Source: Pristiophorus japonicus (Eukaryota). Taken from it: a stretch of DNA of 64,000 nucleotides. The stretch covers positions 248,001-312,000 of the forward strand of contig NW_027254485.1 in assembly GCF_044704955.1 (NCBI RefSeq). Reading direction: 5' to 3'. Made by a program: the position numbers and the translations under genes. Shown piece by piece: positions 1-64,000 of the stretch. The notes beneath the pieces are model-generated. The model saw only the letters and a list, made by a program, of their open reading frames with translations, was not told where the DNA came from and searched no databases. Positions within the stretch are counted from its first letter, which is position 1; the number at the start of each line of letters is the position of its first letter.

Positions 1-190
1 GCTCTGACCTCCACCGACCCCGCTCTGACCCACACTGACCCCCACCCACCCCGCTCTGACCCCCAACCACCCCGCTCTGACCTCCACCGACCCCGCTCTG
101 ACCTCCACCGACCCCGCTCTGACCCCCACCCACCCCGCTCTGACCCGCTCTGACCCCCACCCACCCCGCTCTGACCCCCACTGACCCCCC
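1..190. repeat. C-rich minisatellite (core ccccgctctgacc, ~22 bp), truncated by the window edge
   Basis: Direct reading. Confidence 0.85.
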
Positions 191-387
191 AGTCCCAGGG
201 TGGAAGATGACCGACTGATATCACCGTGCCGCCCGCTCTGGAAACGTTCAGCAGCTCTGGCCGCGGCTGGGGTCAGAGAAACGTTTCCGGTCCGTGACCT
301 TTCATCACAACTTTGTTTTCAAATTCAGATTTCCAGGTTTTTATTTTGTTTTCCTGTTTTTAAAAAAGACTCGCCTTTGTATAGCGC

Positions 388-1672
388 CCTTCACAGTCGC
401 AGGGTGTTCCCGGGGGGGTGTCCCCGGGGGGCTTCACAGTCGCAGGGTGTCCCAGGGGGGTGTCCCCGGGGGGTGTCCCCGGGGGGCTTCACAGTCGCAG
501 GGTGTCCCAGGGGGGTGTCCCGGGGGGGTGTCCCCGGGAGTGTGTCCCCAGGGGGGCTTCACAGTCGCAGGGTGTCCCCGGTCGCAGGGTGTCCCAGAGG
601 GGGTGTCCCCGGGGGGCTTCACAGTCGCAGGGTGTCCCAGGGGGGTGTCCCGGGGGGGTGACCCTGGGAGTGTGTCCCCAGGGGGGTGTCCCCGGTCGCA
701 GGGTGTCCCCGGTCGCAGGGTGTCCCCGGGGGGTGTCTCCGGGGGACTTCAGGTTCGCAGGGTGTTCCCAGGGGGTGTCCCTTGGGGGGGCTTCACGGTC
801 CCAGAGGGGGTGTCCCAGAGGGGGTGTCCTCAGGGGGTGTCCCCGGTCGCAGGGTGTTGTCGAAATCTCGACCTCAGAAAAGAATGACTCCGACACTTAC
901 AGCTCCGATGGAAGTTTCCCTTTTAATTTACTTGCTCGCAAGGGGTAGGTTTCACTCAGTCAAGGGCTAAATGAAACCTCCCCAATGGTACAGCTTCACA
1001 AGATATTTATACAGTAAAACCCAAGTTCTGGCCTCTCCCTGTGTATTGCTCTGTCTCACAGTCAGTGAATACAGATAAAGAGTTAATTACTATATCCTGG
1101 TCCTGAAATGGTGTCAAGATATTTCCTTTTGTCAGGGTTATCAGAAAGCCAAACGGCCATTACTCCATGAGTCATAGGTAATGGGCTATCACCTGTCTTG
1201 TATTGTGTCAGGATTATCCAATTTCCTGGTCAGTTTACCTGTTTGCTTCAAATGGATGAGGTAAAGGAAAGAGATAATGGCTAGAAGATAAGGGTGGGGT
1301 GACATGGAACTCCTGTAGTGTCGACAATAGGAGAGCACCATGGGGGGTTACTTGTCTCAGCATGACTTGTCTCCTAGCTGTCTGATAACCATCAGCCATC
1401 TAACAGCAGGTTTAGCTGTTCATAATAAGCTGGCTGCTAAAATGCAGAAAGTTCTGGAAGGGCCAGGACTCCATTTTAATCAAAAGGCACACAAATACCG
1501 TATGGTATCAGCTTAGATAAAAATACATTTCCACAGTGTCCCTGGGGGGTGTCCCCGGGGGGTGTCCCTGGTCGCAGGATGTCCCTGGGGGGGGGGGAGG
1601 GTGTCCCTGGGGGGGGGGAGGGTGTCCCTGGGGGGTGTCCCCGGGGGGGCTTCACAGTCGCAGGGTGTCCCA
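388..1672. repeat. G-rich imperfect repeat (gggtgtcccc / cttcacagtcgcagggtgtcc) at 388-857 and 1536-1672, expanded from a SINE tail and split by the LTR
   Basis: Preceded by aaagactcgcctttgtatagcgccct and followed by cagccaatgaagtacttttggag. The same two motifs occur contiguously in SINE copies at ~58000-58080 and ~50155-50230. Confidence 0.75.
858..1535 (-). mobile_element. Solo LTR (ERV/Gypsy-like), 678 bp
   Basis: Termini TGTCGAAAT...ATTTCCACA (TG..CA, 8/9 inverted match). 4-bp TSD GTGT at 854-857 and 1536-1539. Minus-strand TATAAA (1011-1006) upstream of ATTAAA (927-922). Interrupts a G-rich tandem repeat that resumes after it. Confidence 0.8.
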
Positions 1673-1720
1673 GAGAGCTACGCAGCCAATGAAGTACTTT
1701 TGGAGTGTGGTCACAGATTG

Positions 1721-1890
1721 TCGGGTCATTATCACATTGCTGTGTGTGGGAGCTTGCTGTGCACAAATTGGCTGTCGCATTTCCCACATTACAACAGTGA
1801 CCACACTCCAAAAGTACTTCATTGGCTGTAAAGTGCTTTGGGATGTCCGGTGGTTGTGAAAGGCGCTATATAAATGCGTCTTTCTTTCAT
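1721..1890 (+). mobile_element. SINE 3' fragment (Deu-type SINE with L2-like tail)
   Basis: Ends ...gtgaaaggcgctatataaatgcgtctttctttc, the reverse complement of the tail at ~57990-58030. Confidence 0.7.
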
Positions 1891-2297
1891 TCTTGCTCTC
1901 TCTCCTTTCTCGCTCTCTGTTACTCTCACCCTCTCTATCCTACACAACCTCCACACACACACACACTTGTTCCTTAGTTTTTAGCAATTTCTTTCCCCCC
2001 GTCAAATTCTGAGGAATGGAGTCACCTGTGATAACGTGTCCGTTTACATCAATCTCTGCCCAGTCTGATCCTTGCCCTATTCCTGAGAGTTCATTAATCA
2101 CCGCCATTAATTGCCTTTTACTGCAATCGCTTTATCACCAAGGGCTTAGATTTCCTTTCTAATTTTTCAGGTCAGTGTGGCTGGCATTTATTGCCCATCC
2201 CTAGTTGCCCTGGGGGTGTGTGTGACTGGAGTCACATGTAGGCCCAGACCGGGGAGGGGGCGGCAGGTTCACTTCCCTGAAGAACGTTAATGAATCG

Positions 2298-2848
2298 GGG
2301 TCACAGTCTCAGAATAAGGGGTCGGCCATTTAAACCTGAGATAAGGAGAAACTTCTTCACTCAGAGGGGGGTGAATCTCTGCAATTCTCTGCCGCCGAGG
2401 GCTGGAGGCTCAGCCTTTCAGTATATTTAAGACGGAGATCGATAGATTTTTGGATATTAAGGGAATCGAGGGATATGGGGATAGTGCAGGAAAGTGGAGT
2501 TGAGGTCGAAGATCAGCCATGATCTTATTAAATGGCGGGGCAGGCTCGAGGGGCCGAATGGCAGACTCCTGCTCCTAATTCTTGTGTTCTTGTGAACCCG
2601 GTGGGTTTTTACCACAATCCGGCAGCTTCTCCCGAAGGAAAAGGGGTAAGCCATTTAGGACTGAGATGAGGAAAACTTCATCACTCAGAGAATTGTGAAC
2701 CTGTGGAATTCACTACCACAGAAAGTTGTTGAGGCCAGTTCGTTCGATATATTCAAAAGGGAGTTAGATGTGGCCCTTACGGCTAAAGGGCTCAAGGGGT
2801 ATTGAGCAAAAGCAGGAATGGGGAACTGAAGTTGCATGATCAGCCATG
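2298..2848 (+). mobile_element. Two tandem CR1 LINE 3'-end fragments
   Basis: Encode remnants of GHSL-x-IRGRPF-x-x-E-x-RRNFFTQR plus a CR1 3' UTR. Confidence 0.8.
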
Positions 2849-2852
2849 TCAC

Positions 2853-5800
2853 AGGAACCAATGTCCTAGGGGGAGTGTTTGCTAGTGCTGTTGGGGAGGA
2901 GTTAAACTAATATGGCAGGGGGATGGGAACCAATGCAGGGAGACAGAGGGAAACAAAATGGAGACAGAAGCAAAAGACAGAAAGGAAATGAGTAAAAGTG
3001 GAGGGCAGAGAAACCCAAGGCAAAAAATAAAAAGGGCCACTTTGCAGCAACATTCTAAAGGGTATAAGTGTGTTAAAAAGGCAAGCCTGAAGGCTCTGTG
3101 CCTCAATGCGAGGAGTATTCAGAATAAGGTGGATGAATTAACTGTGCAGATAGCAGTTAACGGATACGATGTGGTTGGCATCACAGAGACATGGCTCCAG
3201 GGTGACCAAGGCTGGGAACTCAACATCCAGGGGTTTCAACATTTAGGAAAGATAGACAGAAAGGAAAAGGAGCTGGGGTGGTGTTGCTGGTTACAGAGGA
3301 AATTAATGCAATTGTAACGAAAGATATTAGCGTGGATGATGTGGAATCGGTATGGGTGGAGCTACGGAATACCAAGGGGCAGAAAACGCAAGTGGGAGTT
3401 GTGTACAGACTTCCAAACAGTAGTAGTGATGTTGGGGAGGGGATCAAACTGGAAATTAGGGGTGCATGCAATAAAGGTTCAGCAGTTATCATGGGTGACT
3501 TTAATATGCATATAGATTGGGCTAACCAAACTGGAAGCAATATGGTGGAGGAGGATTTCCTGGAGGGCTTCCTGGGATGGTTTTCTAGACCAATATGTCA
3601 AGGAACCAACTAGGGAGGAGGCCATCTTAGACTGGGTGTTGTGTAATGAGAGAGGATTAATTAGCAATCTCGTTGTGCGAGGCCCCTTGGGGAAGAGTGA
3701 CCATAATATGGTGGAATTCTACATCAGGATGGAGAATAAAATGGTTAATTCAGAGACCATGGTCCAGAACTTAAAGAAGGGTAACTTTGAAGGTATGAGG
3801 CGTGAATTGGCTAGGATAGATTGGCGAATGATACTGAAGGGGTTGACTGTGGATGGGCAATGGCAGACATTTAGAGACCGCATGGATGAACTACAACAAT
3901 TGTACATTCCTGTCTGGCGTTAAAATAAAAAAGGGAAGGTGGCTCAACCGTGGCTATCTAGGGAAATCAGGGATAGTATTAAAGCCAAGGAAGTGGCATA
4001 CAAATTGGCCAGAAATAGCAGTGAACCCGGGGACTGGGAGAAATTTAGAACTCAGCAAAGGAGGAAAAAGGGTTTGATTAGGGCAGGGAAAATGGAGTAC
4101 GAGAAGAAGCTTGCAGGGAACATTAAGACGGACTGCAAAAGTTTCTATAGATATGTAAAGAGAAAAAGATGAGTAAAGACAAACGTAGGTCCCCTGCAGT
4201 CAGAATCAGGGGAAGTCATAACGGGGAACAAAGAAATGGCAGACCAATTGAACAAGTACTTTGGTTCGGTATTCACTGAGGAGGACACAAACAACCTTCT
4301 GGATATAAAAGGGGTCAGAGGGTCTAGTAAGGAGGAGGAACTGAGGGAAATCCTTATTAGTCGGGAAATTGTGTTGGGGAAATTGATGGGATTGAAGGCC
4401 GATAAATCCCCAGGGCCTGATGGACTGCATCCCAGAGTACTTAAGGAGGTGGCCTTGGAAATAGCGGATGCATTGACAGTCATTTTCCAACATTCCATAG
4501 ACTCTGGATCAGTTCCTATCGAGTGGAGGGTAGCCAATGTAACACCACTTTTTAAAAAATGAGCGAGAGAGAAAACAGGGAATTATAGACCGGTCAGCCT
4601 GACTTCCGTAGTGGGTAAAATGATGGAATCAATTATTAAGGATATCATAGCAGCGCATTTGGAAAGAGGTGACATGCTAGGACTAAGTCAGCATGGATTT
4701 GTGAAAGGGAAATCATGCTTGACAAATCTTCTGGAATTTTTTGAGGATGTTTCCAGTAGAATGGACAAGGGAGAACCAGTTGATGTGGTGTATTTGGACT
4801 TTCAGAAGGCTTTCGACAAGGTCCCACACAAGAGATTAATGTGCAAAGTTAAAGCACATGGGATTGGGGGTAGTGTGCTGACATGGATTGAGAACTGGTT
4901 GGCAGACAGAAAGCAAAGAGTAGGAGTAAATGGGTACGTTTCAGAATGGGAGGCAGTGACTAGTGGGGTACCGCAAGGTTCTGTACTGGGGCCCCAGCTG
5001 TTTACATTGTACATTAATGATTAAGATGAGGGGATTAAATGTAGTTTCTCCAAATTTGCGGATGACACTACGTTGGGTGGCAGTGTGAGCTGCGAGGAGG
5101 ATGCTATGAGGCTGCAGAGTGACTTGGATAGGTTAGGTGAGTGGGCAAATGCATGGCAGATGAAGTATAATCTGGATCATTGTGAGGTTATCCACTTTGG
5201 TGGTAAAAACGGAGAGACAGACTATTATCTGAATGATGACAGATTAGGAAAAGGAGAGGTGCAACGAGACCTGGGTGTCATGGTACATCAGTCATTGAAG
5301 GTTGGCATGCAGGTACAGCAGGCGGTTAAGAAAGCAAATGGCATGTTGGCCTTCAAAGCGAGGGGATTTGAGTACAGGGGCAGGGAGGTGTTACTACAGT
5401 TGTACAGGGCCTTGGTGAGGCCACACCTGGAATATTGTGTACAGTTTTGGTCTCCTAACTTGAGGAAGGACATTCTTGCTATTGAGGGAGTGCAGCGAAG
5501 GTTCACCAGACTGATTCCCGGGATGGTGGGACTGACATATCAAGAAAGATTGGATCAACTTGGCTTGTATTCACTGGAGTTCAGAAGAATGAGAGGGGAC
5601 CTCATAGAAACGTTTAAAATTCTGACGGGGTTAGACAGGTTAGATGCAGGAAGAATGTTCCCAATGTTGGGGAAGTCCAGAACCAAGGGTCACAGTCTAA
5701 GGATAAGGGGTAAGCCATTTAGGACCGAGATGAGGAGAAATTTCTTCACCCAGAGAGTGGTGAACCTGTGGAATTCTCTAACACAGAAAGTTGTTGAGGC

Positions 5801-5990
5801 CAATTCACTAAATATATTCAAAAAGGAGTTAGATGTAGTCCTTACTACTCGGGGGATCAAGGGGAATGGCGAGAAAGCAGGAATGGGGTGCTGAAGTTGA
5901 ATGTTCAGCCATGAACTCATTGAATGGCGCTGCAGGCTCGAAAGGCCGAATGGCCTACTCCTGCACCTATTTCCTGTGTTTCTATGTTCT
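2853..5990 (+). mobile_element. CR1-clade LINE, near-complete ORF2 (APE endonuclease plus RT), disrupted
   Basis: LNARSI, ITETW, GDFN, SDH endonuclease motifs; QHGF, YLDFQKAFDKV, GVPQGSVLGP, FADD RT motifs; several stops and frameshifts; ends in a tttctatg-type microsatellite tail. Confidence 0.95.
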
Positions 5991-6615
5991 ATTAATCTCC
6001 CAATCACTGTTCAGTGCATTAATCTCCCAATCAACTTCAATGCATTAATCTCCCAATCAATATCAGCGCATTAATCTCCCAATCAATGTCAGCGCATTAA
6101 TCTCCCAATCAATGTCAGTGCACTAATCTCCCAATCAATGTCAGTGTATTAATCCCCCAATCAATGTCAGTGCATTAATCTCTCAATGAACGTCAGTGCA
6201 TTAATCTCCCAATCAATGTCATCGCATTAATCTCTCAATGAACGTCAGTGCATTAATCTCCCAATCAATGTCATCGCATTAATCACCCAATCAATGTCAG
6301 CGCATTAATACCCAATCAATGTCAGCGCATTAATCTCCCAATCAATGTCAGTGCATTAATCTCCCAATCAATGTCATCGCATTAATCTCTCAATGAACGT
6401 CAGTGCATTATATCCCAATCAATGTCAGTGCATTAATCTCCCAATCAATGGTCACCGTATTAATCTCCCAATCACTGTTCAATGCATTAATCTCCCAATC
6501 AATGTCAGCGCATTAATCTCCCAATCAATGTCAGTGCATTAATCTCCCAATCAATGTCAGCGCATTAATCTCCCAATCAACATCAGTGCATTAATTTCCC
6601 AATCAATGTCAGTGC

Positions 6616-8585
6616 AAACTCGGGGATTGGGAGCAATTTAGAAATCAGCAGAGGATGACAAAGGTTTTGATTTGGGCAGGGAAAATGGAGTTCGAGAAGA
6701 AGCTTGCAGGGAACATTAAGACGGATTGCAAAGGTTTCTATAGATATGTAAAGAGAAAAAGGTTAGTAAAGACAAATGTAGGTCCCCTGCAGTCAGAATC
6801 AGGGGAAGTCATAATGGGGAACAAAGAAATGGCAGACCAATTGAACAAGTACTTTGGTTCAGTATTCACTAAGGAGGACACAAACAACCTTCCGGATATA
6901 AAAGGGGTCAGAGGGTCTAGTAAGGAGGAGGAACTGAGGGAAATCCTTATTAGTTGGGAAATTGTGTTGGGGAAATTGATGGGATTGAAGGCCGATAAAT
7001 CCCCAGAGCCTGGTGGACTGCATCCCACAGTACTTAAGGAGGTGGCCTTGGAAATAGCGGATGCATTGATAGTCATTTTCCAACATTCCATTGACTCTGG
7101 ATCAGTTCCTATCGAGTGGAGTGTAGCCAATGTAACCCCACTTTTTAAAAAAGGACGGAGAGAGAAAACAGGGAATTATAGACTGGTCAGCCTGACATCG
7201 GTAGTGGGTAAAATGATGGAATCAATTATTAAGGATGTCATAGCAGCGCATTTGGAAAGAGGTGACATGATAGGTCCAAGTCAGCATGGATTTGTGAAAG
7301 GGAAATCATGCTTGACAAATCTTCTGGAATTGTTTGAGGATGTTTCCAGTAGAGTGGACAAGGGAGAACCAGTTGATGTGGTATATTTGGACTTTCAGAA
7401 GGCTTTCGACAAGGTCCAACACAAGAGATTAATGTGCAAAGTTAAAGCACATGGGATTGGGGGTAGTGTGCTGACATGGATTGAGAACTGGTTGTCAGAC
7501 AGGAAGCAAAGAGTAGGAGTAAATGGGGACTTTTCAGAATGGCAGGCAGTGACTAATGGGGTACCGCAAGGTTCTGTGCTGGGGCCCCAGCTGTTTACAC
7601 TTTACATTAATGATTTAGACGAGGGGATTAAATGTAGTATCTCCAAATTTGCGGATGACACTAAGTTAGGTGGCAGTGTGAGCTGCGAGGAGGATGCTAT
7701 GAGGCTGCAGAGTAACTTGGATAGGTTTGGTGAGTGGGCAAATGCATGGCAGATGAAGTATAATGTGGATAAATGTGAGGTTATCCACTTCGGTGGTTAA
7801 AAACAGAGAGACAGAGTATTATCTGAATGGTGACAGATTAGGAAAAGGGGAGGTGCAACGAGACCTGGGTGTCATGGTACGTCAGTCATTGAAGGTTGGT
7901 ATGCAGGTACAGCAGGCGGTTAAGAAAGCAAATGGCATGTTGGCCTTCATAGCGAGGGGATTTGAGTACAGGGGCAGGGAGGTGTTGGTACAGTTGTACA
8001 GGGCCTTGGTGAGGCCACACCTGGAGTATTGTGTACAGTTTTGGTCTCCTAACTTGAGGAAGGACATTCTTGCTATCGAGGGAGTGCAGCGAAGGTTCAC
8101 CAGACTGATTCCTGGGATGGCGGGACTGACCTATCAAGAAAGACTGGATCAACTGGGCTTGTATTCACTGGAGTTCAGAAGAATGAGAGGGGACCTCATA
8201 GAAACGTTTAAAATTCTGATGGGTTCAGACAGGTTAGATGCAGGAAGAATGTTCCCAATGTTGGGGAAGTCCAGAACCAGGGGTCACAGTCTAAGGATAA
8301 GGGGTAAGCCATTTAGGACCGAGATGAGGAGAAACTTCTTCACCCAGAGAGTGGTGAACCTGTAGAATTCTCTAACACAGAAAGTTGTTGAGGCCAATTC
8401 ACTAAATATATTCAAAAAGGAGTTAGATGTAGTCCTTACTACTCGGGGGATCAAGGGTTATGGCGAGAAAGCAGGAATGTTGTACTGAAGTTGCATGTTC
8501 AGCCATGAACTCATTGAATGGCGGTGCAGGCTAGAAGGGCTGAATGGCCTACTCCTGCACCTATTTTCTATGTTTCTATGTTTCT
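6616..8585 (+). mobile_element. CR1 LINE, 5'-truncated (same subfamily as 2853-5990)
   Basis: ORFs 6655-7800 and 7763-8365 encode RT; (tttctatg)n tail. Confidence 0.95.
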
Positions 8586-8781
8586 ATTAATCTCCCAATC
8601 AATGTCAGTGCATTAATCTCCCAATCAATGTCAGTGCATTAATCTCCCAATCAATGTCAGTGCATTAATCTCCCAATCAATATCAGTGCACTAATCTCCC
8701 AATCAGTGTCACCGCATTAATCTCCCAATCAATGTCAGTGCATTAATCTCCCAATCAATGTCAGTGCATTAATCTCCCAAT

Positions 8782-10314
8782 CATAAGAACATAAGAACAT
8801 AAGAATTAGGAACAGGAGTAGGCCATCTAGCCCCTCGAGCCTGCTCCACCATTCAACAAGATCATGGCTGATCTGGCCGTGGACTCAGTTCCACTTACCC
8901 GTCTGCTCCCCGTAACCCTTAATTCCCTTATTGGTTAAAAATCTATCTATCTGTGATTTGAATACATTCAATGAGCTAGCCTCAACTGCTTCCTTGGGCA
9001 GAGAATTCCACAGGTTCACAACCCTCTGGGAGAAGAAATTCCTTCTCAACTCAGTTTTAAATTGGCTCCCCTGTATTTTGAGGCTGTGCCCCCTAGTTCT
9101 AGTCTCCCCGACCAGTGGAAACAACCTCTCTGCCTCTTATCTTGTCTATCCCTTTCATTTTTTTAAATGTTTCTATAAGATCACCCCTCATCCTTCTGAA
9201 CTCCAACGATTAAAGACCCAGTCTACTCAATCTATCATCATAAGGTAACTCCCTCATCTCCGGAATCAGCCGAGTGAATCGTCTCTGTACCCCCTCCAAA
9301 GCTAGTATATCCTTCCTTAAGTAAGGTGAGCAAAACTGCACGCAGTACTCCAGGTGCGGCCTCACCAATACCCTGTACAGTTGCAGCAGGACCTCCCTGC
9401 TTTTGTACTCCATCCCTCTCGCAATGAAGGCCAACATTCCATTCGCCTTCCTGATTACCTGCTGCACCTGCAAACTAACTTTTTGGGATTCATGCACAAG
9501 GACCCCCAGGTCCATCTGCACCGCAGCATGTTGCAATTTCTCCCCATTCAAATAATATTCCCTTTTACTGTTTTGTTTTCCAAGGTGGATGACCTCACAT
9601 TTTATGACATTGTATTCCATCTGGCAAACATTAGCCCATTCGCTTAACCTATCTCAATCTCTTTGCAGCCTCTGTGTCCTCTACACAACCCGCTTTCCCA
9701 CTAATCTTTGTGTCATCTGCAAATTTTGTTGCGCTACACTCTGTCCCCTCTTCCAGGTCATCTATGTATATTGTAAACAGTTGTGGTCCCAGCACCGATC
9801 CCTGTGGCACACCACTAACCACCAATTTCCAACCTGAAAAGGACCCATTTATCCTGACTCTCTGCTTTCTGTTAGCCAGTCAATTCTCGATCCATGCTAA
9901 TATATTTCCTCTGACTCCGCGTACCTTTATCTTCTGCAGTAACCTTTTGTGTGGCACCTTATCGAATGCCTTTTGGAAATCTAAATACACCACATCCATC
10001 GGTACACCTCTATCCACCATGCTCGTTATATCCTCAAAGAAGTAAATTAGTTAAACATGATTTCCCCTTCATGAATCCATGTTGCGTCTGCTTGATTGCA
10101 CTATTCCTATCTAGATGTCCTGCTATTTCTTCCTTAATGATGGTTTCAAGCATTTTCCTTACTACAGATGTTAAATTAACTGGCCTATAGTTACCTGCCT
10201 TTTGTCTGCCCCCTTTTTTAAACAGAGGCGTTACATTAGCTGCTTTCCAATCCGCTGGTACCTCCCCAGAGTCCAGAGAATTTTGGTCGATTATAACGAA
10301 TGCATCTGCTATAA
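8782..10314 (-). mobile_element. CR1 LINE, 5'-truncated, second subfamily ((cataagaa)n tail on +)
   Basis: Minus-strand ORFs 9210-9620 and 8885-9124 (RPHLEYCVQF, RRNFFSQRVV). Confidence 0.95.
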
Positions 10315-10644
10315 TTGTCAGTGCGTTAATCTCCCAACCAATGTCACTGCATTAATCTCCCAATCAATGTAAGTGCGTTAATCTCCCAGTCAATGTCAGT
10401 GCATTAATCTCCCAATCAATGTCAGTGCGTTAATCTCCCAATCAATGTCAGTGCATTAATCCCCCAATCAATGTCACTGCGTTAATCTCCCAGTCAATGT
10501 CACTGCATTAATCACTCCCTCAGCACTGCACTGGAGTATCAGCCTGGATGATGGGCTCAAGGATCTGGAGCGGGCTTGAACCCACTACCTTCTGATACAG
10601 AGCTGAGAATGATACCATGATTCCCAACTGAGCCATACGAGGCG

Positions 10645-11068
10645 AGACTGGATCAACTGGGCTTGTATCCACTGGAGTTTAAAAAAATGAGAGGGGATCT
10701 CATAGAAACATATAAATTTCTGACGGGATTAGACAGGTTCGAGGCAGGAAGAATGTTCCCATTGCTGGGTAGTTCCAGAACCAGGGGTCACTCTCTAAGA
10801 ATAAGGGGAAACCATTTAGGACCGAGATGAGGAGAAACTGCTTCACTCAGAGTGGTTAACCTGTGGAATTCGCGACCGTAGAAAGTTGTTGATGCCAGTT
10901 TGTTAGATATGGCCCTTACGGCTCAAGGGATCAAGGGGTATGGAGAGAAAGCAGGAAAGAGGTACTGAGGTTGCATGATCAGTCATGATCTTATTGAATG
11001 GCGGTGCAGGCTCGAAGGGCCGAATGACCTGCTCCTGCACCTAATTTCTATGTTTCTATGTTTCTATG
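10645..11068 (+). mobile_element. CR1 3' fragment ending ~150 bp upstream of the CH1 acceptor
   Basis: RLDQLGLY..MRGDLIETYK remnant; (tttctatg)n tail. Confidence 0.88.
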
Positions 11069-11218
11069 AGCCACAATACAACTGTAAGCTGGTTGTGTCA
11101 CAGTGTAACTGTTTGGGGAAATGGCTGGTGTTATACACAACACAATCTCTCCTGCTGTGTGTGCCTGTCATGCACTTTGTTTACTGGACTTATCTGTGTG
11201 CACCTATTTACCTTCCAG

Positions 11219-11539
11219 TTGTTCAGTCCAAACCATCTGTCTACATCGCCAACCCTTCCTGTGGCAGCAACTCCAACCAAGATGGGATCACCTTCCTGTG
11301 CCTGGTCAAAGATTTTCAGCCCAAGAGCATCATTCAGACATGGTCCACTAATGGTGCGGACATCACGACTGGAGTGAAGAAGTATCCGGCTGTCTTGGGG
11401 CAAAATATGGCGTACACGATGAGCAGTGTGCTCAAAGTCTCTGCAGCAGATTGGGAAACCAATCGGGTCTACTACTGCAAGGCGGGGTACAAGGCCAGTG
11501 AAATGGTGCCGGCTCAGACCCCAGAACCTGGACCTAAAA
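11219..11539 (+). CDS. IgW: IgW heavy chain constant exon CH1
   Basis: Acceptor ccttccag|TT and donor A|gtgagt; 321 nt, phase 1-1. Reads (V)VQSKPSVYIANPSCGSNSNQDGITFLCLVKDFQPKSIIQTWSTNGADITTGVKKYPAVLGQNMAYTMSSVLKVSAADWETNRVYYCKAGYKASEMVPAQTPEPGPK. C1-set Ig domain (C-x-V-x-D-F-x-P, W, YYC) with an extra N-terminal Cys (NPSC), typical of the light-chain-bonding Cys of CH1. Resembles shark IgW CH1 rather than IgM CH1. Confidence 0.92.
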
Positions 11540-11876
11540 GTGAGTACAGACATGATTGGCCATTTAAAACTGCACTGGTGTCGGGGGTGAAACTGGACGA
11601 GGAAATGTGACCAGCAATGTGGGAGGCTGTTAGGCAATAGAAGCGGTACAGAGTCCTGTGCCCCACATTCTATCCCCGGGACACCAGCGGTGCTGATGGT
11701 GGCACAATACAGGGCAATGAGAAATCACCTGAAATTGGACAATGGGCGGAGACGTAATGTCATCGGAATCGCCTCTACCGCCCGTGATATGACACGCCCG
11801 ATATTCGGGTCTAAAGTCAATGAAAGTATGTAACGGGTGACTGATGTCATACCGCCCATTGGGTCCTCGCTCGTGT

Positions 11877-13690
11877 CCCCTCCCCCTCCCCCTCCCCACG
11901 CACTACCCCCCTCCCCACACACTCTCCCCCCCTCCCCACACACTCTCCCCCCCTCCCCACACACTCCCCCCTCCCCCCCCCATCCCCACACACACTCCCC
12001 CCCCTCCCCACACACTCCCACCCCCTCCCCACACACTCCCCCCCTCCCCACACACTCCCCCTCCTCCCCACACACTCCCCCCCCTCCCCACACACTCCCC
12101 CCCTCCCCACACACTCCCCCCCCCTCCCCACACACTGCCCCCCCCCTCCCCACACACTCCCCCCCTCCCCTCCCCACACACTCCCCCCCTCCTCCCCACA
12201 CACACTCCCCCCCCTCCACACACACTCCCACCCCCTCCCCACACACTCCCCCCCCTCCCCACACACTCCCCCCCCTCCCCACACACTCCCCCCCCCTCCC
12301 CACACACTCTACCCCCCCTCCCCACACACTCCCCCCTCTCCCCACACACTCCCCCCTCTCCCCCATCCCCACACACTCCCCTCCCCCTCCCCACGCACTC
12401 CCCCCCCCTCCCCACGCACTCCCCCCCCTCCCCACACACTCCCCCCTCGCCCCACACACTCCCCCCATTCCCACACACTACCCCCCTCCCCACACACTCC
12501 CCCCCCTCCCCACACACTCCCCCCTCTCCCCCCCTCCCCACACACTCCCCCCCCTCCCCACACATTCCCCCCCCTCCCCACACATTCCCCTCCCCCTCCC
12601 CACACATTCCCCTCCCCCTCCCCACACATTCCCCCCCTCCCCACACACTCCCCCCCTCCCCTCCCCACACACTAACCCCCTCACCACACATTCCCCGTCC
12701 CCTCCCCCCATCCACACACACTCCCCCCTCCCCCACCCGGCACACACACTCCCCCCCCCCCACACACACACCCCACACACGTCCCCCCCTCCCCACACAC
12801 TCCCCCCCTCTCCCCTCCCATCCCCACACACTCCCCCCCCTACCCACACACTACCCCCCTCACCACACACTCCCCGTCCCCTCCCCCCATCCACACACAC
12901 TCCCAACACCCCTCCCCCCATCCCCACACACTCCCCCTCCCCCCCGGCACACACACTCCCCCCCAACACACACACCCCACACACGTCCCCCCCTCCCCAC
13001 ACACTGCCCCCCCTCTCCCCTCCCAGCCCCACACACTCCCCCCCCCTCCCCACGCACTACCCCCCTCACCACACACTCCCCGTCCCCTCCCCCCATCCAC
13101 ACACACTCCCAACACCCCTCCCCCCATCCCCACACACTCCCCCTCCCCCCCGGCACACACACTGCCCCCCAACACACACACCCCACACACTTCCCCTCCC
13201 TTCCCACACACTCATCCCTCTCCCCCCCATCCCCACACACTCCCCCTCCCCCCCCGGCACACACACTCCCCCCCCCCACCCACACACACACTCCCAACAC
13301 CCCTCCCCCCCATCCCCACACACTCCCCCACCCCACACACTCCCCCTCCCCCCCCACACACACACTCCCCTTCCCCTCCCCCTCCCCCCCACCCTCACGC
13401 GCACTCCCAACCCCCGCTCCCCCTCCCCCCCACACACACACACTCCCCCCCCTTCCCACACACTCATCCCTCTCCCCCCCATCCCCACACACTCCCCCCC
13501 CCCGACACACACACTCCCCCTCCCTCCCCCCACACACACACACTCTCAATAACCACCACCCCCCCCCCACCCGCGACACACACACTCCCCCCCCACCCCA
13601 CACATACTCCCCCCCCGACACACACACTCCCCTTTCCCCCCCCCCACCCCACACACACTCCCCACCCCCCCACACACACACTCCCAACCC
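11877..13690. repeat. C-rich low-complexity repeat (ccccctccccacacact)n; G-rich on the minus strand
   Basis: Direct reading; gives spurious Pro/His/Thr and Gly-rich ORFs. Confidence 0.95.
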
Positions 13691-13729
13691 GGCACTGGTT
13701 GATAGAACCCTACAGGACAGGACTCCATT

Positions 13730-15052
13730 GGGCCCATCGCGCCTGTACCAGCAATATCCGAGGTATCACATTATTCCCACTCCCCCCCCGCTCTTTCCCC
13801 AAAGCCCTGCAGATTTTCCCGATTCAAGTATTTATCCAATTCCCTTTGGAAAAACATGATTAAGTCTGCTCCCACCCCCTCTCCCAGACACTACATTCCA
13901 GATCTTAGCTTGTCGCTGAGGGTATAACAACATTTTTTTTGCTAAATTCCTCATCTTCCCCCTGGATTTTTTGCCAATTGAATTCTATCTGTGACCTCTG
14001 GCCACCCACCCTCCCGGCAGTGGTAACAGTTTCCCCCATCCACTGAACCCCTCACAATCTGGCACACATCCATTACATTCCCCCACGGTATGTGTGGGAT
14101 AGAGTGTACACAGAGGGAGGGTACAGCCCATGGTGTAAATGGGGATAGAGTGTGCACAGAGGGAGGGTCAGCCCACAGTGTGTGGGGATAGAGTGTACAC
14201 AGAGGGAGGGGGTACAGCCCACAGTGTGTGTGGGGATAGAATGTGCACAGAGGGAGCGGGTACAGCCCACGGTGTGTGTGGGGATAGAGTGCACACAGAG
14301 GGAGGGTACAGTCCACGGTGTGTGTGGGGATAGAGTGTACACAGAGGGAGGGGGTACAGTGCACGGTGTATATGGGGATAGAGTGCATGCAGAGGGAGGG
14401 TACAGCCCACGGTGTTTGTGGGGATAGAGTGTACACAGAGGGAGGGTACAGCCCACGGTGTGTGGGGATAGAGTGTACACAGAGGGAGGGTACAGCCCAC
14501 GGTGTGTGGGGATAGAGTGCACACAGAGGGAGGGTACAGCTCACGGTGTGTGGGGATAGAGTGTACACAGAGGGAGGGTACAGCACACGGTGTGTGGGGA
14601 GAGAGTGTACACAGAGGGAGGGTACAGCCCACGGTGTGTGGGGATAGAGTGTACACAGAGGGAGGGTACAGCTCACGGTGTGTGGGACACATCCATTACA
14701 TTCCCCCCTGAACCTTCTCTGCTGTACAGAAGGAGAACAATCCCAGCTTCTGTGGTCGCCCCATGTCACTGAAGCCCCTAATCCATTTCAGTAACTCTCC
14801 CCTGCGGCCTCTCCATGGCCTTGAATTCCTTGGTCCAGTGCGGCTCCGGCAATCCGCCACAATCCACCAGCTGGGGCCTGGCCGGTGATTTACGGCGGTT
14901 GTGGGGAATAACTCCCTTGCCTTTGTGCTCTACGCCTCGGTTTATAAAGCCCAGGATCCCGAGTGCTTTTTACTGAAAAATCTCGGCCACTTGTCCTGCT
15001 GCCCTTCAAAGGTTTGTGTTCACAAACCCACCGGTCTCCTTGGTCCCTGCAA
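13730..15052 (-). mobile_element. Old degenerate CR1 fragment (interrupted at 14085-14686; continues at ~37381-37425 beyond the 24-bp array)
   Basis: Minus strand reads ...HKPLK...KALGILGFINRGVEHKGKGVI..., homologous to KANGMLAFIARGFEYRGREV in the younger CR1 copies of this window. Confidence 0.8.
14085..14686. repeat. ~45-bp minisatellite (gggatagagtgtacacagagggagggtacagcccacggtgtgtg), flanked by a 21-bp direct repeat
   Basis: acacatccattacattccccc at 14064-14084 and 14687-14707. Confidence 0.92.
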
Positions 15053-18000
15053 CCCTGTAATAGTGCACCATTCACCCCCTGTAATAGGGCACCATTCACC
15101 CCCTGTAATAAGGCATAATTCCCTCCCTGTAATAGGGCACATTCATCCCCTGTAATAGGGCACATTCATCCCCTGTAATAGGGCACCATTCACCCCCTGT
15201 AATAGAGCACCATTCACCCCCTGTAATAGGGCACCATTCACCTCCTGTAATAGGGCAAAATTCACCCCCTGTAATAGGGCACCATTCACCCCCTGTAATA
15301 GGACACATTCATCCCCTGTAATAGGGCACATTCACCCCCTGTAATAGGGCACCATTCACCCCCTGTAATAGGGCACCATTCACCCCCTGTAATAGGGCAC
15401 CATTCACCCCCTGTAATAGGGCTCCATTCACCCCCTGTAATAGGGCTCCATTCACCCCCTGTAATAGGGCACCATTCACCCCCTGTAATAGGGCACCATT
15501 CACCTCCTGTAATAGGGCACCATTCACCCCCTGTAATAGGGCACCATTCACCCCCTGTAATAGGGCACCATTCACCCCCTGTAATAGGGCACCATTCACC
15601 CCCTGTAATAGGGCACAATCATCCCCTGTAATAGGGCACATTCATCCCCTGTAATAGGGCACCATTCACCCCCTGTAATAGGGCACCATTCCCCCCCTGT
15701 AATAGGGCACTATTCCCCCCCTGTAATAGGGCACATTCACACCCTGTAATAGGGCTTCATTCTCCCCCTGTAATAGGGCGCCATTCACCGCCTGTAATAG
15801 GGCTCCATTCCCCCTGTAATAGGGCACCATTCACCCCCTGTAATAGGGCACCATTCACCTCTTGTAATAGGGCACCATTCACACCCTGTAATAGGGCACC
15901 ATTCACCCCCTATAATAGGGCACCATTCACCTCCTGTAATAGGGCACCATTCACCCCCTGTAATAGGGCACCATTCACCCCCTGTAATAGGGCACATTCA
16001 CCTCCTGTAATAGGGCACCATTCACCCCCTGTAATAGGGCACCATTCACCCCCTGTAATAGGGCACCATTCACCCCCTGTAATAGGGCACCATTCACCCC
16101 CTGTAATAGGGCACCATTCACCCCCTGCAATAGGGCTCCATTCACCCCCTGTAATAGGGCTCCATTCACCCCCTGTAATAGGGCACCATTCACCCCCTGT
16201 AATAGGGCACCATTCACCTCCTGTAATAGGGCACCATTCACACCCTGTAATAGGGCACCATTCACCCCCTGTAATAGGGCACCTTTCACCCCCTGTAATA
16301 GGGCACCATTCACCCCTGTAATAGGACTCCATTCACCCCCTGTAATAGGGCACCATTCACCCCCTGTAATAGGGCACCATTCACCCCCTGTAATAGGGCA
16401 CATTCACCTCCTGTAATAGGGCACCATTCACCCCCTGTAATAGGGCACCATTCACCCCCTGTAATAGGGCACCATTCACCCCCTGTAATAGGGCACCATT
16501 CACCCCCTGTAATAGGGCACAATTCACCCCCTGTAATAGGGCACCATTCACCTCCTGTAATACGGCACCATTCACCCCCTGTAATAGGGCACCATTCACC
16601 CCCTGTAATACGGCACCATTCACCCCCTGTAATCGGGCACCATTCACCCCCTGTAATCGGGCACCATTCACCCCCTGTAATAGGGCACCATTCACCCCCT
16701 GTAATAGGGCACCATTCACCCCCTGTAATAGGGCACCATTCACCCCCTGTAATAGGGCTCCATTCACCCCCTGTAATAGGGCTCCATTCACCCCCTGTAA
16801 GAGGGCACCATTCACCCCCTGTAATAGGGCACCATTCACCTCCTGTAATAGGGCACCATTCACCCCCTGTAATAGGGCACCATTCACCCCCTGTAATAGG
16901 GCACCATTCACCCCCTGTAATAGGGCACCATTCACCCCCTGTAATAGGGCACAATCATCCCCTGTAATAGGGCACATTCATCCCCTGTAATAGGGCACCA
17001 TTCACCCCCTGTAATAGGGCACCATTCCCCCCCTGTAATAGGGCACTATTCCCCCCCTGTAATAGGGCACATTCACACCCTGTAATAGGGCTTCATTCTC
17101 CCCCTGTAATAGGGCGCCATTCACCGCCTGTAATAGGGCTCCATTCCCCCTGTAATAGGGCACCATTCACCCCCTGTAATAGGGCACCATTCACCTCTTG
17201 TAATAGGGCACCATTCACCCCCTGTAATAGGGCACCATTCACCCCCTATAATAGTGCACCATTCACCTCCTGTAATAGGGCACCATTCACCCCCTGTAAT
17301 AGGGCACCATTCACCCCCTGTAATAGGGCACATTCACCTCCTGTAATAGGGCACCATTCACCCCCTGTAATAGGGCACCATTCACCCCCTGTAATAGGGC
17401 ACCATTCACCCCCTGTAATAGGGCACCATTCACCCCCTGTAATAGGGCACCATTCACCCCCTGTAATAGGGCACCATTCACCTCTTGTAATAGGGCACCA
17501 TTCACCCCCTGTAATAGGGCACCATTCACCCCCTGTAATAGGGCACCATTCACCCCCTGTAATAGGGCACCATTCACCCCCTGTAATAGGGCACCATTCA
17601 CCCCCTGTAATAGGGCACCATTCAGCCCCTATAATAGGGCACCATTCACCTCCTGTAATAGGGCACCATTCACCCCCTGTAATAGGGCACCATTCACCCC
17701 CTGTAATAGGGCACATTCACCTCCTGTAATAGGGCACCATTCACCCCCTGTAATAGGGCACAATTCACCCCCTGTAATAGGGCACCATTCACCTCCTGTA
17801 ATACGGCACCATTCACCCCCTGTAATAGGGCACCATTCACCCCCTGTAATAGGGCACAATTCACCCCCTGTAATAGGGCACCATTCACCTCCTGTAATAC
17901 GGCACCATTCACCCCCTGTAATAGGGCACCATTCACCCCCTGTAATACGGCACCATTCACCCCCTGTAATCGGGCACCATTCACCCCCTGTAATCGGGCA

Positions 18001-21000
18001 CCATTCACCCCCTGTAATAGGGCACCATTCACCCCCTGTAATAGGGCACCATTCACCCCCTGTAATAGGGCACCATTCACCCCCTGTAATAGGGCTCCAT
18101 TCACCCCCTGTAATAGGGCTCCATTCACCCCCTGTAATAGGGCACCATTCACCCCCTGTAATAGGGCACCATTCACCTCCTGTAATAGGGCACCATTCAC
18201 CCCCTGTAATAGGGCACCATTCACCCCCTGTAATAGGGCACCATTCACCCCCTGTAATAGGGCACCATTCACCCCCTGTAATAGGGCACAATCATCCCCT
18301 GTAATAGGGCACATTCATCCCCTGTAATAGGGCACCATTCACCCCCTGTAATAGGGCACCATTCCCCCCCTGTAATAGGGCACTATTCCCCCCCTGTAAT
18401 AGGGCACATTCACACCCTGTAATAGGGCTTCATTCTCCCCCTGTAATAGGGCGCCATTCACCGCCTGTAATAGGGCTCCATTCCCCCTGTAATAGGGCAC
18501 CATTCACCCCCTGTAATAGGGCACCATTCACCTCTTGTAATAGGGCACCATTCACCCCCTGTAATAGGGCACCATTCACCCCCTATAATAGTGCACCATT
18601 CACCTCCTGTAATAGGGCACCATTCACCCCCTGTAATAGGGCACCATTCACCCCCTGTAATAGGGCACATTCACCTCCTGTAATAGGGCACCATTCACCC
18701 CCTGTAATAGGGCACCATTCACCCCCTGTAATAGGGCACCATTCACCCCCTGTAATAGGGCACCATTCACCCCCTGTAATAGGGCACCATTCACCCCCTG
18801 TAATAGGGCACCATTCACCTCTTGTAATAGGGCACCATTCACCCCCTGTAATAGGGCACCATTCACCCCCTGTAATAGGGCACCATTCACCCCCTGTAAT
18901 AGGGCACCATTCACCCCCTGTAATAGGGCACCATTCACCCCCTGTAATAGGGCACCATTCAGCCCCTATAATAGGGCACCATTCACCTCCTGTAATAGGG
19001 CACCATTCACCCCCTGTAATAGGGCACCATTCACCCCCTGTAATAGGGCACATTCACCTCCTGTAATAGGGCACCATTCACCCCCTGTAATAGGGCACCA
19101 TTCACCCCCTGTAATAGGGCACCATTCACCCCCTGTAATAGGGCACCATTCACCCCCTGTAATAGGGCACCATTCACCCCCTGTAATAGGGCACCATTCA
19201 CCTCTTGTAATAGGGCACCATTCACCCCCTGTAATAGGGCACCATTCACCCCCTGTAATAGGGCACCATTCACCCCCTGTAATAGGGCACCATTCACCCC
19301 CTGTAATAGGGCACCATTCACCCCCTGTAATAGGGCACCATTCACCCCCTGTAATAGGGCACCATTCACCCCCTGTAATAGGGCACCATTCACCCCCTGT
19401 AATAGGGCACCATTCACCCCCTGTAATAGGGCACCATTCACCTCTTGTAATAGGGCACCATTCACCCCCTGTAATAGGGCACCATTCACCCCCTGTAATA
19501 GGGCACCATTCACCCCCTGTAATAGGGCACCATTCACCCCCTGTAATAGGGCACCATTCACGCCCTGTAATAGTGCACCATTCACCCCTTGTAATAGGGC
19601 ACCATTCACCCCCTGTAATAGGGCACCATTCACCTCCTGTAATATGGCACCATTCACCTCCTGTAATAGAGCACCATTCACCCCCTGTAATAGGGCTCCA
19701 TTCACCCCCTGTAATAGGGCTCCATTCACCCCCTGTAATAGGGCACCATTCACTCCCTGTAATAGGGCACCATTCACCCCGTGTAATAGGGCTCCATTCA
19801 CCCCCTGTAATAGGGCACCATTCAGCCCCTGTAATAGGACACCATTCACCCCCTGTAATCGGGCACCATTCACCCCCTGTAATAGGGCTCCATTCACCCC
19901 CTGTAATAGGGCACCATTCACCCCCTGTAATAGGGCACCATTCACCCCCTATAATAGGGCACCATTCACCTCCTGTAATAGGGCACCATTCACCCCCTGT
20001 AATAGGGCACCATTCACCCCCTGTAATAGGGCACATTCACCTCCTGTAATAGGGCACCATTCACCCCCTGTAATAGGGCACCATTCACCCCCTGTAATAG
20101 GGCACCATTCACCTCTTGTAATAGGGCACCATTCACACCCTGTAATAGGGCACCATTCACCCCCTGTAATAGGGCACCTTTCACCCCCTGTAATAGGGCA
20201 CCATTCACCCCTGTAATAGGACTCCATTCACCCCCTGTAATAGGGCACCATTCACCCCCTGTAATAGGGCACCATTCACCCCCTGTAATAGGGCACATTC
20301 ACCTCCTGTAATAGGGCACCATTCACCTCCTGTAATAGGGCACCATTCACCCCGTGTAATAGGGCTCCATTCACCCCCTGTAATAGGGCACCATTCAGCC
20401 CCTGTAATAGGACACCATTCACCCCCTGTAATCGGGCACCATTCACCCCCTGTAATAGGGCTCCATTCACCCCCTGTAATAGGGCACCATTCACCCCCTG
20501 TAATAGGGCACCATTCACCCCCTATAATAGGGCACCATTCACCTCCTGTAATAGGGCACCATTCACCCCCTGTAATAGGGCACCATTCACCCCCTGTAAT
20601 AGGGCACATTCACCCCCTGTAATAGGGCACCTTTCACCCCCTGTAATAGGGCACCATTCACCCCTGTAATAGGACTCCATTCACCCCCTGTAATAGGGCA
20701 CCATTCACCCCCTGTAATAGGGCACCATTCACCCCCTGTAATAGGGCACATTCACCTCCTGTAATAGGGCACCATTCACCTCCTGTAATAGGGCACCATT
20801 CACCCCGTGTAATAGGGCTCCATTCACCCCCTGTAATAGGGCACCATTCAGCCCCTGTAATAGGACACCATTCACCCCCTGTAATCGGGCACCATTCACC
20901 CCCTGTAATAGGGCTCCATTCACCCCCTGTAATAGGGCACCATTCACCCCCTGTAATAGGCACCATTCACCCCCTGTAATAGGGCACCATTCACCCCCTG

Positions 21001-24000
21001 TAATAGGGCACCATTCACCCCCTGTAATAGGGCACCATTCACCCCCTGTAATAGGGCACCATTCACCCCCTGTAATAGGGCACCATTCACCTCTTGTAAT
21101 AGGGCACCATTCACCCCCTGTAATAGGGCACCATTCACCCCCTGTAATAGGGCACCATTCACCCCCTGTAATAGGGCACCATTCACCCCCTGTAATAGGG
21201 CACCATTCACGCCCTGTAATAGTGCACCATTCACCCCTTGTAATAGGGCACCATTCACCCCCTGTAATAGGGCACCATTCACCTCCTGTAATATGGCACC
21301 ATTCACCTCCTGTAATAGAGCACCATTCACCCCCTGTAATAGGGCTCCATTCACCCCCTGTAATAGGGCTCCATTCACCCCCTGTAATAGGGCACCATTC
21401 ACTCCCTGTAATAGGGCACCATTCACCCCGTGTAATAGGGCTCCATTCACCCCCTGTAATAGGGCACCATTCAGCCCCTGTAATAGGACACCATTCACCC
21501 CCTGTAATCGGGCACCATTCACCCCCTGTAATAGGGCTCCATTCACCCCCTGTAATAGGGCACCATTCACCCCCTGTAATAGGGCACCATTCACCCCCTA
21601 TAATAGGGCACCATTCACCTCCTGTAATAGGGCACCATTCACCCCCTGTAATAGGGCACCATTCACCCCCTGTAATAGGGCACATTCACCTCCTGTAATA
21701 GGGCACCATTCACCCCCTGTAATAGGGCACCATTCACCCCCGGTAATAGGGCACCATTCACCTCTTGTAATAGGGCACCATTCACACCCTGTAATAGGGC
21801 ACCATTCACCCCCTGTAATAGGGCACCTTTCACCCCCTGTAATAGGGCACCATTCACCCCTGTAATAGGACTCCATTCACCCCCTGTAATAGGGCACCAT
21901 TCACCCCCTGTAATAGGGCACCATTCACCCCCTGTAATAGGGCACATTCACCTCCTGTAATAGGGCACCATTCACCTCCTGTAATAGGGCACCATTCACC
22001 CCGTGTAATAGGGCTCCATTCACCCCCTGTAATAGGGCACCATTCAGCCCCTGTAATAGGACACCATTCACCCCCTGTAATCGGGCACCATTCACCCCCT
22101 GTAATAGGGCTCCATTCACCCCCTGTAATAGGGCACCATTCACCCCCTGTAATAGGGCACCATTCACCCCCTATAATAGGGCACCATTCACCTCCTGTAA
22201 TAGGGCACCATTCACCCCCTGTAATAGGGCACCATTCACCCCCTGTAATAGGGCACATTCACCTCCTGTAATAGGGCACCATTCACCCCCTGTAATAGGG
22301 CACCATTCACCCCCTGTAATAGGGCACCATTCACCTCTTGTAATAGGGCACCATTCACACCCTGTAATAGGGCACCATTCACCCCCTGTAATAGGGCACC
22401 TTTCACCCCCTGTAATAGGGCACCATTCACCCCTGTAATAGGACTCCATTCACCCCCTGTAATAGGGCACCATTCACCCCCTGTAATAGGGCACCATTCA
22501 CCCCCTGTAATAGGGCACATTCACCTCCTGTAATAGGGCACCATTCACCCCCTGTAATAGGGCACCATTCACCCCCTGTAATAGGGCACCATTCACCCCC
22601 TGTAATAGGGCACCATTCACCCCCTGTAATAGGGCACCATTCACCCCCTGTAATAGGGCACCATTCACCCCCTGTAATAGTGCACCATTCACCCCCTGTA
22701 AAAGGGCACCATTCACCCCCTGTAATAGGGCACCATTCCCCCCCTGTAATAGGGCACCATTCACCCCCTGTAATAGGACTCCATTCACCCCCTGTAATAG
22801 GGCACCATTCACCCCCTGTAATAGGGCACCATTCACCCCCTGTAATAGGGCACCATTCACCCCCTGTAATAGGGCACAATTCACCCCCTGTAATAGGGCA
22901 CCATTCACCTCCTGTAATACGGCACCATTCACCCCCTGTAATAGGGCACCATTCACCCCCTGTAATACGGCACCATTCACCCCCTGTAATCGGGCACCAT
23001 TCACCCCCTGTAATCGGGCACCATTCACCCCCTGTAATAGGGCACCATTCACCCCCTGTAATAGGGCACCATTCACCCCCTGTAATAGGGCACCATTCAC
23101 CCCCTGTAATAGGGCTCCATTCACCCCCTGTAATAGGGCACCATTCACCCCCTGTAATAGGGCACCATTCACCCACTGTAATAGTGCACCATTCACCCCT
23201 TGTAAAAGGGCACCATTCACTCCCTGTAATAGGGCACCATTCACCCCCTGTAATAGGGCACCATTCACCCCCTGTAATAGGACTCCATTCACCCCCTGTA
23301 ATAGGGCACCATTCACCCCCTGTAATAGGGCACCATTCACCCCCTGTAATAGGGCACCATTCACCCCCTGTAATAGGGCACCATTCACCCCCTGTAATAG
23401 GGCACCATTCACCTCCTGTAATACGGCACCATTCACCCCCTGTAATAGGGCACCATTCAACCCCTGTAATAGGGCACCATTCACCCCCTGTAATATGGCT
23501 CCATTCACCCCCTGTAATAGGGCTCCATTCACCCCCTGTAATAGGGCACCATTCACCCCCTGTAATAGGGCTCCGTTCACCCCCTGTAATCGGGCACCAT
23601 TCACCCCGTGTAATCGGGCACCATTCTCCCCCTGTAATAGGGCTCCATTCACCCCCTGTAATAGGGCACCATTCACCCCCTGTAATACGGCACCATTCAC
23701 CCCCTGTAATCGGGCACCATTCACCCCCTGTAATAGGGCACCATTCACCCCCTGTAATAGGGCACCTTTCACCCCCTGTAATAGGGCACCATTCACCCCC
23801 TGTAATAGGGCACCATTCACCCCCTATAATAGGGCACCATTCACCTCCTGTAATAGGGCACCATTCACCCCCTGTAATAGGGCACCATTCACCCCCTGTA
23901 ATAGGGCACCATTCACCCCCTGTAATAGGGCACCATTCACCTCCTGTAATAGGGCACCATTCAACCCCTGTAATAGGGCACCATTCACCCCCTGTAATAG

Positions 24001-27000
24001 GGCTCCATTCACCCCCTGTAATAGGGCTCCATTCACCCCCTGTAATAGGGCACCATTCACCCCCTGTAATAGGGCACCATTCACCCCCTGTAATAGGGCA
24101 CCATTCACCCCCTATAATAGGGCACCATTCACCTCCTGTAAAAGGGCACCATTCACCCCCTGTAATAGGGCACCATTCACCCCCTGTAATAGGGCACCAT
24201 TCACCTCCTGTAATAGGGCACCATTCAACCCCTGTAATAGGGCACCATTCACCCCCTGTAATAGGGCTCCATTCACCCCCTGTAATAGGGCTCCATTCAC
24301 TCCCTGTAATAGGGCTCCATTCACCCCCTGTAATAGGGCTCCATTCACCCCCTGTAATAGGGCACCATTCACTCCCTGTAATAGGGCACCATTCACCCCG
24401 TGTAATAGGGCTCCATTCACCCCCTGTAATAGGGCACCATTCAGCCCCTGTAATAGGACACCATTCACCCCCTGTAATAGGGCACCATTCACCCCCTGTA
24501 ATAGGGCTCCATTCACCCCCTGTAATAGGGCACCATTCACCCCCTGTAATAGGGCACCATTCACCCCCTATAATAGGGCACCATTCACCTCCTGTAATAG
24601 GGCACCATTCACCCCCTGTAATAGGGCACCATTCTCCCCCTGTAATAGGGCACATTCACCTCCTGTAATAGGGCACCATTCACCCCCTGTAATAGGGCAC
24701 CTTTCACCCCCTGTAATAGGGCACCATTCACCCCCTGTAATAGGGCACCATTCACCCCCTGTAATAGGGCACCATTCACCCCCTGTAATAGGGCACCATT
24801 CACCTCTTGTAATAGGGCACCATTCACCCCCTGTAATAGGGCACCATTCACCCCCTGTAATAGGGCACCTTTCACCCCCTGTAATAGGGCACCATTCACC
24901 CCTGTAATAGGACTCCATTCACCCCCTGTAATAGGGCACCATTCACCCCCTGTAATAGGGCACCATTCACCCCCTGTAATAGGACTCCATTCACCCCCTG
25001 TAATAGGGCACCATTCACCCCCTGTAATAGGGCACCATTCACCCCCTGTAATAGGGCACCATTCACCCCCTGTAATAGGGCACCATTCACCCCCTGTAAT
25101 AGGGCACCATTCACCTCCTGTAATACGGCACCATTCACCCCCTGTAATAGGGCACCATTCAACCCCTGTAATAGGGCACCATTCACCCCCTGTAATATGG
25201 CTCCATTCACCCCCTGTAATAGGGCTCCATTCACCCCCTGTAATAGGGCACCATTCACCCCCTGTAATAGGGCTCCGTTCACCCCCTGTAATCGGGCACC
25301 ATTCACCCCGTGTAATCGGGCACCATTCTCCCCCTGTAATAGGGCTCCATTCACCCCCTGTAATAGGGCACCATTCACCCCCTGTAATACGGCACCATTC
25401 ACCCCCTGTAATCGGGCACCATTCACCCCCTGTAATAGGGCACCATTCACCCCCTGTAATGGGGCACCTTTCACCCCCTGTAATCGGGCACCATTCACCC
25501 CCTGTAATAGGGCACCGTTCACCCCCTGTAATAGGGCACCGTTCACCCCCTGTAATAGGGCACCATTCACCCCCTGTAATAGGGCACCATTCACCCCCTG
25601 TAATAGGGCTCCATTCACCCCCTGTAATAGGGCACCATTCACCCCCTGTAATACGGCACCATTCACCCCCTGTAATAGGGCACCATTCACCCCCTGTAAT
25701 AGGGCACCATTCACCCCCTGTAATAGGGCACCATTCACCCCCTATAATAGGGCACCATTCACCCCCTGTAATAGGGCACATTCACCCCCTGTAATAGGGC
25801 ACCATTCACCCCCTGTAATACGGCACCATTCACCCCCTGTAATCGGGCACCATTCACCCCCTGTAATAGGGCACCGTTCACCCCCTGTAATAGGGCACCT
25901 TTCACCCCCTGTAATCGGGCACCATTCACCCCCTGTAATAGGGCACCGTTCACCCCCTGTAATAGGGCACCATTCACCCCCTGTAATAGGGCACCATTCA
26001 CCCCCTGTAATAGGGCACCATTCACCCCCTGTAATAGGGCTCCATTCACCCCCTGTAATAGGGCACCATTCACCCCCTGTAATACGGCACCATTCACCCC
26101 CTGTAATAGGGCACCATTCACCCCCTGTAATAGGGCACCATTCACCCCCTGTAATAGGGCTCCATTCACCCCCTGTAATAGGGTACCATTCACCCCCTGT
26201 AATACGGCACCATTCACCCCCTGTAATAGGGCACCATTCACCCCCTGTAATAGGGCACCATTCACCCCCTGTAATAGGGCACCATTCAACCCCTGTAATA
26301 GGGCACCATTCACCCCCTGTAATAGGGCTCCATTCACCCCCTGTAATAGGGCTCCATTCACCCCCTGTAATAGGGCACCATTCACCCCCTGTAATAGGGC
26401 ACCATTCACCCCCTGTAATAGGGCACCATTCACCCCCTATAATAGGGCACCATTCACCTCCTGTAAAAGGGCACCATTCACCCCCTGTAATAGGGCACCA
26501 TTCACCCCCTGTAATTGGGCACCATTCACCCCCTGTAATAGGGCACCATTCACCTCCTGTAATAGGGCACCATTCAACCCCTGTAATAGGGCACCATTCA
26601 CCCCCTGTAATAGGGCTCCATTCACCCCCTGTAATAGGGCTCCATTCACTCCCTGTAATAGGGCTCCATTCACCCCCTGTAATAGGGCTCCATTCACCCC
26701 CTGTAATAGGGCACCATTCACTCCCTGTAATAGGGCACCATTCACCCCGTGTAATAGGGCTCCATTCACCCCCTGTAATAGGGCACCATTCAGCCCCTGT
26801 AATAGGACACCATTCACCCCCTGTAATAGGGCACCTTTCACCCCCTGTAATAGGGCACCATTCACCCCTGTAATAGGACTCCATTCACCCCCTGTAATAG
26901 GGCACCATTCACCCCCTGTAATAGGGCACCATTCACCCCCTGTAATAGGGCACCATTCACCCCCTGTAATAGGGCACCATTCACCCCCTGTAATAGGGCA

Positions 27001-30000
27001 CCATTCACCCCCTGTAATAGGGCACCATTCACCCCCTGTAATAGGGCACCATTCACCCCCTGTAATAGTGCACCATTCACCCCCTGTAAAAGGGCACCAT
27101 TCACCCCCTGTAATAGGGCACCATTCACCCCCTGTAATAGGGCACCATTCACCCCCTGTAATAGGACTCCATTCACCCCCTGTAATAGGGCACCATTCAC
27201 CCCCTGTAATAGGGCACCATTCACCCCCTGTAATAGGGCACCATTCACCCCCTGTAATAGGGCACAATTCACCCCCTGTAATAGGGCACCATTCACCTCC
27301 TGTAATACGGCACCATTCACCCCCTGTAATAGGGCACCATTCACCCCCTGTAATACGGCACCATGCACCCCCTGTAATCGGGCACCATTCACCCCCTGTA
27401 ATCGGGCACCATTCACCCCCTGTAATAGGGCACCATTCACCCCCTGTAATAGGGCACCATTCACCCCCTGTAATAGGGCACCATTCACCCCCTGTAATAG
27501 GGCACCATTCACCCCCTGTAATAGGGCTCCATTCACCCCCTGTAATAGGGCACCATTTACCCCCTGTAATAGGGCACCATTCACCCACTGTAATAGTGCA
27601 CCATTCACCCCTTGTAAAAGGGCACCATTCACCCCCTGTAATAGGGCACCATTCACCCCCTGTAATAGGGCACCATTCACCCCCTGTAATAGGACTCCAT
27701 TCACCCCCTGTAATAGGGCACCATTCACCCCCTGTAATAGGGCACCATTCACCCCCTGTAATAGGGCACCATTCACCCCCTGTAATAGGGCACCATTCAC
27801 CCCCTGTAATAGGGCACCATTCACCTCCTGTAATACGGCACCATTCACCCCCTGTAATAGGGCACCATTCAACCCCTGTAATAGGGCACCATTCACCCCC
27901 TGTAATATGGCTCCATTCACCCCCTGTAATAGGGCTCCATTCACCCCCTGTAATAGGGCACCATTCACCCCCTGTAATAGGGCTCCGTTCACCCCCTGTA
28001 ATCGGGCACCATTCACCCCGTGTAATCGGGCACCATTCTCCCCCTGTAATAGGGCTCCATTCACCCCCTGTAATAGGGCACCATTCACCCCCTGTAATAC
28101 GGCACCATTCACCCCCTGTAATCGGGCACCATTCACCCCCTGTAATAGGGCACCATTCACCCCCTGTAATAGGGCACCTTTCACCCCCTGTAATCGGGCA
28201 CCATTCACCCCCTGTAATAGGGCACCGTTCACCCCCTGTAATAGGGCACCATTCACCCCCTGTAATAGGGCACCATTCACCCCCTGTAATAGGGCACCAT
28301 TCACCCCCTGTAATAGGGCTCCATTCACCCCCTGTAATAGGGCACCATTCACCCCCTGTAATAGGGCACCATTCACCCCCTGTAATAGGGCACCATTCAC
28401 CCCCTGTAATAGGGCACCATTCACCCCCTATAATAGGGCACCATTCACCTCCTGTAATAGGGCACCATTCACCCCCTGTAATAGGGCACCATTCACCCCC
28501 TGTAATAGGGCACCATTCACCCCCTGTAATAGGGCACCATTCACCTCCTGTAATAGGGCACCATTCACCCCCTGTAATAGGGCACCATTCACCCCCTGTA
28601 ATAGGGCACCATTCACCCCCTATAATAGGGCACCATTCACCTCCTGTAAAAGGGCACCATTCACCCCCTGTAATAGGGCACCATTCACCCCCTGTAATAG
28701 GGCACCATTCACCCCCTGTAATAGGGCACCATTCACCTCCTGTAATAGGGCACCATTCAACCCCTGTAATAGGGCACCATTCACCCCCTGTAATAGGGCT
28801 CCATTCACCCCCTGTAATAGGGCTCCATTCACTCCCTGTAATAGGGCTCCATTCACCCCCTGTAATAGGGCTCCATTCACCCCCTGTAATAGGGCACCAT
28901 TCACTCCCTGTAATAGGGCACCATTCACCCCGTGTAATAGGGCTCCATTCACCCCCTGTAATAGGGCACCATTCAGCCCCTGTAATAGGACACCATTCAC
29001 CCCCTGTAATAGGGCACCATTCACCCCCTGTAATAGGGCTCCATTCACCCCCTGTAATAGGGCACCATTCACCCCCTGTAATAGGGCACCATTCACCCCC
29101 TATAATAGGGCACCATTCACCTCCTGTAATAGGGCACCATTCACCCCCTGTAATAGGGCACCATTCACCCCCTGTAATAGGGCACATTCACCTCCTGTAA
29201 TAGGGCACCATTCACCCCCTGTAATAGGGCACCATTCACCCCCTGTAATAGGGCACCATTCACCCCCTGTAATAGGGCACCATTCACCCCCTGTAATAGG
29301 GCACCATTCACCCCCTGTAATAGGGCACCATTCACCTCTTGTAATAGGGCACCATTCACCCCCTGTAATAGGGCACCATTCACCCCCTGTAATAGGGCAC
29401 CTTTCACCCCCTGTAATAGGGCACCATTCACCCCTGTAATAGGACTCCATTCACCCCCTGTAATAGGGCACCATTCACCCCCTGTAATAGGGCACCATTC
29501 ACCCCCTGTAATAGGACTCCATTCACCCCCTGTAATAGGGCACCATTCACCCCCTGTAATAGGGCACCATTCACCCCCTGTAATAGGGCACCATTCACCC
29601 CCTGTAATAGGGCACCATTCACCTCCTGTAATACGGCACCATTCACCCCCTGTAATAGGGCACCATTCAACCCCTGTAATAGGGCACCATTCACCCCCTG
29701 TAATATGGCTCCATTCACCCCCTGTAATAGGGCTCCATTCACCCCCTGTAATAGGGCACCATTCACCCCCTGTAATAGGGCTCCGTTCACCCCCTGTAAT
29801 CGGGCACCATTCACCCCGTGTAATCGGGCACCATTCTCCCCCTGTAATAGGGCTCCATTCACCCCCTGTAATAGGGCACCATTCACCCCCTGTAATACGG
29901 CACCATTCACCCCCTGTAATCGGGCACCATTCACCCCCTGTAATAGGGCACCATTCACCCCCTGTAATAGGGCACCTTTCACCCCCTGTAATCGGGCACC

Positions 30001-33000
30001 ATTCACCCCCTGTAATAGGGCACCGTTCACCCCCTGTAATAGGGCACCATTCACCCCCTGTAATAGGGCACCATTCACCCCCTGTAATAGGGCACCATTC
30101 ACCCCCTGTAATAGGGCTCCATTCACCCCCTGTAATAGGGCACCATTCACCCCCTGTAATACGGCACCATTCACCCCCTGTAATAGGGCACCATTCACCC
30201 CCTGTAATAGGGCACCATTCACCCCCTGTAATAGGGCACCATTCACCCCCTATAATAGGGCACCATTCACCTCCTGTAATAGGGCACCATTCACCCCCTG
30301 TAATAGGGCACCATTCACCCCCTGTAATAGGGCACCATTCACCCCCTGTAATAGGGCACCATTCACCTCCTGTAATAGGGCACCATTCAACCCCTGTAAT
30401 AGGGCACCATTCACCCCCTGTAATAGGGCTCCATTCACCCCCTGTAATAGGGCTCCATTCACCCCCTGTAATAGGGCACCATTCACCCCCTGTAATAGGG
30501 CACCATTCACCCCCTGTAATAGGGCACCATTCACCCCCTATAATAGGGCACCATTCACCTCCTGTAAAAGGGCACCATTCACCCCCTGTAATAGGGCACC
30601 ATTCACCCCCTGTAATAGGGCACCATTCACCCCCTGTAATAGGGCACCATTCACCTCCTGTAATAGGGCACCATTCAACCCCTGTAATAGGGCACCATTC
30701 ACCCCCTGTAATAGGGCTCCATTCACCCCCTGTAATAGGGCTCCATTCACTCCCTGTAATAGGGCTCCATTCACCCCCTGTAATTGGGCTCCAGTCACCC
30801 CCTGTAATAGGGCACCATTCACTCCCTGTAATAGGGCACCATTCACCCCGTGTAATAGGGCTCCATTCACCCCCTGTAATAGGGCACCATTCAGCCCCTG
30901 TAATAGGACACCATTCACCCCCTGTAATAGGGCACCATTCACCCCCTGTAATAGGGCTCCATTCACCCCCTGTAATAGGGCACCATTCACCCCCTGTAAT
31001 AGGACTCCATTCACCCCCTGTAATAGGGCACCATTCACCCCCTGTAATAGGGCACCATTCACCCCCTGTAATAGGGCACCATTCACCCCCTGTAATAGGG
31101 CACCATTCACCCCCTGTAATAGGGCACCATTCACCTCCTGTAATACGGCACCATTCACCCCCTGTAATAGGGCACCATTCAACCCCTGTAATAGGGCACC
31201 ATTCACCCCCTGTAATATGGCTCCATTCACCCCCTGTAATAGGGCTCCATTCACCCCCTGTAATAGGGCACCATTCACCCCCTGTAATAGGGCTCCGTTC
31301 ACCCCCTGTAATCGGGCACCATTCACCCCGTGTAATCGGGCACCATTCTCCCCCTGTAATAGGGCTCCATTCACCCCCTGTAATAGGGCACCATTCACCC
31401 CCTGTAATACGGCACCATTCACCCCCTGTAATCGGGCACCATTCACCCCCTGTAATAGGGCACCATTCACCCCCTGTAATAGGGCACCTTTCACCCCCTG
31501 TAATCGGGCACCATTCACCCCCTGTAATAGGGCACCGTTCACCCCCTGTAATAGGGCACCATTCACCCCCTGTAATAGGGCACCATTCACCTCCTGTAAT
31601 AGGGCACCATTCACCCCCTGTAATAGGGCTCCATTCACCCCCTGTAATAGGGCACCATTCACCCCCTGTAATACGGCACCATTCACCCCCTGTAATAGGG
31701 CACCATTCACCCCCTGTAATAGGGCACCATTCACCCCCTGTAATAGGGCACCATTCACCCCCTATAATAGGGCACCATTCACCTCCTGTAATAGGGCACC
31801 ATTCACCCCCTGTAATAGGGCACCATTCACCCCCTGTAATAGGGCACCATTCACCCCCTGTAATAGGGCACCATTCACCTCCTGTAATAGGGCACCATTC
31901 AACCCCTGTAATAGGGCACCATTCACCCCCTGTAATAGGGCTCCATTCACCCCCTGTAATAGGGCTCCATTCACCCCCTGTAATAGGGCACCATTCACCC
32001 CCTGTAATAGGGCACCATTCACCCCCTGTAATAGGGCACCATTCACCCCCTATAATAGGGCACCATTCACCTCCTGTAAAAGGGCACCATTCACCCCCTG
32101 TAATAGGGCACCATTCACCCCCTGTAATAGGGCACCATTCACCCCCTGTAATAGGGCACCATTCACCTCCTGTAATAGGGCACCATTCAACCCCTGTAAT
32201 AGGGCACCATTCACCCCCTGTAATAGGGCTCCATTCACCCCCTGTAATAGGGCTCCATTCACTCCCTGTAATAGGGCTCCATTCACCCCCTGTAATAGGG
32301 CTCCATTCACCCCCTGTAATAGGGCACCATTCACTCCCTGTAATAGGGCACCATTCACCCCGTGTAATAGGGCTCCATTCACCCCCTGTAATAGGGCACC
32401 ATTCAGCCCCTGTAATAGGACACCATTCACCCCCTGTAATAGGGCACCATTCACCCCCTGTAATAGGGCTCCATTCACCCCCTGTAATAGGGCACCATTC
32501 ACCCCCTGTAATAGGGCACCATTCACCCCCTATAATAGGGCACCATTCACCTCCTGTAATAGGGCACCATTCACCCCCTGTAATAGGGCACCATTCACCC
32601 CCTGTAATAGGGCACATTCACCTCCTGTAATAGGGCACCATTCACCCCCTGTAATAGGGCACCATTCACCCCCTGTAATAGGGCACCATTCACCCCCTGT
32701 AATAGGGCACCATTCATCCCCTGTAATAGGGCACCATTCACCCCCTGTAATAGGGCACCATTCACCTCTTGTAATAGGGCACCATTCACCCCCTGTAATA
32801 GGGCACCTTTCACCCCCTGTAATAGGGCACCATTCACCCCTGTAATAGGACTCCATTCACCCCCTGTAATAGGGCACCATTCACCCCCTGTAATAGGGCA
32901 CCATTCACCCCCTGTAATAGGACTCCATTCACCCCCTGTAATAGGGCACCATTCACCCCCTGTAATAGGGCACCATTCACCCCCTGTAATAGGGCACCAT

Positions 33001-36000
33001 TCACCCCCTGTAATAGGGCACCATTCACCCCCTGTAATAGGGCACCATTCACCTCCTGTAATACGGCACCATTCACCCCCTGTAATAGGGCACCATTCAA
33101 CCCCTGTAATAGGGCACCATTCACCCCCTGTAATATGGCTCCATTCACCCCCTGTAATAGGGCTCCATTCACCCCCTGTAATAGGGCACCATTCACCCCC
33201 TGTAATAGGGCTCCGTTCACCCCCTGTAATCGGGCACCATTCACCCCGTGTAATCGGGCACCATTCTCCCCCTGTAATAGGGCTCCATTCACCCCCTGTA
33301 ATAGGGCACCATTCACCCCCTGTAATACGGCACCATTCACCCCCTGTAATCGGGCACCATTCACCCCCTGTAATAGGGCACCATTCACCCCCTGTAATAG
33401 GGCACCTTTCACCCCCTGTAATCGGGCACCATTCACCCCCTGTAATAGGGCACCGTTCACCCCCTGTAATAGGGCACCATTCACCCCCTGTAATAGGGCA
33501 CCATTCACCCCCTGTAATAGGGCACCATTCACCCCCTGTAATAGGGCTCCATTCACCCCCTGTAATAGGGCTCCATTCACCCCCTGTAATAGGGCACCAT
33601 TCACCCCCTGTAATACGGCACCATTCACCCCCTGTAATAGGGCACCATTCACCCCCTGTAATAGGGCACCATTCACCCCCTGTAATAGGGCACCATTCAC
33701 CCCCTATAATAGGGCACCATTCACCTCCTGTAATAGGGCACCATTCACCCCCTGTAATAGGGCACCATTCACCCCCTGTAATAGGGCACCATTCACCCCC
33801 TGTAATAGGGCACCATTCACCTCCTGTAATAGGGCACCATTCAACCCCTGTAATAGGGCACCATTCACCCCCTGTAATAGGGCTCCATTCACCCCCTGTA
33901 ATAGGGCTCCATTCACCCCCTGTAATAGGGCACCATTCACCCCCTGTAATAGGGCACCATTCACCCCCTGTAATAGGGCACCATTCACCCCCTATAATAG
34001 GGCACCATTCACCTCCTGTAAAAGGGCACCATTCACCCCCTGTAATAGGGCACCATTCACCCCCTGTAATAGGGCACCATTCACCCCCTGTAATAGGGCA
34101 CCATTCACCTCCTGTAATAGGGCACCATTCAACCCCTGTAATAGGGCACCATTCACCCCCTGTAATAGGGCTCCATTCACCCCCTGTAATAGGGCTCCAT
34201 TCACTCCCTGTAATAGGGCTCCATTCACCCCCTGTAATTGGGCTCCATTCACCCCCTGTAATAGGGCACCATTCACTCCCTGTAATAGGTTACCATTCAC
34301 CCCGTGTAATAGGGCTCCATTCACCCCCTGTAATAGGGCACCATTCAGCCCCTGTAATAGGACACCATTCACCCCCTGTAATAGGGCACCATTCACCCCC
34401 TGTAATAGGGCTCCATTCACCCCCTGTAATAGGGCACCATTCACCCCCTGTAATAGGGCACCATTCACCCCCTGTAATAGGGCACATTCACCTCCTGTAA
34501 TAGGGCACCATTCACCCCCTGTAATAGGGCACCATTCACCCCCTGTAATAGGGCACATTCACCTCCTGTAATAGGGCACCATTCACCCCCTGTAATAGGG
34601 CACCATTCACCCCCTGTAATAGGGCACCATTCACCCCCTGTAATAGGGCACCATTCACCCCCTGTAATAGGGCACCATTCACCCCCTGTAATAGGGCACC
34701 ATTCACCTCTTGTAATAGGGCACCATTCACCCCCTGTAATAGGGCACCATTCACCCCCTGTAATAGGGCACCTTTCACCCCCTGTAATAGGGCACCATTC
34801 ACCCCTGTAATAGGACTCCATTCACCCCCTGTAATAGGGCACCATTCACCCCCTGTAATAGGGCACCATTCACCCCCTGTAATAGGACACCATTCACCCC
34901 CTGTAATAGGGCACCATTCACCCCCTGTAATAGGGCACCATTCACCCCCTGTAATAGGGCACCATTCACCCCCTGTAATAGTGCACCATTCACCCCCTGT
35001 AAAAGGGCACCATTCACCCCCTGTAATAGGGCACCATTCACCCCCTGTAATAGGGCACCATTCACCCCCTGTAATAGGACTCCATTCACCCCCTGTAATA
35101 GGGCACCATTCACCCCCTGTAATAGGGCACCATTCACCCCCTGTAATAGGGCACCATTCACCCCCTGTAATAGGGCACAATTCACCCCCTGTAATAGGGC
35201 ACCATTCACCTCCTGTAATACGGCACCATTCACCCCCTGTAATAGGGCACCATTCACCCCCTGTAATACGGCACCATTCACCCCCTGTAATCGGGCACCA
35301 TTCACCCCCTGTAATCGGGCACCATTCACCCCCTGTAATAGGGCACCATTCACCCCCTGTAATAGGGCACCATTCACCCCCTGTAATAGGGCACCATTCA
35401 CCCCCTGTAATAGGGCACCATTCACCCCCTGTAATAGGGCTCCATTCACCCCCTGTAATAGGGCACCATTCACCCCCTGTAATAGGGCACCATTCACCCA
35501 CTGTAATAGTGCACCATTCACCCCTTGTAAAAGGGCACCATTCACCCCCTGTAATAGGGCACCATTCACCCCCTGTAATAGGGCACCATTCACCCCCTGT
35601 AATAGGACTCCATTCACCCCCTGTAATAGGGCACCATTCACCCCCTGTAATAGGGCACCATTCACCCCCTGTAATAGGGCACCATTCACCCCCTGTAATA
35701 GGGCACCATTCACCTCCTGTAATACGGCACCATTCACCCCCTGTAATAGGGCACCATTCAACTCTTGTAATAGGGCACCATTCACCCCCTGTAATATGGC
35801 TCCATTCACCCCCTGTAATAGGGCTCCATTCACCCCCTGTAATAGGGCACCATTCACCCCCTGTAATAGGGCTCCGTTCACCCCCTGTAATCGGGCACCA
35901 TTCACCCCGTGTAATCGGGCACCATTCTCCCCCTGTAATAGGGCTCCATTCACCCCCTGTAATAGGGCACCATTCACCCCCTGTAATACGGCACCATTCA

Positions 36001-37390
36001 CCCCCTGTAATCGGGCACCATTCGCCCCCTGTAATAGGGCACCATTCACCCCCTGTAATAGGGCACCTTTCACCCCTTGTAATCGGGCACCGTTCACCCC
36101 CTGTAATAGGGCACCGTTCACCCCCTGTAATAGGGCACCATTCACCCCCTGTAATAGGGCACCATTCACCCCCTGTAATAGGGCACCATTCACCCCCTGT
36201 AATAGGGCTCCATTCACCCCCTGTAATAGGGCACCATTCACCCCCTGTAATACGGCACCATTCACCCCCTGTAATAGGGCACCATTCACCCCCTGTAATA
36301 GGGCACCATTCACCCCCTGTAATAGGGCACCATTCACCCCCTATAATAGGGCACCATTCACCTCCTGTAATAGGGCACCATTCACCCCCTGTAATAGGGC
36401 ACCATTCACCCCCTGTAATAGGGCACCATTCACCCCCTGTAATAGGGCACCATTCACCTCCTGTAATAGGGCACCATTCAACCCCTGTAATAGGGCACCA
36501 TTCACCCCCTGTAATAGGGCTCCATTCACCCCCTGTAATAGGGCTCCATTCACCCCCTGTAATAGGGCACCATTCACCCCCTGTAATAGGGCACCATTCA
36601 CCCCCTGTAATAGGGCACCATTCACCCCCTATAATAGGGCACCATTCACCTCCTGTAAAAGGGCACCATTCACCCCCTGTAATAGGGCACCATTCACCCC
36701 CTGTAATAGGGCACCATTCACCCCCTGTAATAGGGCACCATTCACCTCCTGTAATAGGGCACCATTCAACCCCTGTAATAGGGCACCATTCACCCCCTGT
36801 AATAGGGCTCCATTCACCCCCTGTAATAGGGCTCCATTCACCCCCTGTAATAGGGCACCATTCACCCCCTGTAATAGGGCACCATTCACCCCCTGTAATA
36901 GGGCACCATTCACCCCCTGTAATCGGGCTCCATTCACCCCTGTAATAGGGCTCCGTTCACCCCCTGTAATAGGGCACCATTCACCCCCTGTAATAGGGCA
37001 CCATTCACCCCCTGTAATAGGGCTCCATTCACCCCCTGTAATAGGGCACCATTCACCCCCTGTAATAGGGCACCATTCACCCCCTGTAATAGGGCACCAT
37101 TCAACCCCTGTAATCGGGCACCATTCACCCCCTGTAATAGGGCACCATTCACCCCCTGTAATAGGGCACCATTCACCCCCTGTAATAGGGCACCATTCAC
37201 CCCCTGTAATAAGGCATCATTCCCTCCCTGTAATAGGGCTCCATTCACCCCCTGTAATAGGGCACCATTCACTCCCTGTAATAGGGCACCATTCACCTCC
37301 TGTAATAGGGCTCCATTCACCCCCTGTAATAAGGCTCCATTCACCCCCTGTAATAGGGCACCATTCACTCCCTGTAATAGTGCGCCATTT
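15052..37390. repeat. ~22.3 kb tandem array of a 24-bp unit (ccattcaccccctgtaatagggca), roughly 930 copies, with higher-order structure
   Basis: Direct reading; copy number is length divided by 24; occasional 23-bp variants shift the frame. Confidence 0.98.
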
Positions 37391-37530
37391 AACTTGCGTT
37401 GCCTCTTTTGTCCGTCCTTCCTACACCGAGGTCAATGGTGAGGAGAATGGGGCGGAGCTACAAGTGGGCTGCCGATTGGCTGTCGGCGCCTCGAGTTCCC
37501 GCCCCACACCGATTGACACCATTTACTATT

Positions 37531-40525
37531 GCACCATGGAGGGGGAATGGTGTCGGTACGTCTCACACTGCCTGCACCATGGAGGGGGAATGGTGTCGGT
37601 ACGTCTCACACTGCACCATGGAGGGGGAATGGTGTCGGTACGTCTCACACTGCACCATGGAGGGGGAATGGTGTCGGTACGTCTCACACTGCACCATGGA
37701 GGGGGAATGGTGTCGGTACGTCTCACACTGCACCATGGAGGGGGAATGGTGTCGGTACGTCTCACACTGCACCATGGAGGGGGAATGGTGTCGGTACGTC
37801 TCACACTGCACCATGGAGGGGGAATGGTGTCAGTACGTCTCACACTGCACCATGGAGGGGGAATGGTGTCGGTACGGGCTCACACTGCACCATGGAGGGG
37901 GAATGGTGACGGTACGTCTCACACTGCACCATGGAGGGGGAATGGTGTCGGTACGTCTCACACTGCCTGCACCATGGAGGGGGAATGGTGTCGGTACGTC
38001 TCACACTGCACCATGGAGGGGGAATGGTGTCAGTACGTCTCACACTGCACCATGGAGGGGGAATGGTGTCGGTACGTCTCACACTGCACCATGGAGGGGG
38101 AATGGTGTCGGTACGTCTCACACTGCCTGCACCATGGAGGGGGAATGGTGTCGGTACGTCTCACACTGCACCATGGAGGGGGAATGGTGTCGGTACGTCT
38201 CACACTGCACCATGGAGGGGCAATGGTGTCGGTACGTCTCACACTGCCGGCACCATGGAGAGGGAATGGTGTCGGTACGTCTCACACTGCACCATGGAGG
38301 GGGAATGGTGTCGGTACGTCTCACACTGCCTGCACCATGGAGGGGGAATGGTGTCGGTACGTCTCACACTGCACCATGGAGGGGGAATGGTGTCGGTACG
38401 TCTCACACTGCACCATGGAGGGGGAATGGTGTCGGTACGTCTCACACTGCCTGCACCATGGAGGGGGAATGGTGTCGGTACGTCTCACACTGCACCATGG
38501 AGGGGGAATGGTGTCGGTACGTCTCACACTGCACCATGGAGGGGGAATGGTGTCGGTACGTCTCACACTGCACCATGGAGGGGGAATGGTGTCGGTACGT
38601 CTCACACTGCACCATGGAGGGGGAATGGTGTCGGTACGTCTCACACTGCCTGCACCATGGAGGGGGAATGGTGTCGGTACGTCTCACACTGCACCATGGA
38701 GGGGGAATGGTGTCGGTACGTCTCACACTGCACCATGGAGGGGGAATGGTGTCGGTACGTCTCACACTGCACCATGGAGGGGGAATGGTGTCGGTACGTC
38801 TCACACTGCACCATGGAGGGGGAATGGTGTCGGTACGTCTCACACTGCACCATGGAGGGGGAATGGTGTCGGTACGTCTCACACTGCCTGCACCATGGAG
38901 GGGGAATGGTGTCGGTACGTCTCACACTGCACCATGGAGGGGGAATGGTGTCGGTACGTCTCACACTGCACCATGGAGGGGGAATGGTGTCGGTACGTCT
39001 CACACTGCACCATGGAGGGGGAATGGTGTCGGTACGTCTCACACTGCACCATGGAGGGGGAATGGTGTCGGTACGTCTCACACTGCCTGCACCATGGAGG
39101 GGGAATGGTGTCGGTACGTCTCACACTGCCTGCACCATGGAGGGGGAATGGTGTCGGTACGTCTCACACTGCACCATGGAGGGGGAATGGTGTCGGTACG
39201 TCTCACACTGCACCATGGAGGGGGAATGGTGACGGTACGTCTCACACTGCACCATGGAGGGGGAATGGTGTCGGTACGTCTCACACTGCCTGCACCATGG
39301 AGGGGGAATGGTGTCGGTACGTCTCACACTGCCTGCACCATGGAGGGGGAATGGTGTCGGTACGTCTCACACTGCACCATGGAGGGGGAATGGTGTCGGT
39401 ACGTCTCACACTGCCTGCACCATGGAGAGGGAATGGTGTCGGTACGTCTCACACTGCACCATGGAGAGGGAATGGTGTCGGTACGTCTCACACTGCCTGC
39501 ACCATGGAGGGGGAATGGTGTCGGTACGTCTCACACTGCACCATGGAGGGGGAATGGTGTCGGTACGTCTCACACTGCACCATGGAGGGGGAATGGTGTC
39601 GGTACGTCTCACATTGCACCATGGAGAGGGAATGGTGACGGTACGTCTCACACTGCACCATGGAGGGGGAATGGTGTCGGTACGTCTCACACTGCACCAT
39701 GGAGGGGGAATGGTGTCGGTACGTCTCACACTGCACCATGGAGGGGGAATGGTGTCGGTACGTCTCACACTGCACCATGGAGGGGGAATGGTGTCGGTAC
39801 GTCTCACACTGCACCATGGAGGGGGAATGGTGTCGGTACGTCTCACACTGCCTGCACCATGGAGGGGGAATGGTGTCGGTACGTCTCACACTGCACCATG
39901 GAGGGGGAATGGTGTCGGTACATCTCACACTGCACCATGGAGGGGGAATGGTGTCGGTACGTCTCACACTGCACCATGGAGGGGGAATGGTGAAGGTACG
40001 TCTCACACTGCACCATGGAGGGGGAATGGTGTCGGTACGTCTCACACTGCACCATGGAGGGGGAATGGTGTCGGTACGTCTCACACTGCACCATGGAGGG
40101 GGAATGGTGTCGGTACGTCTCACACTGCACCATGGAGAGGGAATGGTGTCGGTACGTCTCACACTGCACCATGGAGAGGGAATGGTGTCGGTACGTCTCA
40201 CACTGCACCATGGAGGGGGAATGGTGTCGGTACGGGCTCACACTGCACCATGGAGGGGGAATGGTGTCAGTACGTCTCACACTGCACCATGGAGGGGGAA
40301 TGGTGAAGGTACGGGCTCACACTGCACCATGGAGGGGGAATGGTGAAGGTACGGGCTCACACTGCACCATGGAGGGGGAATGGTGTCAGTACGTCTCACA
40401 CTGCACCATGGAGGGGGAATGGTGAAGGTACGGGCTCACACTGCACCATGGAGGGGGAATGGTGTCGGTACGTCTCACACTGCACCATGGAGGGGGAATG
40501 GTGAAGGTACGGGCTCACACTGCCT
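37531..40525. repeat. 39-bp minisatellite (gcaccatggagggggaatggtgtcggtacgtctcacact; 43-bp +gcct variant), about 75 copies
   Basis: Direct reading. Confidence 0.97.
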
Positions 40526-40649
40526 GCATCTTGTGGATAATTGTAGTTTCCCCACAGGCTCAGCGAGAAGGTTACAAAGTGCAGCCCTGTCGACTCCGAT
40601 CCCAGACCCGGTTATGGGCACTGTGGGATCTTCAGGTCCCTGCAGAAAC

Positions 40650-41078
40650 ATTGGCTGTGAGGACAGATTGGATCGGCTGGGGTTGTTTACTTTGGAACAG
40701 AGGAGGCTGAGGGGAGACCTGATTGAGGTGTATAAAATTATGAGGGGCCTGGATAGAGTGGATAGGAAGGACTCGTTTCCCTTAGCCGAGGGGTCAATAA
40801 CCAGGGGACGTAGATTTAAAGTAATTGGTCGGGGGAATTTGAGGGGAAAGTTTTTAACCCAGAGGGTGGTGGGGGTCTGGAATTCACGGCCTGAAAGGGT
40901 GGTCGAGGCAGAAACCCTCACCTTATTTAAACAGGACCTGGATGTATACCTGAAGTGCTGTAACCCACAGGGCTACCGACCGAGAGCTGGAAAGTGGGAT
41001 TAGGCTGGGTAGCTCTTGGTCGGCCGGTGTGGACACGATGGGTCGAATGGCCTCCTTCCGTGCTGTAAATTTCTATGA
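40650..41078 (+). mobile_element. CR1 3' fragment
   Basis: EDRLDRLGLFTLEQRRLRGDLIEVYKIMRGLDRVD...TQRVVGVWN. Confidence 0.9.
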
Positions 41079-41411
41079 TGCTGTGAACATACACAGCAAA
41101 TCGGTCAGCATCTGAAATGTGAAAAGGGAGGCTGGTTTTCCGAGCCCAGATCTGAAAAGTAACCACACATTTCAGGAGAGGCCGAGAGAGAATCCAGTCA
41201 CAATTGGGGGTGGATTGACAGGCTGAGTGAGATGAAAGGTCACCTGAGAGATCCACAGGATTCCCTTGTTCTGTTGATACCCCTCGATATCTGTCCAGGG
41301 GAACACAGGAACAGGGGTAGGCTAGTCAACCTCTCCGGCCCGTTCTGCTACTGCATTAGATCGCGGCCAATCCCAACCCCATTTAATCTGAAATCTTGTA
41401 ACGTGTTACAG

Positions 41412-41717
41412 CTCAAGCTCCAAGCCTCATCTCGCTTGTTCCATCGCCGGAGGTTGTCTACAATCAAACCACCGCTGTCCTGGGCTGTGCCATATCTGGA
41501 TTCTATCCCGACAAACTAAAGGTTTCCTGGAAGAAAGGCGGGGTGGACCAGAAGGGTATCGTTCTCCCTTCCAGACCGGGAGCCGCCGATACCTTTGAAA
41601 CGGTGGCTTACCTGACGGTGCCTGTGGAGGAATGGACCAAGGGGGAGGTCTACACCTGTGAAGTGGCCCATGGATCTTCGAACCTCCCTAACACAATCAG
41701 CATGAGGTATCAAGCGG
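41412..41717 (+). CDS. IgW: IgW constant exon CH2
   Basis: Acceptor ttacag|CT and donor G|gtaagt; 306 nt, phase 1-1. (T)QAPSLISLVPSPEVVYNQTTAVLGCAISGFYPDKLKVSWKKGGVDQKGIVLPSRPGAADTFETVAYLTVPVEEWTKGEVYTCEVAHGSSNLPNTISMRYQA, with C..GFYP..W..YTC..H motifs. Confidence 0.93.
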
Positions 41718-42089
41718 GTAAGTGGTGTCTGAGGGGGAGGAATATGGTCAGTAATTCAGCCTTGTATTAACTTAATGCGCTAATGTTCGCCTTTAACTCG
41801 TGAATCACTGTCCCGAATATCGCCCCTGGTGAGAGAGGCGAGATGTTTAGTATTTTACGTGTTGATACTGAACCGACACTTAGAGAGAGTAACTTTAACC
41901 CAAGGCGCTGGGCGGGGAAACTGCCGGGGTCGGGCTGGTCACCCGTTTACACTCTCGCCTGATTTTACTCTCCGCTAACTTCAATGGAAAGGATAATGGT
42001 GCAGAGCGTGAAACGGGCGGCCCATCGATACCTTCACCTCCTACCTGTTCCCTTCCTACTGTCTCCCAAATGTTATTTTATAGTCTAGA

Positions 42090-42790
42090 ACCAGAGAATG
42101 GTCACAGCACGAAAGGCCAGTCAGCCCACCGAGCCCGTGCTGACCCCAGCCAGTCCCACTCCCCGCCCTTTCCCCGTAGCCCGCCAATATTCTTCCCTTC
42201 AGATATTTATCCAACTCCCTTTTGAAAGCAGGATTGAGTCTGCCTCCCCCACCCTCTCAGGCCGTGAATTCCAGATCCCAACCACTCGCTGCGTAAACAA
42301 GTATTTTCTTACATCGCCTCTGGTTCTTCTGCCAATCGCCTTAAATCTGTGTCCCTCTGGTTCCTGACCCTTCCCCCAATGGGAACAGTTTCTTTCGACC
42401 TCTGTCCAGATCCCTCATGATTGTGAACACCTGGATCAAATCTCCTCTCAACCTTCTCTGCTCCAAGGAGAACAACCCCAGCTTCTCCAGTCTATCCCCA
42501 TCACTGAAGTCCCTCATCCCTGGAACCATTCTCGGAAATCCCCTCTGCACCCTCTCTAAGGCCTTCACATCCTTCCTAAAGTGCGGGGCCCAGAATTGGA
42601 CACAATACTCCAGCTGGGGCCGAACCCGTGTTTTATACAGGTCCATCATCATTCCCACGGGCAGTACTCTGTGCCTCGGTTTATGAAGCCCAGGATCCTG
42701 GAAGCCTTTATAACTGCTTTCCCAACCTGAGAACACCTCTGTCAAATCTCCTCTCAACCTTCTGCGATTTCTGCACATACACCCACAGGT
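42090..42790 (-). mobile_element. CR1 3' fragment between CH2 and the short tail exon
   Basis: VRPQLEYCVQFWAPHFRKDVKALERVQR...RRLRGDLIQVF. Confidence 0.9.
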
Positions 42791-43141
42791 AGGAAAGAAA
42801 TCTGCCCAGTTTTGCATTTGAATGAATTGCCACGAGCTGCTGCACCCTCTCCTGAGGGAACGTGTTCCATCGATTGACCACTCACTGAAATATTGATCCA
42901 CCACATCAGATTTGAAGTGACCCGTCCCCGGCTCCCCTTTAAGCGCAGCTCGTGTCTCTGGTTCGCCTGTTCAGGACCAGGTGAGACAGCGTGTTATGGT
43001 CCACACGATCTGCTCCCTTTTAGCATCATATAAACTCCGGATGGAGCAGAGCTCCGGGGCCGTGTGGAGCTCCCACTTTCCCAGCACGGGACGGGAGGTG
43101 AAAATGTATAACACTTAAATCTGCAACTCTTCCGGTTCCAG

Positions 43142-43272
43142 GTGGAAACGCTGCGTGCTCTTGTTCTGGGTGTGTGCCGAAGTTTCTCTACCAGACTAAC
43201 CTTAAAGTGACCCTTCCCGATGGTGACGAGCGTCAATATAAATGTCACCAAAACAAATGCGAAATAAAGTGA
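43142..43272 (+). CDS. IgW: Cys-rich secretory tail exon of the short (two C-domain) IgW form
   Basis: Acceptor cttccggttccag|GT, phase 1 in frame with CH2: (G)GNAACSCSGCVPKFLYQTNLKVTLPDGDERQYKCHQNKCEIK*. Five Cys and a ..KCEIK end, matching my recollection of elasmobranch short IgW/IgX secretory tails. Translated by hand; absent from the ORF track. Confidence 0.88.
43263..43268 (+). terminator. Poly(A) signal of the short secretory form, inside the last codons
   Basis: AATAAA within GAA ATA AAG TGA; T/GT-rich sequence follows. Confidence 0.6.
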
Positions 43273-43335
43273 TTGGTTGTGAATGGAATTGGCCGCTGGA
43301 TTTTATTACAAAGTGTCTGATGGCTTATAGACATG

Positions 43336-45028
43336 GCCCACAGTGTGTGTGGGGATAGAGTGTACACAGAGGGAGGGTCAGCCCACGGTGTGTGTGGGGA
43401 TAGAGTGTGCACAGAGGGAGGGTACAGCCCACAGTGTGTGTGGGGATAGAGTGTACACAGAGGGAGGGTCAGCCCACAGTGTGTGTGGAGATAGAGTGTA
43501 CACAGAGGGAGGGGGTACAGCCCACAGTGTGTGTGGGGATAGAGTGTACACAGAGGGAGGGGGTACAGCCCACAGTGTGTGTGGAGATAGAGTGTACACA
43601 GAGGGAGGGTGTACAGCCCACAGTGTGTGTGGGGATAGAGTGTACACAGAGGGAGGGTACAGCCCACAGTGTGTGTGGGGATAGAGTGCACACAGAGGGA
43701 GGGTCAGCCCACGGTGTGTGTGGGGATAGAGTGTACACAGAGGGAGGGTCAGGCCACGGTGTGTGTGGATAGAGTGTACACAGAGGGAGGGTCAGGTCAC
43801 GGTGTGTGTGGGGATAGAGTGTACACAGAGGGAGGGTCAGGCCACGGTGTGTGTGGATAGAGTGTACACAGAGGGAGGGTCAGGTCACGGTGTGTGTGGG
43901 ATAGAGTGTACACAGAGGGAGGGTCAGGCCACGGTGTGTGTGGATAGAGCGTACACAGAGGGAGGGTCAGCGTATGGTGTGTGTGGGGATAGAGTGTACA
44001 CAGGGGGAGGGTCAGCCCACAGTGTGTGGGGATAGAGTGTACACAGAGGGAGGGGTACAGCCCATGGTGTGTGTGGGGATAGAGTGTACACAGAGGGAGG
44101 GTACAGCCCACGGTATATGTTGGGAATAGAGTGTACACAGAGGGAGGGTACAGCCCACGGTGTGTGGGGATAGAGTGTACACAGAGGGAGGGTACAGCCC
44201 ACGGTGTGTGGGATAGAGTGTTGCACAGAGGAAGGGTCAGGCCACGGTGTGTGGGGATAGACTGTACACAGAGGAAGGGTCAGGCCACGGTGTGTGGGGA
44301 TAGAGTGCACACAGAGGGAGGGTCAGCCCACGGTGTATATTGGGATACAGTGTACACAGAGGGAGGGTACAGCCCATGGTGTGTGTGGGGATAGAATGTA
44401 CACAGAGGGAGGGGGGTACAGCCCACGGTGTATATGGGGATAGAGTGTACACAGAGGGAGGGGGTACAGCCCACGGTGTGTGTGGGGATAGAGTGTACAC
44501 AGAGGGAGGGGGTACAGCCCACAGTGTATACGGGGATAGAGGGTACACAGAGGGAGGGTCAACCCATGGTGTGTGTGGATACAGTGTACACAGAGGGAGG
44601 GGGTACAACCCACGGTGTGTGTGGGGATAGAGTGTACACAGAGGGATGGTACAGCCCACGGTGTGTGTGGGATAGAGTGTACACAGAGGGAGGGTCAGCC
44701 CACGGTGTATATGGGGATACAGTGTACACAGAGGGAGGGTACAGCCCACGGTGTGTGTGGGATAGAGTGTACACAGAGGGAGGGTCAGCCCACGGTGTAT
44801 ATTGGGATACAGTGTACACAGAGGGAGGGTACAGCCCATGGTGTGTGTGTGGATAGAGTGTACACAGAGGGAGGGTACAGCCCATGGTGTATATGGGGAT
44901 AGAGTGTACACAGAGGGAGGGGGTACAGCCCATGGTGTGTGTGGGGATAGAGTGTACACAGAGGGAGGGGGTACAGCCCACGGTGTATATGGGGATAGAG
45001 TGTACACAGAGGGAGGGGGTACAGCCCA
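43336..45028. repeat. ~45-47-bp minisatellite, same family and orientation as 14085-14686
   Basis: Same unit gggatagagtgtacacagagggaggg(g)tacagcccac(a/g)gtgtgtg. Confidence 0.95.
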
Positions 45029-45199
45029 AGCTCGGTTCCCCAGCCCAGCCCACTCCTGGTCTACATGGTCATTCTTTGCTGGGTCACTTCGGGTCGGTCC
45101 CGGCCCCACAGCTTGACCGTTGCCTCTTTGGTCTGGGCCGAGTGGGCAACAATTGGAGGACCATCTCTGGCCAGGGATACAGTGAGGTGAGGGCGGGAT

Positions 45200-46070
45200 G
45201 GGGGGGGGGGGAAAGAGTAATGTCCCATTGATCCAGTGACGGGGGGGGGGAAATGTTCCACTGATCCAGTGACGGGGGGGGGGGGGGGGGGGATGTTCCA
45301 TTGATCCAGTGACGGGGGGGGGGGGAATGTCCCATTGATCCAGTGACGGGGGGGGGAGGGGATGTTCCATTGATCCAGTGACGGGGGGGGGGGGGAAATG
45401 TTCCATTGATCCAGTGACGGGGGGGGGGGATGTTCCATTGATCCAGTGACGGGGGAGGGGGGAATGTCCCATTGATCCAGTGACGGGGGGGGGGATGTTC
45501 CATTGATCCAGTGACGGGGTGGGGCGGGGGGGAAATGTTCCATTGATCCAGTGACGGGGACGGGGACGGGGGGATGTTCCATTGATCCAGTGACGTGGGG
45601 GGGTGGGGGGGGCGGAGGGGAATGTCCAATTGATCCATTGAAAGGGGGGTGGGAATGTCCCATTGATCCAGTGACGGGGGGGGGGGGAATGTTCCATTGA
45701 TCCAGTGATGGGGGGGGGGGATGTTCCATTGATCCAGTGACGTGGGGGGGGGAGGGGAATGTCCAATTGATCCAGTGATGGGGGGGGGGGAATGTCCCAT
45801 TGATCCAGTGATGGGGTGGAGGGGGAATGTTCCATTGATCCAGTGACGTGGGGGGGGGAGGGGAATGTCCAATTGATCCAGTGATGGGGGGGGGGGGGAT
45901 GTCCCATTGATCCAGTGACGGGGGGGGGGGGGGAATGTTCCATTGATCCAGTGACGGGGGGGGGGGGGATGTTCCATTGATCCAGTGAAAGGGGTGGGGG
46001 GAATGTCCCAATGATCCAGTGAAAGGGAGGGACGTAATGTTCCATTGATCCAGTGAAAGGCGGGGGGGGC
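45200..46070. repeat. G-run minisatellite (atgttccattgatccagtgac + poly-G)
   Basis: Direct reading. Confidence 0.92.
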
Positions 46071-46191
46071 GTCTTTAATGATGTTGTTCCTGAGGCACAT
46101 TGCTGAGAAAGGACACAGCAGCCCGACTGGTGCCCTGCACAACCCGATAGGTTTTGGATGAAAACTCTGGGTAGCAGAAATAGAAAGGGTT

Positions 46192-46752
46192 CCACACCTG
46201 GAATATTGTGTTCAGTTTTGGTCTCCTAATCTGAGGAAGGACGTTCTTGCTATTGAGGGAGTGCAGCGAAAGTTCACCAGACTGATTCCAGGGATGGCTG
46301 GACTGTCATATGAGGAGAGACTGGATCAACTGGGCCTGTATTCACTGGAGTTTAGAAGAATGAGAGGGGATCTCATAGAGACATATAAGATTCTGACGGG
46401 ACTGGACAAGTTAGATGCAGGAAGAATGTTCCCGATGTTGGGGAAGTCCAGAACCAGGGGTCACAGTCTGAGGATAAGGGGTAGGCCATTTAGGACCGAG
46501 ATGAGGAGAAACTGCTTCACTCAGAGAGTTGTTAACCTGTGGAATTCCCTGCCACAGAGAGTTGTTGATGCCAGTTCATTGGACATATTCAAGAGGGAGT
46601 TAGATGTGGCCCTTACGGCTAAAGGGATCAAGGGGTATGGAGCGAAAGCAGGAAAGGGGTACTGAGGGAATGATCAGCCATGATCTTATTGAATGGTGGT
46701 GCAGGCTCGAAGGGCCAAATGGCATACTCCTGCACCTATTTTCTATGTTTCT
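46192..46752 (+). mobile_element. CR1 3' fragment (tttctatg-tail subfamily)
   Basis: ORF 46261-46665 is the RT C-terminal region. Confidence 0.92.
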
Positions 46753-47071
46753 CGGTATCATTCACCCAGCTCCCGGATACTGACATCAGTCAACGACAGG
46801 AGCTCAATGATCACAAGGAATTCAAGTTTGGGAAGTGGTTTTATAAATTCCCCTCCCCTCCTCCCCCTGAGTAAACGGAATGAAGCGTCTCTCGCCCAAT
46901 AATATCATCATTTTGGAATAACAAGGGGAATATTGCGGCCCTGTGTGGGCTGATGATGGGTGAGCCTCTGTCACTGGGAACTGTTCAATGTCCAGACTTG
47001 ATCACTGATGCAAGACAGGGGCTGAGCACCTTCCAAAAACCGCAACATTTAACATCAGCACCGTGCAGACT

Positions 47072-48900
47072 CAACCTGGGTTTGATAATCACTGACTATA
47101 TACGGTGTATATTAAACCTGGGTTTGATAATCACTGACTATACACGGTGTATATTAAACCTGGGTTTGATAATCACTGACTATACACGGTGTATATTAAA
47201 CCTGGGTTTGATAATCACTGACTATATACGGTGTATATTAAACCTGGGTTTGAGAATCACTGACTATATACAACTTATATTAAACCTGGGTTTGATAATC
47301 ACTGACGATATACAGTGTATATTAAACCTGGGTTTGATAATCACTGACTATATACAGTGTATATTAAACCTGGGTTTGATAATCACTGACTATATACTGT
47401 GTATATTAAACCTGGGTTTGATAATCACTGACTATACATGGTGTATATTAAACCTGGGTTTGATAATCACTGACTATACACGGTGTATATTAAACCTGGG
47501 TTTGAGTATCACTGACTATATACGTTGTATATTAAACCTGGGTTTGATAATCACTGACTATACATGGTGTATATTAAACCTGGGTTTGATAATCGCTGAC
47601 TATATACGGTGTATATTAAACCTGGGTTTGAGAATCACTGACTATACACGGTGTATATTACACCTGGGTTTGAGAATCACTGACTATACACGGTGTATAT
47701 TACACCTGGGTTTGAGAATCACTGACTATACATGGTGTATATTAAACCTGGGTTTGATAATCACTGACTATATACGGTGTATATTACACCTGGGTTTGAT
47801 AATCACTGACTATACATGGTGTATATTAAACCTGGGTTTGATAATCACTGACTATATACGGTGTATATTACACCTGGATTTGATAATCACTGACTATATA
47901 CGGTGTATATTAAACCTGGGTTTGATAATCACTGACTATATACAGTGTATATTAAACCTGGGTTTGAGAATCACTGACTATATACGGTGTATATTACACC
48001 TGGGTTTGAGAATCACTGATTGCACGGTGTATATTAAACCTGGGTTTTATAATCACTGACTATACACGGTGTATATTAAACCTGGGTTTGACAATCACTG
48101 ACTATACATGGTGTATATTAAACCTGGGTTTGATAATCACTGACTATATACGGTGTATATTACACCTGGGTTTGATAATCACTGACTATACACGGTGTAT
48201 ATTAAACCTGGGTTTGATAATCACTGACTATATACAGTGTATATTAAACCTGGGTTTGATAATCACTGACTATACACGGTGTATATTAAACCTGGGTTTG
48301 AGAATCACTGACTATATACGGTGTATATTACACCTGGGTTTGAGAATCACTGACTATACACGGTGTATATTAAACCTGGGTTTGAGAATCACTGATTGCA
48401 CGGTGTATATTAAACCTGGGTTTTATAATCACTGACTATACACGGTGTATATTAAACCTGGGTTTGACAATCACTGACTATATATGGTGTATATTAAACC
48501 TGGGTTTGAGAATCACTGATTACACGGTGTATATTAAACCTGGGTTTGATAATCACTGACTATACACGGTGTATATTAAGCCTGGGTTTGAGAATCACTG
48601 ACTATACATGGTGTACACTACACCTGGGTTTGAGAATCACTGACTATACACGGTGTACACTACACCTGGGTTTGAGAATCACTGATTGCACACGGTGTAC
48701 ACTACACCTGGGTTTGAGAATCACTGATTGCACGGTGTACACTACACCTGGGTTTGAGAATCACTGACTATACACAGTGTACACTACACCTGGGTTTGAG
48801 AATCACTGATTGCACACGGTGTATACTACACCTGGGTTTGAGAATCACTGATTGCACACGGTGTATACTACACCTGGGTTTGAGAATCACTGATTGCACA
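47072..48900. repeat. 42-bp minisatellite (aaacctgggtttgataatcactgactatatacggtgtatatt), about 43 copies
   Basis: Direct reading; 14-aa periodicity in ORF 46953-48059. Confidence 0.96.
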
Positions 48901-49419
48901 CTGTGACAAGTCTCAATGTGACCAATCCCAATCCGACAGCATTTCTGTTCAAAATGCCGGGGAGAGGAACAGAGACGATCTTTAAATGAATCAAAGACAC
49001 GGTCCTGTCAGACAGAGACTGTGCTCACACAGCAGCTCAATCTGCAGCCGGAGGAGGTGATTCCCGGTACTCATTAAAGGTTTCAATCCTGACCCAGAGA
49101 TGGCCATCCTGCCTCCTCCCTCTCCCAGTGTTGAGATTACATATACACAGGGTAAACATTGCCTGAGTTGTGACACACAGTGAATGTGTGTGTGTGAATA
49201 GCGCTCAGAACACGCAGTGAGCTGCGGGGTGACTGAAGTGACCATGGTCCTGTGAGAGACCAGTGTAAAGGGGGAATGTGTGAAGGATGTCACTGGCCCC
49301 GAGGGTGTGTGAGCTGCAGGTTTAGGCATTCACAGCGTGTGCCCAAACCCACAGCAATCCTCGCCACAGGTCGCACACATCCGGATAAAGGGCCTCCGCG
49401 GGCAGATAGTTGGGCTGCC

Positions 49420-49835
49420 TGCCCTGCCCCTGACCCTGCCCCCTGACCCTGACCCTGCCCCCTGACCCTGACCCTGACCCTGCCCCTGCCCCTGCCCCCT
49501 GACCCTGCCCCTGACCCTGCCCCTGCCCCTCTGCCCCTGACCCTGACCCCTGACCCTGACCCTGCCCCCTGACCCTGACCCTGCCCCCTGACCCTGACCC
49601 TGACCCTGACCCTGCCCCTGCCCCCTGACCCTGCCCCTGACCCTGCCCCTGCCCCTGCCCCTCTGCCCCTGACCCTGACCCTGACCCTGACCCTGCCCCT
49701 GACCCTGACCCTGCCCCAGGCCCTGACCTGGCCCCCAGCCCCTGACCCTGACCCTGCCCCAGGCCCTGGCCCTGTGCCCCGGCTCCTGACCCTGCCCCGG
49801 CCCCTGGCCCCCTGCCCCTAGCCCCCTGCCCCAGG
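49420..49835. repeat. Telomere-variant-like hexamer repeat (CCCTGA/CCCTGC)n = (TCAGGG/GCAGGG)n on minus
   Basis: Direct reading. Confidence 0.85.
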
Positions 49836-50144
49836 CCCAACAATTTTTCCAAGTGATAGAAGCAGGTGTAAGGCCTGCTTTAATCAGCATAAGACTTTTA
49901 AAGGACAGAAAAATGCATTTTCAATAATTTAAACATTTAAAATCCTATTAAATAAGGTAAGTTTATTTGTGGACCCTTTAAAATATGTAAATTTATTTTT
50001 CAAAAAATTAAATTTTTGTTTTTAATAATTACATTTCCTTTTGATGAATTTTAAATATGTGATGGTTTGGAACATGTATATTATAACTGTGTTGTGGAGG
50101 TATTCCCGTTCAAATTGACGCAGACAAAAATTGTCACCGAGCCA

Positions 50145-50535
50145 AAGGAAGGAAAGACTTGCATTTATATAGCGCCTGTCACCAGCACCGGACGCCTCAA
50201 AGCGCTTTCCAGCCAATGAAGCACTGTCTGTAGTCAGTGTTGTAATGTGGGAATATTGTGAAGCAGGAGAAAGAAGGAGAGTGACCAAAAGCTGGGTCAC
50301 GGGGCAGGCTGTGTCCCAGGGAGAGAGAGGGTGACAAGCCATGAGGTTTAGGAGGGAGTTCCTGAGGTTCGGGCCCAGACACGGGGCTGAAGCCACGGGT
50401 GGCTGACAGTTTTGGGGCGATGGGAGTGCAGGATGTACAAGAGGCCAGAGTTGAGGAATGCAGGGTTCCCGGAGGGGCTGTAGGGCTGGAGAAGGATAGA
50501 GAGATGAGGGAGAGGGGAGACCATGGAGTGATTGG
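50145..50535 (-). mobile_element. SINE-tail / L2 3' remnants
   Basis: aaagacttgcatttatatagcgcc tail, followed by sequence similar to the L2 3' region at 56500-56720. Confidence 0.6.
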
Positions 50536-50884
50536 ACACTGGGCTCGCTGTGAATGGTGAGGAGGGGTCCTCATTGCCTCAGTGTGTGCTCGATGTCACA
50601 GATCGATGCACAGCCCTACATGGGGGCTCTGAGCAAACCAGCATTTCTCCCATTTCACTCAGCAGTCTGCATCTCTCGCTGCATTTCACAAAGCAGGGAT
50701 TGCATTTTTATTAACATGTCGCTCAGCCCCATTGCAGTCCCTGCTGGGGATCTGTTGTTCAGGGTTACAGCGAGTGGATCCAAAACGGCTCGGGTGGATC
50801 CCTGACATTCTGATTATGTTTTCTCCGTCAATTTACAAGCCAAGAAATGCAAGATGGGGGCGTCGCTCCCCTGTGCCCCTGATT

Positions 50885-53800
50885 GGGGGAGGGGTAACCT
50901 CCTATGGGGGAGGGGTAACCTCCTGGTGGGGGGGGGGGTGTAATCTGGTAACCTCCTGGCGGGGGGGGGGGTGTAATCTGGTAACCTCTTGGCGGGGGAG
51001 GGTGTAATCTGGTAACCTCCTGGCGGGGGGGGGTGTAATCTGGTAACCTCTTGGCGGGGGGGGTGTAATCTGGTAACCTCCTGGCGGGGGGGGGTGTAAT
51101 CTGGTAACCTCCTGGCGGGGGGGGGTGTAATCTGGTAATAAGAACATAAGAACATAAGAATTAGGAACAGGAGTAGGCCATCTAGCCCCTCGAGCCTGCT
51201 CCACCATTCAACAAGATCATGGCTGATCTGGCCGTGGACTCAGCTCCACTTACCCGCCCGCTCCCAGTAACCCTTAATTCCCTTATTGGTTAAAAATCTA
51301 TCTATCTGTGCCTTAAATACATTCAATGAGCTAGCCTCAACTGCTTCCTTGGGCAGAGAATTCCACAGATTCACAACCCTCTGGGAGAAGAAATTCCTTC
51401 TCAACTCAGTTTTAAATTGGCTCCCCCGTATTTTGAGGCTGTGCCCCCTAGTTCTAGTCTCCCCGACCAGTGGAAACAACCTCTCTGCCTCTATCTTGTC
51501 TATCCCTTTCATTATTTTAAATGTTTCTGTAAGATCACCCCTCATCCTTCTGAACTCCAACGAGTAAAGACCCAGCCTACTCAATCTATCATCATAAGGT
51601 AACCCCCTCATCTCCGGAATCAGCCGAGTGAATCGTCTCTGTACCCCCTCCAAAGCTAGTATATCCTTCCTTAAGTAAGGTGAGCAAAACTGCACGCAGT
51701 ACTCCAGGTGCGGCCTCACCAATACCCTGTACAGTTGCAGCAGGACCTCCCTGCTTTTGTACTCCATCCCTCTCGCAATGAAGGCCAACATTCCATTTGC
51801 CTTCCTGATTACCTGCTGCACCTGCAAACTAACTTTTTGGGATTCATGCACAAGGACCCCCAGGTCCCTCTGCACCGCAGCATGTTGTAATTTCTCCCCA
51901 GTCAAATAATATTCCCTTTTACTGTTTTTTCCCCAAGGTGGATGACCTCACACTTTCCGACATTGTATTCCATCTGCCAAACCTTAGCCCATTCGCTTAA
52001 CCTATCTAAATCTCTTTGCAGCCTCTCTGTGTCCTCTACACAACCCGCTTTCCCAATAATCCCCTGGGGGCGGGGGGTAACCTCCTGGGTCGGGGGGGGG
52101 GTAACCTCCTGGGCCGGGGGGGGAACCTCCTGGGTCGGGGGGGGGGTAACCTCCTGGGCCGGGGGGGGAACCTCCTGGGTCGGGGGGGGGGGAACCTCCT
52201 GGGCCGGGGGGGGACCTCCTGGGTCGGGGGGGGGGACCTCCTGGGGGGGAGGGGGGAGGAACCTCCTGGGTCGGGGGGGGAACCTCCTGGGTCGGGGGGG
52301 GAACCTCCTGGGTCGGGGGGGGGGAACCTCCTGGGTCGGGGGGGGAACCTCCTGGGTCGGGGGGGGAACCTCCTGGGTCGGGGGGGGAACCTCCTGGGTC
52401 GGGGGCGGGAACCTCCTGGGTCGGGGGGGGAACCTCCTGGGGGGGAGGGGGAGAGTAACCTCCTGGGAGGGGGGGGGAACCTCCTGGGTCGGGGGGGGAA
52501 CCTCCTGGGTCGGGGGCGGGAACCTCCTGGGGGGGGAGGGGGAGGAACCTCCTGGGACGGGGGGGGAACCTCCTGGGTCGGGGGGGGAACCTCCTGGGTC
52601 GGGGGCGGGAACCTCCTGGGGGGGGAGGGGGGAGGAACCTCCTGGGGGGGGAGGGGGGAGGAACCTCCTGGGTCGGGGGGGGGAACCTCCTCGGTCGGGG
52701 GGGGAACCTCCTGGGGGGGAGGGGGAGAGTAACCTCCTGGGAGGGGGGGGGTAGCCTCCTGGGCCGGGCGGGGTAACCTCCTGGGTCGGGGGAGGAACCT
52801 CCTGGGGGGGGAGGGGGGAGGAACTCCTGGGTCGGGGGGGGAACCTCCTGGGTCGGGGGGGGAACCTCCTGGGTCGGGGGGGGAACCTCCTGGGGGGGAG
52901 GGGGGAGGAACCTCCTGGGTCGGGGGGGGGAACCTCCTGGGGGGGAGGGGGGAGGAACCTCCTGGGTCGGGGGGGGGAACCTCCTGGGTCGGGGGGGGGA
53001 ACCTCCTGGGGGGGGAGGGGGGAGGAACTCCTGGGTCGGGGGGGGAACCTCCTGGGTCGGGGGGGGAACCTCCTGGGTCGGGGGGGGAACCTCCTGGGGG
53101 GGAGGGGGGAGGAACCTCCTGGGTCGGGGGGGGGAACCTCCTGGGGGGGAGGGGGGAACCTCCTGGGTCGGGGGGGGAACCTCCTGGGTCGGGGGGGGAA
53201 CCTCCTGGGTCGGGGGGGGAACCTCCTGGGTCGGGGGGGGAACCTCCTGGGTCGGGGGGGGAACCTCCTGGGTCGGGGGAGGAACCTCCTGGGTCGGGGG
53301 GGGGAACCTCCTGGGTCGGGGGGGGAACCTCCTGGGTCGGGGGGGGAACCTCCTGGGTCGGGGGGGGGAACCTCCTGGGTCGGGGGGGAACCTCCTGGGT
53401 CGGGGGGGGAACCTCCTGGGTCGGGGGGGCGAACCTCCTGGGTCGGGGGGGAACCTCCTGGGTCGGGGGGGGAACCTCCTGGGGGGTGGTGAGGGTAACC
53501 TCCTGGGTCGGGGGGGGAACCTCCTGGGTCGGGGGGGAACCTCCTGGGTCGGGGGGGTAGCCTCCTGGGCCGGGCGGGGTAACCTCCTGGGAGGGAGGGG
53601 GGAGGAACCTCCTGGGTCGGGGGGAGGAACCTCCTGGGTCGGGGGAGGAACCTCCTGGGTCGGGGGGGGAACCTCCTGGGTCGGGGGGGGGAACCTCCTG
53701 GGGGGACGGGGGAGGAACCTCCTGGGGGGGAGGGGGGAGGAACCTCCTGGGTCGGGGGGGGAACCTCCTGGGTCGGGGGAGGAACCTCCTGGGTCGGGGG

Positions 53801-53995
53801 GGGAACCTCCTGGGTCGGGGGGGGGAACCTCCTGGGGGGACGGGGGAGGAACCTCCTGGGGGGGAGGGGGGAGGAACCTCCTGGGTCGGGGGGGGAACCT
53901 CCTGGGGGGTGGTGAGGGTAACCTCCTGGGTCGGGGGGGGAACCTCCTGGGTCGGGGGGGGAACCTCCTGGGTCGGGGGGGGAACCTCCTGGGGA
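50885..53995. repeat. G-rich ~20-30-bp minisatellite (gggggg(t)aacctcctgg(gtc)) at 50885-51138 and 52062-53995, split by a CR1
   Basis: Direct reading. Confidence 0.93.
51138..52061 (-). mobile_element. CR1 3' fragment (cataagaa subfamily)
   Basis: ORF 51240-51905; nearly identical to 8782-9700 and 62298-63215. Confidence 0.95.
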
Positions 53996-54925
53996 TGGCG
54001 GGACTTTTAGGGCCCAGCACGGAATTGCCCTCACTGCTTCTCGAAGGAAGCGTAGCGCTCCCCTCCCCCTTCCCCGGTTGAAAAGCCCCCGACCTCTCCC
54101 CCCCCCCGGAGGCGCTATCAGGACCAATCTCACCCTCTGATACCTTTCCAACACCCCAGGGATGTCCCAATGTGAGATTTGCTCCAGGTTTAGCTGCAGT
54201 GCCGCTTGATCGAGTATCAACCCCAGATATTACACATTGAAAAGGACTCTGGTTTAAACTGTTTAAACTCACTTCCGCCCTGACCTTCCGTCACGGAGCA
54301 TCAATCTTTTTCTTCCCTCGGGAGCAGCAAAGCAAATCAAACATCAATATCTCAGTCAGATCTCCAGGCCCAAGCTCCCGGTGTAACACTGTGGAGATCC
54401 CGCAGGCTGCCTGTGTATTCCCTCTGGGGGCAGGGCTCGATGATGTGCTCCAGGGTCTGATTAGGAGCTCCACAGTCACACGATGGGGAGGCTTTAATCT
54501 CCCACCCCTGGAGAAGGTGGCAGCATCGACCGTGACCGGTTCTGAGGCGGTCGATGGTTGCCCACTGTTTGTGAGGAAGGTTTGATCCTTCAGGTTGTAC
54601 TGTGGGCCCCTCGATAATCCATTCCGTATGTCACACTTCTTCCAAGCATTTCGCCGTCGGTCATCGAGACTGAGGGGAGATCGCTGAAAGGCTTCAGCGA
54701 TGGCCCAAAATGGCGGTCTAGATTGGAGACAGGTTGGGGATCCTTTCTCCATAACATGGACTTCCCCACGTTTCATGTCAGAGCCATTGGACTAGGCACA
54801 GAATGTGTTCTCCTTGGCACTGGTCTCTCAAAGGACCATCAATAGAAAAGTCTCTCGAGATTCTGAAGCCGGCTGGCACCAGGCATTGTCCATTCTTCTG
54901 AAAGTTTTCCCTTTCTCATTCCCAG

Positions 54926-55228
54926 AAATGTCTGTTTTTATCCGAAATCCTTCTATGGAAGAGGTTTTGATCAGTGGGACTGCTACCCTGGTGTGTGAAG
55001 TGTTCTGTGCCGATCCGAACCCGGTCGAAATCTCCTGGAAGGTGAGCGGGCTGGACAGAAGTGAAGGTGTTAATACTCAGCAACTGAGAGAGGAAGGGAC
55101 CCTGTACAGAGTCGTCAGTCAACTGCGAACCAGCGTGGAGGAGTGGAGCAGTGGGGTAGAGTACATGTGCTCTGCCCACCGGACTTCCTCGTCCTCGCCA
55201 GTGTCAGTACGGACAAGCCGTGCAAAAG
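54926..55228 (+). CDS. IgW: IgW constant exon CH3
   Basis: Acceptor ttcccag|AA and donor G|gtgggc; 303 nt. (E)MSVFIRNPSMEEVLISGTATLVCEVFCADPNPVEISWKVSG...VVSQLRTSVEEWSSGVEYMCSAHRTSSSSPVSVRTSRAK. Confidence 0.92.
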
Positions 55229-55306
55229 GTGGGCAAAGGATCAGAAATGTAACGCCTGGCTTTGGTAACCGCGAGGGAAAGAGTTTAACACTGTCTCTGT
55301 TTCCAG

Positions 55307-55624
55307 TTCACACAAAGGGTCCCAACGTCCGACTGCTGCCTCCACCGGCCCAAGGCACCCAGAGCAGAAACACGGCCACCCTCGAGTGCATGATCACCGG
55401 ATTCTACCCGAACATCATACACGTCTCCTGGGAGAAGGACCACTCTCCCATCTCCTCCAACACCAGCGCTGCTCGCACCATGCTGGAGCAGGCAGGGACT
55501 TTCAGTGCCAGCTACTTCCTGACTGTGAGCACAGAGGAGTGGAAGAAAGGTTCAGTCTTCACCTGCACAGTCTCTCATCCATCGTCCAACACCAACACCA
55601 GCCGGGACATCAAGGATGACCAAG
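55307..55624 (+). CDS. IgW: IgW constant exon CH4
   Basis: Acceptor tgtttccag|TT and donor G|gtaggg; 318 nt. (V)HTKGPNVRLLPPPAQGTQSRNTATLECMITGFYPNIIHVSWEKD...LTVSTEEWKKGSVFTCTVSHPSSNTNTSRDIKDDQ. Confidence 0.93.
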
Positions 55625-55744
55625 GTAGGGTCCCGGAGCCTGACTCCAATATTCACTTCCTTTGGCCCCACTGCTATCAACTCGACTAGAGCCAGACACA
55701 TTCAACACTGACCACATAGCTCATGTAGTGGACCAGTTAGAGTT

Positions 55745-56355
55745 TACTGACGTTGTAACTGGCACAGTAGATAAGGGGGAACCAGTGGATGTGGTCTATT
55801 TAGATTTTCAGAAGGCATTCGATAAGGTGCCACACAAGAGGCTATTAAACAAAATTAGGGCTCATGGGATTGGGGGTAATATACTAGCATGGATTGAGGA
55901 TTGGTTAATGGACAGAACACAGAGAGTAGGAATAAACGGGTCATTTTCGGGTTGGCAGGCTGTAACTAGTTGGGTGCCGCTGGGGTTAGTGCTGGGGCCC
56001 CAGATATTTACAATCTATATCAGTGATTTGGATGAGGGGACCAAATATAATATATCCAAGTTTGCTGATGATACAAAGCTAGGTCGGAATGTAAGTTGTG
56101 AGGAGGATGCAAAGAGGCTTCAAGGGGATACAGACAGGCTCAGTGAGTGGGCAAGAACATGGCAAATGGAATATAATGTGGCGAAATGTGAAGTTATCCA
56201 CTTTGGTAGGAAAAATAGGAAAGTGTTTCCCCCGGGCTGGGGAGTCTAGAACCAGGATAAGGGGTCGGCCATTTAGGACTGAGATGAGGAGAAACCTCTT
56301 CACTCAGAGGGTGGTGAATCTGGAATTCTCTGCCCCAGAGGGCTGTGGAGTATAT
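55745..56355 (+). mobile_element. CR1 RT fragment with internal deletion
   Basis: VDKGEPVDVVYLDFQKAFDKVPHKRLL...FADDTKLG...CEVIHFG, jumping to FRTEMRRNLFTQRVV. Confidence 0.9.
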
Positions 56356-56359
56356 TCAA

Positions 56360-57200
56360 CAACAACAACAAAGACTTGTATTTATATAGCAATGTAGCAC
56401 CTTTAAGGTAATAAAAGTCCCAAGGTGCTTCACAGGAGTATTATGGGATAGAAATGCACCGAGCCGCATAAGTAGAAATTAGTGCAGGTGACCGGAGGTA
56501 GGTTTTAAGGAGCGTCTTGAAGGGGGAAAGAGAGGCAGGGAGTTCCAGAGCTTAGGGCCCAGGCAACAGAAGGCACGGCCACCAATGGTTGAGTGATTAT
56601 AATCAGGGATGCTCAGGAAGGCAGATTTAGAGGAGCGCAGACATCTCGGGAGTTGTGGGGCTGGAGGAGATTACAGAGATAGGGAGGGACGAGGCCATGG
56701 AAGAATTTGAAAATAAGGATGAGCATTTTGAAATCGAGGTGTCGCCTAACCGGAAGCCAATGTAGGTCAGCGAGCACAGGGGGTGATGGGTGAGTGGGAC
56801 TGGGTGTGAGTTAGGACATGGGGCAGTGAGCACAGGGGGTGATGGGTGAGCGGGACTTGGTGCGAGTTAGGACATGGGGCAGTGAGCACAGGGGGTGATG
56901 GGTGAGCGGGACTTGGTGCGAGTTAGGACAGGGGGCAGTGAGCACAGGGGGTGATGGGTGAGCGGGACTTGGTGCGAGTTAGGACACAGGCAGCCCACTT
57001 TTGGATCACCTCCAGTTTACATTGAGTAGAATGTGGGAGGCCAGCCAAGAATGCGTTGGAATAGTCAAGTCTGGAGGTAACAAAGGCATGGATGAGGGTT
57101 TCAGCAGTGGAAGAGCTGAGGCAGGGGCGGAGACGGGCGATGTTACGGAGGTGGATATAGGCGGTTTTAGTCATGCTGTGGCTATGTGGTCGGAGTCAGA
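56360..57200 (-). mobile_element. L2-clade LINE 3' fragment containing a 56-bp tandem expansion (56770-56987)
   Basis: TAYIHLRNIARLRPCLSSSTAETLIHAFVTSRLDYSNAFLAGLP is the characteristic L2 post-RT region; (aac)n tail at ~56358-56370. Confidence 0.88.
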
Positions 57201-57404
57201 TATGACCCCAAGACAGAGATGGATCGATTTTTGGATATTGAGGGAATCGAGGGATTATGAGGACAGTGCAGCAAAGTGGAGTTGAGGTCGAAGATCTGCC
57301 GTGATCCCATTGAATGGCGGAGCAGGCTCGAGGGGCCGAATGGCCGACTCCTGCTCCTAATCCTTCTGGTCTTATTTAATCCAGAGGCCTGGACTAAAAA
57401 CAGA

Positions 57405-57810
57405 AAGGAACAATTGCAAATATGTTGTGTCTTTCACAACCTCAGGATGTTCCAAAACGCTTCACAGCAAACAAAGTCATGTTTTTATTCCAGTGTAGTC
57501 ACTGCTGTGATGGAGGGGACGAGTCAACCAATTTACACACAGCAAGCTCCCATAAACAGCCATGTGGTGATGGGCAGATAATCTGTTTTGGTGCTGTTGG
57601 TGGAGGTGTGATCTCTCTGGTCCACCCGCGAGTACAGACGGAGCCCTCGATTTAACGTCTGATCTGAAAGAGGGTACATCCAACGGTGCACCACTCCCTC
57701 AGTGCTGGCAACGGGGAGTGTTGGTGTGGATTATGTGCTCGAGTGTCCGAGGTGGGGCTTGAACACAAACTTTCTGACAAAGGGAGAGGATGCCGCCAAT
57801 GAGCCGAGAA
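57405..57810 (-). mobile_element. Degenerate Deu-type SINE
   Basis: Similar along its length to the copy at 57988-59250. Confidence 0.6.
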
Positions 57811-57987
57811 TGACGGCGGCAGTTAATAATCCAGGGAACTGAGGCCAACTCCCACCGCAGCACTTTGAGAATTTGAATTCAGTTTTAAAAAGTAAAAACA
57901 GGAAATAAAAAGCTGGTTGAGGGTAAAAGTGACGGAAGCTGTCGGAATGTTGGCGAAAACCCCAAATGCTTCGCTAATGTTCCACTG

Positions 57988-59250
57988 AAAGAAAGAAAGG
58001 CTTGCATTTATATAGCGCCTTTCACGACCACCTCAAAGCGCTTTACAGCCAATGAAGTAATTTTGGAGTGTAGTCACTGGTGTAATGTAAGAAACGCGGC
58101 AGCCAATTTGCACACAGCAAACTCCCACAAACAGCAATGTGATAATGACCAGATAATCTGTTTAGTGATGTTGATTGAGGGATAAATATTGGCCCCAGGA
58201 CACCAGGGAGAATTCCCCTGCTCTTCTTCTAAACAGTGCCTTGGGAACTTTTATATCCACCGGAGAAGGCAGACAGGGCCCTCGGTTTAACGTTTCATCT
58301 GAAAAACGGCACCTCTGACAGTGCGGCACTCCCTCAGTACTGCCCCTCTGACAGTGTGGCACTCCCTCAGTACTGCCCCTCTGACAGTGTGGCACTCCCT
58401 TAGTACTGCCCCTCCGACAGTGCGGCCCTCAGTACTGCCCCTCTGACAGTGCTGTGCTCCCTCAGTACTGCCCCTCCGACAGTGCGGCACTCCCTCAGTA
58501 CTGCCTCTCCGACAGTGCGGCGCTCCCTCAGTACTGCCCCTCTGACAGTGTGGCACTCCCTTAGTACTGCCCCTCTGACAGTCCAGTGCTCCCTCAGTAC
58601 TGTCCCTCCGACACTCCCTCAGTACTGCCCCTCCGGCAGTGCGGCGCTCCCTCAGTACTGCCCCTCTGACAGTGCGGCACTCCCTCAGTACTGCCCCTCC
58701 GACAGTGCGGCCCTCAGTACTGCCCCTCTGACAGTGCAGTGCTCCCTCAGTACTGCCCCTCTGACAGTGCGGCACTCCCTCAGTACTGCCCCTCCGACAG
58801 TGCGGCCCTCAGTACTGCCCCTCTGACAGTGCTGTGCTCCCTCAGTACTGCCCCTCCGACAGTGTGGCACTCCCTCAGTACTGCCCCTCTGACAGTGCGG
58901 CGCTCCCTCAGTGCTGCCCCTCTGACAGTGCGGAGCTCCCTCAGTACTGCCCCTCCGACAGTGCGGCACTCCCTCAGTACTGCCTCTCCGACAGTGCGGC
59001 GCTCCCTCAGTACTGCCCCTCCGACAGTGCGGCACTCCCTCAGTACTGCCCCTCCGACAGTGCGGCGCTCCCTCAGTACTGCCCCTCCGACAGTGCGGCA
59101 CTCCCTCAGTACTGCACTGGGAGTGTCGGCCTAGATTTCTGTGCTCAAGTTCCTGGAGTGGGACTTGAAGCCACCACCTTGTGACTCAGAGACTCTGAAC
59201 CTTGTGACTCTGAGGTGAGTGAGCTGCCCACTGAGCCACGGCTGACACTG
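57988..59250 (-). mobile_element. Deu-domain-type SINE with an internal 33-bp tandem expansion (58312-59112; ctgacagtgcggcactccctcagtactgcccct)
   Basis: Tail (gaaa)n-ggcttgcatttatatagcgcc; core cctcggtttaacgtttcatctgaaa..cggcacctc..cactccctcagtactgcactgggagtgtcggcctagat is continuous across the array. Confidence 0.75.
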
Positions 59251-59425
59251 GGGAAGGAGACCTGCTGACCTCGCCCTGTCCACGCCACACGTGACTCCCG
59301 TCCCACACCAATGTGGTTGACCCATCACCGTCCTGCGGAGAGGACTGAGAAATGCCGGCCTTTGCCAGCGATGCCCACATCCCGCCGGGGGAATGGTGAA
59401 ATAATAATTGTGACATTTCCCCCAG

Positions 59426-59746
59426 GTGAATGTTTGGACGCCGGTATCTCGGTCACTTTGAGCAAGCCGCCCTTCGAGGAGATCTGGAGGAACCGGACAG
59501 CCACCATTCTGTGCGAGGTGCTTCACGGTGATTTAGAGGGGGTCAGAGTAACCTGGCAGGTGAACGGGAGTGAGAGAGAAGACGGGGTGGAGACCCGGGG
59601 GCCCGAGAGGCACGGAGATAAAGACATGATCTCCAGCAGACTGACCGTCCCTGCCGCAGAGTGGGAGAGCGGGGTCGAGTATTGGTGTTTGGTGGAGGAC
59701 AAGAGCCTGCCAACGCCGGAGAAGAGGCTGATCAAGAAGGCGCAAG
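59426..59746 (+). CDS. IgW: IgW constant exon CH5
   Basis: Acceptor tttcccccag|GT and donor G|gtacgt; 321 nt. (G)ECLDAGISVTLSKPPFEEIWRNRTATILCEVLHGDLEGVRVTWQVNGS...SRLTVPAAEWESGVEYWCLVEDKSLPTPEKRLIKKAQ. Confidence 0.93.
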
Positions 59747-59966
59747 GTACGTGTGGAGAGAGCTCGGTGTGTGTGTCTGGGTCTGAGCCCATGAGGCCAT
59801 TTATTACCGTCTAGTGGTGAGCTGTCCAGTCCGCGGTGTCTGAGTGTGTTAAAGACAGAGAGAAGCTGGAACCCTGCCGAGAAACGGATCAGGAAAACAA
59901 TCCCAAATCACAACAACGGCCCGGCACCAAACCACACTGGCTCCCGCGGGATGGGTTAGTGGCAGT

Positions 59967-60740
59967 GGGATAGACCCCGAGGGATTGGGATAGACCCCGA
60001 GGGATTGGGATAGATCCCGAGGGAGTGGGATAGACCCCGAGGGATTGGGATAGATCCCGAGGGAGTGGGATAGACCCCGAGGGATTAGGATAAACCACGA
60101 GGGAGTGGGTGGGATAGACCCCGAGGGATTGGGATAGACCCCGAGGGATTAGGATAAACCACGAGGGAGTGGGATAGACCCCCAGGGATTGGGATAGACC
60201 CCGAGAGAGTGGGTGGGATAGACCCTGAGGGATTGTGATAGACCCCGAGGGATTGGGATAGACCCCGAGGGGGTGGATGGGATAGATCCCGAGGGAGTGA
60301 GTGGGATAGATCCCGAGGGAGTCGGATAGACCCCGAAGGAGTGGGATAGACCCCGAGGTATTGAGTGGGATAGACCCCGAGGTATTGAGTGGGATAGACC
60401 CCGAGGGATTGGGTGGGATAGACCCCGAGGGATTGGGATAGACCCCGAGGGAGTGGGATAGACCCCGAGGGATTGGGATAGACCCCGAGGTATTGAGTGG
60501 GATAGACCCCGAGGGATTGGGATAGACCCCGAGGGATTGGGATAGACCCCCATGGATTGGGATAAACCCCGAGGGATTGGGATAGACCCCGAGGGATTGG
60601 GATAAACCCCGAGGGATTGGGATAGACCCCGAGGGAGTGGGATAGACCCCGAGGGATTGGGATAGACCCCCAGGGATTGGGATAAACCCCGAGGGATTGG
60701 GATAGACCCCGAGGGATTGGGATAGACCCCGAGGGATTGG
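59967..60740. repeat. ~20-bp minisatellite (gggatagaccccgagggatt)
   Basis: Direct reading. Confidence 0.93.
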
Positions 60741-60829
60741 CAGATGTCACGGTATTAGGAGGAGCCCGAGGCAGAAGAGCCATTGGAAGGGTGAGGGAGA
60801 TTGTCTGTCTGAGGCCGAGGTTGAACATG

Positions 60830-61210
60830 TCGCCAATTCCCTTGTGAAAGTTACTGTTGATTCTGCCTCCACCACCCTCGTTCAGGCAATGCGTTCCAGA
60901 CCATCATAACTCGCTGAGTAAAACGCAAGTCTCCTCACCTCCCCTCTGGTTCCCTTGCCAGTTAAATGTGTGTCATGGAATCATAGAGCACTTCGCACAC
61001 AGGAGGCCATTCGGCCCATCGTGTCCGTGCCAGCTGACCAAGAGCTACCCAGCCTAATCCCACTGTCCAGCTCTCGGTCCGTAGCCCTGTGGGTTACGGC
61101 ACTTCAGGTGTACATCCAGGTACTGTTTAAATGTGGTGAGGGTTTCTGCCTCTACCACCCTTTCAGGCAGTGAGTTCCAGAACCCCACCACCCTCTGGGT
61201 GTAGAAATCT
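60830..61210 (-). mobile_element. CR1 3' remnants
   Basis: Reverse complement of the same 3' region as 40860-41070. Confidence 0.7.
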
Positions 61211-61334
61211 CCCAGTTTTCAAGCGAGGTCTAACCAAGGGTCGATACAGGTTGAGTGTAACTTCCCTACTTTACAATACTGTGCGCGAGGACGGGACAGG
61301 ACTCGGTCTAACCCAAGGTTGTCTCTGTTTGCAG

Positions 61335-61717
61335 TCGGTGCCAAGACCCGCCCTCGAGTCTACCTCCTCCCCCCTTCACCGCAAGAGATGGAGATGGATC
61401 GGACGGCGACCCTGGTGTGCCTGGTCACCAGGTTCTTCCCCGCGGAGATCTACGTGGCCTGGATGGCCAACGACACCCTTGTGAGGTCAGGGTTGGTGAC
61501 CCAGGCACTGAGCGAGGACGGCACCAACGGCTGGAACTCGGTGTCCAGTCAGCTGACGGTCCCCACAGAGCAGTGGGACAGGGGTACCACCTTCTCCTGT
61601 GTGGTGGGGCACGAGTCTCTAACCACCAGCCTGATCAGGAGCATCAATAAATCACAGGGTAAACCCACCCTGGTCAATGTCTCACTCGTTCTAACCGATA
61701 GCTTTCAATCCTGCTGA
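61335..61717 (+). CDS. IgW: IgW constant exon CH6 plus long-form secretory tailpiece
   Basis: Acceptor tgtttgcag|TC. (V)GAKTRPRVYLLPPSPQEMEMDRTATLVCLVTRFFPAEIYVAWMANDT...FSCVVGHESLTTSLIRSINKSQ, then the tailpiece GKPTLVNVSLVLTDSFQSC* (NVS glycosylation site and Cys, as in IgM-type tailpieces). Confidence 0.95.
61658..61664 (+). promoter_or_regulatory. Internal splice donor G|GTAAAC at the CH6/tailpiece boundary (candidate TM splice site)
   Basis: Same position and sequence (Gly-Lys-Pro codons) as the cryptic donor used for membrane forms in IgM-type terminal exons; phase 1. Confidence 0.7.
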
Positions 61718-62065
61718 TACCATCCAGTGATTTCATCAATCCTCGCCCCCCATATATATATCTGGTTATATAATCCCTGTAAATGGCTGGTTCACCCTAC
61801 CACAGGGTGGCTGTGCTCACTGTGAAATCTCCCATCTGCTAGTAGAATGCTTAAAACCCTGATCACAATCCGATCTCCTTCAGTCATTGAGAAAATAATG
61901 TGTGGTCAAGGATCAAATCGGGCAACAAACATCATCTCCAAATCTTTGAAAGTCTGGAGTTCCTTTTGAAATGTTGTTGTGCCGGGTTTGATCCAGTTTG
62001 AAATCTGTGAGACACCACCAAGTGTTAAATGGATGTCACAAAATGTCAATGTAACCATCCAATTC

Positions 62066-62071
62066 AATAAA
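62066..62071 (+). terminator. Poly(A) signal of the long secretory form
   Basis: First AATAAA I found after the stop at 61717 (~350 nt UTR), followed by GT-rich sequence. Confidence 0.7.
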
Positions 62072-62111
62072 ACAGATGTGACAAGGTTTCTGCTTCGGGT
62101 GTTCATTGTTG

Positions 62112-62297
62112 GTGTGTTTGGGTAAATGGGACAGGGGGTGGGGCATTATCGTGTGTTTGGGTAAATGGGACAGGGGGTGGGGCAGTATCGTGTGTTTGGG
62201 TAAATGGGACAGGGGGTGGGGCAATATCGTGTGTTTGGGTAAATGGGACAGGGGGTGGGGCAGTATCGTGTGTTTGGGTAAATGGGACAGGGGGGTG
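62112..62297. repeat. 39-bp tandem repeat (gtgtgtttgggtaaatgggacagggggtggggcagtatc), ~5 copies
   Basis: Direct reading. Confidence 0.9.
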
Positions 62298-64000
62298 AAC
62301 ATAAGAACATAAGAATTAGGAACAGGAGTAAGCCATCTAGCCCCTCGAGCCTGCTCCGCCATTCAACAAGATCATGCTGATCTGGCCATGGACTCAGCTC
62401 CACTTACCCGCCCACTCCCCGTAACCCTTAATTCCCTGATTGGTTAAAACTCTATCTATCTGTGACTTGAATACAGTCAATGAGCTAGCCTCAACTGCTT
62501 CCTTGGGCAGAGAATTCCACAGATTCACAACCCTCTGGGAGAAGAAATTCCTTCTCAACTCAGTTTTAAATTGTCTCCCCCGTATTTTGAGGCTGTGCCC
62601 CCTAGTTCTAGTCTCCCCGACCAGTGGAAACAACCTCTCTGCCTCTATCTTGTCTATCCCTTTCATTATTTTAAATGTTTCTATAAGATCACCCCTCATC
62701 CTTCTGAACTCCAACAAGTAAAGACCCAGTCCACTCAATCTATCATCATAAGGTAACCCCCTCATCTCCGGAATCAGCCTCGTGAATCGTCTCTGTACCC
62801 CCTCCAAAGCTAGTATATCCTTCCTTAAGTAAGGTGACCAAAACTGCACGCAGTACTCCAGGTGCGGCCTCACCAATACCCTGTACAGTTGCAGCAGGAC
62901 CTCCCTGCTTTTGTACTCCATCCCTCTCGCAATGAAGGCCAACATTCCATTCGCCTTCCTGATTACCTGCTGCACCTGCAAACTAACTTTTTGGGATTCA
63001 TGCACAAGGACCCCCAGGTCCCTCTGCACCGCAGCATGTTGTAATTTCTCCCCAGTCAAATAATATTCCCTTTTACTGTTTTATTTCCAAGGTGGATGAC
63101 CTCACATTTTCCGACATTGTATTCCATCTGCCAAACATTAGCACATTCGCTTAACCTATCTAAATCTCGTTGCAGCCTCTCTGTGTCCTCTACACAACCC
63201 GCTTTCCCACTAATCTTTGTGTCATCTGCAAATTTTGTTACACTACACTCTGTCCCCTCTTCCAGGTCATCTATGTATATTGTAAACAGTTGTGGTCCCA
63301 GCACCGATCCCTGTGGCACACCACTAACCACCGATTTCCAACCCGAAAAGGACCCATTTATCCCGACTCTCTGCTTTCTGTTAGCCAGCCAATTCTCTAT
63401 CCATGCTGATACATTTCCTCTGACTCCGCGTAACTTTATCTTCTGCAGTAACCTTTTGTGTGGCACCTTATCGAATGCCTTTTGGAAATCTAATTACACC
63501 ACATCCATTGGTACACTTCTATCCACCATGCTCGTTATATCCTCAAAGAATTCCAGTAAATTAGTTAAACATGATTTCCCCTTCATGAATCCATGTTGCA
63601 TCTGCTTGATTGCACTATTCCTATCTAGATTACACGCTATTTCTTCCTTAATGATAGCTTCAAGCATTTTCTCCTCTACAGATGTTAAACTAACCGGCCT
63701 ATAGTTACCTGCCTTTTGTCTGCCCCCTTTTTTAAATAGAGGCGTTACATTAGCTGCTTTCCAATCCGCTGGTACCTCCCCAGAGTCCAGAGAATTTTCG
63801 TAGATCATAACGAATGCATCTGCTATAACTTCCGCCATCTCTTTTAATACCCTGGGATGCATTTCATCAGGGCCAGGGGACTTGTCTAACTTGAGTCCCA
63901 TTAGCCTGTCCAGCACTACCCCCCTCATGATAGTGATTGTCTCAAGGTCCTCCTTTCCCACATTCCCGTGACCAGCAATTTTTGGCATGGCTTTTGTGTC
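62298..64000 (-). mobile_element. CR1 LINE (cataagaa subfamily), runs off the window
   Basis: Minus-strand ORFs 63494-63988, 63056-63466 and 62394-63059 encode RT, with frameshifts. Confidence 0.95.

Follow-up and report, generated by a model that had tools for sequence, protein, structure and literature searches.

The 64-kb window analysed here, a stretch of 64,000 nucleotides from Pristiophorus japonicus, consists to 60% of tandem repeat. It contains an immunoglobulin (Ig) exon, which by its sequence is a heavy-chain-like C1-set exon and which may belong to IgW (a search for homologues close to it in length gave no match), and an old, broken LINE, which we take to be CR1-like. The LINE is interrupted by a block of minisatellite between two copies of a 21-mer, and a second array of the same repeat family, referred to here as the 43-kb array, lies further downstream (Table 1). 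TRF described the block as a repeat with a period of 44 and 13.3 copies at 14082-14686, and the 43-kb array as a repeat with a period of 45 and 37.1 copies.

Table 1. Positions of the minisatellite block, its flanks and related features in the 64-kb window
Feature	Position	Strand	Remarks
Ig heavy-chain-like C1-set exon	11113-11451		
Host LINE, left part	13777-14063	-	3' region of old broken LINE ORF2
Target bases preceding the duplication	14060-14063		3/4 match to insert end 14683-14686; 4/5 with next base
Left copy of 21-bp target duplication	14064-14084	n/a	final 3 nt (CCC) double as microhomology to the unit
Minisatellite block	14085-14686	+	602 bp, 13.3 units of 43-48 bp
Right copy of 21-bp target duplication	14687-14707	n/a	junction spanned by short-read contigs
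Host LINE, right part	14708-15052	-	alignable to ~14970 against the copy at 42150-42709; ends at the giant 24-bp array
Second array of the block's repeat family	43336-45028	+	~37 units; 5-nt end repeat only

When both strands of the window were searched, the exact 21-mer was detected at the two positions bracketing the block, and no third copy was detected on either strand; thus, the perfect 21-bp target duplication around 602 bp that had been read from the sequence is exact in its coordinates and its identity. With one mismatch allowed, the duplication grows to 24/25 nt (14060-14084 versus 14683-14707). By analytic calculation over 289 edge placements, an exact 21-mer at the edges of an array has a chance probability of ~8e-10. 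Among random pairs of edges drawn from non-array DNA, 41 of 20,000 shared at least 21 nt; these pairs presumably represent equivalent positions in young LINE copies. Moreover, a flanking duplication of at least 9 nt was present in one of 19 arrays in the window, the remaining 18 having 2-8 nt (the array at the window start was left out of this count), and the 43-kb array, for which no evident target duplication had been claimed, indeed has none beyond its short end repeat. Among the other arrays, the strongest case for a short target duplication, or for birth between short repeats, is a 20-bp array at 59966-60740, which is bounded by a 6-nt direct repeat (59960-59965 and 60738-60743).

Joined through one copy of the 21-mer, the two flanks of the block gave an unbroken alignment to an old LINE at 42150-42709 (66.7% over 589 columns). 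The alignment score was 167 with one copy of the 21-mer, 149 with two copies and 135 with none; the reference in this alignment is a paralogous LINE copy rather than an orthologous empty site. The old LINE at 42150-42709 matches the C terminus of ORF2 of the young LINEs in the window (42.6% over 169 aa), one copy of which has an RVT_1 domain (E 2e-33), and the duplicated 21 bases are part of the broken ORF2 segment, which is on the minus strand. The proposed insertion into an old LINE is therefore upheld by flanks that rejoin colinearly with an independent LINE copy; the direction of the event follows from the LINE alignment alone, no empty site having been observed. In total, we conclude that the 602-bp block is a single insertion of minisatellite sequence accompanied by a 21-bp target duplication. 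The block is non-coding and represents one event.

The upper 95% bound on the divergence between the two 21-bp copies is 13%. Thus, the insertion is younger than the host LINE and need not be very recent. We also considered that the block was inserted during integration of the host LINE itself, by a jump of the reverse transcriptase, and rejected this because the host differs by ~33% from its nearest relative within the window, whereas there is no difference between the two 21-mers.

A separate observation concerns the old LINE used as reference. An exact 22-mer at 42436-42457 (~35 nt if mismatches are admitted) recurs 284 bp downstream at 42742-42763, within another old LINE copy, where it replaces a similar length of LINE sequence, and we read it as a locally templated replacement. 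The segment at 42436-42457 is the part of the LINE that is homologous to the duplicated 21-mer, a coincidence that may be due to chance.

An assembly artefact at the edge of a repeat would produce an apparent duplication, and the short reads bear on this explanation. Four public runs cover the region, all of them from one sample, which is possibly the assembled one. We compared the short-read contigs of two of the four runs (X1 and X3) with the window over 14600-15040, i.e. at the right junction, the remaining two runs having equal sizes. In X3, record 10 spans 14647-14728 with 0 differences, reaching 40 bases beyond the junction on one side and 42 on the other. In X1, record 5 spans 14657-14859 and has 30 bases on the array side, one under the 31-base bridging rule. 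Thus, in the reads, the right junction of the duplication is spanned with no difference in X3 and is covered in X1. Together with the colinearity of both flanks with an independent LINE copy, this makes an artefact extremely improbable, even though the comparison was limited to the right junction and a single, possibly identical, sample.

The depth of X1 in the bin 14690-14704 is that of record 5 alone (7.93), and there is therefore no second, empty-site contig in that bin. In X3, the junction contig is continuous across 14686/14687 which, by the logic of the assembly graph, argues against an empty version sharing the junction words among the contigs listed. Accordingly, an empty site was not seen at the right junction in runs X1 and X3 of this one sample.

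The right flank was present in several versions. In X3, three versions (records 11-13) with a depth of ~3 each and 1-5 differences from the window span 14699-14992 in the one sample, and both runs contain a variant showing 6 differences and a gap of 10 bases at 14830-14992. Because three versions exceed what a diploid single locus can hold, the right-flank segment is probably duplicated, and the insertion probably predates the 3-4% differences between the right-flank versions. Independently of these versions, X1 has C at 14780 throughout its depth where the window has A.

The units of the block fall into two parts. Units 1-7 are heterogeneous, with a mean of 6.6 edits, while units 8-12 are nearly uniform 44-mers with a mean of 1.5. 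For each of six among units 1-7, the nearest of 11 randomly drawn units of the 43-kb array was on average about as close as, or closer than, the nearest unit within the block, and unit 3 of the block is identical to unit 4 of the 43-kb array. Overall, the two arrays were undifferentiated in their unit variants (P 0.41), and of 18 hand-picked variant strings, eight were common to both arrays, six occurred only in the 43-kb array and four only in the block. The argument from shared variants is weakened by CpG decay and by slippage in G runs and GT runs, as such variants can recur independently. When a single unit was compared with the window, nothing outside the two arrays scored better than E 0.42.

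The sequence-only reading had suggested that the block was possibly copied from the array 29 kb downstream. This specific donor was not borne out: colinear runs of units between the block and the 43-kb array, the sole donor candidate, were no better than in shuffled order (P 0.076-0.758 over seven run lengths, 2-7 and 12 units), and the longest exact string common to the two arrays, 87 nt, compares with internal repeats of 71 and 103 nt. We therefore reject the 43-kb array in its present order as the direct donor. Probably, the units of the block were diverse on arrival and its right end grew thereafter; a different array, or the 43-kb array in an earlier state, may have been the donor. Summed contig depth was ~1,200-2,150 for the unit, 6-8 for the junction contigs and 16,000-25,000 for a LINE segment; such depth is no copy number and gives at most a hint of a family of modest size, in the hundreds of units. 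An exact 24-nt motif of the unit had 0 matches in metagenome contigs, which is uninformative for a vertebrate repeat.

The two junctions were compared with the unit and with the target. At the left junction, the target ends in a run of C and the unit supplies CCC ahead of the first inserted base. The microhomology of 5 nt (cccac) previously claimed here is hence too long: it amounts to 3 nt (CCC), and the following AC is present in the insert only. At the right junction, the end of the insert agrees at four of five positions with the target bases that immediately precede the duplication, a match that had been missed. With random placement, the probability of such microhomology was 0.059-0.115 at the left junction and 0.068-0.109 at the right junction, where the test was picked after the data had been seen; neither is significant alone. 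The block's two ends lie in different phases of the unit, which fits two separate switches.

The repeat extends from 14082 to 14686, and both of these limits fall on a border of a 5-bp hairpin in the unit. The claim that the block lacks terminal inverted repeats thus stands with one exception, a 5-bp inverted repeat at 14082-14686, which is the unit's own hairpin. The ends of the 43-kb array also lie at the unit palindrome, and all four ends of the two arrays are at the border of or inside a palindrome of 15-17 nt; this observation was made post hoc and is weak. A non-autonomous DNA transposon (MITE) was rejected, because the only inverted repeat has 5 bp and is present in every unit and the duplication has 18-21 bp, compared with the 2-11 bp that are characteristic of DNA transposon superfamilies.

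From the duplication and the matches at both junctions, a templated or repair-type insertion at a staggered break, as had been proposed, is the best fit. We infer a break, a repair pathway and a donor as follows. With a probability of roughly 55%, several units that were already diversified were copied as one block from a different array of this family, by break repair or a template switch, and expansion at the right end of the block followed. The event would have been a single repair event in the germline. It would have started from a break with ends staggered by ~21 nt, arising from nicks ~21 nt apart that were filled in, or from an equivalent template switch at a replication fork. One 3' end may then have used CCC to prime on an array of the family and copied several units; by way of the second short match, the copying end would have come back to the target and rejoined it 21 nt upstream, leaving the target duplicated. 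The right-hand 44-mers would have expanded later.

The same junctions might have been made by a free piece of array, i.e. a linearised extrachromosomal circle or an excised fragment, that was end-joined into a staggered break, with the fill-in giving the duplication. The junction sequence is compatible with copying and with capture of a free fragment alike and cannot separate the two. Capture would agree with the outer ends of the block lying at the borders of the 5-bp hairpin, a possible cut point, and with published work that describes an excess of satellite sequence on circles and proposes that Rsp-like and alpha satellite reintegrate (PMC7403614, PMC7719264, in the passages available). However, simple integration of a circle predicts partial end units that sum to a whole unit, whereas the block has 13.3 copies. 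Moreover, in the portion of PMC7719264 at hand, integration of a circle duplicates sequence shared with the unit over 2-10 bp, while 18 of the 21 bases here are not unit sequence. We regard capture of a free piece as conceivable but rather unlikely.

Alternatively, the 21-bp duplication might stem from retroposition, in which the enzyme of an L1- or RTE-type LINE, from a relaxed clade, reverse-transcribed RNA made of the repeat where the target had been nicked in a staggered manner. In favour of this alternative, many LINEs in the window have long open reverse transcriptase frames, including the one with the RVT_1 domain, and a perfect duplication of 21 bp is near the upper end of the duplications made by L1 and RTE elements. 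However, the block lacks poly(A) and poly(T), the longest run of A or T being 3, in agreement with the absence of poly(A) noted earlier; a search of the block for tail motifs of the local LINEs gave 0 matches; the target lacks an A/T-rich cut site at either end; and the insert is unit sequence from end to end with no non-repeat head, unlike the class of LINE-mobilised sequences. Moreover, both of two young LINEs that interrupt a 26-bp array in the window left a duplication of ~0-1 nt, modulo 26, and stringent LINEs require their own 3' end (PMC3747384, in its excerpted text). Thus, mobilisation of an array RNA in trans, which had been offered as an option, has left no positive sign, neither poly(A) nor LINE tail, and we consider it unlikely. 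A SINE, a processed copy and an SVA-like VNTR were rejected on the same grounds: no poly(A), no LINE-derived tail and no non-repeat head.

The 26-bp minisatellite is apparently split into three parts (5991-6616, 8586-8783 and 10316-10513) by the two young LINEs, and the phase of its unit resumes within ~1 nt across both of them. Furthermore, five array edges in the window (5990, 8585, 8784, 51139 and 62295) directly adjoin LINE 3' tails. These five edges suggest that young LINEs insert at or in minisatellites in this window.

Arrays may also arise in place. A 24-bp-unit array of 22 kb with 933 copies (15053-37389) starts in the old host LINE, and its flanks together with one unit align loosely but colinearly to all four of the young LINE copies tried, which suggests, as far as alignment goes, that this array was born locally from LINE ORF2 sequence. 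For the block, a broken end in the host might have folded back, copied its flank in inverted orientation and amplified the copy, in which case the 43-kb array would be a daughter of the block. In addition to the neighbouring array that appears to be locally born, this reading has on its side that the minus strand of the left flank (tile at 14011) is in the top 1% of the 3,244 tiles of the window for similarity to the arrays. However, against composition-matched shuffles the inverted match gave P 0.097, and the homologous segments of other LINE copies were non-significant in 7/7 cases (P 0.19-0.85). The inverted match is also heavily gapped while the 21-mers are identical, for which the chance is 0.009 at a divergence of 20% and 0.0002 at 33%, and the unit has no direct-strand match to the host. 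Alignment of the unit to the local LINE, which the sequence-only reading had singled out as the sign of a local origin, was consequently not obtained on the direct strand and was within chance on the inverted strand. Local birth of the block is very unlikely.

The proximity of an Ig exon raises a further possibility, namely that RAG acting in the germline freed a piece of array at cryptic CAC ends and that the piece was captured in an unrelated break beside the Ig cluster. RAG signals consist of a heptamer, a spacer of 12 or 23 and a nonamer, and transposition by RAG leaves a duplication of ~5 bp, compared with 21 bp here. The heavy-chain-like C1 exon is 2.6 kb away, a perfect heptamer is present in two units of the block and in nine units of the 43-kb array, and, in one reading, CAC opens the insert and GTG followed by 2 nt closes it. 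However, the heptamers at the two ends match at 5/7 and 4/7 positions and the best nonamers at 3/9 at both ends; no site in the arrays exceeds 5/9 for the nonamer, and no site with at least 6/7 and 7/9 was printed for the 64-kb window. Moreover, the CAC and GTG ends are accounted for by the palindrome of the unit. Germline RAG activity has been described in sharks (PMC2193156) and fragments released by RAG join unrelated breaks (PMC5339680), according to the excerpts of these two papers. On balance, an origin by RAG is highly improbable.

Minisatellite-like clusters or distant sequences that were inserted at new sites and are accompanied by target duplications or microhomology are familiar from the Cla elements of Chironomus and from human templated-sequence insertion polymorphisms. 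The closest descriptions come from flies and humans, and the insertion works like the repair-type satellite insertions known from them. In Drosophila simulans and D. mauritiana, as described in the excerpted text of Sproul et al. 2020 (PMC7403614), insertions of Rsp-like satellite have microhomology (7 and 4 bp) at their junctions, a 32-bp target duplication that includes the microhomology is present in four clusters, and the insertions are attributed to microhomology-mediated repair, FoSTeS/MMBIR or SDSA switches, circles being proposed as well. As in that system, a tandem block reached a new site inside older repetitive DNA. By contrast, the excerpt describes a target that is another satellite, many events with a common junction and known empty syntenic sites (PMC7403614), whereas here a unit of 44-48 bp entered a dead LINE in one event with a duplication of 21 bp.

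Dispersed alpha satellite in human euchromatin, in the available portion of PMC7719264, likewise occurs as pieces at unique sites, often in LINEs or other repeats, with no further spread seen. Its target duplications of 2-10 bp are read there as homology between circle and target; unlike these, the duplication here has 21 bp and is mostly unrelated to the unit (PMC7719264). A de novo insertion of an alpha-satellite array on human chromosome 15 also occurred at an unrelated site and with a junction ambiguity of 4 nt, but, in the text seen of that report, with a deletion and no target duplication (PMC8662618). As to the duplication itself, nearby nicks on opposite strands give rise to small tandem duplications at breaks through CST/Pol alpha-NHEJ or TMEJ (PMC8355091, in part). 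As proposed here, fill-in of overhangs duplicates the target in these cases and the TMEJ route involves microhomology; the excerpt of that paper contains no case in which a distant repeat of 600 bp was captured between the two copies (PMC8355091).

A vertebrate survey describes an enrichment of certain 5-mers, among them TCCCC, GTGTA and TACAC, at breakpoints in cartilaginous fish (PMC13320814, in its accessible part), and these 5-mers are found at the left junction and in the unit. A limited literature search yielded no report of this repeat family and none of minisatellite insertions with a target duplication in sharks.

The block is most likely a one-off repair scar rather than a self-mobile element. 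It could alternatively belong to a mobile repeat without tail or ends of its own, whose arrays are cut or switched at the unit hairpin and repeatedly inserted at germline nicks with a stagger of ~20 nt, thereby seeding the minisatellite-dense DNA around Ig clusters. This reading draws on the four array ends at the palindrome and from the summed depth that hints at more units elsewhere, and we judge it quite unlikely. If many arrays had duplications of 15-25 bp and a fixed end phase, they would constitute a new class of mobile repeat. As a single event with no visible functional effect, the insertion bears out a route that is known from flies and primates. It provides a base-level record of how a minisatellite family reached a new site in a region of a vertebrate genome, and one old LINE hosts both routes to new arrays, insertion and apparent local birth.

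What the first reader, a model, noticed from the sequence alone, without database searches (positions are those of the whole stretch)
14940..37425. A 22-kb satellite born from eight codons inside a CR1 LINE ORF2; the LINE resumes on the other side
Seen: on the minus strand, unique sequence right of the array reads R-Q-R-K-L-N-G-A-L-L-Q-G. The array is (VNGALLQG)n. Unique sequence left of it continues ...HKPLK...KALGILGFINRGVEHKGKGVI. The young CR1 copies in this window read YYLNGDRLGKGEVQRDLGV..SLK..KANGMLAFIARGFEYRGREV at the equivalent position. Inference: one 24-bp piece of a dead antisense retrotransposon was amplified ~900-fold in place, inflating the CH1-CH2 intron to 29.9 kb. This is an unusually clean record of satellite birth inside an antibody gene.
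Basis: partly seen in the sequence, partly recalled or inferred. Interest (0 to 1): 0.8.

Follow-up and report, generated by a model that had tools for sequence, protein, structure and literature searches.

The report
LINE-born 22-kb repeat in antibody-gene intron
About 930 head-to-tail copies of a 24-base unit fill three quarters of an intron of an antibody heavy-chain gene, and the unit was most likely copied in place from eight codons at the broken front end of a dead CR1-type jumping gene; it is a neat example of an already known way in which satellite DNA arises.

Summary
A 24-bp unit repeats about 930 times over 15052-37392 (22.3 kb, 94% match). That is 75% of a 29,872-bp intron between two Ig C1-set exons.

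The left flank is a decayed minus-strand CR1-like ORF2 tail (profile E 7e-15). The last array unit plus the next 48 nt align without gaps to the collinear place in CR1:
- DNA: this is the best of all offsets in four young copies (z 4.6-5.4).
- Protein: empirical P is 3e-5 for the 24 residues and about 1e-3 for the unit alone.

Read word depth matches this one array, so it is not a genome-wide satellite. Rare unit variants are shared only by the two array ends, and 2-kb blocks inside are 98-99% alike. Both fit growth in place.

Not supported: "the LINE resumes on the other side". Beyond the terminal, degenerate unit, the right flank shows no CR1 similarity. The array therefore sits at or within about 40 bp of the LINE's 5' truncation.

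"IgW" was not verified. The only named relative is an IgNAR chain at 39% identity.

Satellites derived from LINE ORF2 are already described, so this is a new member of a known kind. First-reader notes of this scan report other LINE-born satellites elsewhere in this genome; I did not check them.

The parts
15052..37392 (-). Array of about 930 units of 24 bp. On the minus strand, in LINE codon phase, it reads GTG AAT GGT GCC CTA TTA CAG GGG = VNGALLQG. It has 45 units of 23 bp and internal block duplications.
   Evidence: TRF; unit census; 2-kb blocks at 98-99% identity at lags of 1.34, 1.51, 1.65, 3.43 and 6.09 kb
15052..15075 (-). Left terminal unit (VNGALLQG). It carries the rare TAATAGTGC variant and aligns to CR1 ORF2 columns VNGRVLGS / LNGDRLGK.
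37369..37392 (-). Right terminal unit (LNGALLQG), 4 of 24 bases off consensus. It carries the same rare TAATAGTGC variant.
15001..15051 (-). LINE ORF2 remnant directly after the array (CRDQGDRWVCEHKPLKG), collinear with CR1 'VEEQRDLGVYVHRSLKV'.
   Evidence: HMMER places 15075-15001 on profile positions 233-257; 16-residue flank PSSM P 2.6e-5; ungapped DNA best offset in four CR1 copies
14763..15038 (-). LINE ORF2 remnant in another frame (KALGILGFINRGVEHKGKG...PQLVDC...AMERPQGRVTEM), profile positions 246-334.
   Evidence: 41.1 bits, E 6.9e-15; tblastn E 3e-8; reads show 14921-14983 is an abundant CR1 core
14064..14707 (.). A 44-bp minisatellite (14082-14686) interrupting the LINE. It is flanked by a perfect 21-bp direct repeat of LINE sequence. 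The same satellite recurs at 43336-45028.
   Evidence: LINE profile positions run on across it
13801..14032 (-). C-terminal end of the LINE ORF2 remnant (profile positions 374-445 of 446).
37393..37529 (.). Right flank, unassigned, with no detectable CR1 similarity. A 39-bp satellite follows at 37530-40523.
   Evidence: the right junction is seen in read contigs
11227..11539 (+). Upstream Ig C1-set exon (CH1-like) with a GTGAGT donor.
   Evidence: Pfam C1-set E 5e-15; splice motifs
41412..41717 (+). Next Ig C1-set-like exon (306 nt) with a TTACAG acceptor and GTAAGT donor.

Best explanation
A CR1-like LINE inserted antisense into this intron as a 5'-truncated copy and then decayed.

A 24-bp piece at its 5' edge was duplicated in tandem. 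The piece is the eight codons equivalent to VNGRVLGS / LNGDRLGK of CR1 ORF2, just upstream of the QRDLGV..SLK motif. The cause was probably replication slippage or an unequal exchange.

Once a few copies existed, unequal sister-chromatid or homologue exchange amplified and homogenised them. This happened mostly in the interior and in blocks of 56 to about 250 units, up to about 930 units (22.3 kb).

The array has no evident function. Its effect is to quadruple the intron length.

What is shown:
- the array itself;
- the LINE identity of the left flank;
- collinearity of unit plus flank with CR1;
- single-locus abundance;
- the block structure and the layering of the array ends.

What is inferred:
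- the molecular mechanism of the first duplication and of later growth;
- neutrality.
For: 1. Left flank. A profile of nine shark and ray CR1-like ORF2 proteins hits 15038-14763 (41.1 bits, E 6.9e-15). Collinear pieces continue to 13801.

2. Profile placement of the unit. In the VNGALLQG frame HMMER itself places the native last unit plus flank, without gaps, on profile positions 233-257, immediately collinear.

3. Protein significance. The null was stop-free six-frame peptides of the window outside CR1 and the array. P is 3e-5 for the 24 residues, 2.6e-5 for the 16-residue flank, and 7e-4 to 1.8e-3 for the unit alone. Identity is 8-10 of 24 to each subfamily member, the same level as the significant downstream part (about 40%).

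4. DNA. The last unit plus 48 nt, slid without gaps along four young CR1 copies, has its global maximum at the collinear offset in all four (39, 39, 37 and 37 of 72; z 4.6-5.4). The unit alone scores 12-14 of 24.

5. Length. LNG to LK is 24 residues both in CR1 and in 'one unit + flank', so collapsing the array to one unit leaves no gap.

6. Abundance. Word depth of read contigs over array words, divided by the unique-flank depth, is about 430-520. The commonest 31-mers occur about 400 times in the assembly. Apart from satellite sequence itself, the only sequence running off the array part among the 12 listed loose ends is this array's own right flank.

7. Array ends. Both terminal units carry a variant present in only 12 of 931 units (chance about 2e-4). 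A compound variant occurs only twice, in the 3rd unit from the left and the 8th from the right. This layering is expected for an array whose present ends are its original ends.

8. No target-site duplication flanks the array, unlike the neighbouring 44-bp minisatellite.
Against: - The right flank beyond the terminal unit shows no CR1 similarity in any frame or at DNA level. Collinearity is therefore shown on one side only.
- The unit-only signal is moderate (P about 1e-3 for the pre-specified placement). In a scan of all placements the collinear one ranks 6th of 14,304 and 3rd of 12,288, not first.
- HMMER's own score for the unit-plus-flank segment is low (-4.2 bits, E 0.39).
- In the same window other arrays abut LINE 5' ends without being derived from them, and one minisatellite looks mobile.
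- The read evidence comes from one sample, possibly the one that was assembled.
Confidence: 0.8

Rival explanations
1. The array is unrelated to the LINE. Either it was inserted (a mobile or copied minisatellite, or a reintegrated circle), or it was already there and merely abuts the 5' truncation point of the LINE. In that case the resemblance of the unit to CR1 codons is chance.
For: - There is no CR1 signal right of the array.
- The CR1 copy at 51240-52060 is sharply truncated against a 21-bp array with no homology.
- The 44-bp minisatellite in the same LINE has a 21-bp direct repeat and a second copy at 43336-45028.
- Unit-only P is only about 1e-3.
Against: - It would need a 24-bp gap in the LINE exactly equal to the unit length, and a unit that starts with the expected (V/L)NG..L codons in the right frame and register.
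- There is no target-site duplication.
- The 24-mer is absent left of the LINE.
- Read depth fits one locus.
- The array ends share rare variants.
Confidence: 0.1
2. The tandem copies were first made during retrotransposition itself, by repeated template switching of the reverse transcriptase at the 5' end of a truncated RNA. They were only maintained and enlarged later by unequal exchange.
For: The array sits at or within about 40 bp of the LINE's 5' truncation point. First-reader notes report other LINE-attached satellites in this genome (unchecked).
Against: - Nothing in the sequence requires this.
- The layered ends and the young block duplications show growth long after insertion.
- The other two arrays tested, one abutting and one near the 5' end of a LINE in this window, are not LINE-derived.
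Confidence: 0.05
3. The array length is an assembly artefact: a much shorter array inflated by the assembler.
For: Long, nearly identical blocks are the kind of sequence that assemblers mishandle. No spanning long read was examined.
Against: Read-contig word depth over the consensus words is about 430-520 times the unique-flank depth, against about 400 occurrences in the assembly. Both junctions are seen in read contigs.
Confidence: 0.03

Closest known systems
Satellite DNAs derived from LINE ORF2 segments (PROsat of Phodopus roborovskii, Pvc20 of harbour seal, chicken HinfI repeat holding a partial CR1 ORF2), as listed in the review PMC9659126
   Same: A tandem array whose monomer is homologous to part of a non-LTR retrotransposon coding region. 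The chicken case also involves the CR1 family.
   Different: - The monomer here is only 24 bp (eight codons).
- By read depth the array is confined to one locus.
- It is still attached on one side to the parent LINE copy.
- It lies in an intron of an Ig heavy-chain gene.

The published cases are dispersed or heterochromatic. How their monomer lengths compare was not checked here.
Classical minisatellites (10-100-bp units, single-locus arrays that grow by slippage and unequal exchange)
   Same: The unit size, the single locus, the variant-unit interspersion, and the block duplications with more divergent array ends.
   Different: At 22 kb and about 930 units it is at the upper end of minisatellite size. 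The parent sequence of the unit can be named.
Tandem repeats native to CR1 3' UTRs (here the 26-bp array after the young CR1 copies at 5991-6616 and 8586-8783)
   Same: Tandem repeats physically associated with CR1 copies in the same window.
   Different: Those arrays are part of the element's 3' UTR and travel with each copy. The 24-mer comes from ORF2 codons of one decayed copy and is not carried by other copies.

Membership tests
TE-derived satellite DNA | Head-to-tail tandem array of a monomer | tested here: met
   TRF: 932.8 copies, period 24, 94% matches
TE-derived satellite DNA | Monomer homologous to a segment of a transposable element | tested here: met
   Unit at the collinear CR1 ORF2 columns: P 7e-4 to 1.8e-3 alone, 3e-5 with flank. 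DNA best offset in four CR1 copies, z 4.6-5.4. The strength for the unit alone is moderate.
TE-derived satellite DNA | High genomic abundance or several loci (classical satellite) | tested here: not met
   Read word depth equals what this one array contains, and no foreign flanks appear among the listed loose ends. It is better called a giant single-locus minisatellite.
CR1-clade LINE (the parent element) | Conserved ORF2 region C-terminal to the reverse transcriptase, collinear with CR1 proteins | tested here: met
   Profile hit E 6.9e-15 plus collinear C-terminal pieces to profile position 445 of 446. The young window copies have RVT_1. Their relatives are CR1-type proteins of rays, birds and turtles.
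CR1-clade LINE (the parent element) | Reverse transcriptase and endonuclease domains in this copy | tested here: not met
   This copy holds only profile positions 233-446. Nothing 5' of the array matches CR1, as expected of a 5'-truncated copy.
CR1-clade LINE (the parent element) | Clade assignment by RT phylogeny; 3' UTR hairpin and microsatellite tail | not tested
   No tree was built and the 3' end at 13690-13800 was not analysed.
Immunoglobulin heavy-chain constant region, class IgW | C1-set exons with phase-1 splice sites | tested here: met
   Pfam C1-set at 10975-11610, 54805-55689 (two) and 59311-59814. Exons of 313 and 306 nt with AG/GT motifs.
Immunoglobulin heavy-chain constant region, class IgW | Orthology to known IgW (omega/delta) chains | tested here: inconclusive
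   The only named hit within the allowed length range is IgNAR1 of Okamejei kenojei at 39% identity. Full-length IgW chains fall outside the tool's length window.

The most novel reading that the evidence does not exclude
This array is one instance of a recurrent, lineage-specific process. In this cartilaginous-fish genome, short pieces at the ends of LINE copies (ORF2 codons or 3' termini) are repeatedly amplified into locus-specific satellites of 10-35 kb. That would point to a LINE-linked trigger, such as RT template switching at truncated 5' ends or a LINE sequence that promotes replication slippage, rather than random minisatellite birth.
Probability: 0.15. Interest if true: 0.6.

Novelty: new member of a known kind. 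Interest (0 to 1): 0.35.

Why it matters
The origin of a satellite monomer can rarely be read directly, because most arrays have lost their parent sequence and their original ends. Here the parent LINE copy is still attached on one side. The array appears confined to one locus, and its ends keep older unit variants. It is therefore a usable textbook example of the path from TE fragment to tandem duplication to block-wise growth.

It also shows how a single repeat can quadruple an intron of an antibody gene. If the scan's other notes of LINE-born satellites in this genome hold up, the genome would be a good system for asking why LINE fragments seed satellites.

Tried and rejected
- **Nucleotide BLAST of the flanks against the window.** It found only the 44-bp satellite. 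The LINE is too decayed for DNA hits to the young copies.
- **Broad CR1 profile dominated by bird and turtle sequences.** It did not reach the unit-plus-flank segment. A shark and ray subfamily profile did, but weakly, so I built an empirical null.
- **Right flank.** HMM searches, PSSM scans of three upstream segments and ungapped DNA comparison gave nothing significant. A 'GRT(D/K)K' hint at 37411-37425 scores below zero. I rejected it as evidence.
- **Right flank or 39-bp satellite as decayed 24-mer.** Local alignments are at the 95th percentile of shuffles. Not significant.
- **All LINE-adjacent arrays in the window as LINE-born.** The 39-mer and the 21-mer show no collinear placement. Rejected for this window.
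- **Protein word search with an array ORF holding two frames.** No hits.
- **The search of earlier findings by sequence.** Blank.
- **Literature search for LINE-derived satellites in sharks or skates.** Nothing specific.

Full report
**1. The observation**

Tandem Repeats Finder reports one array at 15053-37389 with period 24, 932.8 copies, 94% matches and no indel excess. The consensus is CCCTGTAATAGGGCACCATTCACC. Segmenting by unit gives about 930 units: 878 spacings of 24 bp and 45 of 23 bp. 391 units match the consensus exactly.

On the minus strand the sequence reads ...RQRKLNGALLQG, then (VNGALLQG)n, then CRDQGDRWVCEHKPLKG. One frame over it continues KALGILGFINRGVEHKGKGVI.... The young CR1 copy at 7763-8365 reads ...YYLNGDRLGKGEVQRDLGVMVRQSLKVGMQVQQAVKKANGMLAFIARGFEYRGREV.

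There is one qualification. LNGALLQG on the right is not unique sequence. It is the terminal array unit, 4 of 24 bases off consensus.

In LINE codon phase the array spans 15052-37392, or 22,341 bp.

**2. The gene context**

Pfam finds Ig C1-set domains in the ORFs at 10975-11610, 54805-55689 (two domains) and 59311-59814. A further C-domain-like exon lies near 41.4-41.7 kb.

From the splice motifs:
- The upstream exon is 11227-11539, with a CAG acceptor and a GTGAGT donor.
- The next exon is 41412-41717, with a TTACAG acceptor and a GTAAGT donor.
- The intron is 11540-41411, or 29,872 bp. The array makes up 75% of it.

The class IgW could not be confirmed. The only named relative within the search tool's length window is IgNAR1 of Okamejei kenojei at 39% identity.

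**3. The left flank is a dead CR1-like LINE**

A window CR1 ORF hits the flank by tblastn (E 3e-8, 36% over 86 residues).

The young window CR1 has its closest relatives in rays and skates (84% Leucoraja, 80% Mobula). CR1-type proteins of birds and turtles follow at about 46%.

The dead copy is closest (40-44%) to a shark and ray subfamily that reads ...HFGRTNKNAKYW VNGRVLGS VEEQRDLGVYVHRSLKVATQVDRAVKKAYGVLAFINRG.... A profile of nine such proteins gives these hits:
- 15038-14763 on profile positions 246-334, at 41.1 bits and E 6.9e-15.
- Collinear pieces at 14032-13889 (positions 374-416) and 13875-13801 (positions 421-445 of 446).

The 44-bp minisatellite at 14082-14686 interrupts the LINE between profile positions 334 and 374. 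It is flanked by a perfect 21-bp direct repeat of LINE sequence.

Read contigs pile up thousands deep on 14921-14983, the KALGILGFINRG DNA. This stretch is therefore the conserved core of an abundant repeat family.

**4. Is the unit the LINE's own eight codons?**

No joined sequence is needed for this test. The native stretch 15075-15001 holds the last unit plus the flank.

*Profile placement.* HMMER itself aligns VNGALLQGCRDQGDRWVCEHKPLKG without gaps to profile positions 233-257, exactly collinear with the strong hit. The score is low, at -4.2 bits and E 0.39.

*Empirical null.* I built a position-specific matrix of the 24 CR1 columns and scored it against all stop-free six-frame peptides of the window outside CR1 copies and the array:

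| Segment | P |
|---|---|
| All 24 residues | 3e-5 |
| 16-residue flank | 2.6e-5 |
| Unit alone, all 121 sequences | 7e-4 |
| Unit alone, nine subfamily sequences | 1.8e-3 |

Identity to individual subfamily members is 8-10 of 24. That is the same level as in the significant downstream part.

*DNA.* I slid the last unit plus 48 nt without gaps along four young CR1 copies. The global maximum is at the collinear offset in all four: 39, 39, 37 and 37 of 72, z 4.6-5.4, out of about 850 to 1,900 offsets each. The unit alone matches 12-14 of 24.

*Length.* LNG to LK is 24 residues both in CR1 and in 'one unit + flank'. Collapsing the array to one unit leaves neither a gap nor an insert.

*All placements.* Scanning every rotation and frame of the unit against all profile columns, the collinear placement ranks 6th of 14,304 and 3rd of 12,288. 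The unit-only signal is real but moderate. The 39-bp and 21-bp satellites served as controls and show no collinear placement.

**5. The right side**

Beyond the terminal unit (37393 onward) nothing matches CR1:
- There is no profile hit in any frame.
- PSSM scans of three upstream ORF2 segments give only negative scores.
- Ungapped DNA identity at or near the collinear register is within about 2 standard deviations of background.

A 39-bp satellite starts at 37530. The statement that the LINE resumes on the other side is therefore not supported.

The simplest reading is that the copy was 5'-truncated, as CR1 copies usually are (established knowledge), at or within about 40 bp of the seed codons.

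**6. Is the 24-mer a satellite from elsewhere?**

Four DNA runs of one sample hold the left junction. I laid the Logan contigs of two runs on 14690-15300.
- The unique flank has word depth of about 7 in one run and about 12 in the other.
- The bins covering consensus units sum to at most 3,151 and 6,549. That is 430-520 times the unique depth.
- The commonest 31-mers occur 390-409 times in the assembled array.
- Across bins, the observed ratios track the assembly's multiplicities from about 0.4 to 3 times where array words are common, and up to about 14 times in the low-copy edge bins, because contigs of 90% or more likeness are summed.
- One contig spans the left junction at single-copy depth.
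- Apart from satellite sequence itself, the only sequence that runs off the array part among the 12 listed loose ends is TAACTTGCGTTGCC..., the array's own right flank.

Twenty-three loose ends were not listed, and the sample may be the one that was assembled. This is therefore order-of-magnitude evidence. It argues against a large reservoir elsewhere and against an inflated assembly.

A protein word search with an array ORF found nothing.

**7. How the array grew**

Random neighbouring units are about 94% alike. Two-kilobase blocks recur at 98-99% identity at lags of 1.34, 1.51, 1.65, 3.43 and 6.09 kb. The unit-variant string shows the same long motifs repeated. Mean divergence from consensus is highest in the leftmost sixteenth of the array: 1.56 differences per unit against 0.7-0.9 in the right two-thirds.

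Both terminal units carry TAATAGTGC, a variant found in only 12 of 931 units (chance about 2e-4). The compound variant AAGGCAT[A/C]ATTCCCT occurs only twice, in the 3rd unit from the left end and the 8th from the right.

Old variants at both ends and young homogeneous blocks inside are what unequal exchange produces in an array whose present ends are its original ends. A fragment of a foreign array pasted in would not be expected to show this.

**8. Mechanism**

*Shown:* a decayed, truncated antisense CR1-like copy; a 24-bp unit collinear with its first eight retained codons; a single-locus array; block-wise growth.

*Inferred:* a first tandem duplication by slippage or unequal exchange, then amplification and homogenisation by unequal sister-chromatid or homologue exchange, with no function.

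On the sense strand of the gene each unit holds a GTAAT and a pyrimidine run followed by TAG|G. These motifs are read directly from the sequence. Whether they disturb splicing was not tested.

**9. Rivals**

- **Chance abutment or insertion (about 0.1).** This has local precedent. The CR1 copy at 51240-52060 is cut sharply against a 21-bp array with no homology, and the 44-bp minisatellite looks mobile. But it would require a 24-bp gap in the LINE equal to the unit length, filled by a unit with the right codons in the right register.
- **Birth during retrotransposition (about 0.05).** This cannot be excluded from one locus.
- **Assembly artefact (about 0.03).** This is contradicted by the word depth.

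**10. Comparison with what is known**

TE-derived satellites are well documented. They include LINE ORF2-derived ones (PROsat, Pvc20) and a chicken repeat that contains a partial CR1 ORF2 (review PMC9659126). This array is a new member of that kind.

Three features are unusual: the small unit, the retained parent copy and junction, and the location in an antibody-gene intron. By abundance it is a giant single-locus minisatellite rather than a classical satellite.

First-reader notes of this scan report other LINE-born satellites of 12-34 kb on other pieces of the same genome (s1-876589, s1-874873, s1-877323, s1-879186). I could not check them. If they are true, the phenomenon is recurrent in this genome.

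**11. Limits**

- There was no access to the rest of this genome or to relatives.
- No long reads were examined.
- The window has no N.

Noticed in passing
window 14064-14707: A 44-bp minisatellite (14082-14686) sits inside the same dead LINE, flanked by a perfect 21-bp direct repeat (ACACATCCATTACATTCCCCC) of LINE sequence. The same satellite forms a 1.7-kb array at 43336-45028 with different flanks. It looks like an inserted or copied minisatellite with a target-site duplication.
   Followed up: partly
window 51150-54000: A young CR1 copy (minus strand) is sharply 5'-truncated at about 52060, directly against a 1.9-kb G/C-rich 21-bp array (52072-53993) that has no homology to the missing CR1 sequence. 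A related 31-bp array (50914-51138) lies beyond its 3' end. This LINE probably inserted into a pre-existing array.
   Followed up: partly
window 5991-6616, 8586-8783, 10316-10513: A 26-bp tandem repeat (ATTAATCTCCCAATCAATGTCAGTGC) follows the young CR1 copies at 5073-5894 and 6655-8365, and occurs a third time. It appears to be a tandem repeat native to this CR1 family's 3' UTR.
   Followed up: no
window 11540-41411 and beyond: The Ig locus is packed with different tandem arrays: a C-rich repeat of about 20 bp (11888-13681), then 44-bp, 24-bp and 39-bp (37530-40523) arrays, then 45-bp, 34-bp, 42-bp (47073-48893), 6-bp, 21-bp, 33-bp and 20-bp arrays. This is an unusually satellite-rich gene region.
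   Followed up: no
window 37530-40523: The 39-bp satellite unit holds CACCAT and its reverse complement ATGGTG around a G-run. It shares GGGGGAATGGTG with the minus strand of the 24-mer and GCACCAT with the plus strand. The similarity is at the 95th percentile of shuffles, so it is not significant.
   Followed up: yes
window 42700-42900: On the minus strand, a CR1 3'-terminal motif (VVNRWNTFPQERV...) is followed directly by the middle of another CR1-like ORF2 (..KASRILGFINRGTEY..). This suggests nested or head-to-tail decayed CR1 copies.
   Followed up: no
window 14921-14983: Read contigs at 90% or more likeness pile up 5,000 to 24,000 deep on this 60-bp stretch of the dead LINE (the KA.GILGFINRG codons). 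This short core is conserved across a very abundant CR1 family in this genome.
   Followed up: no
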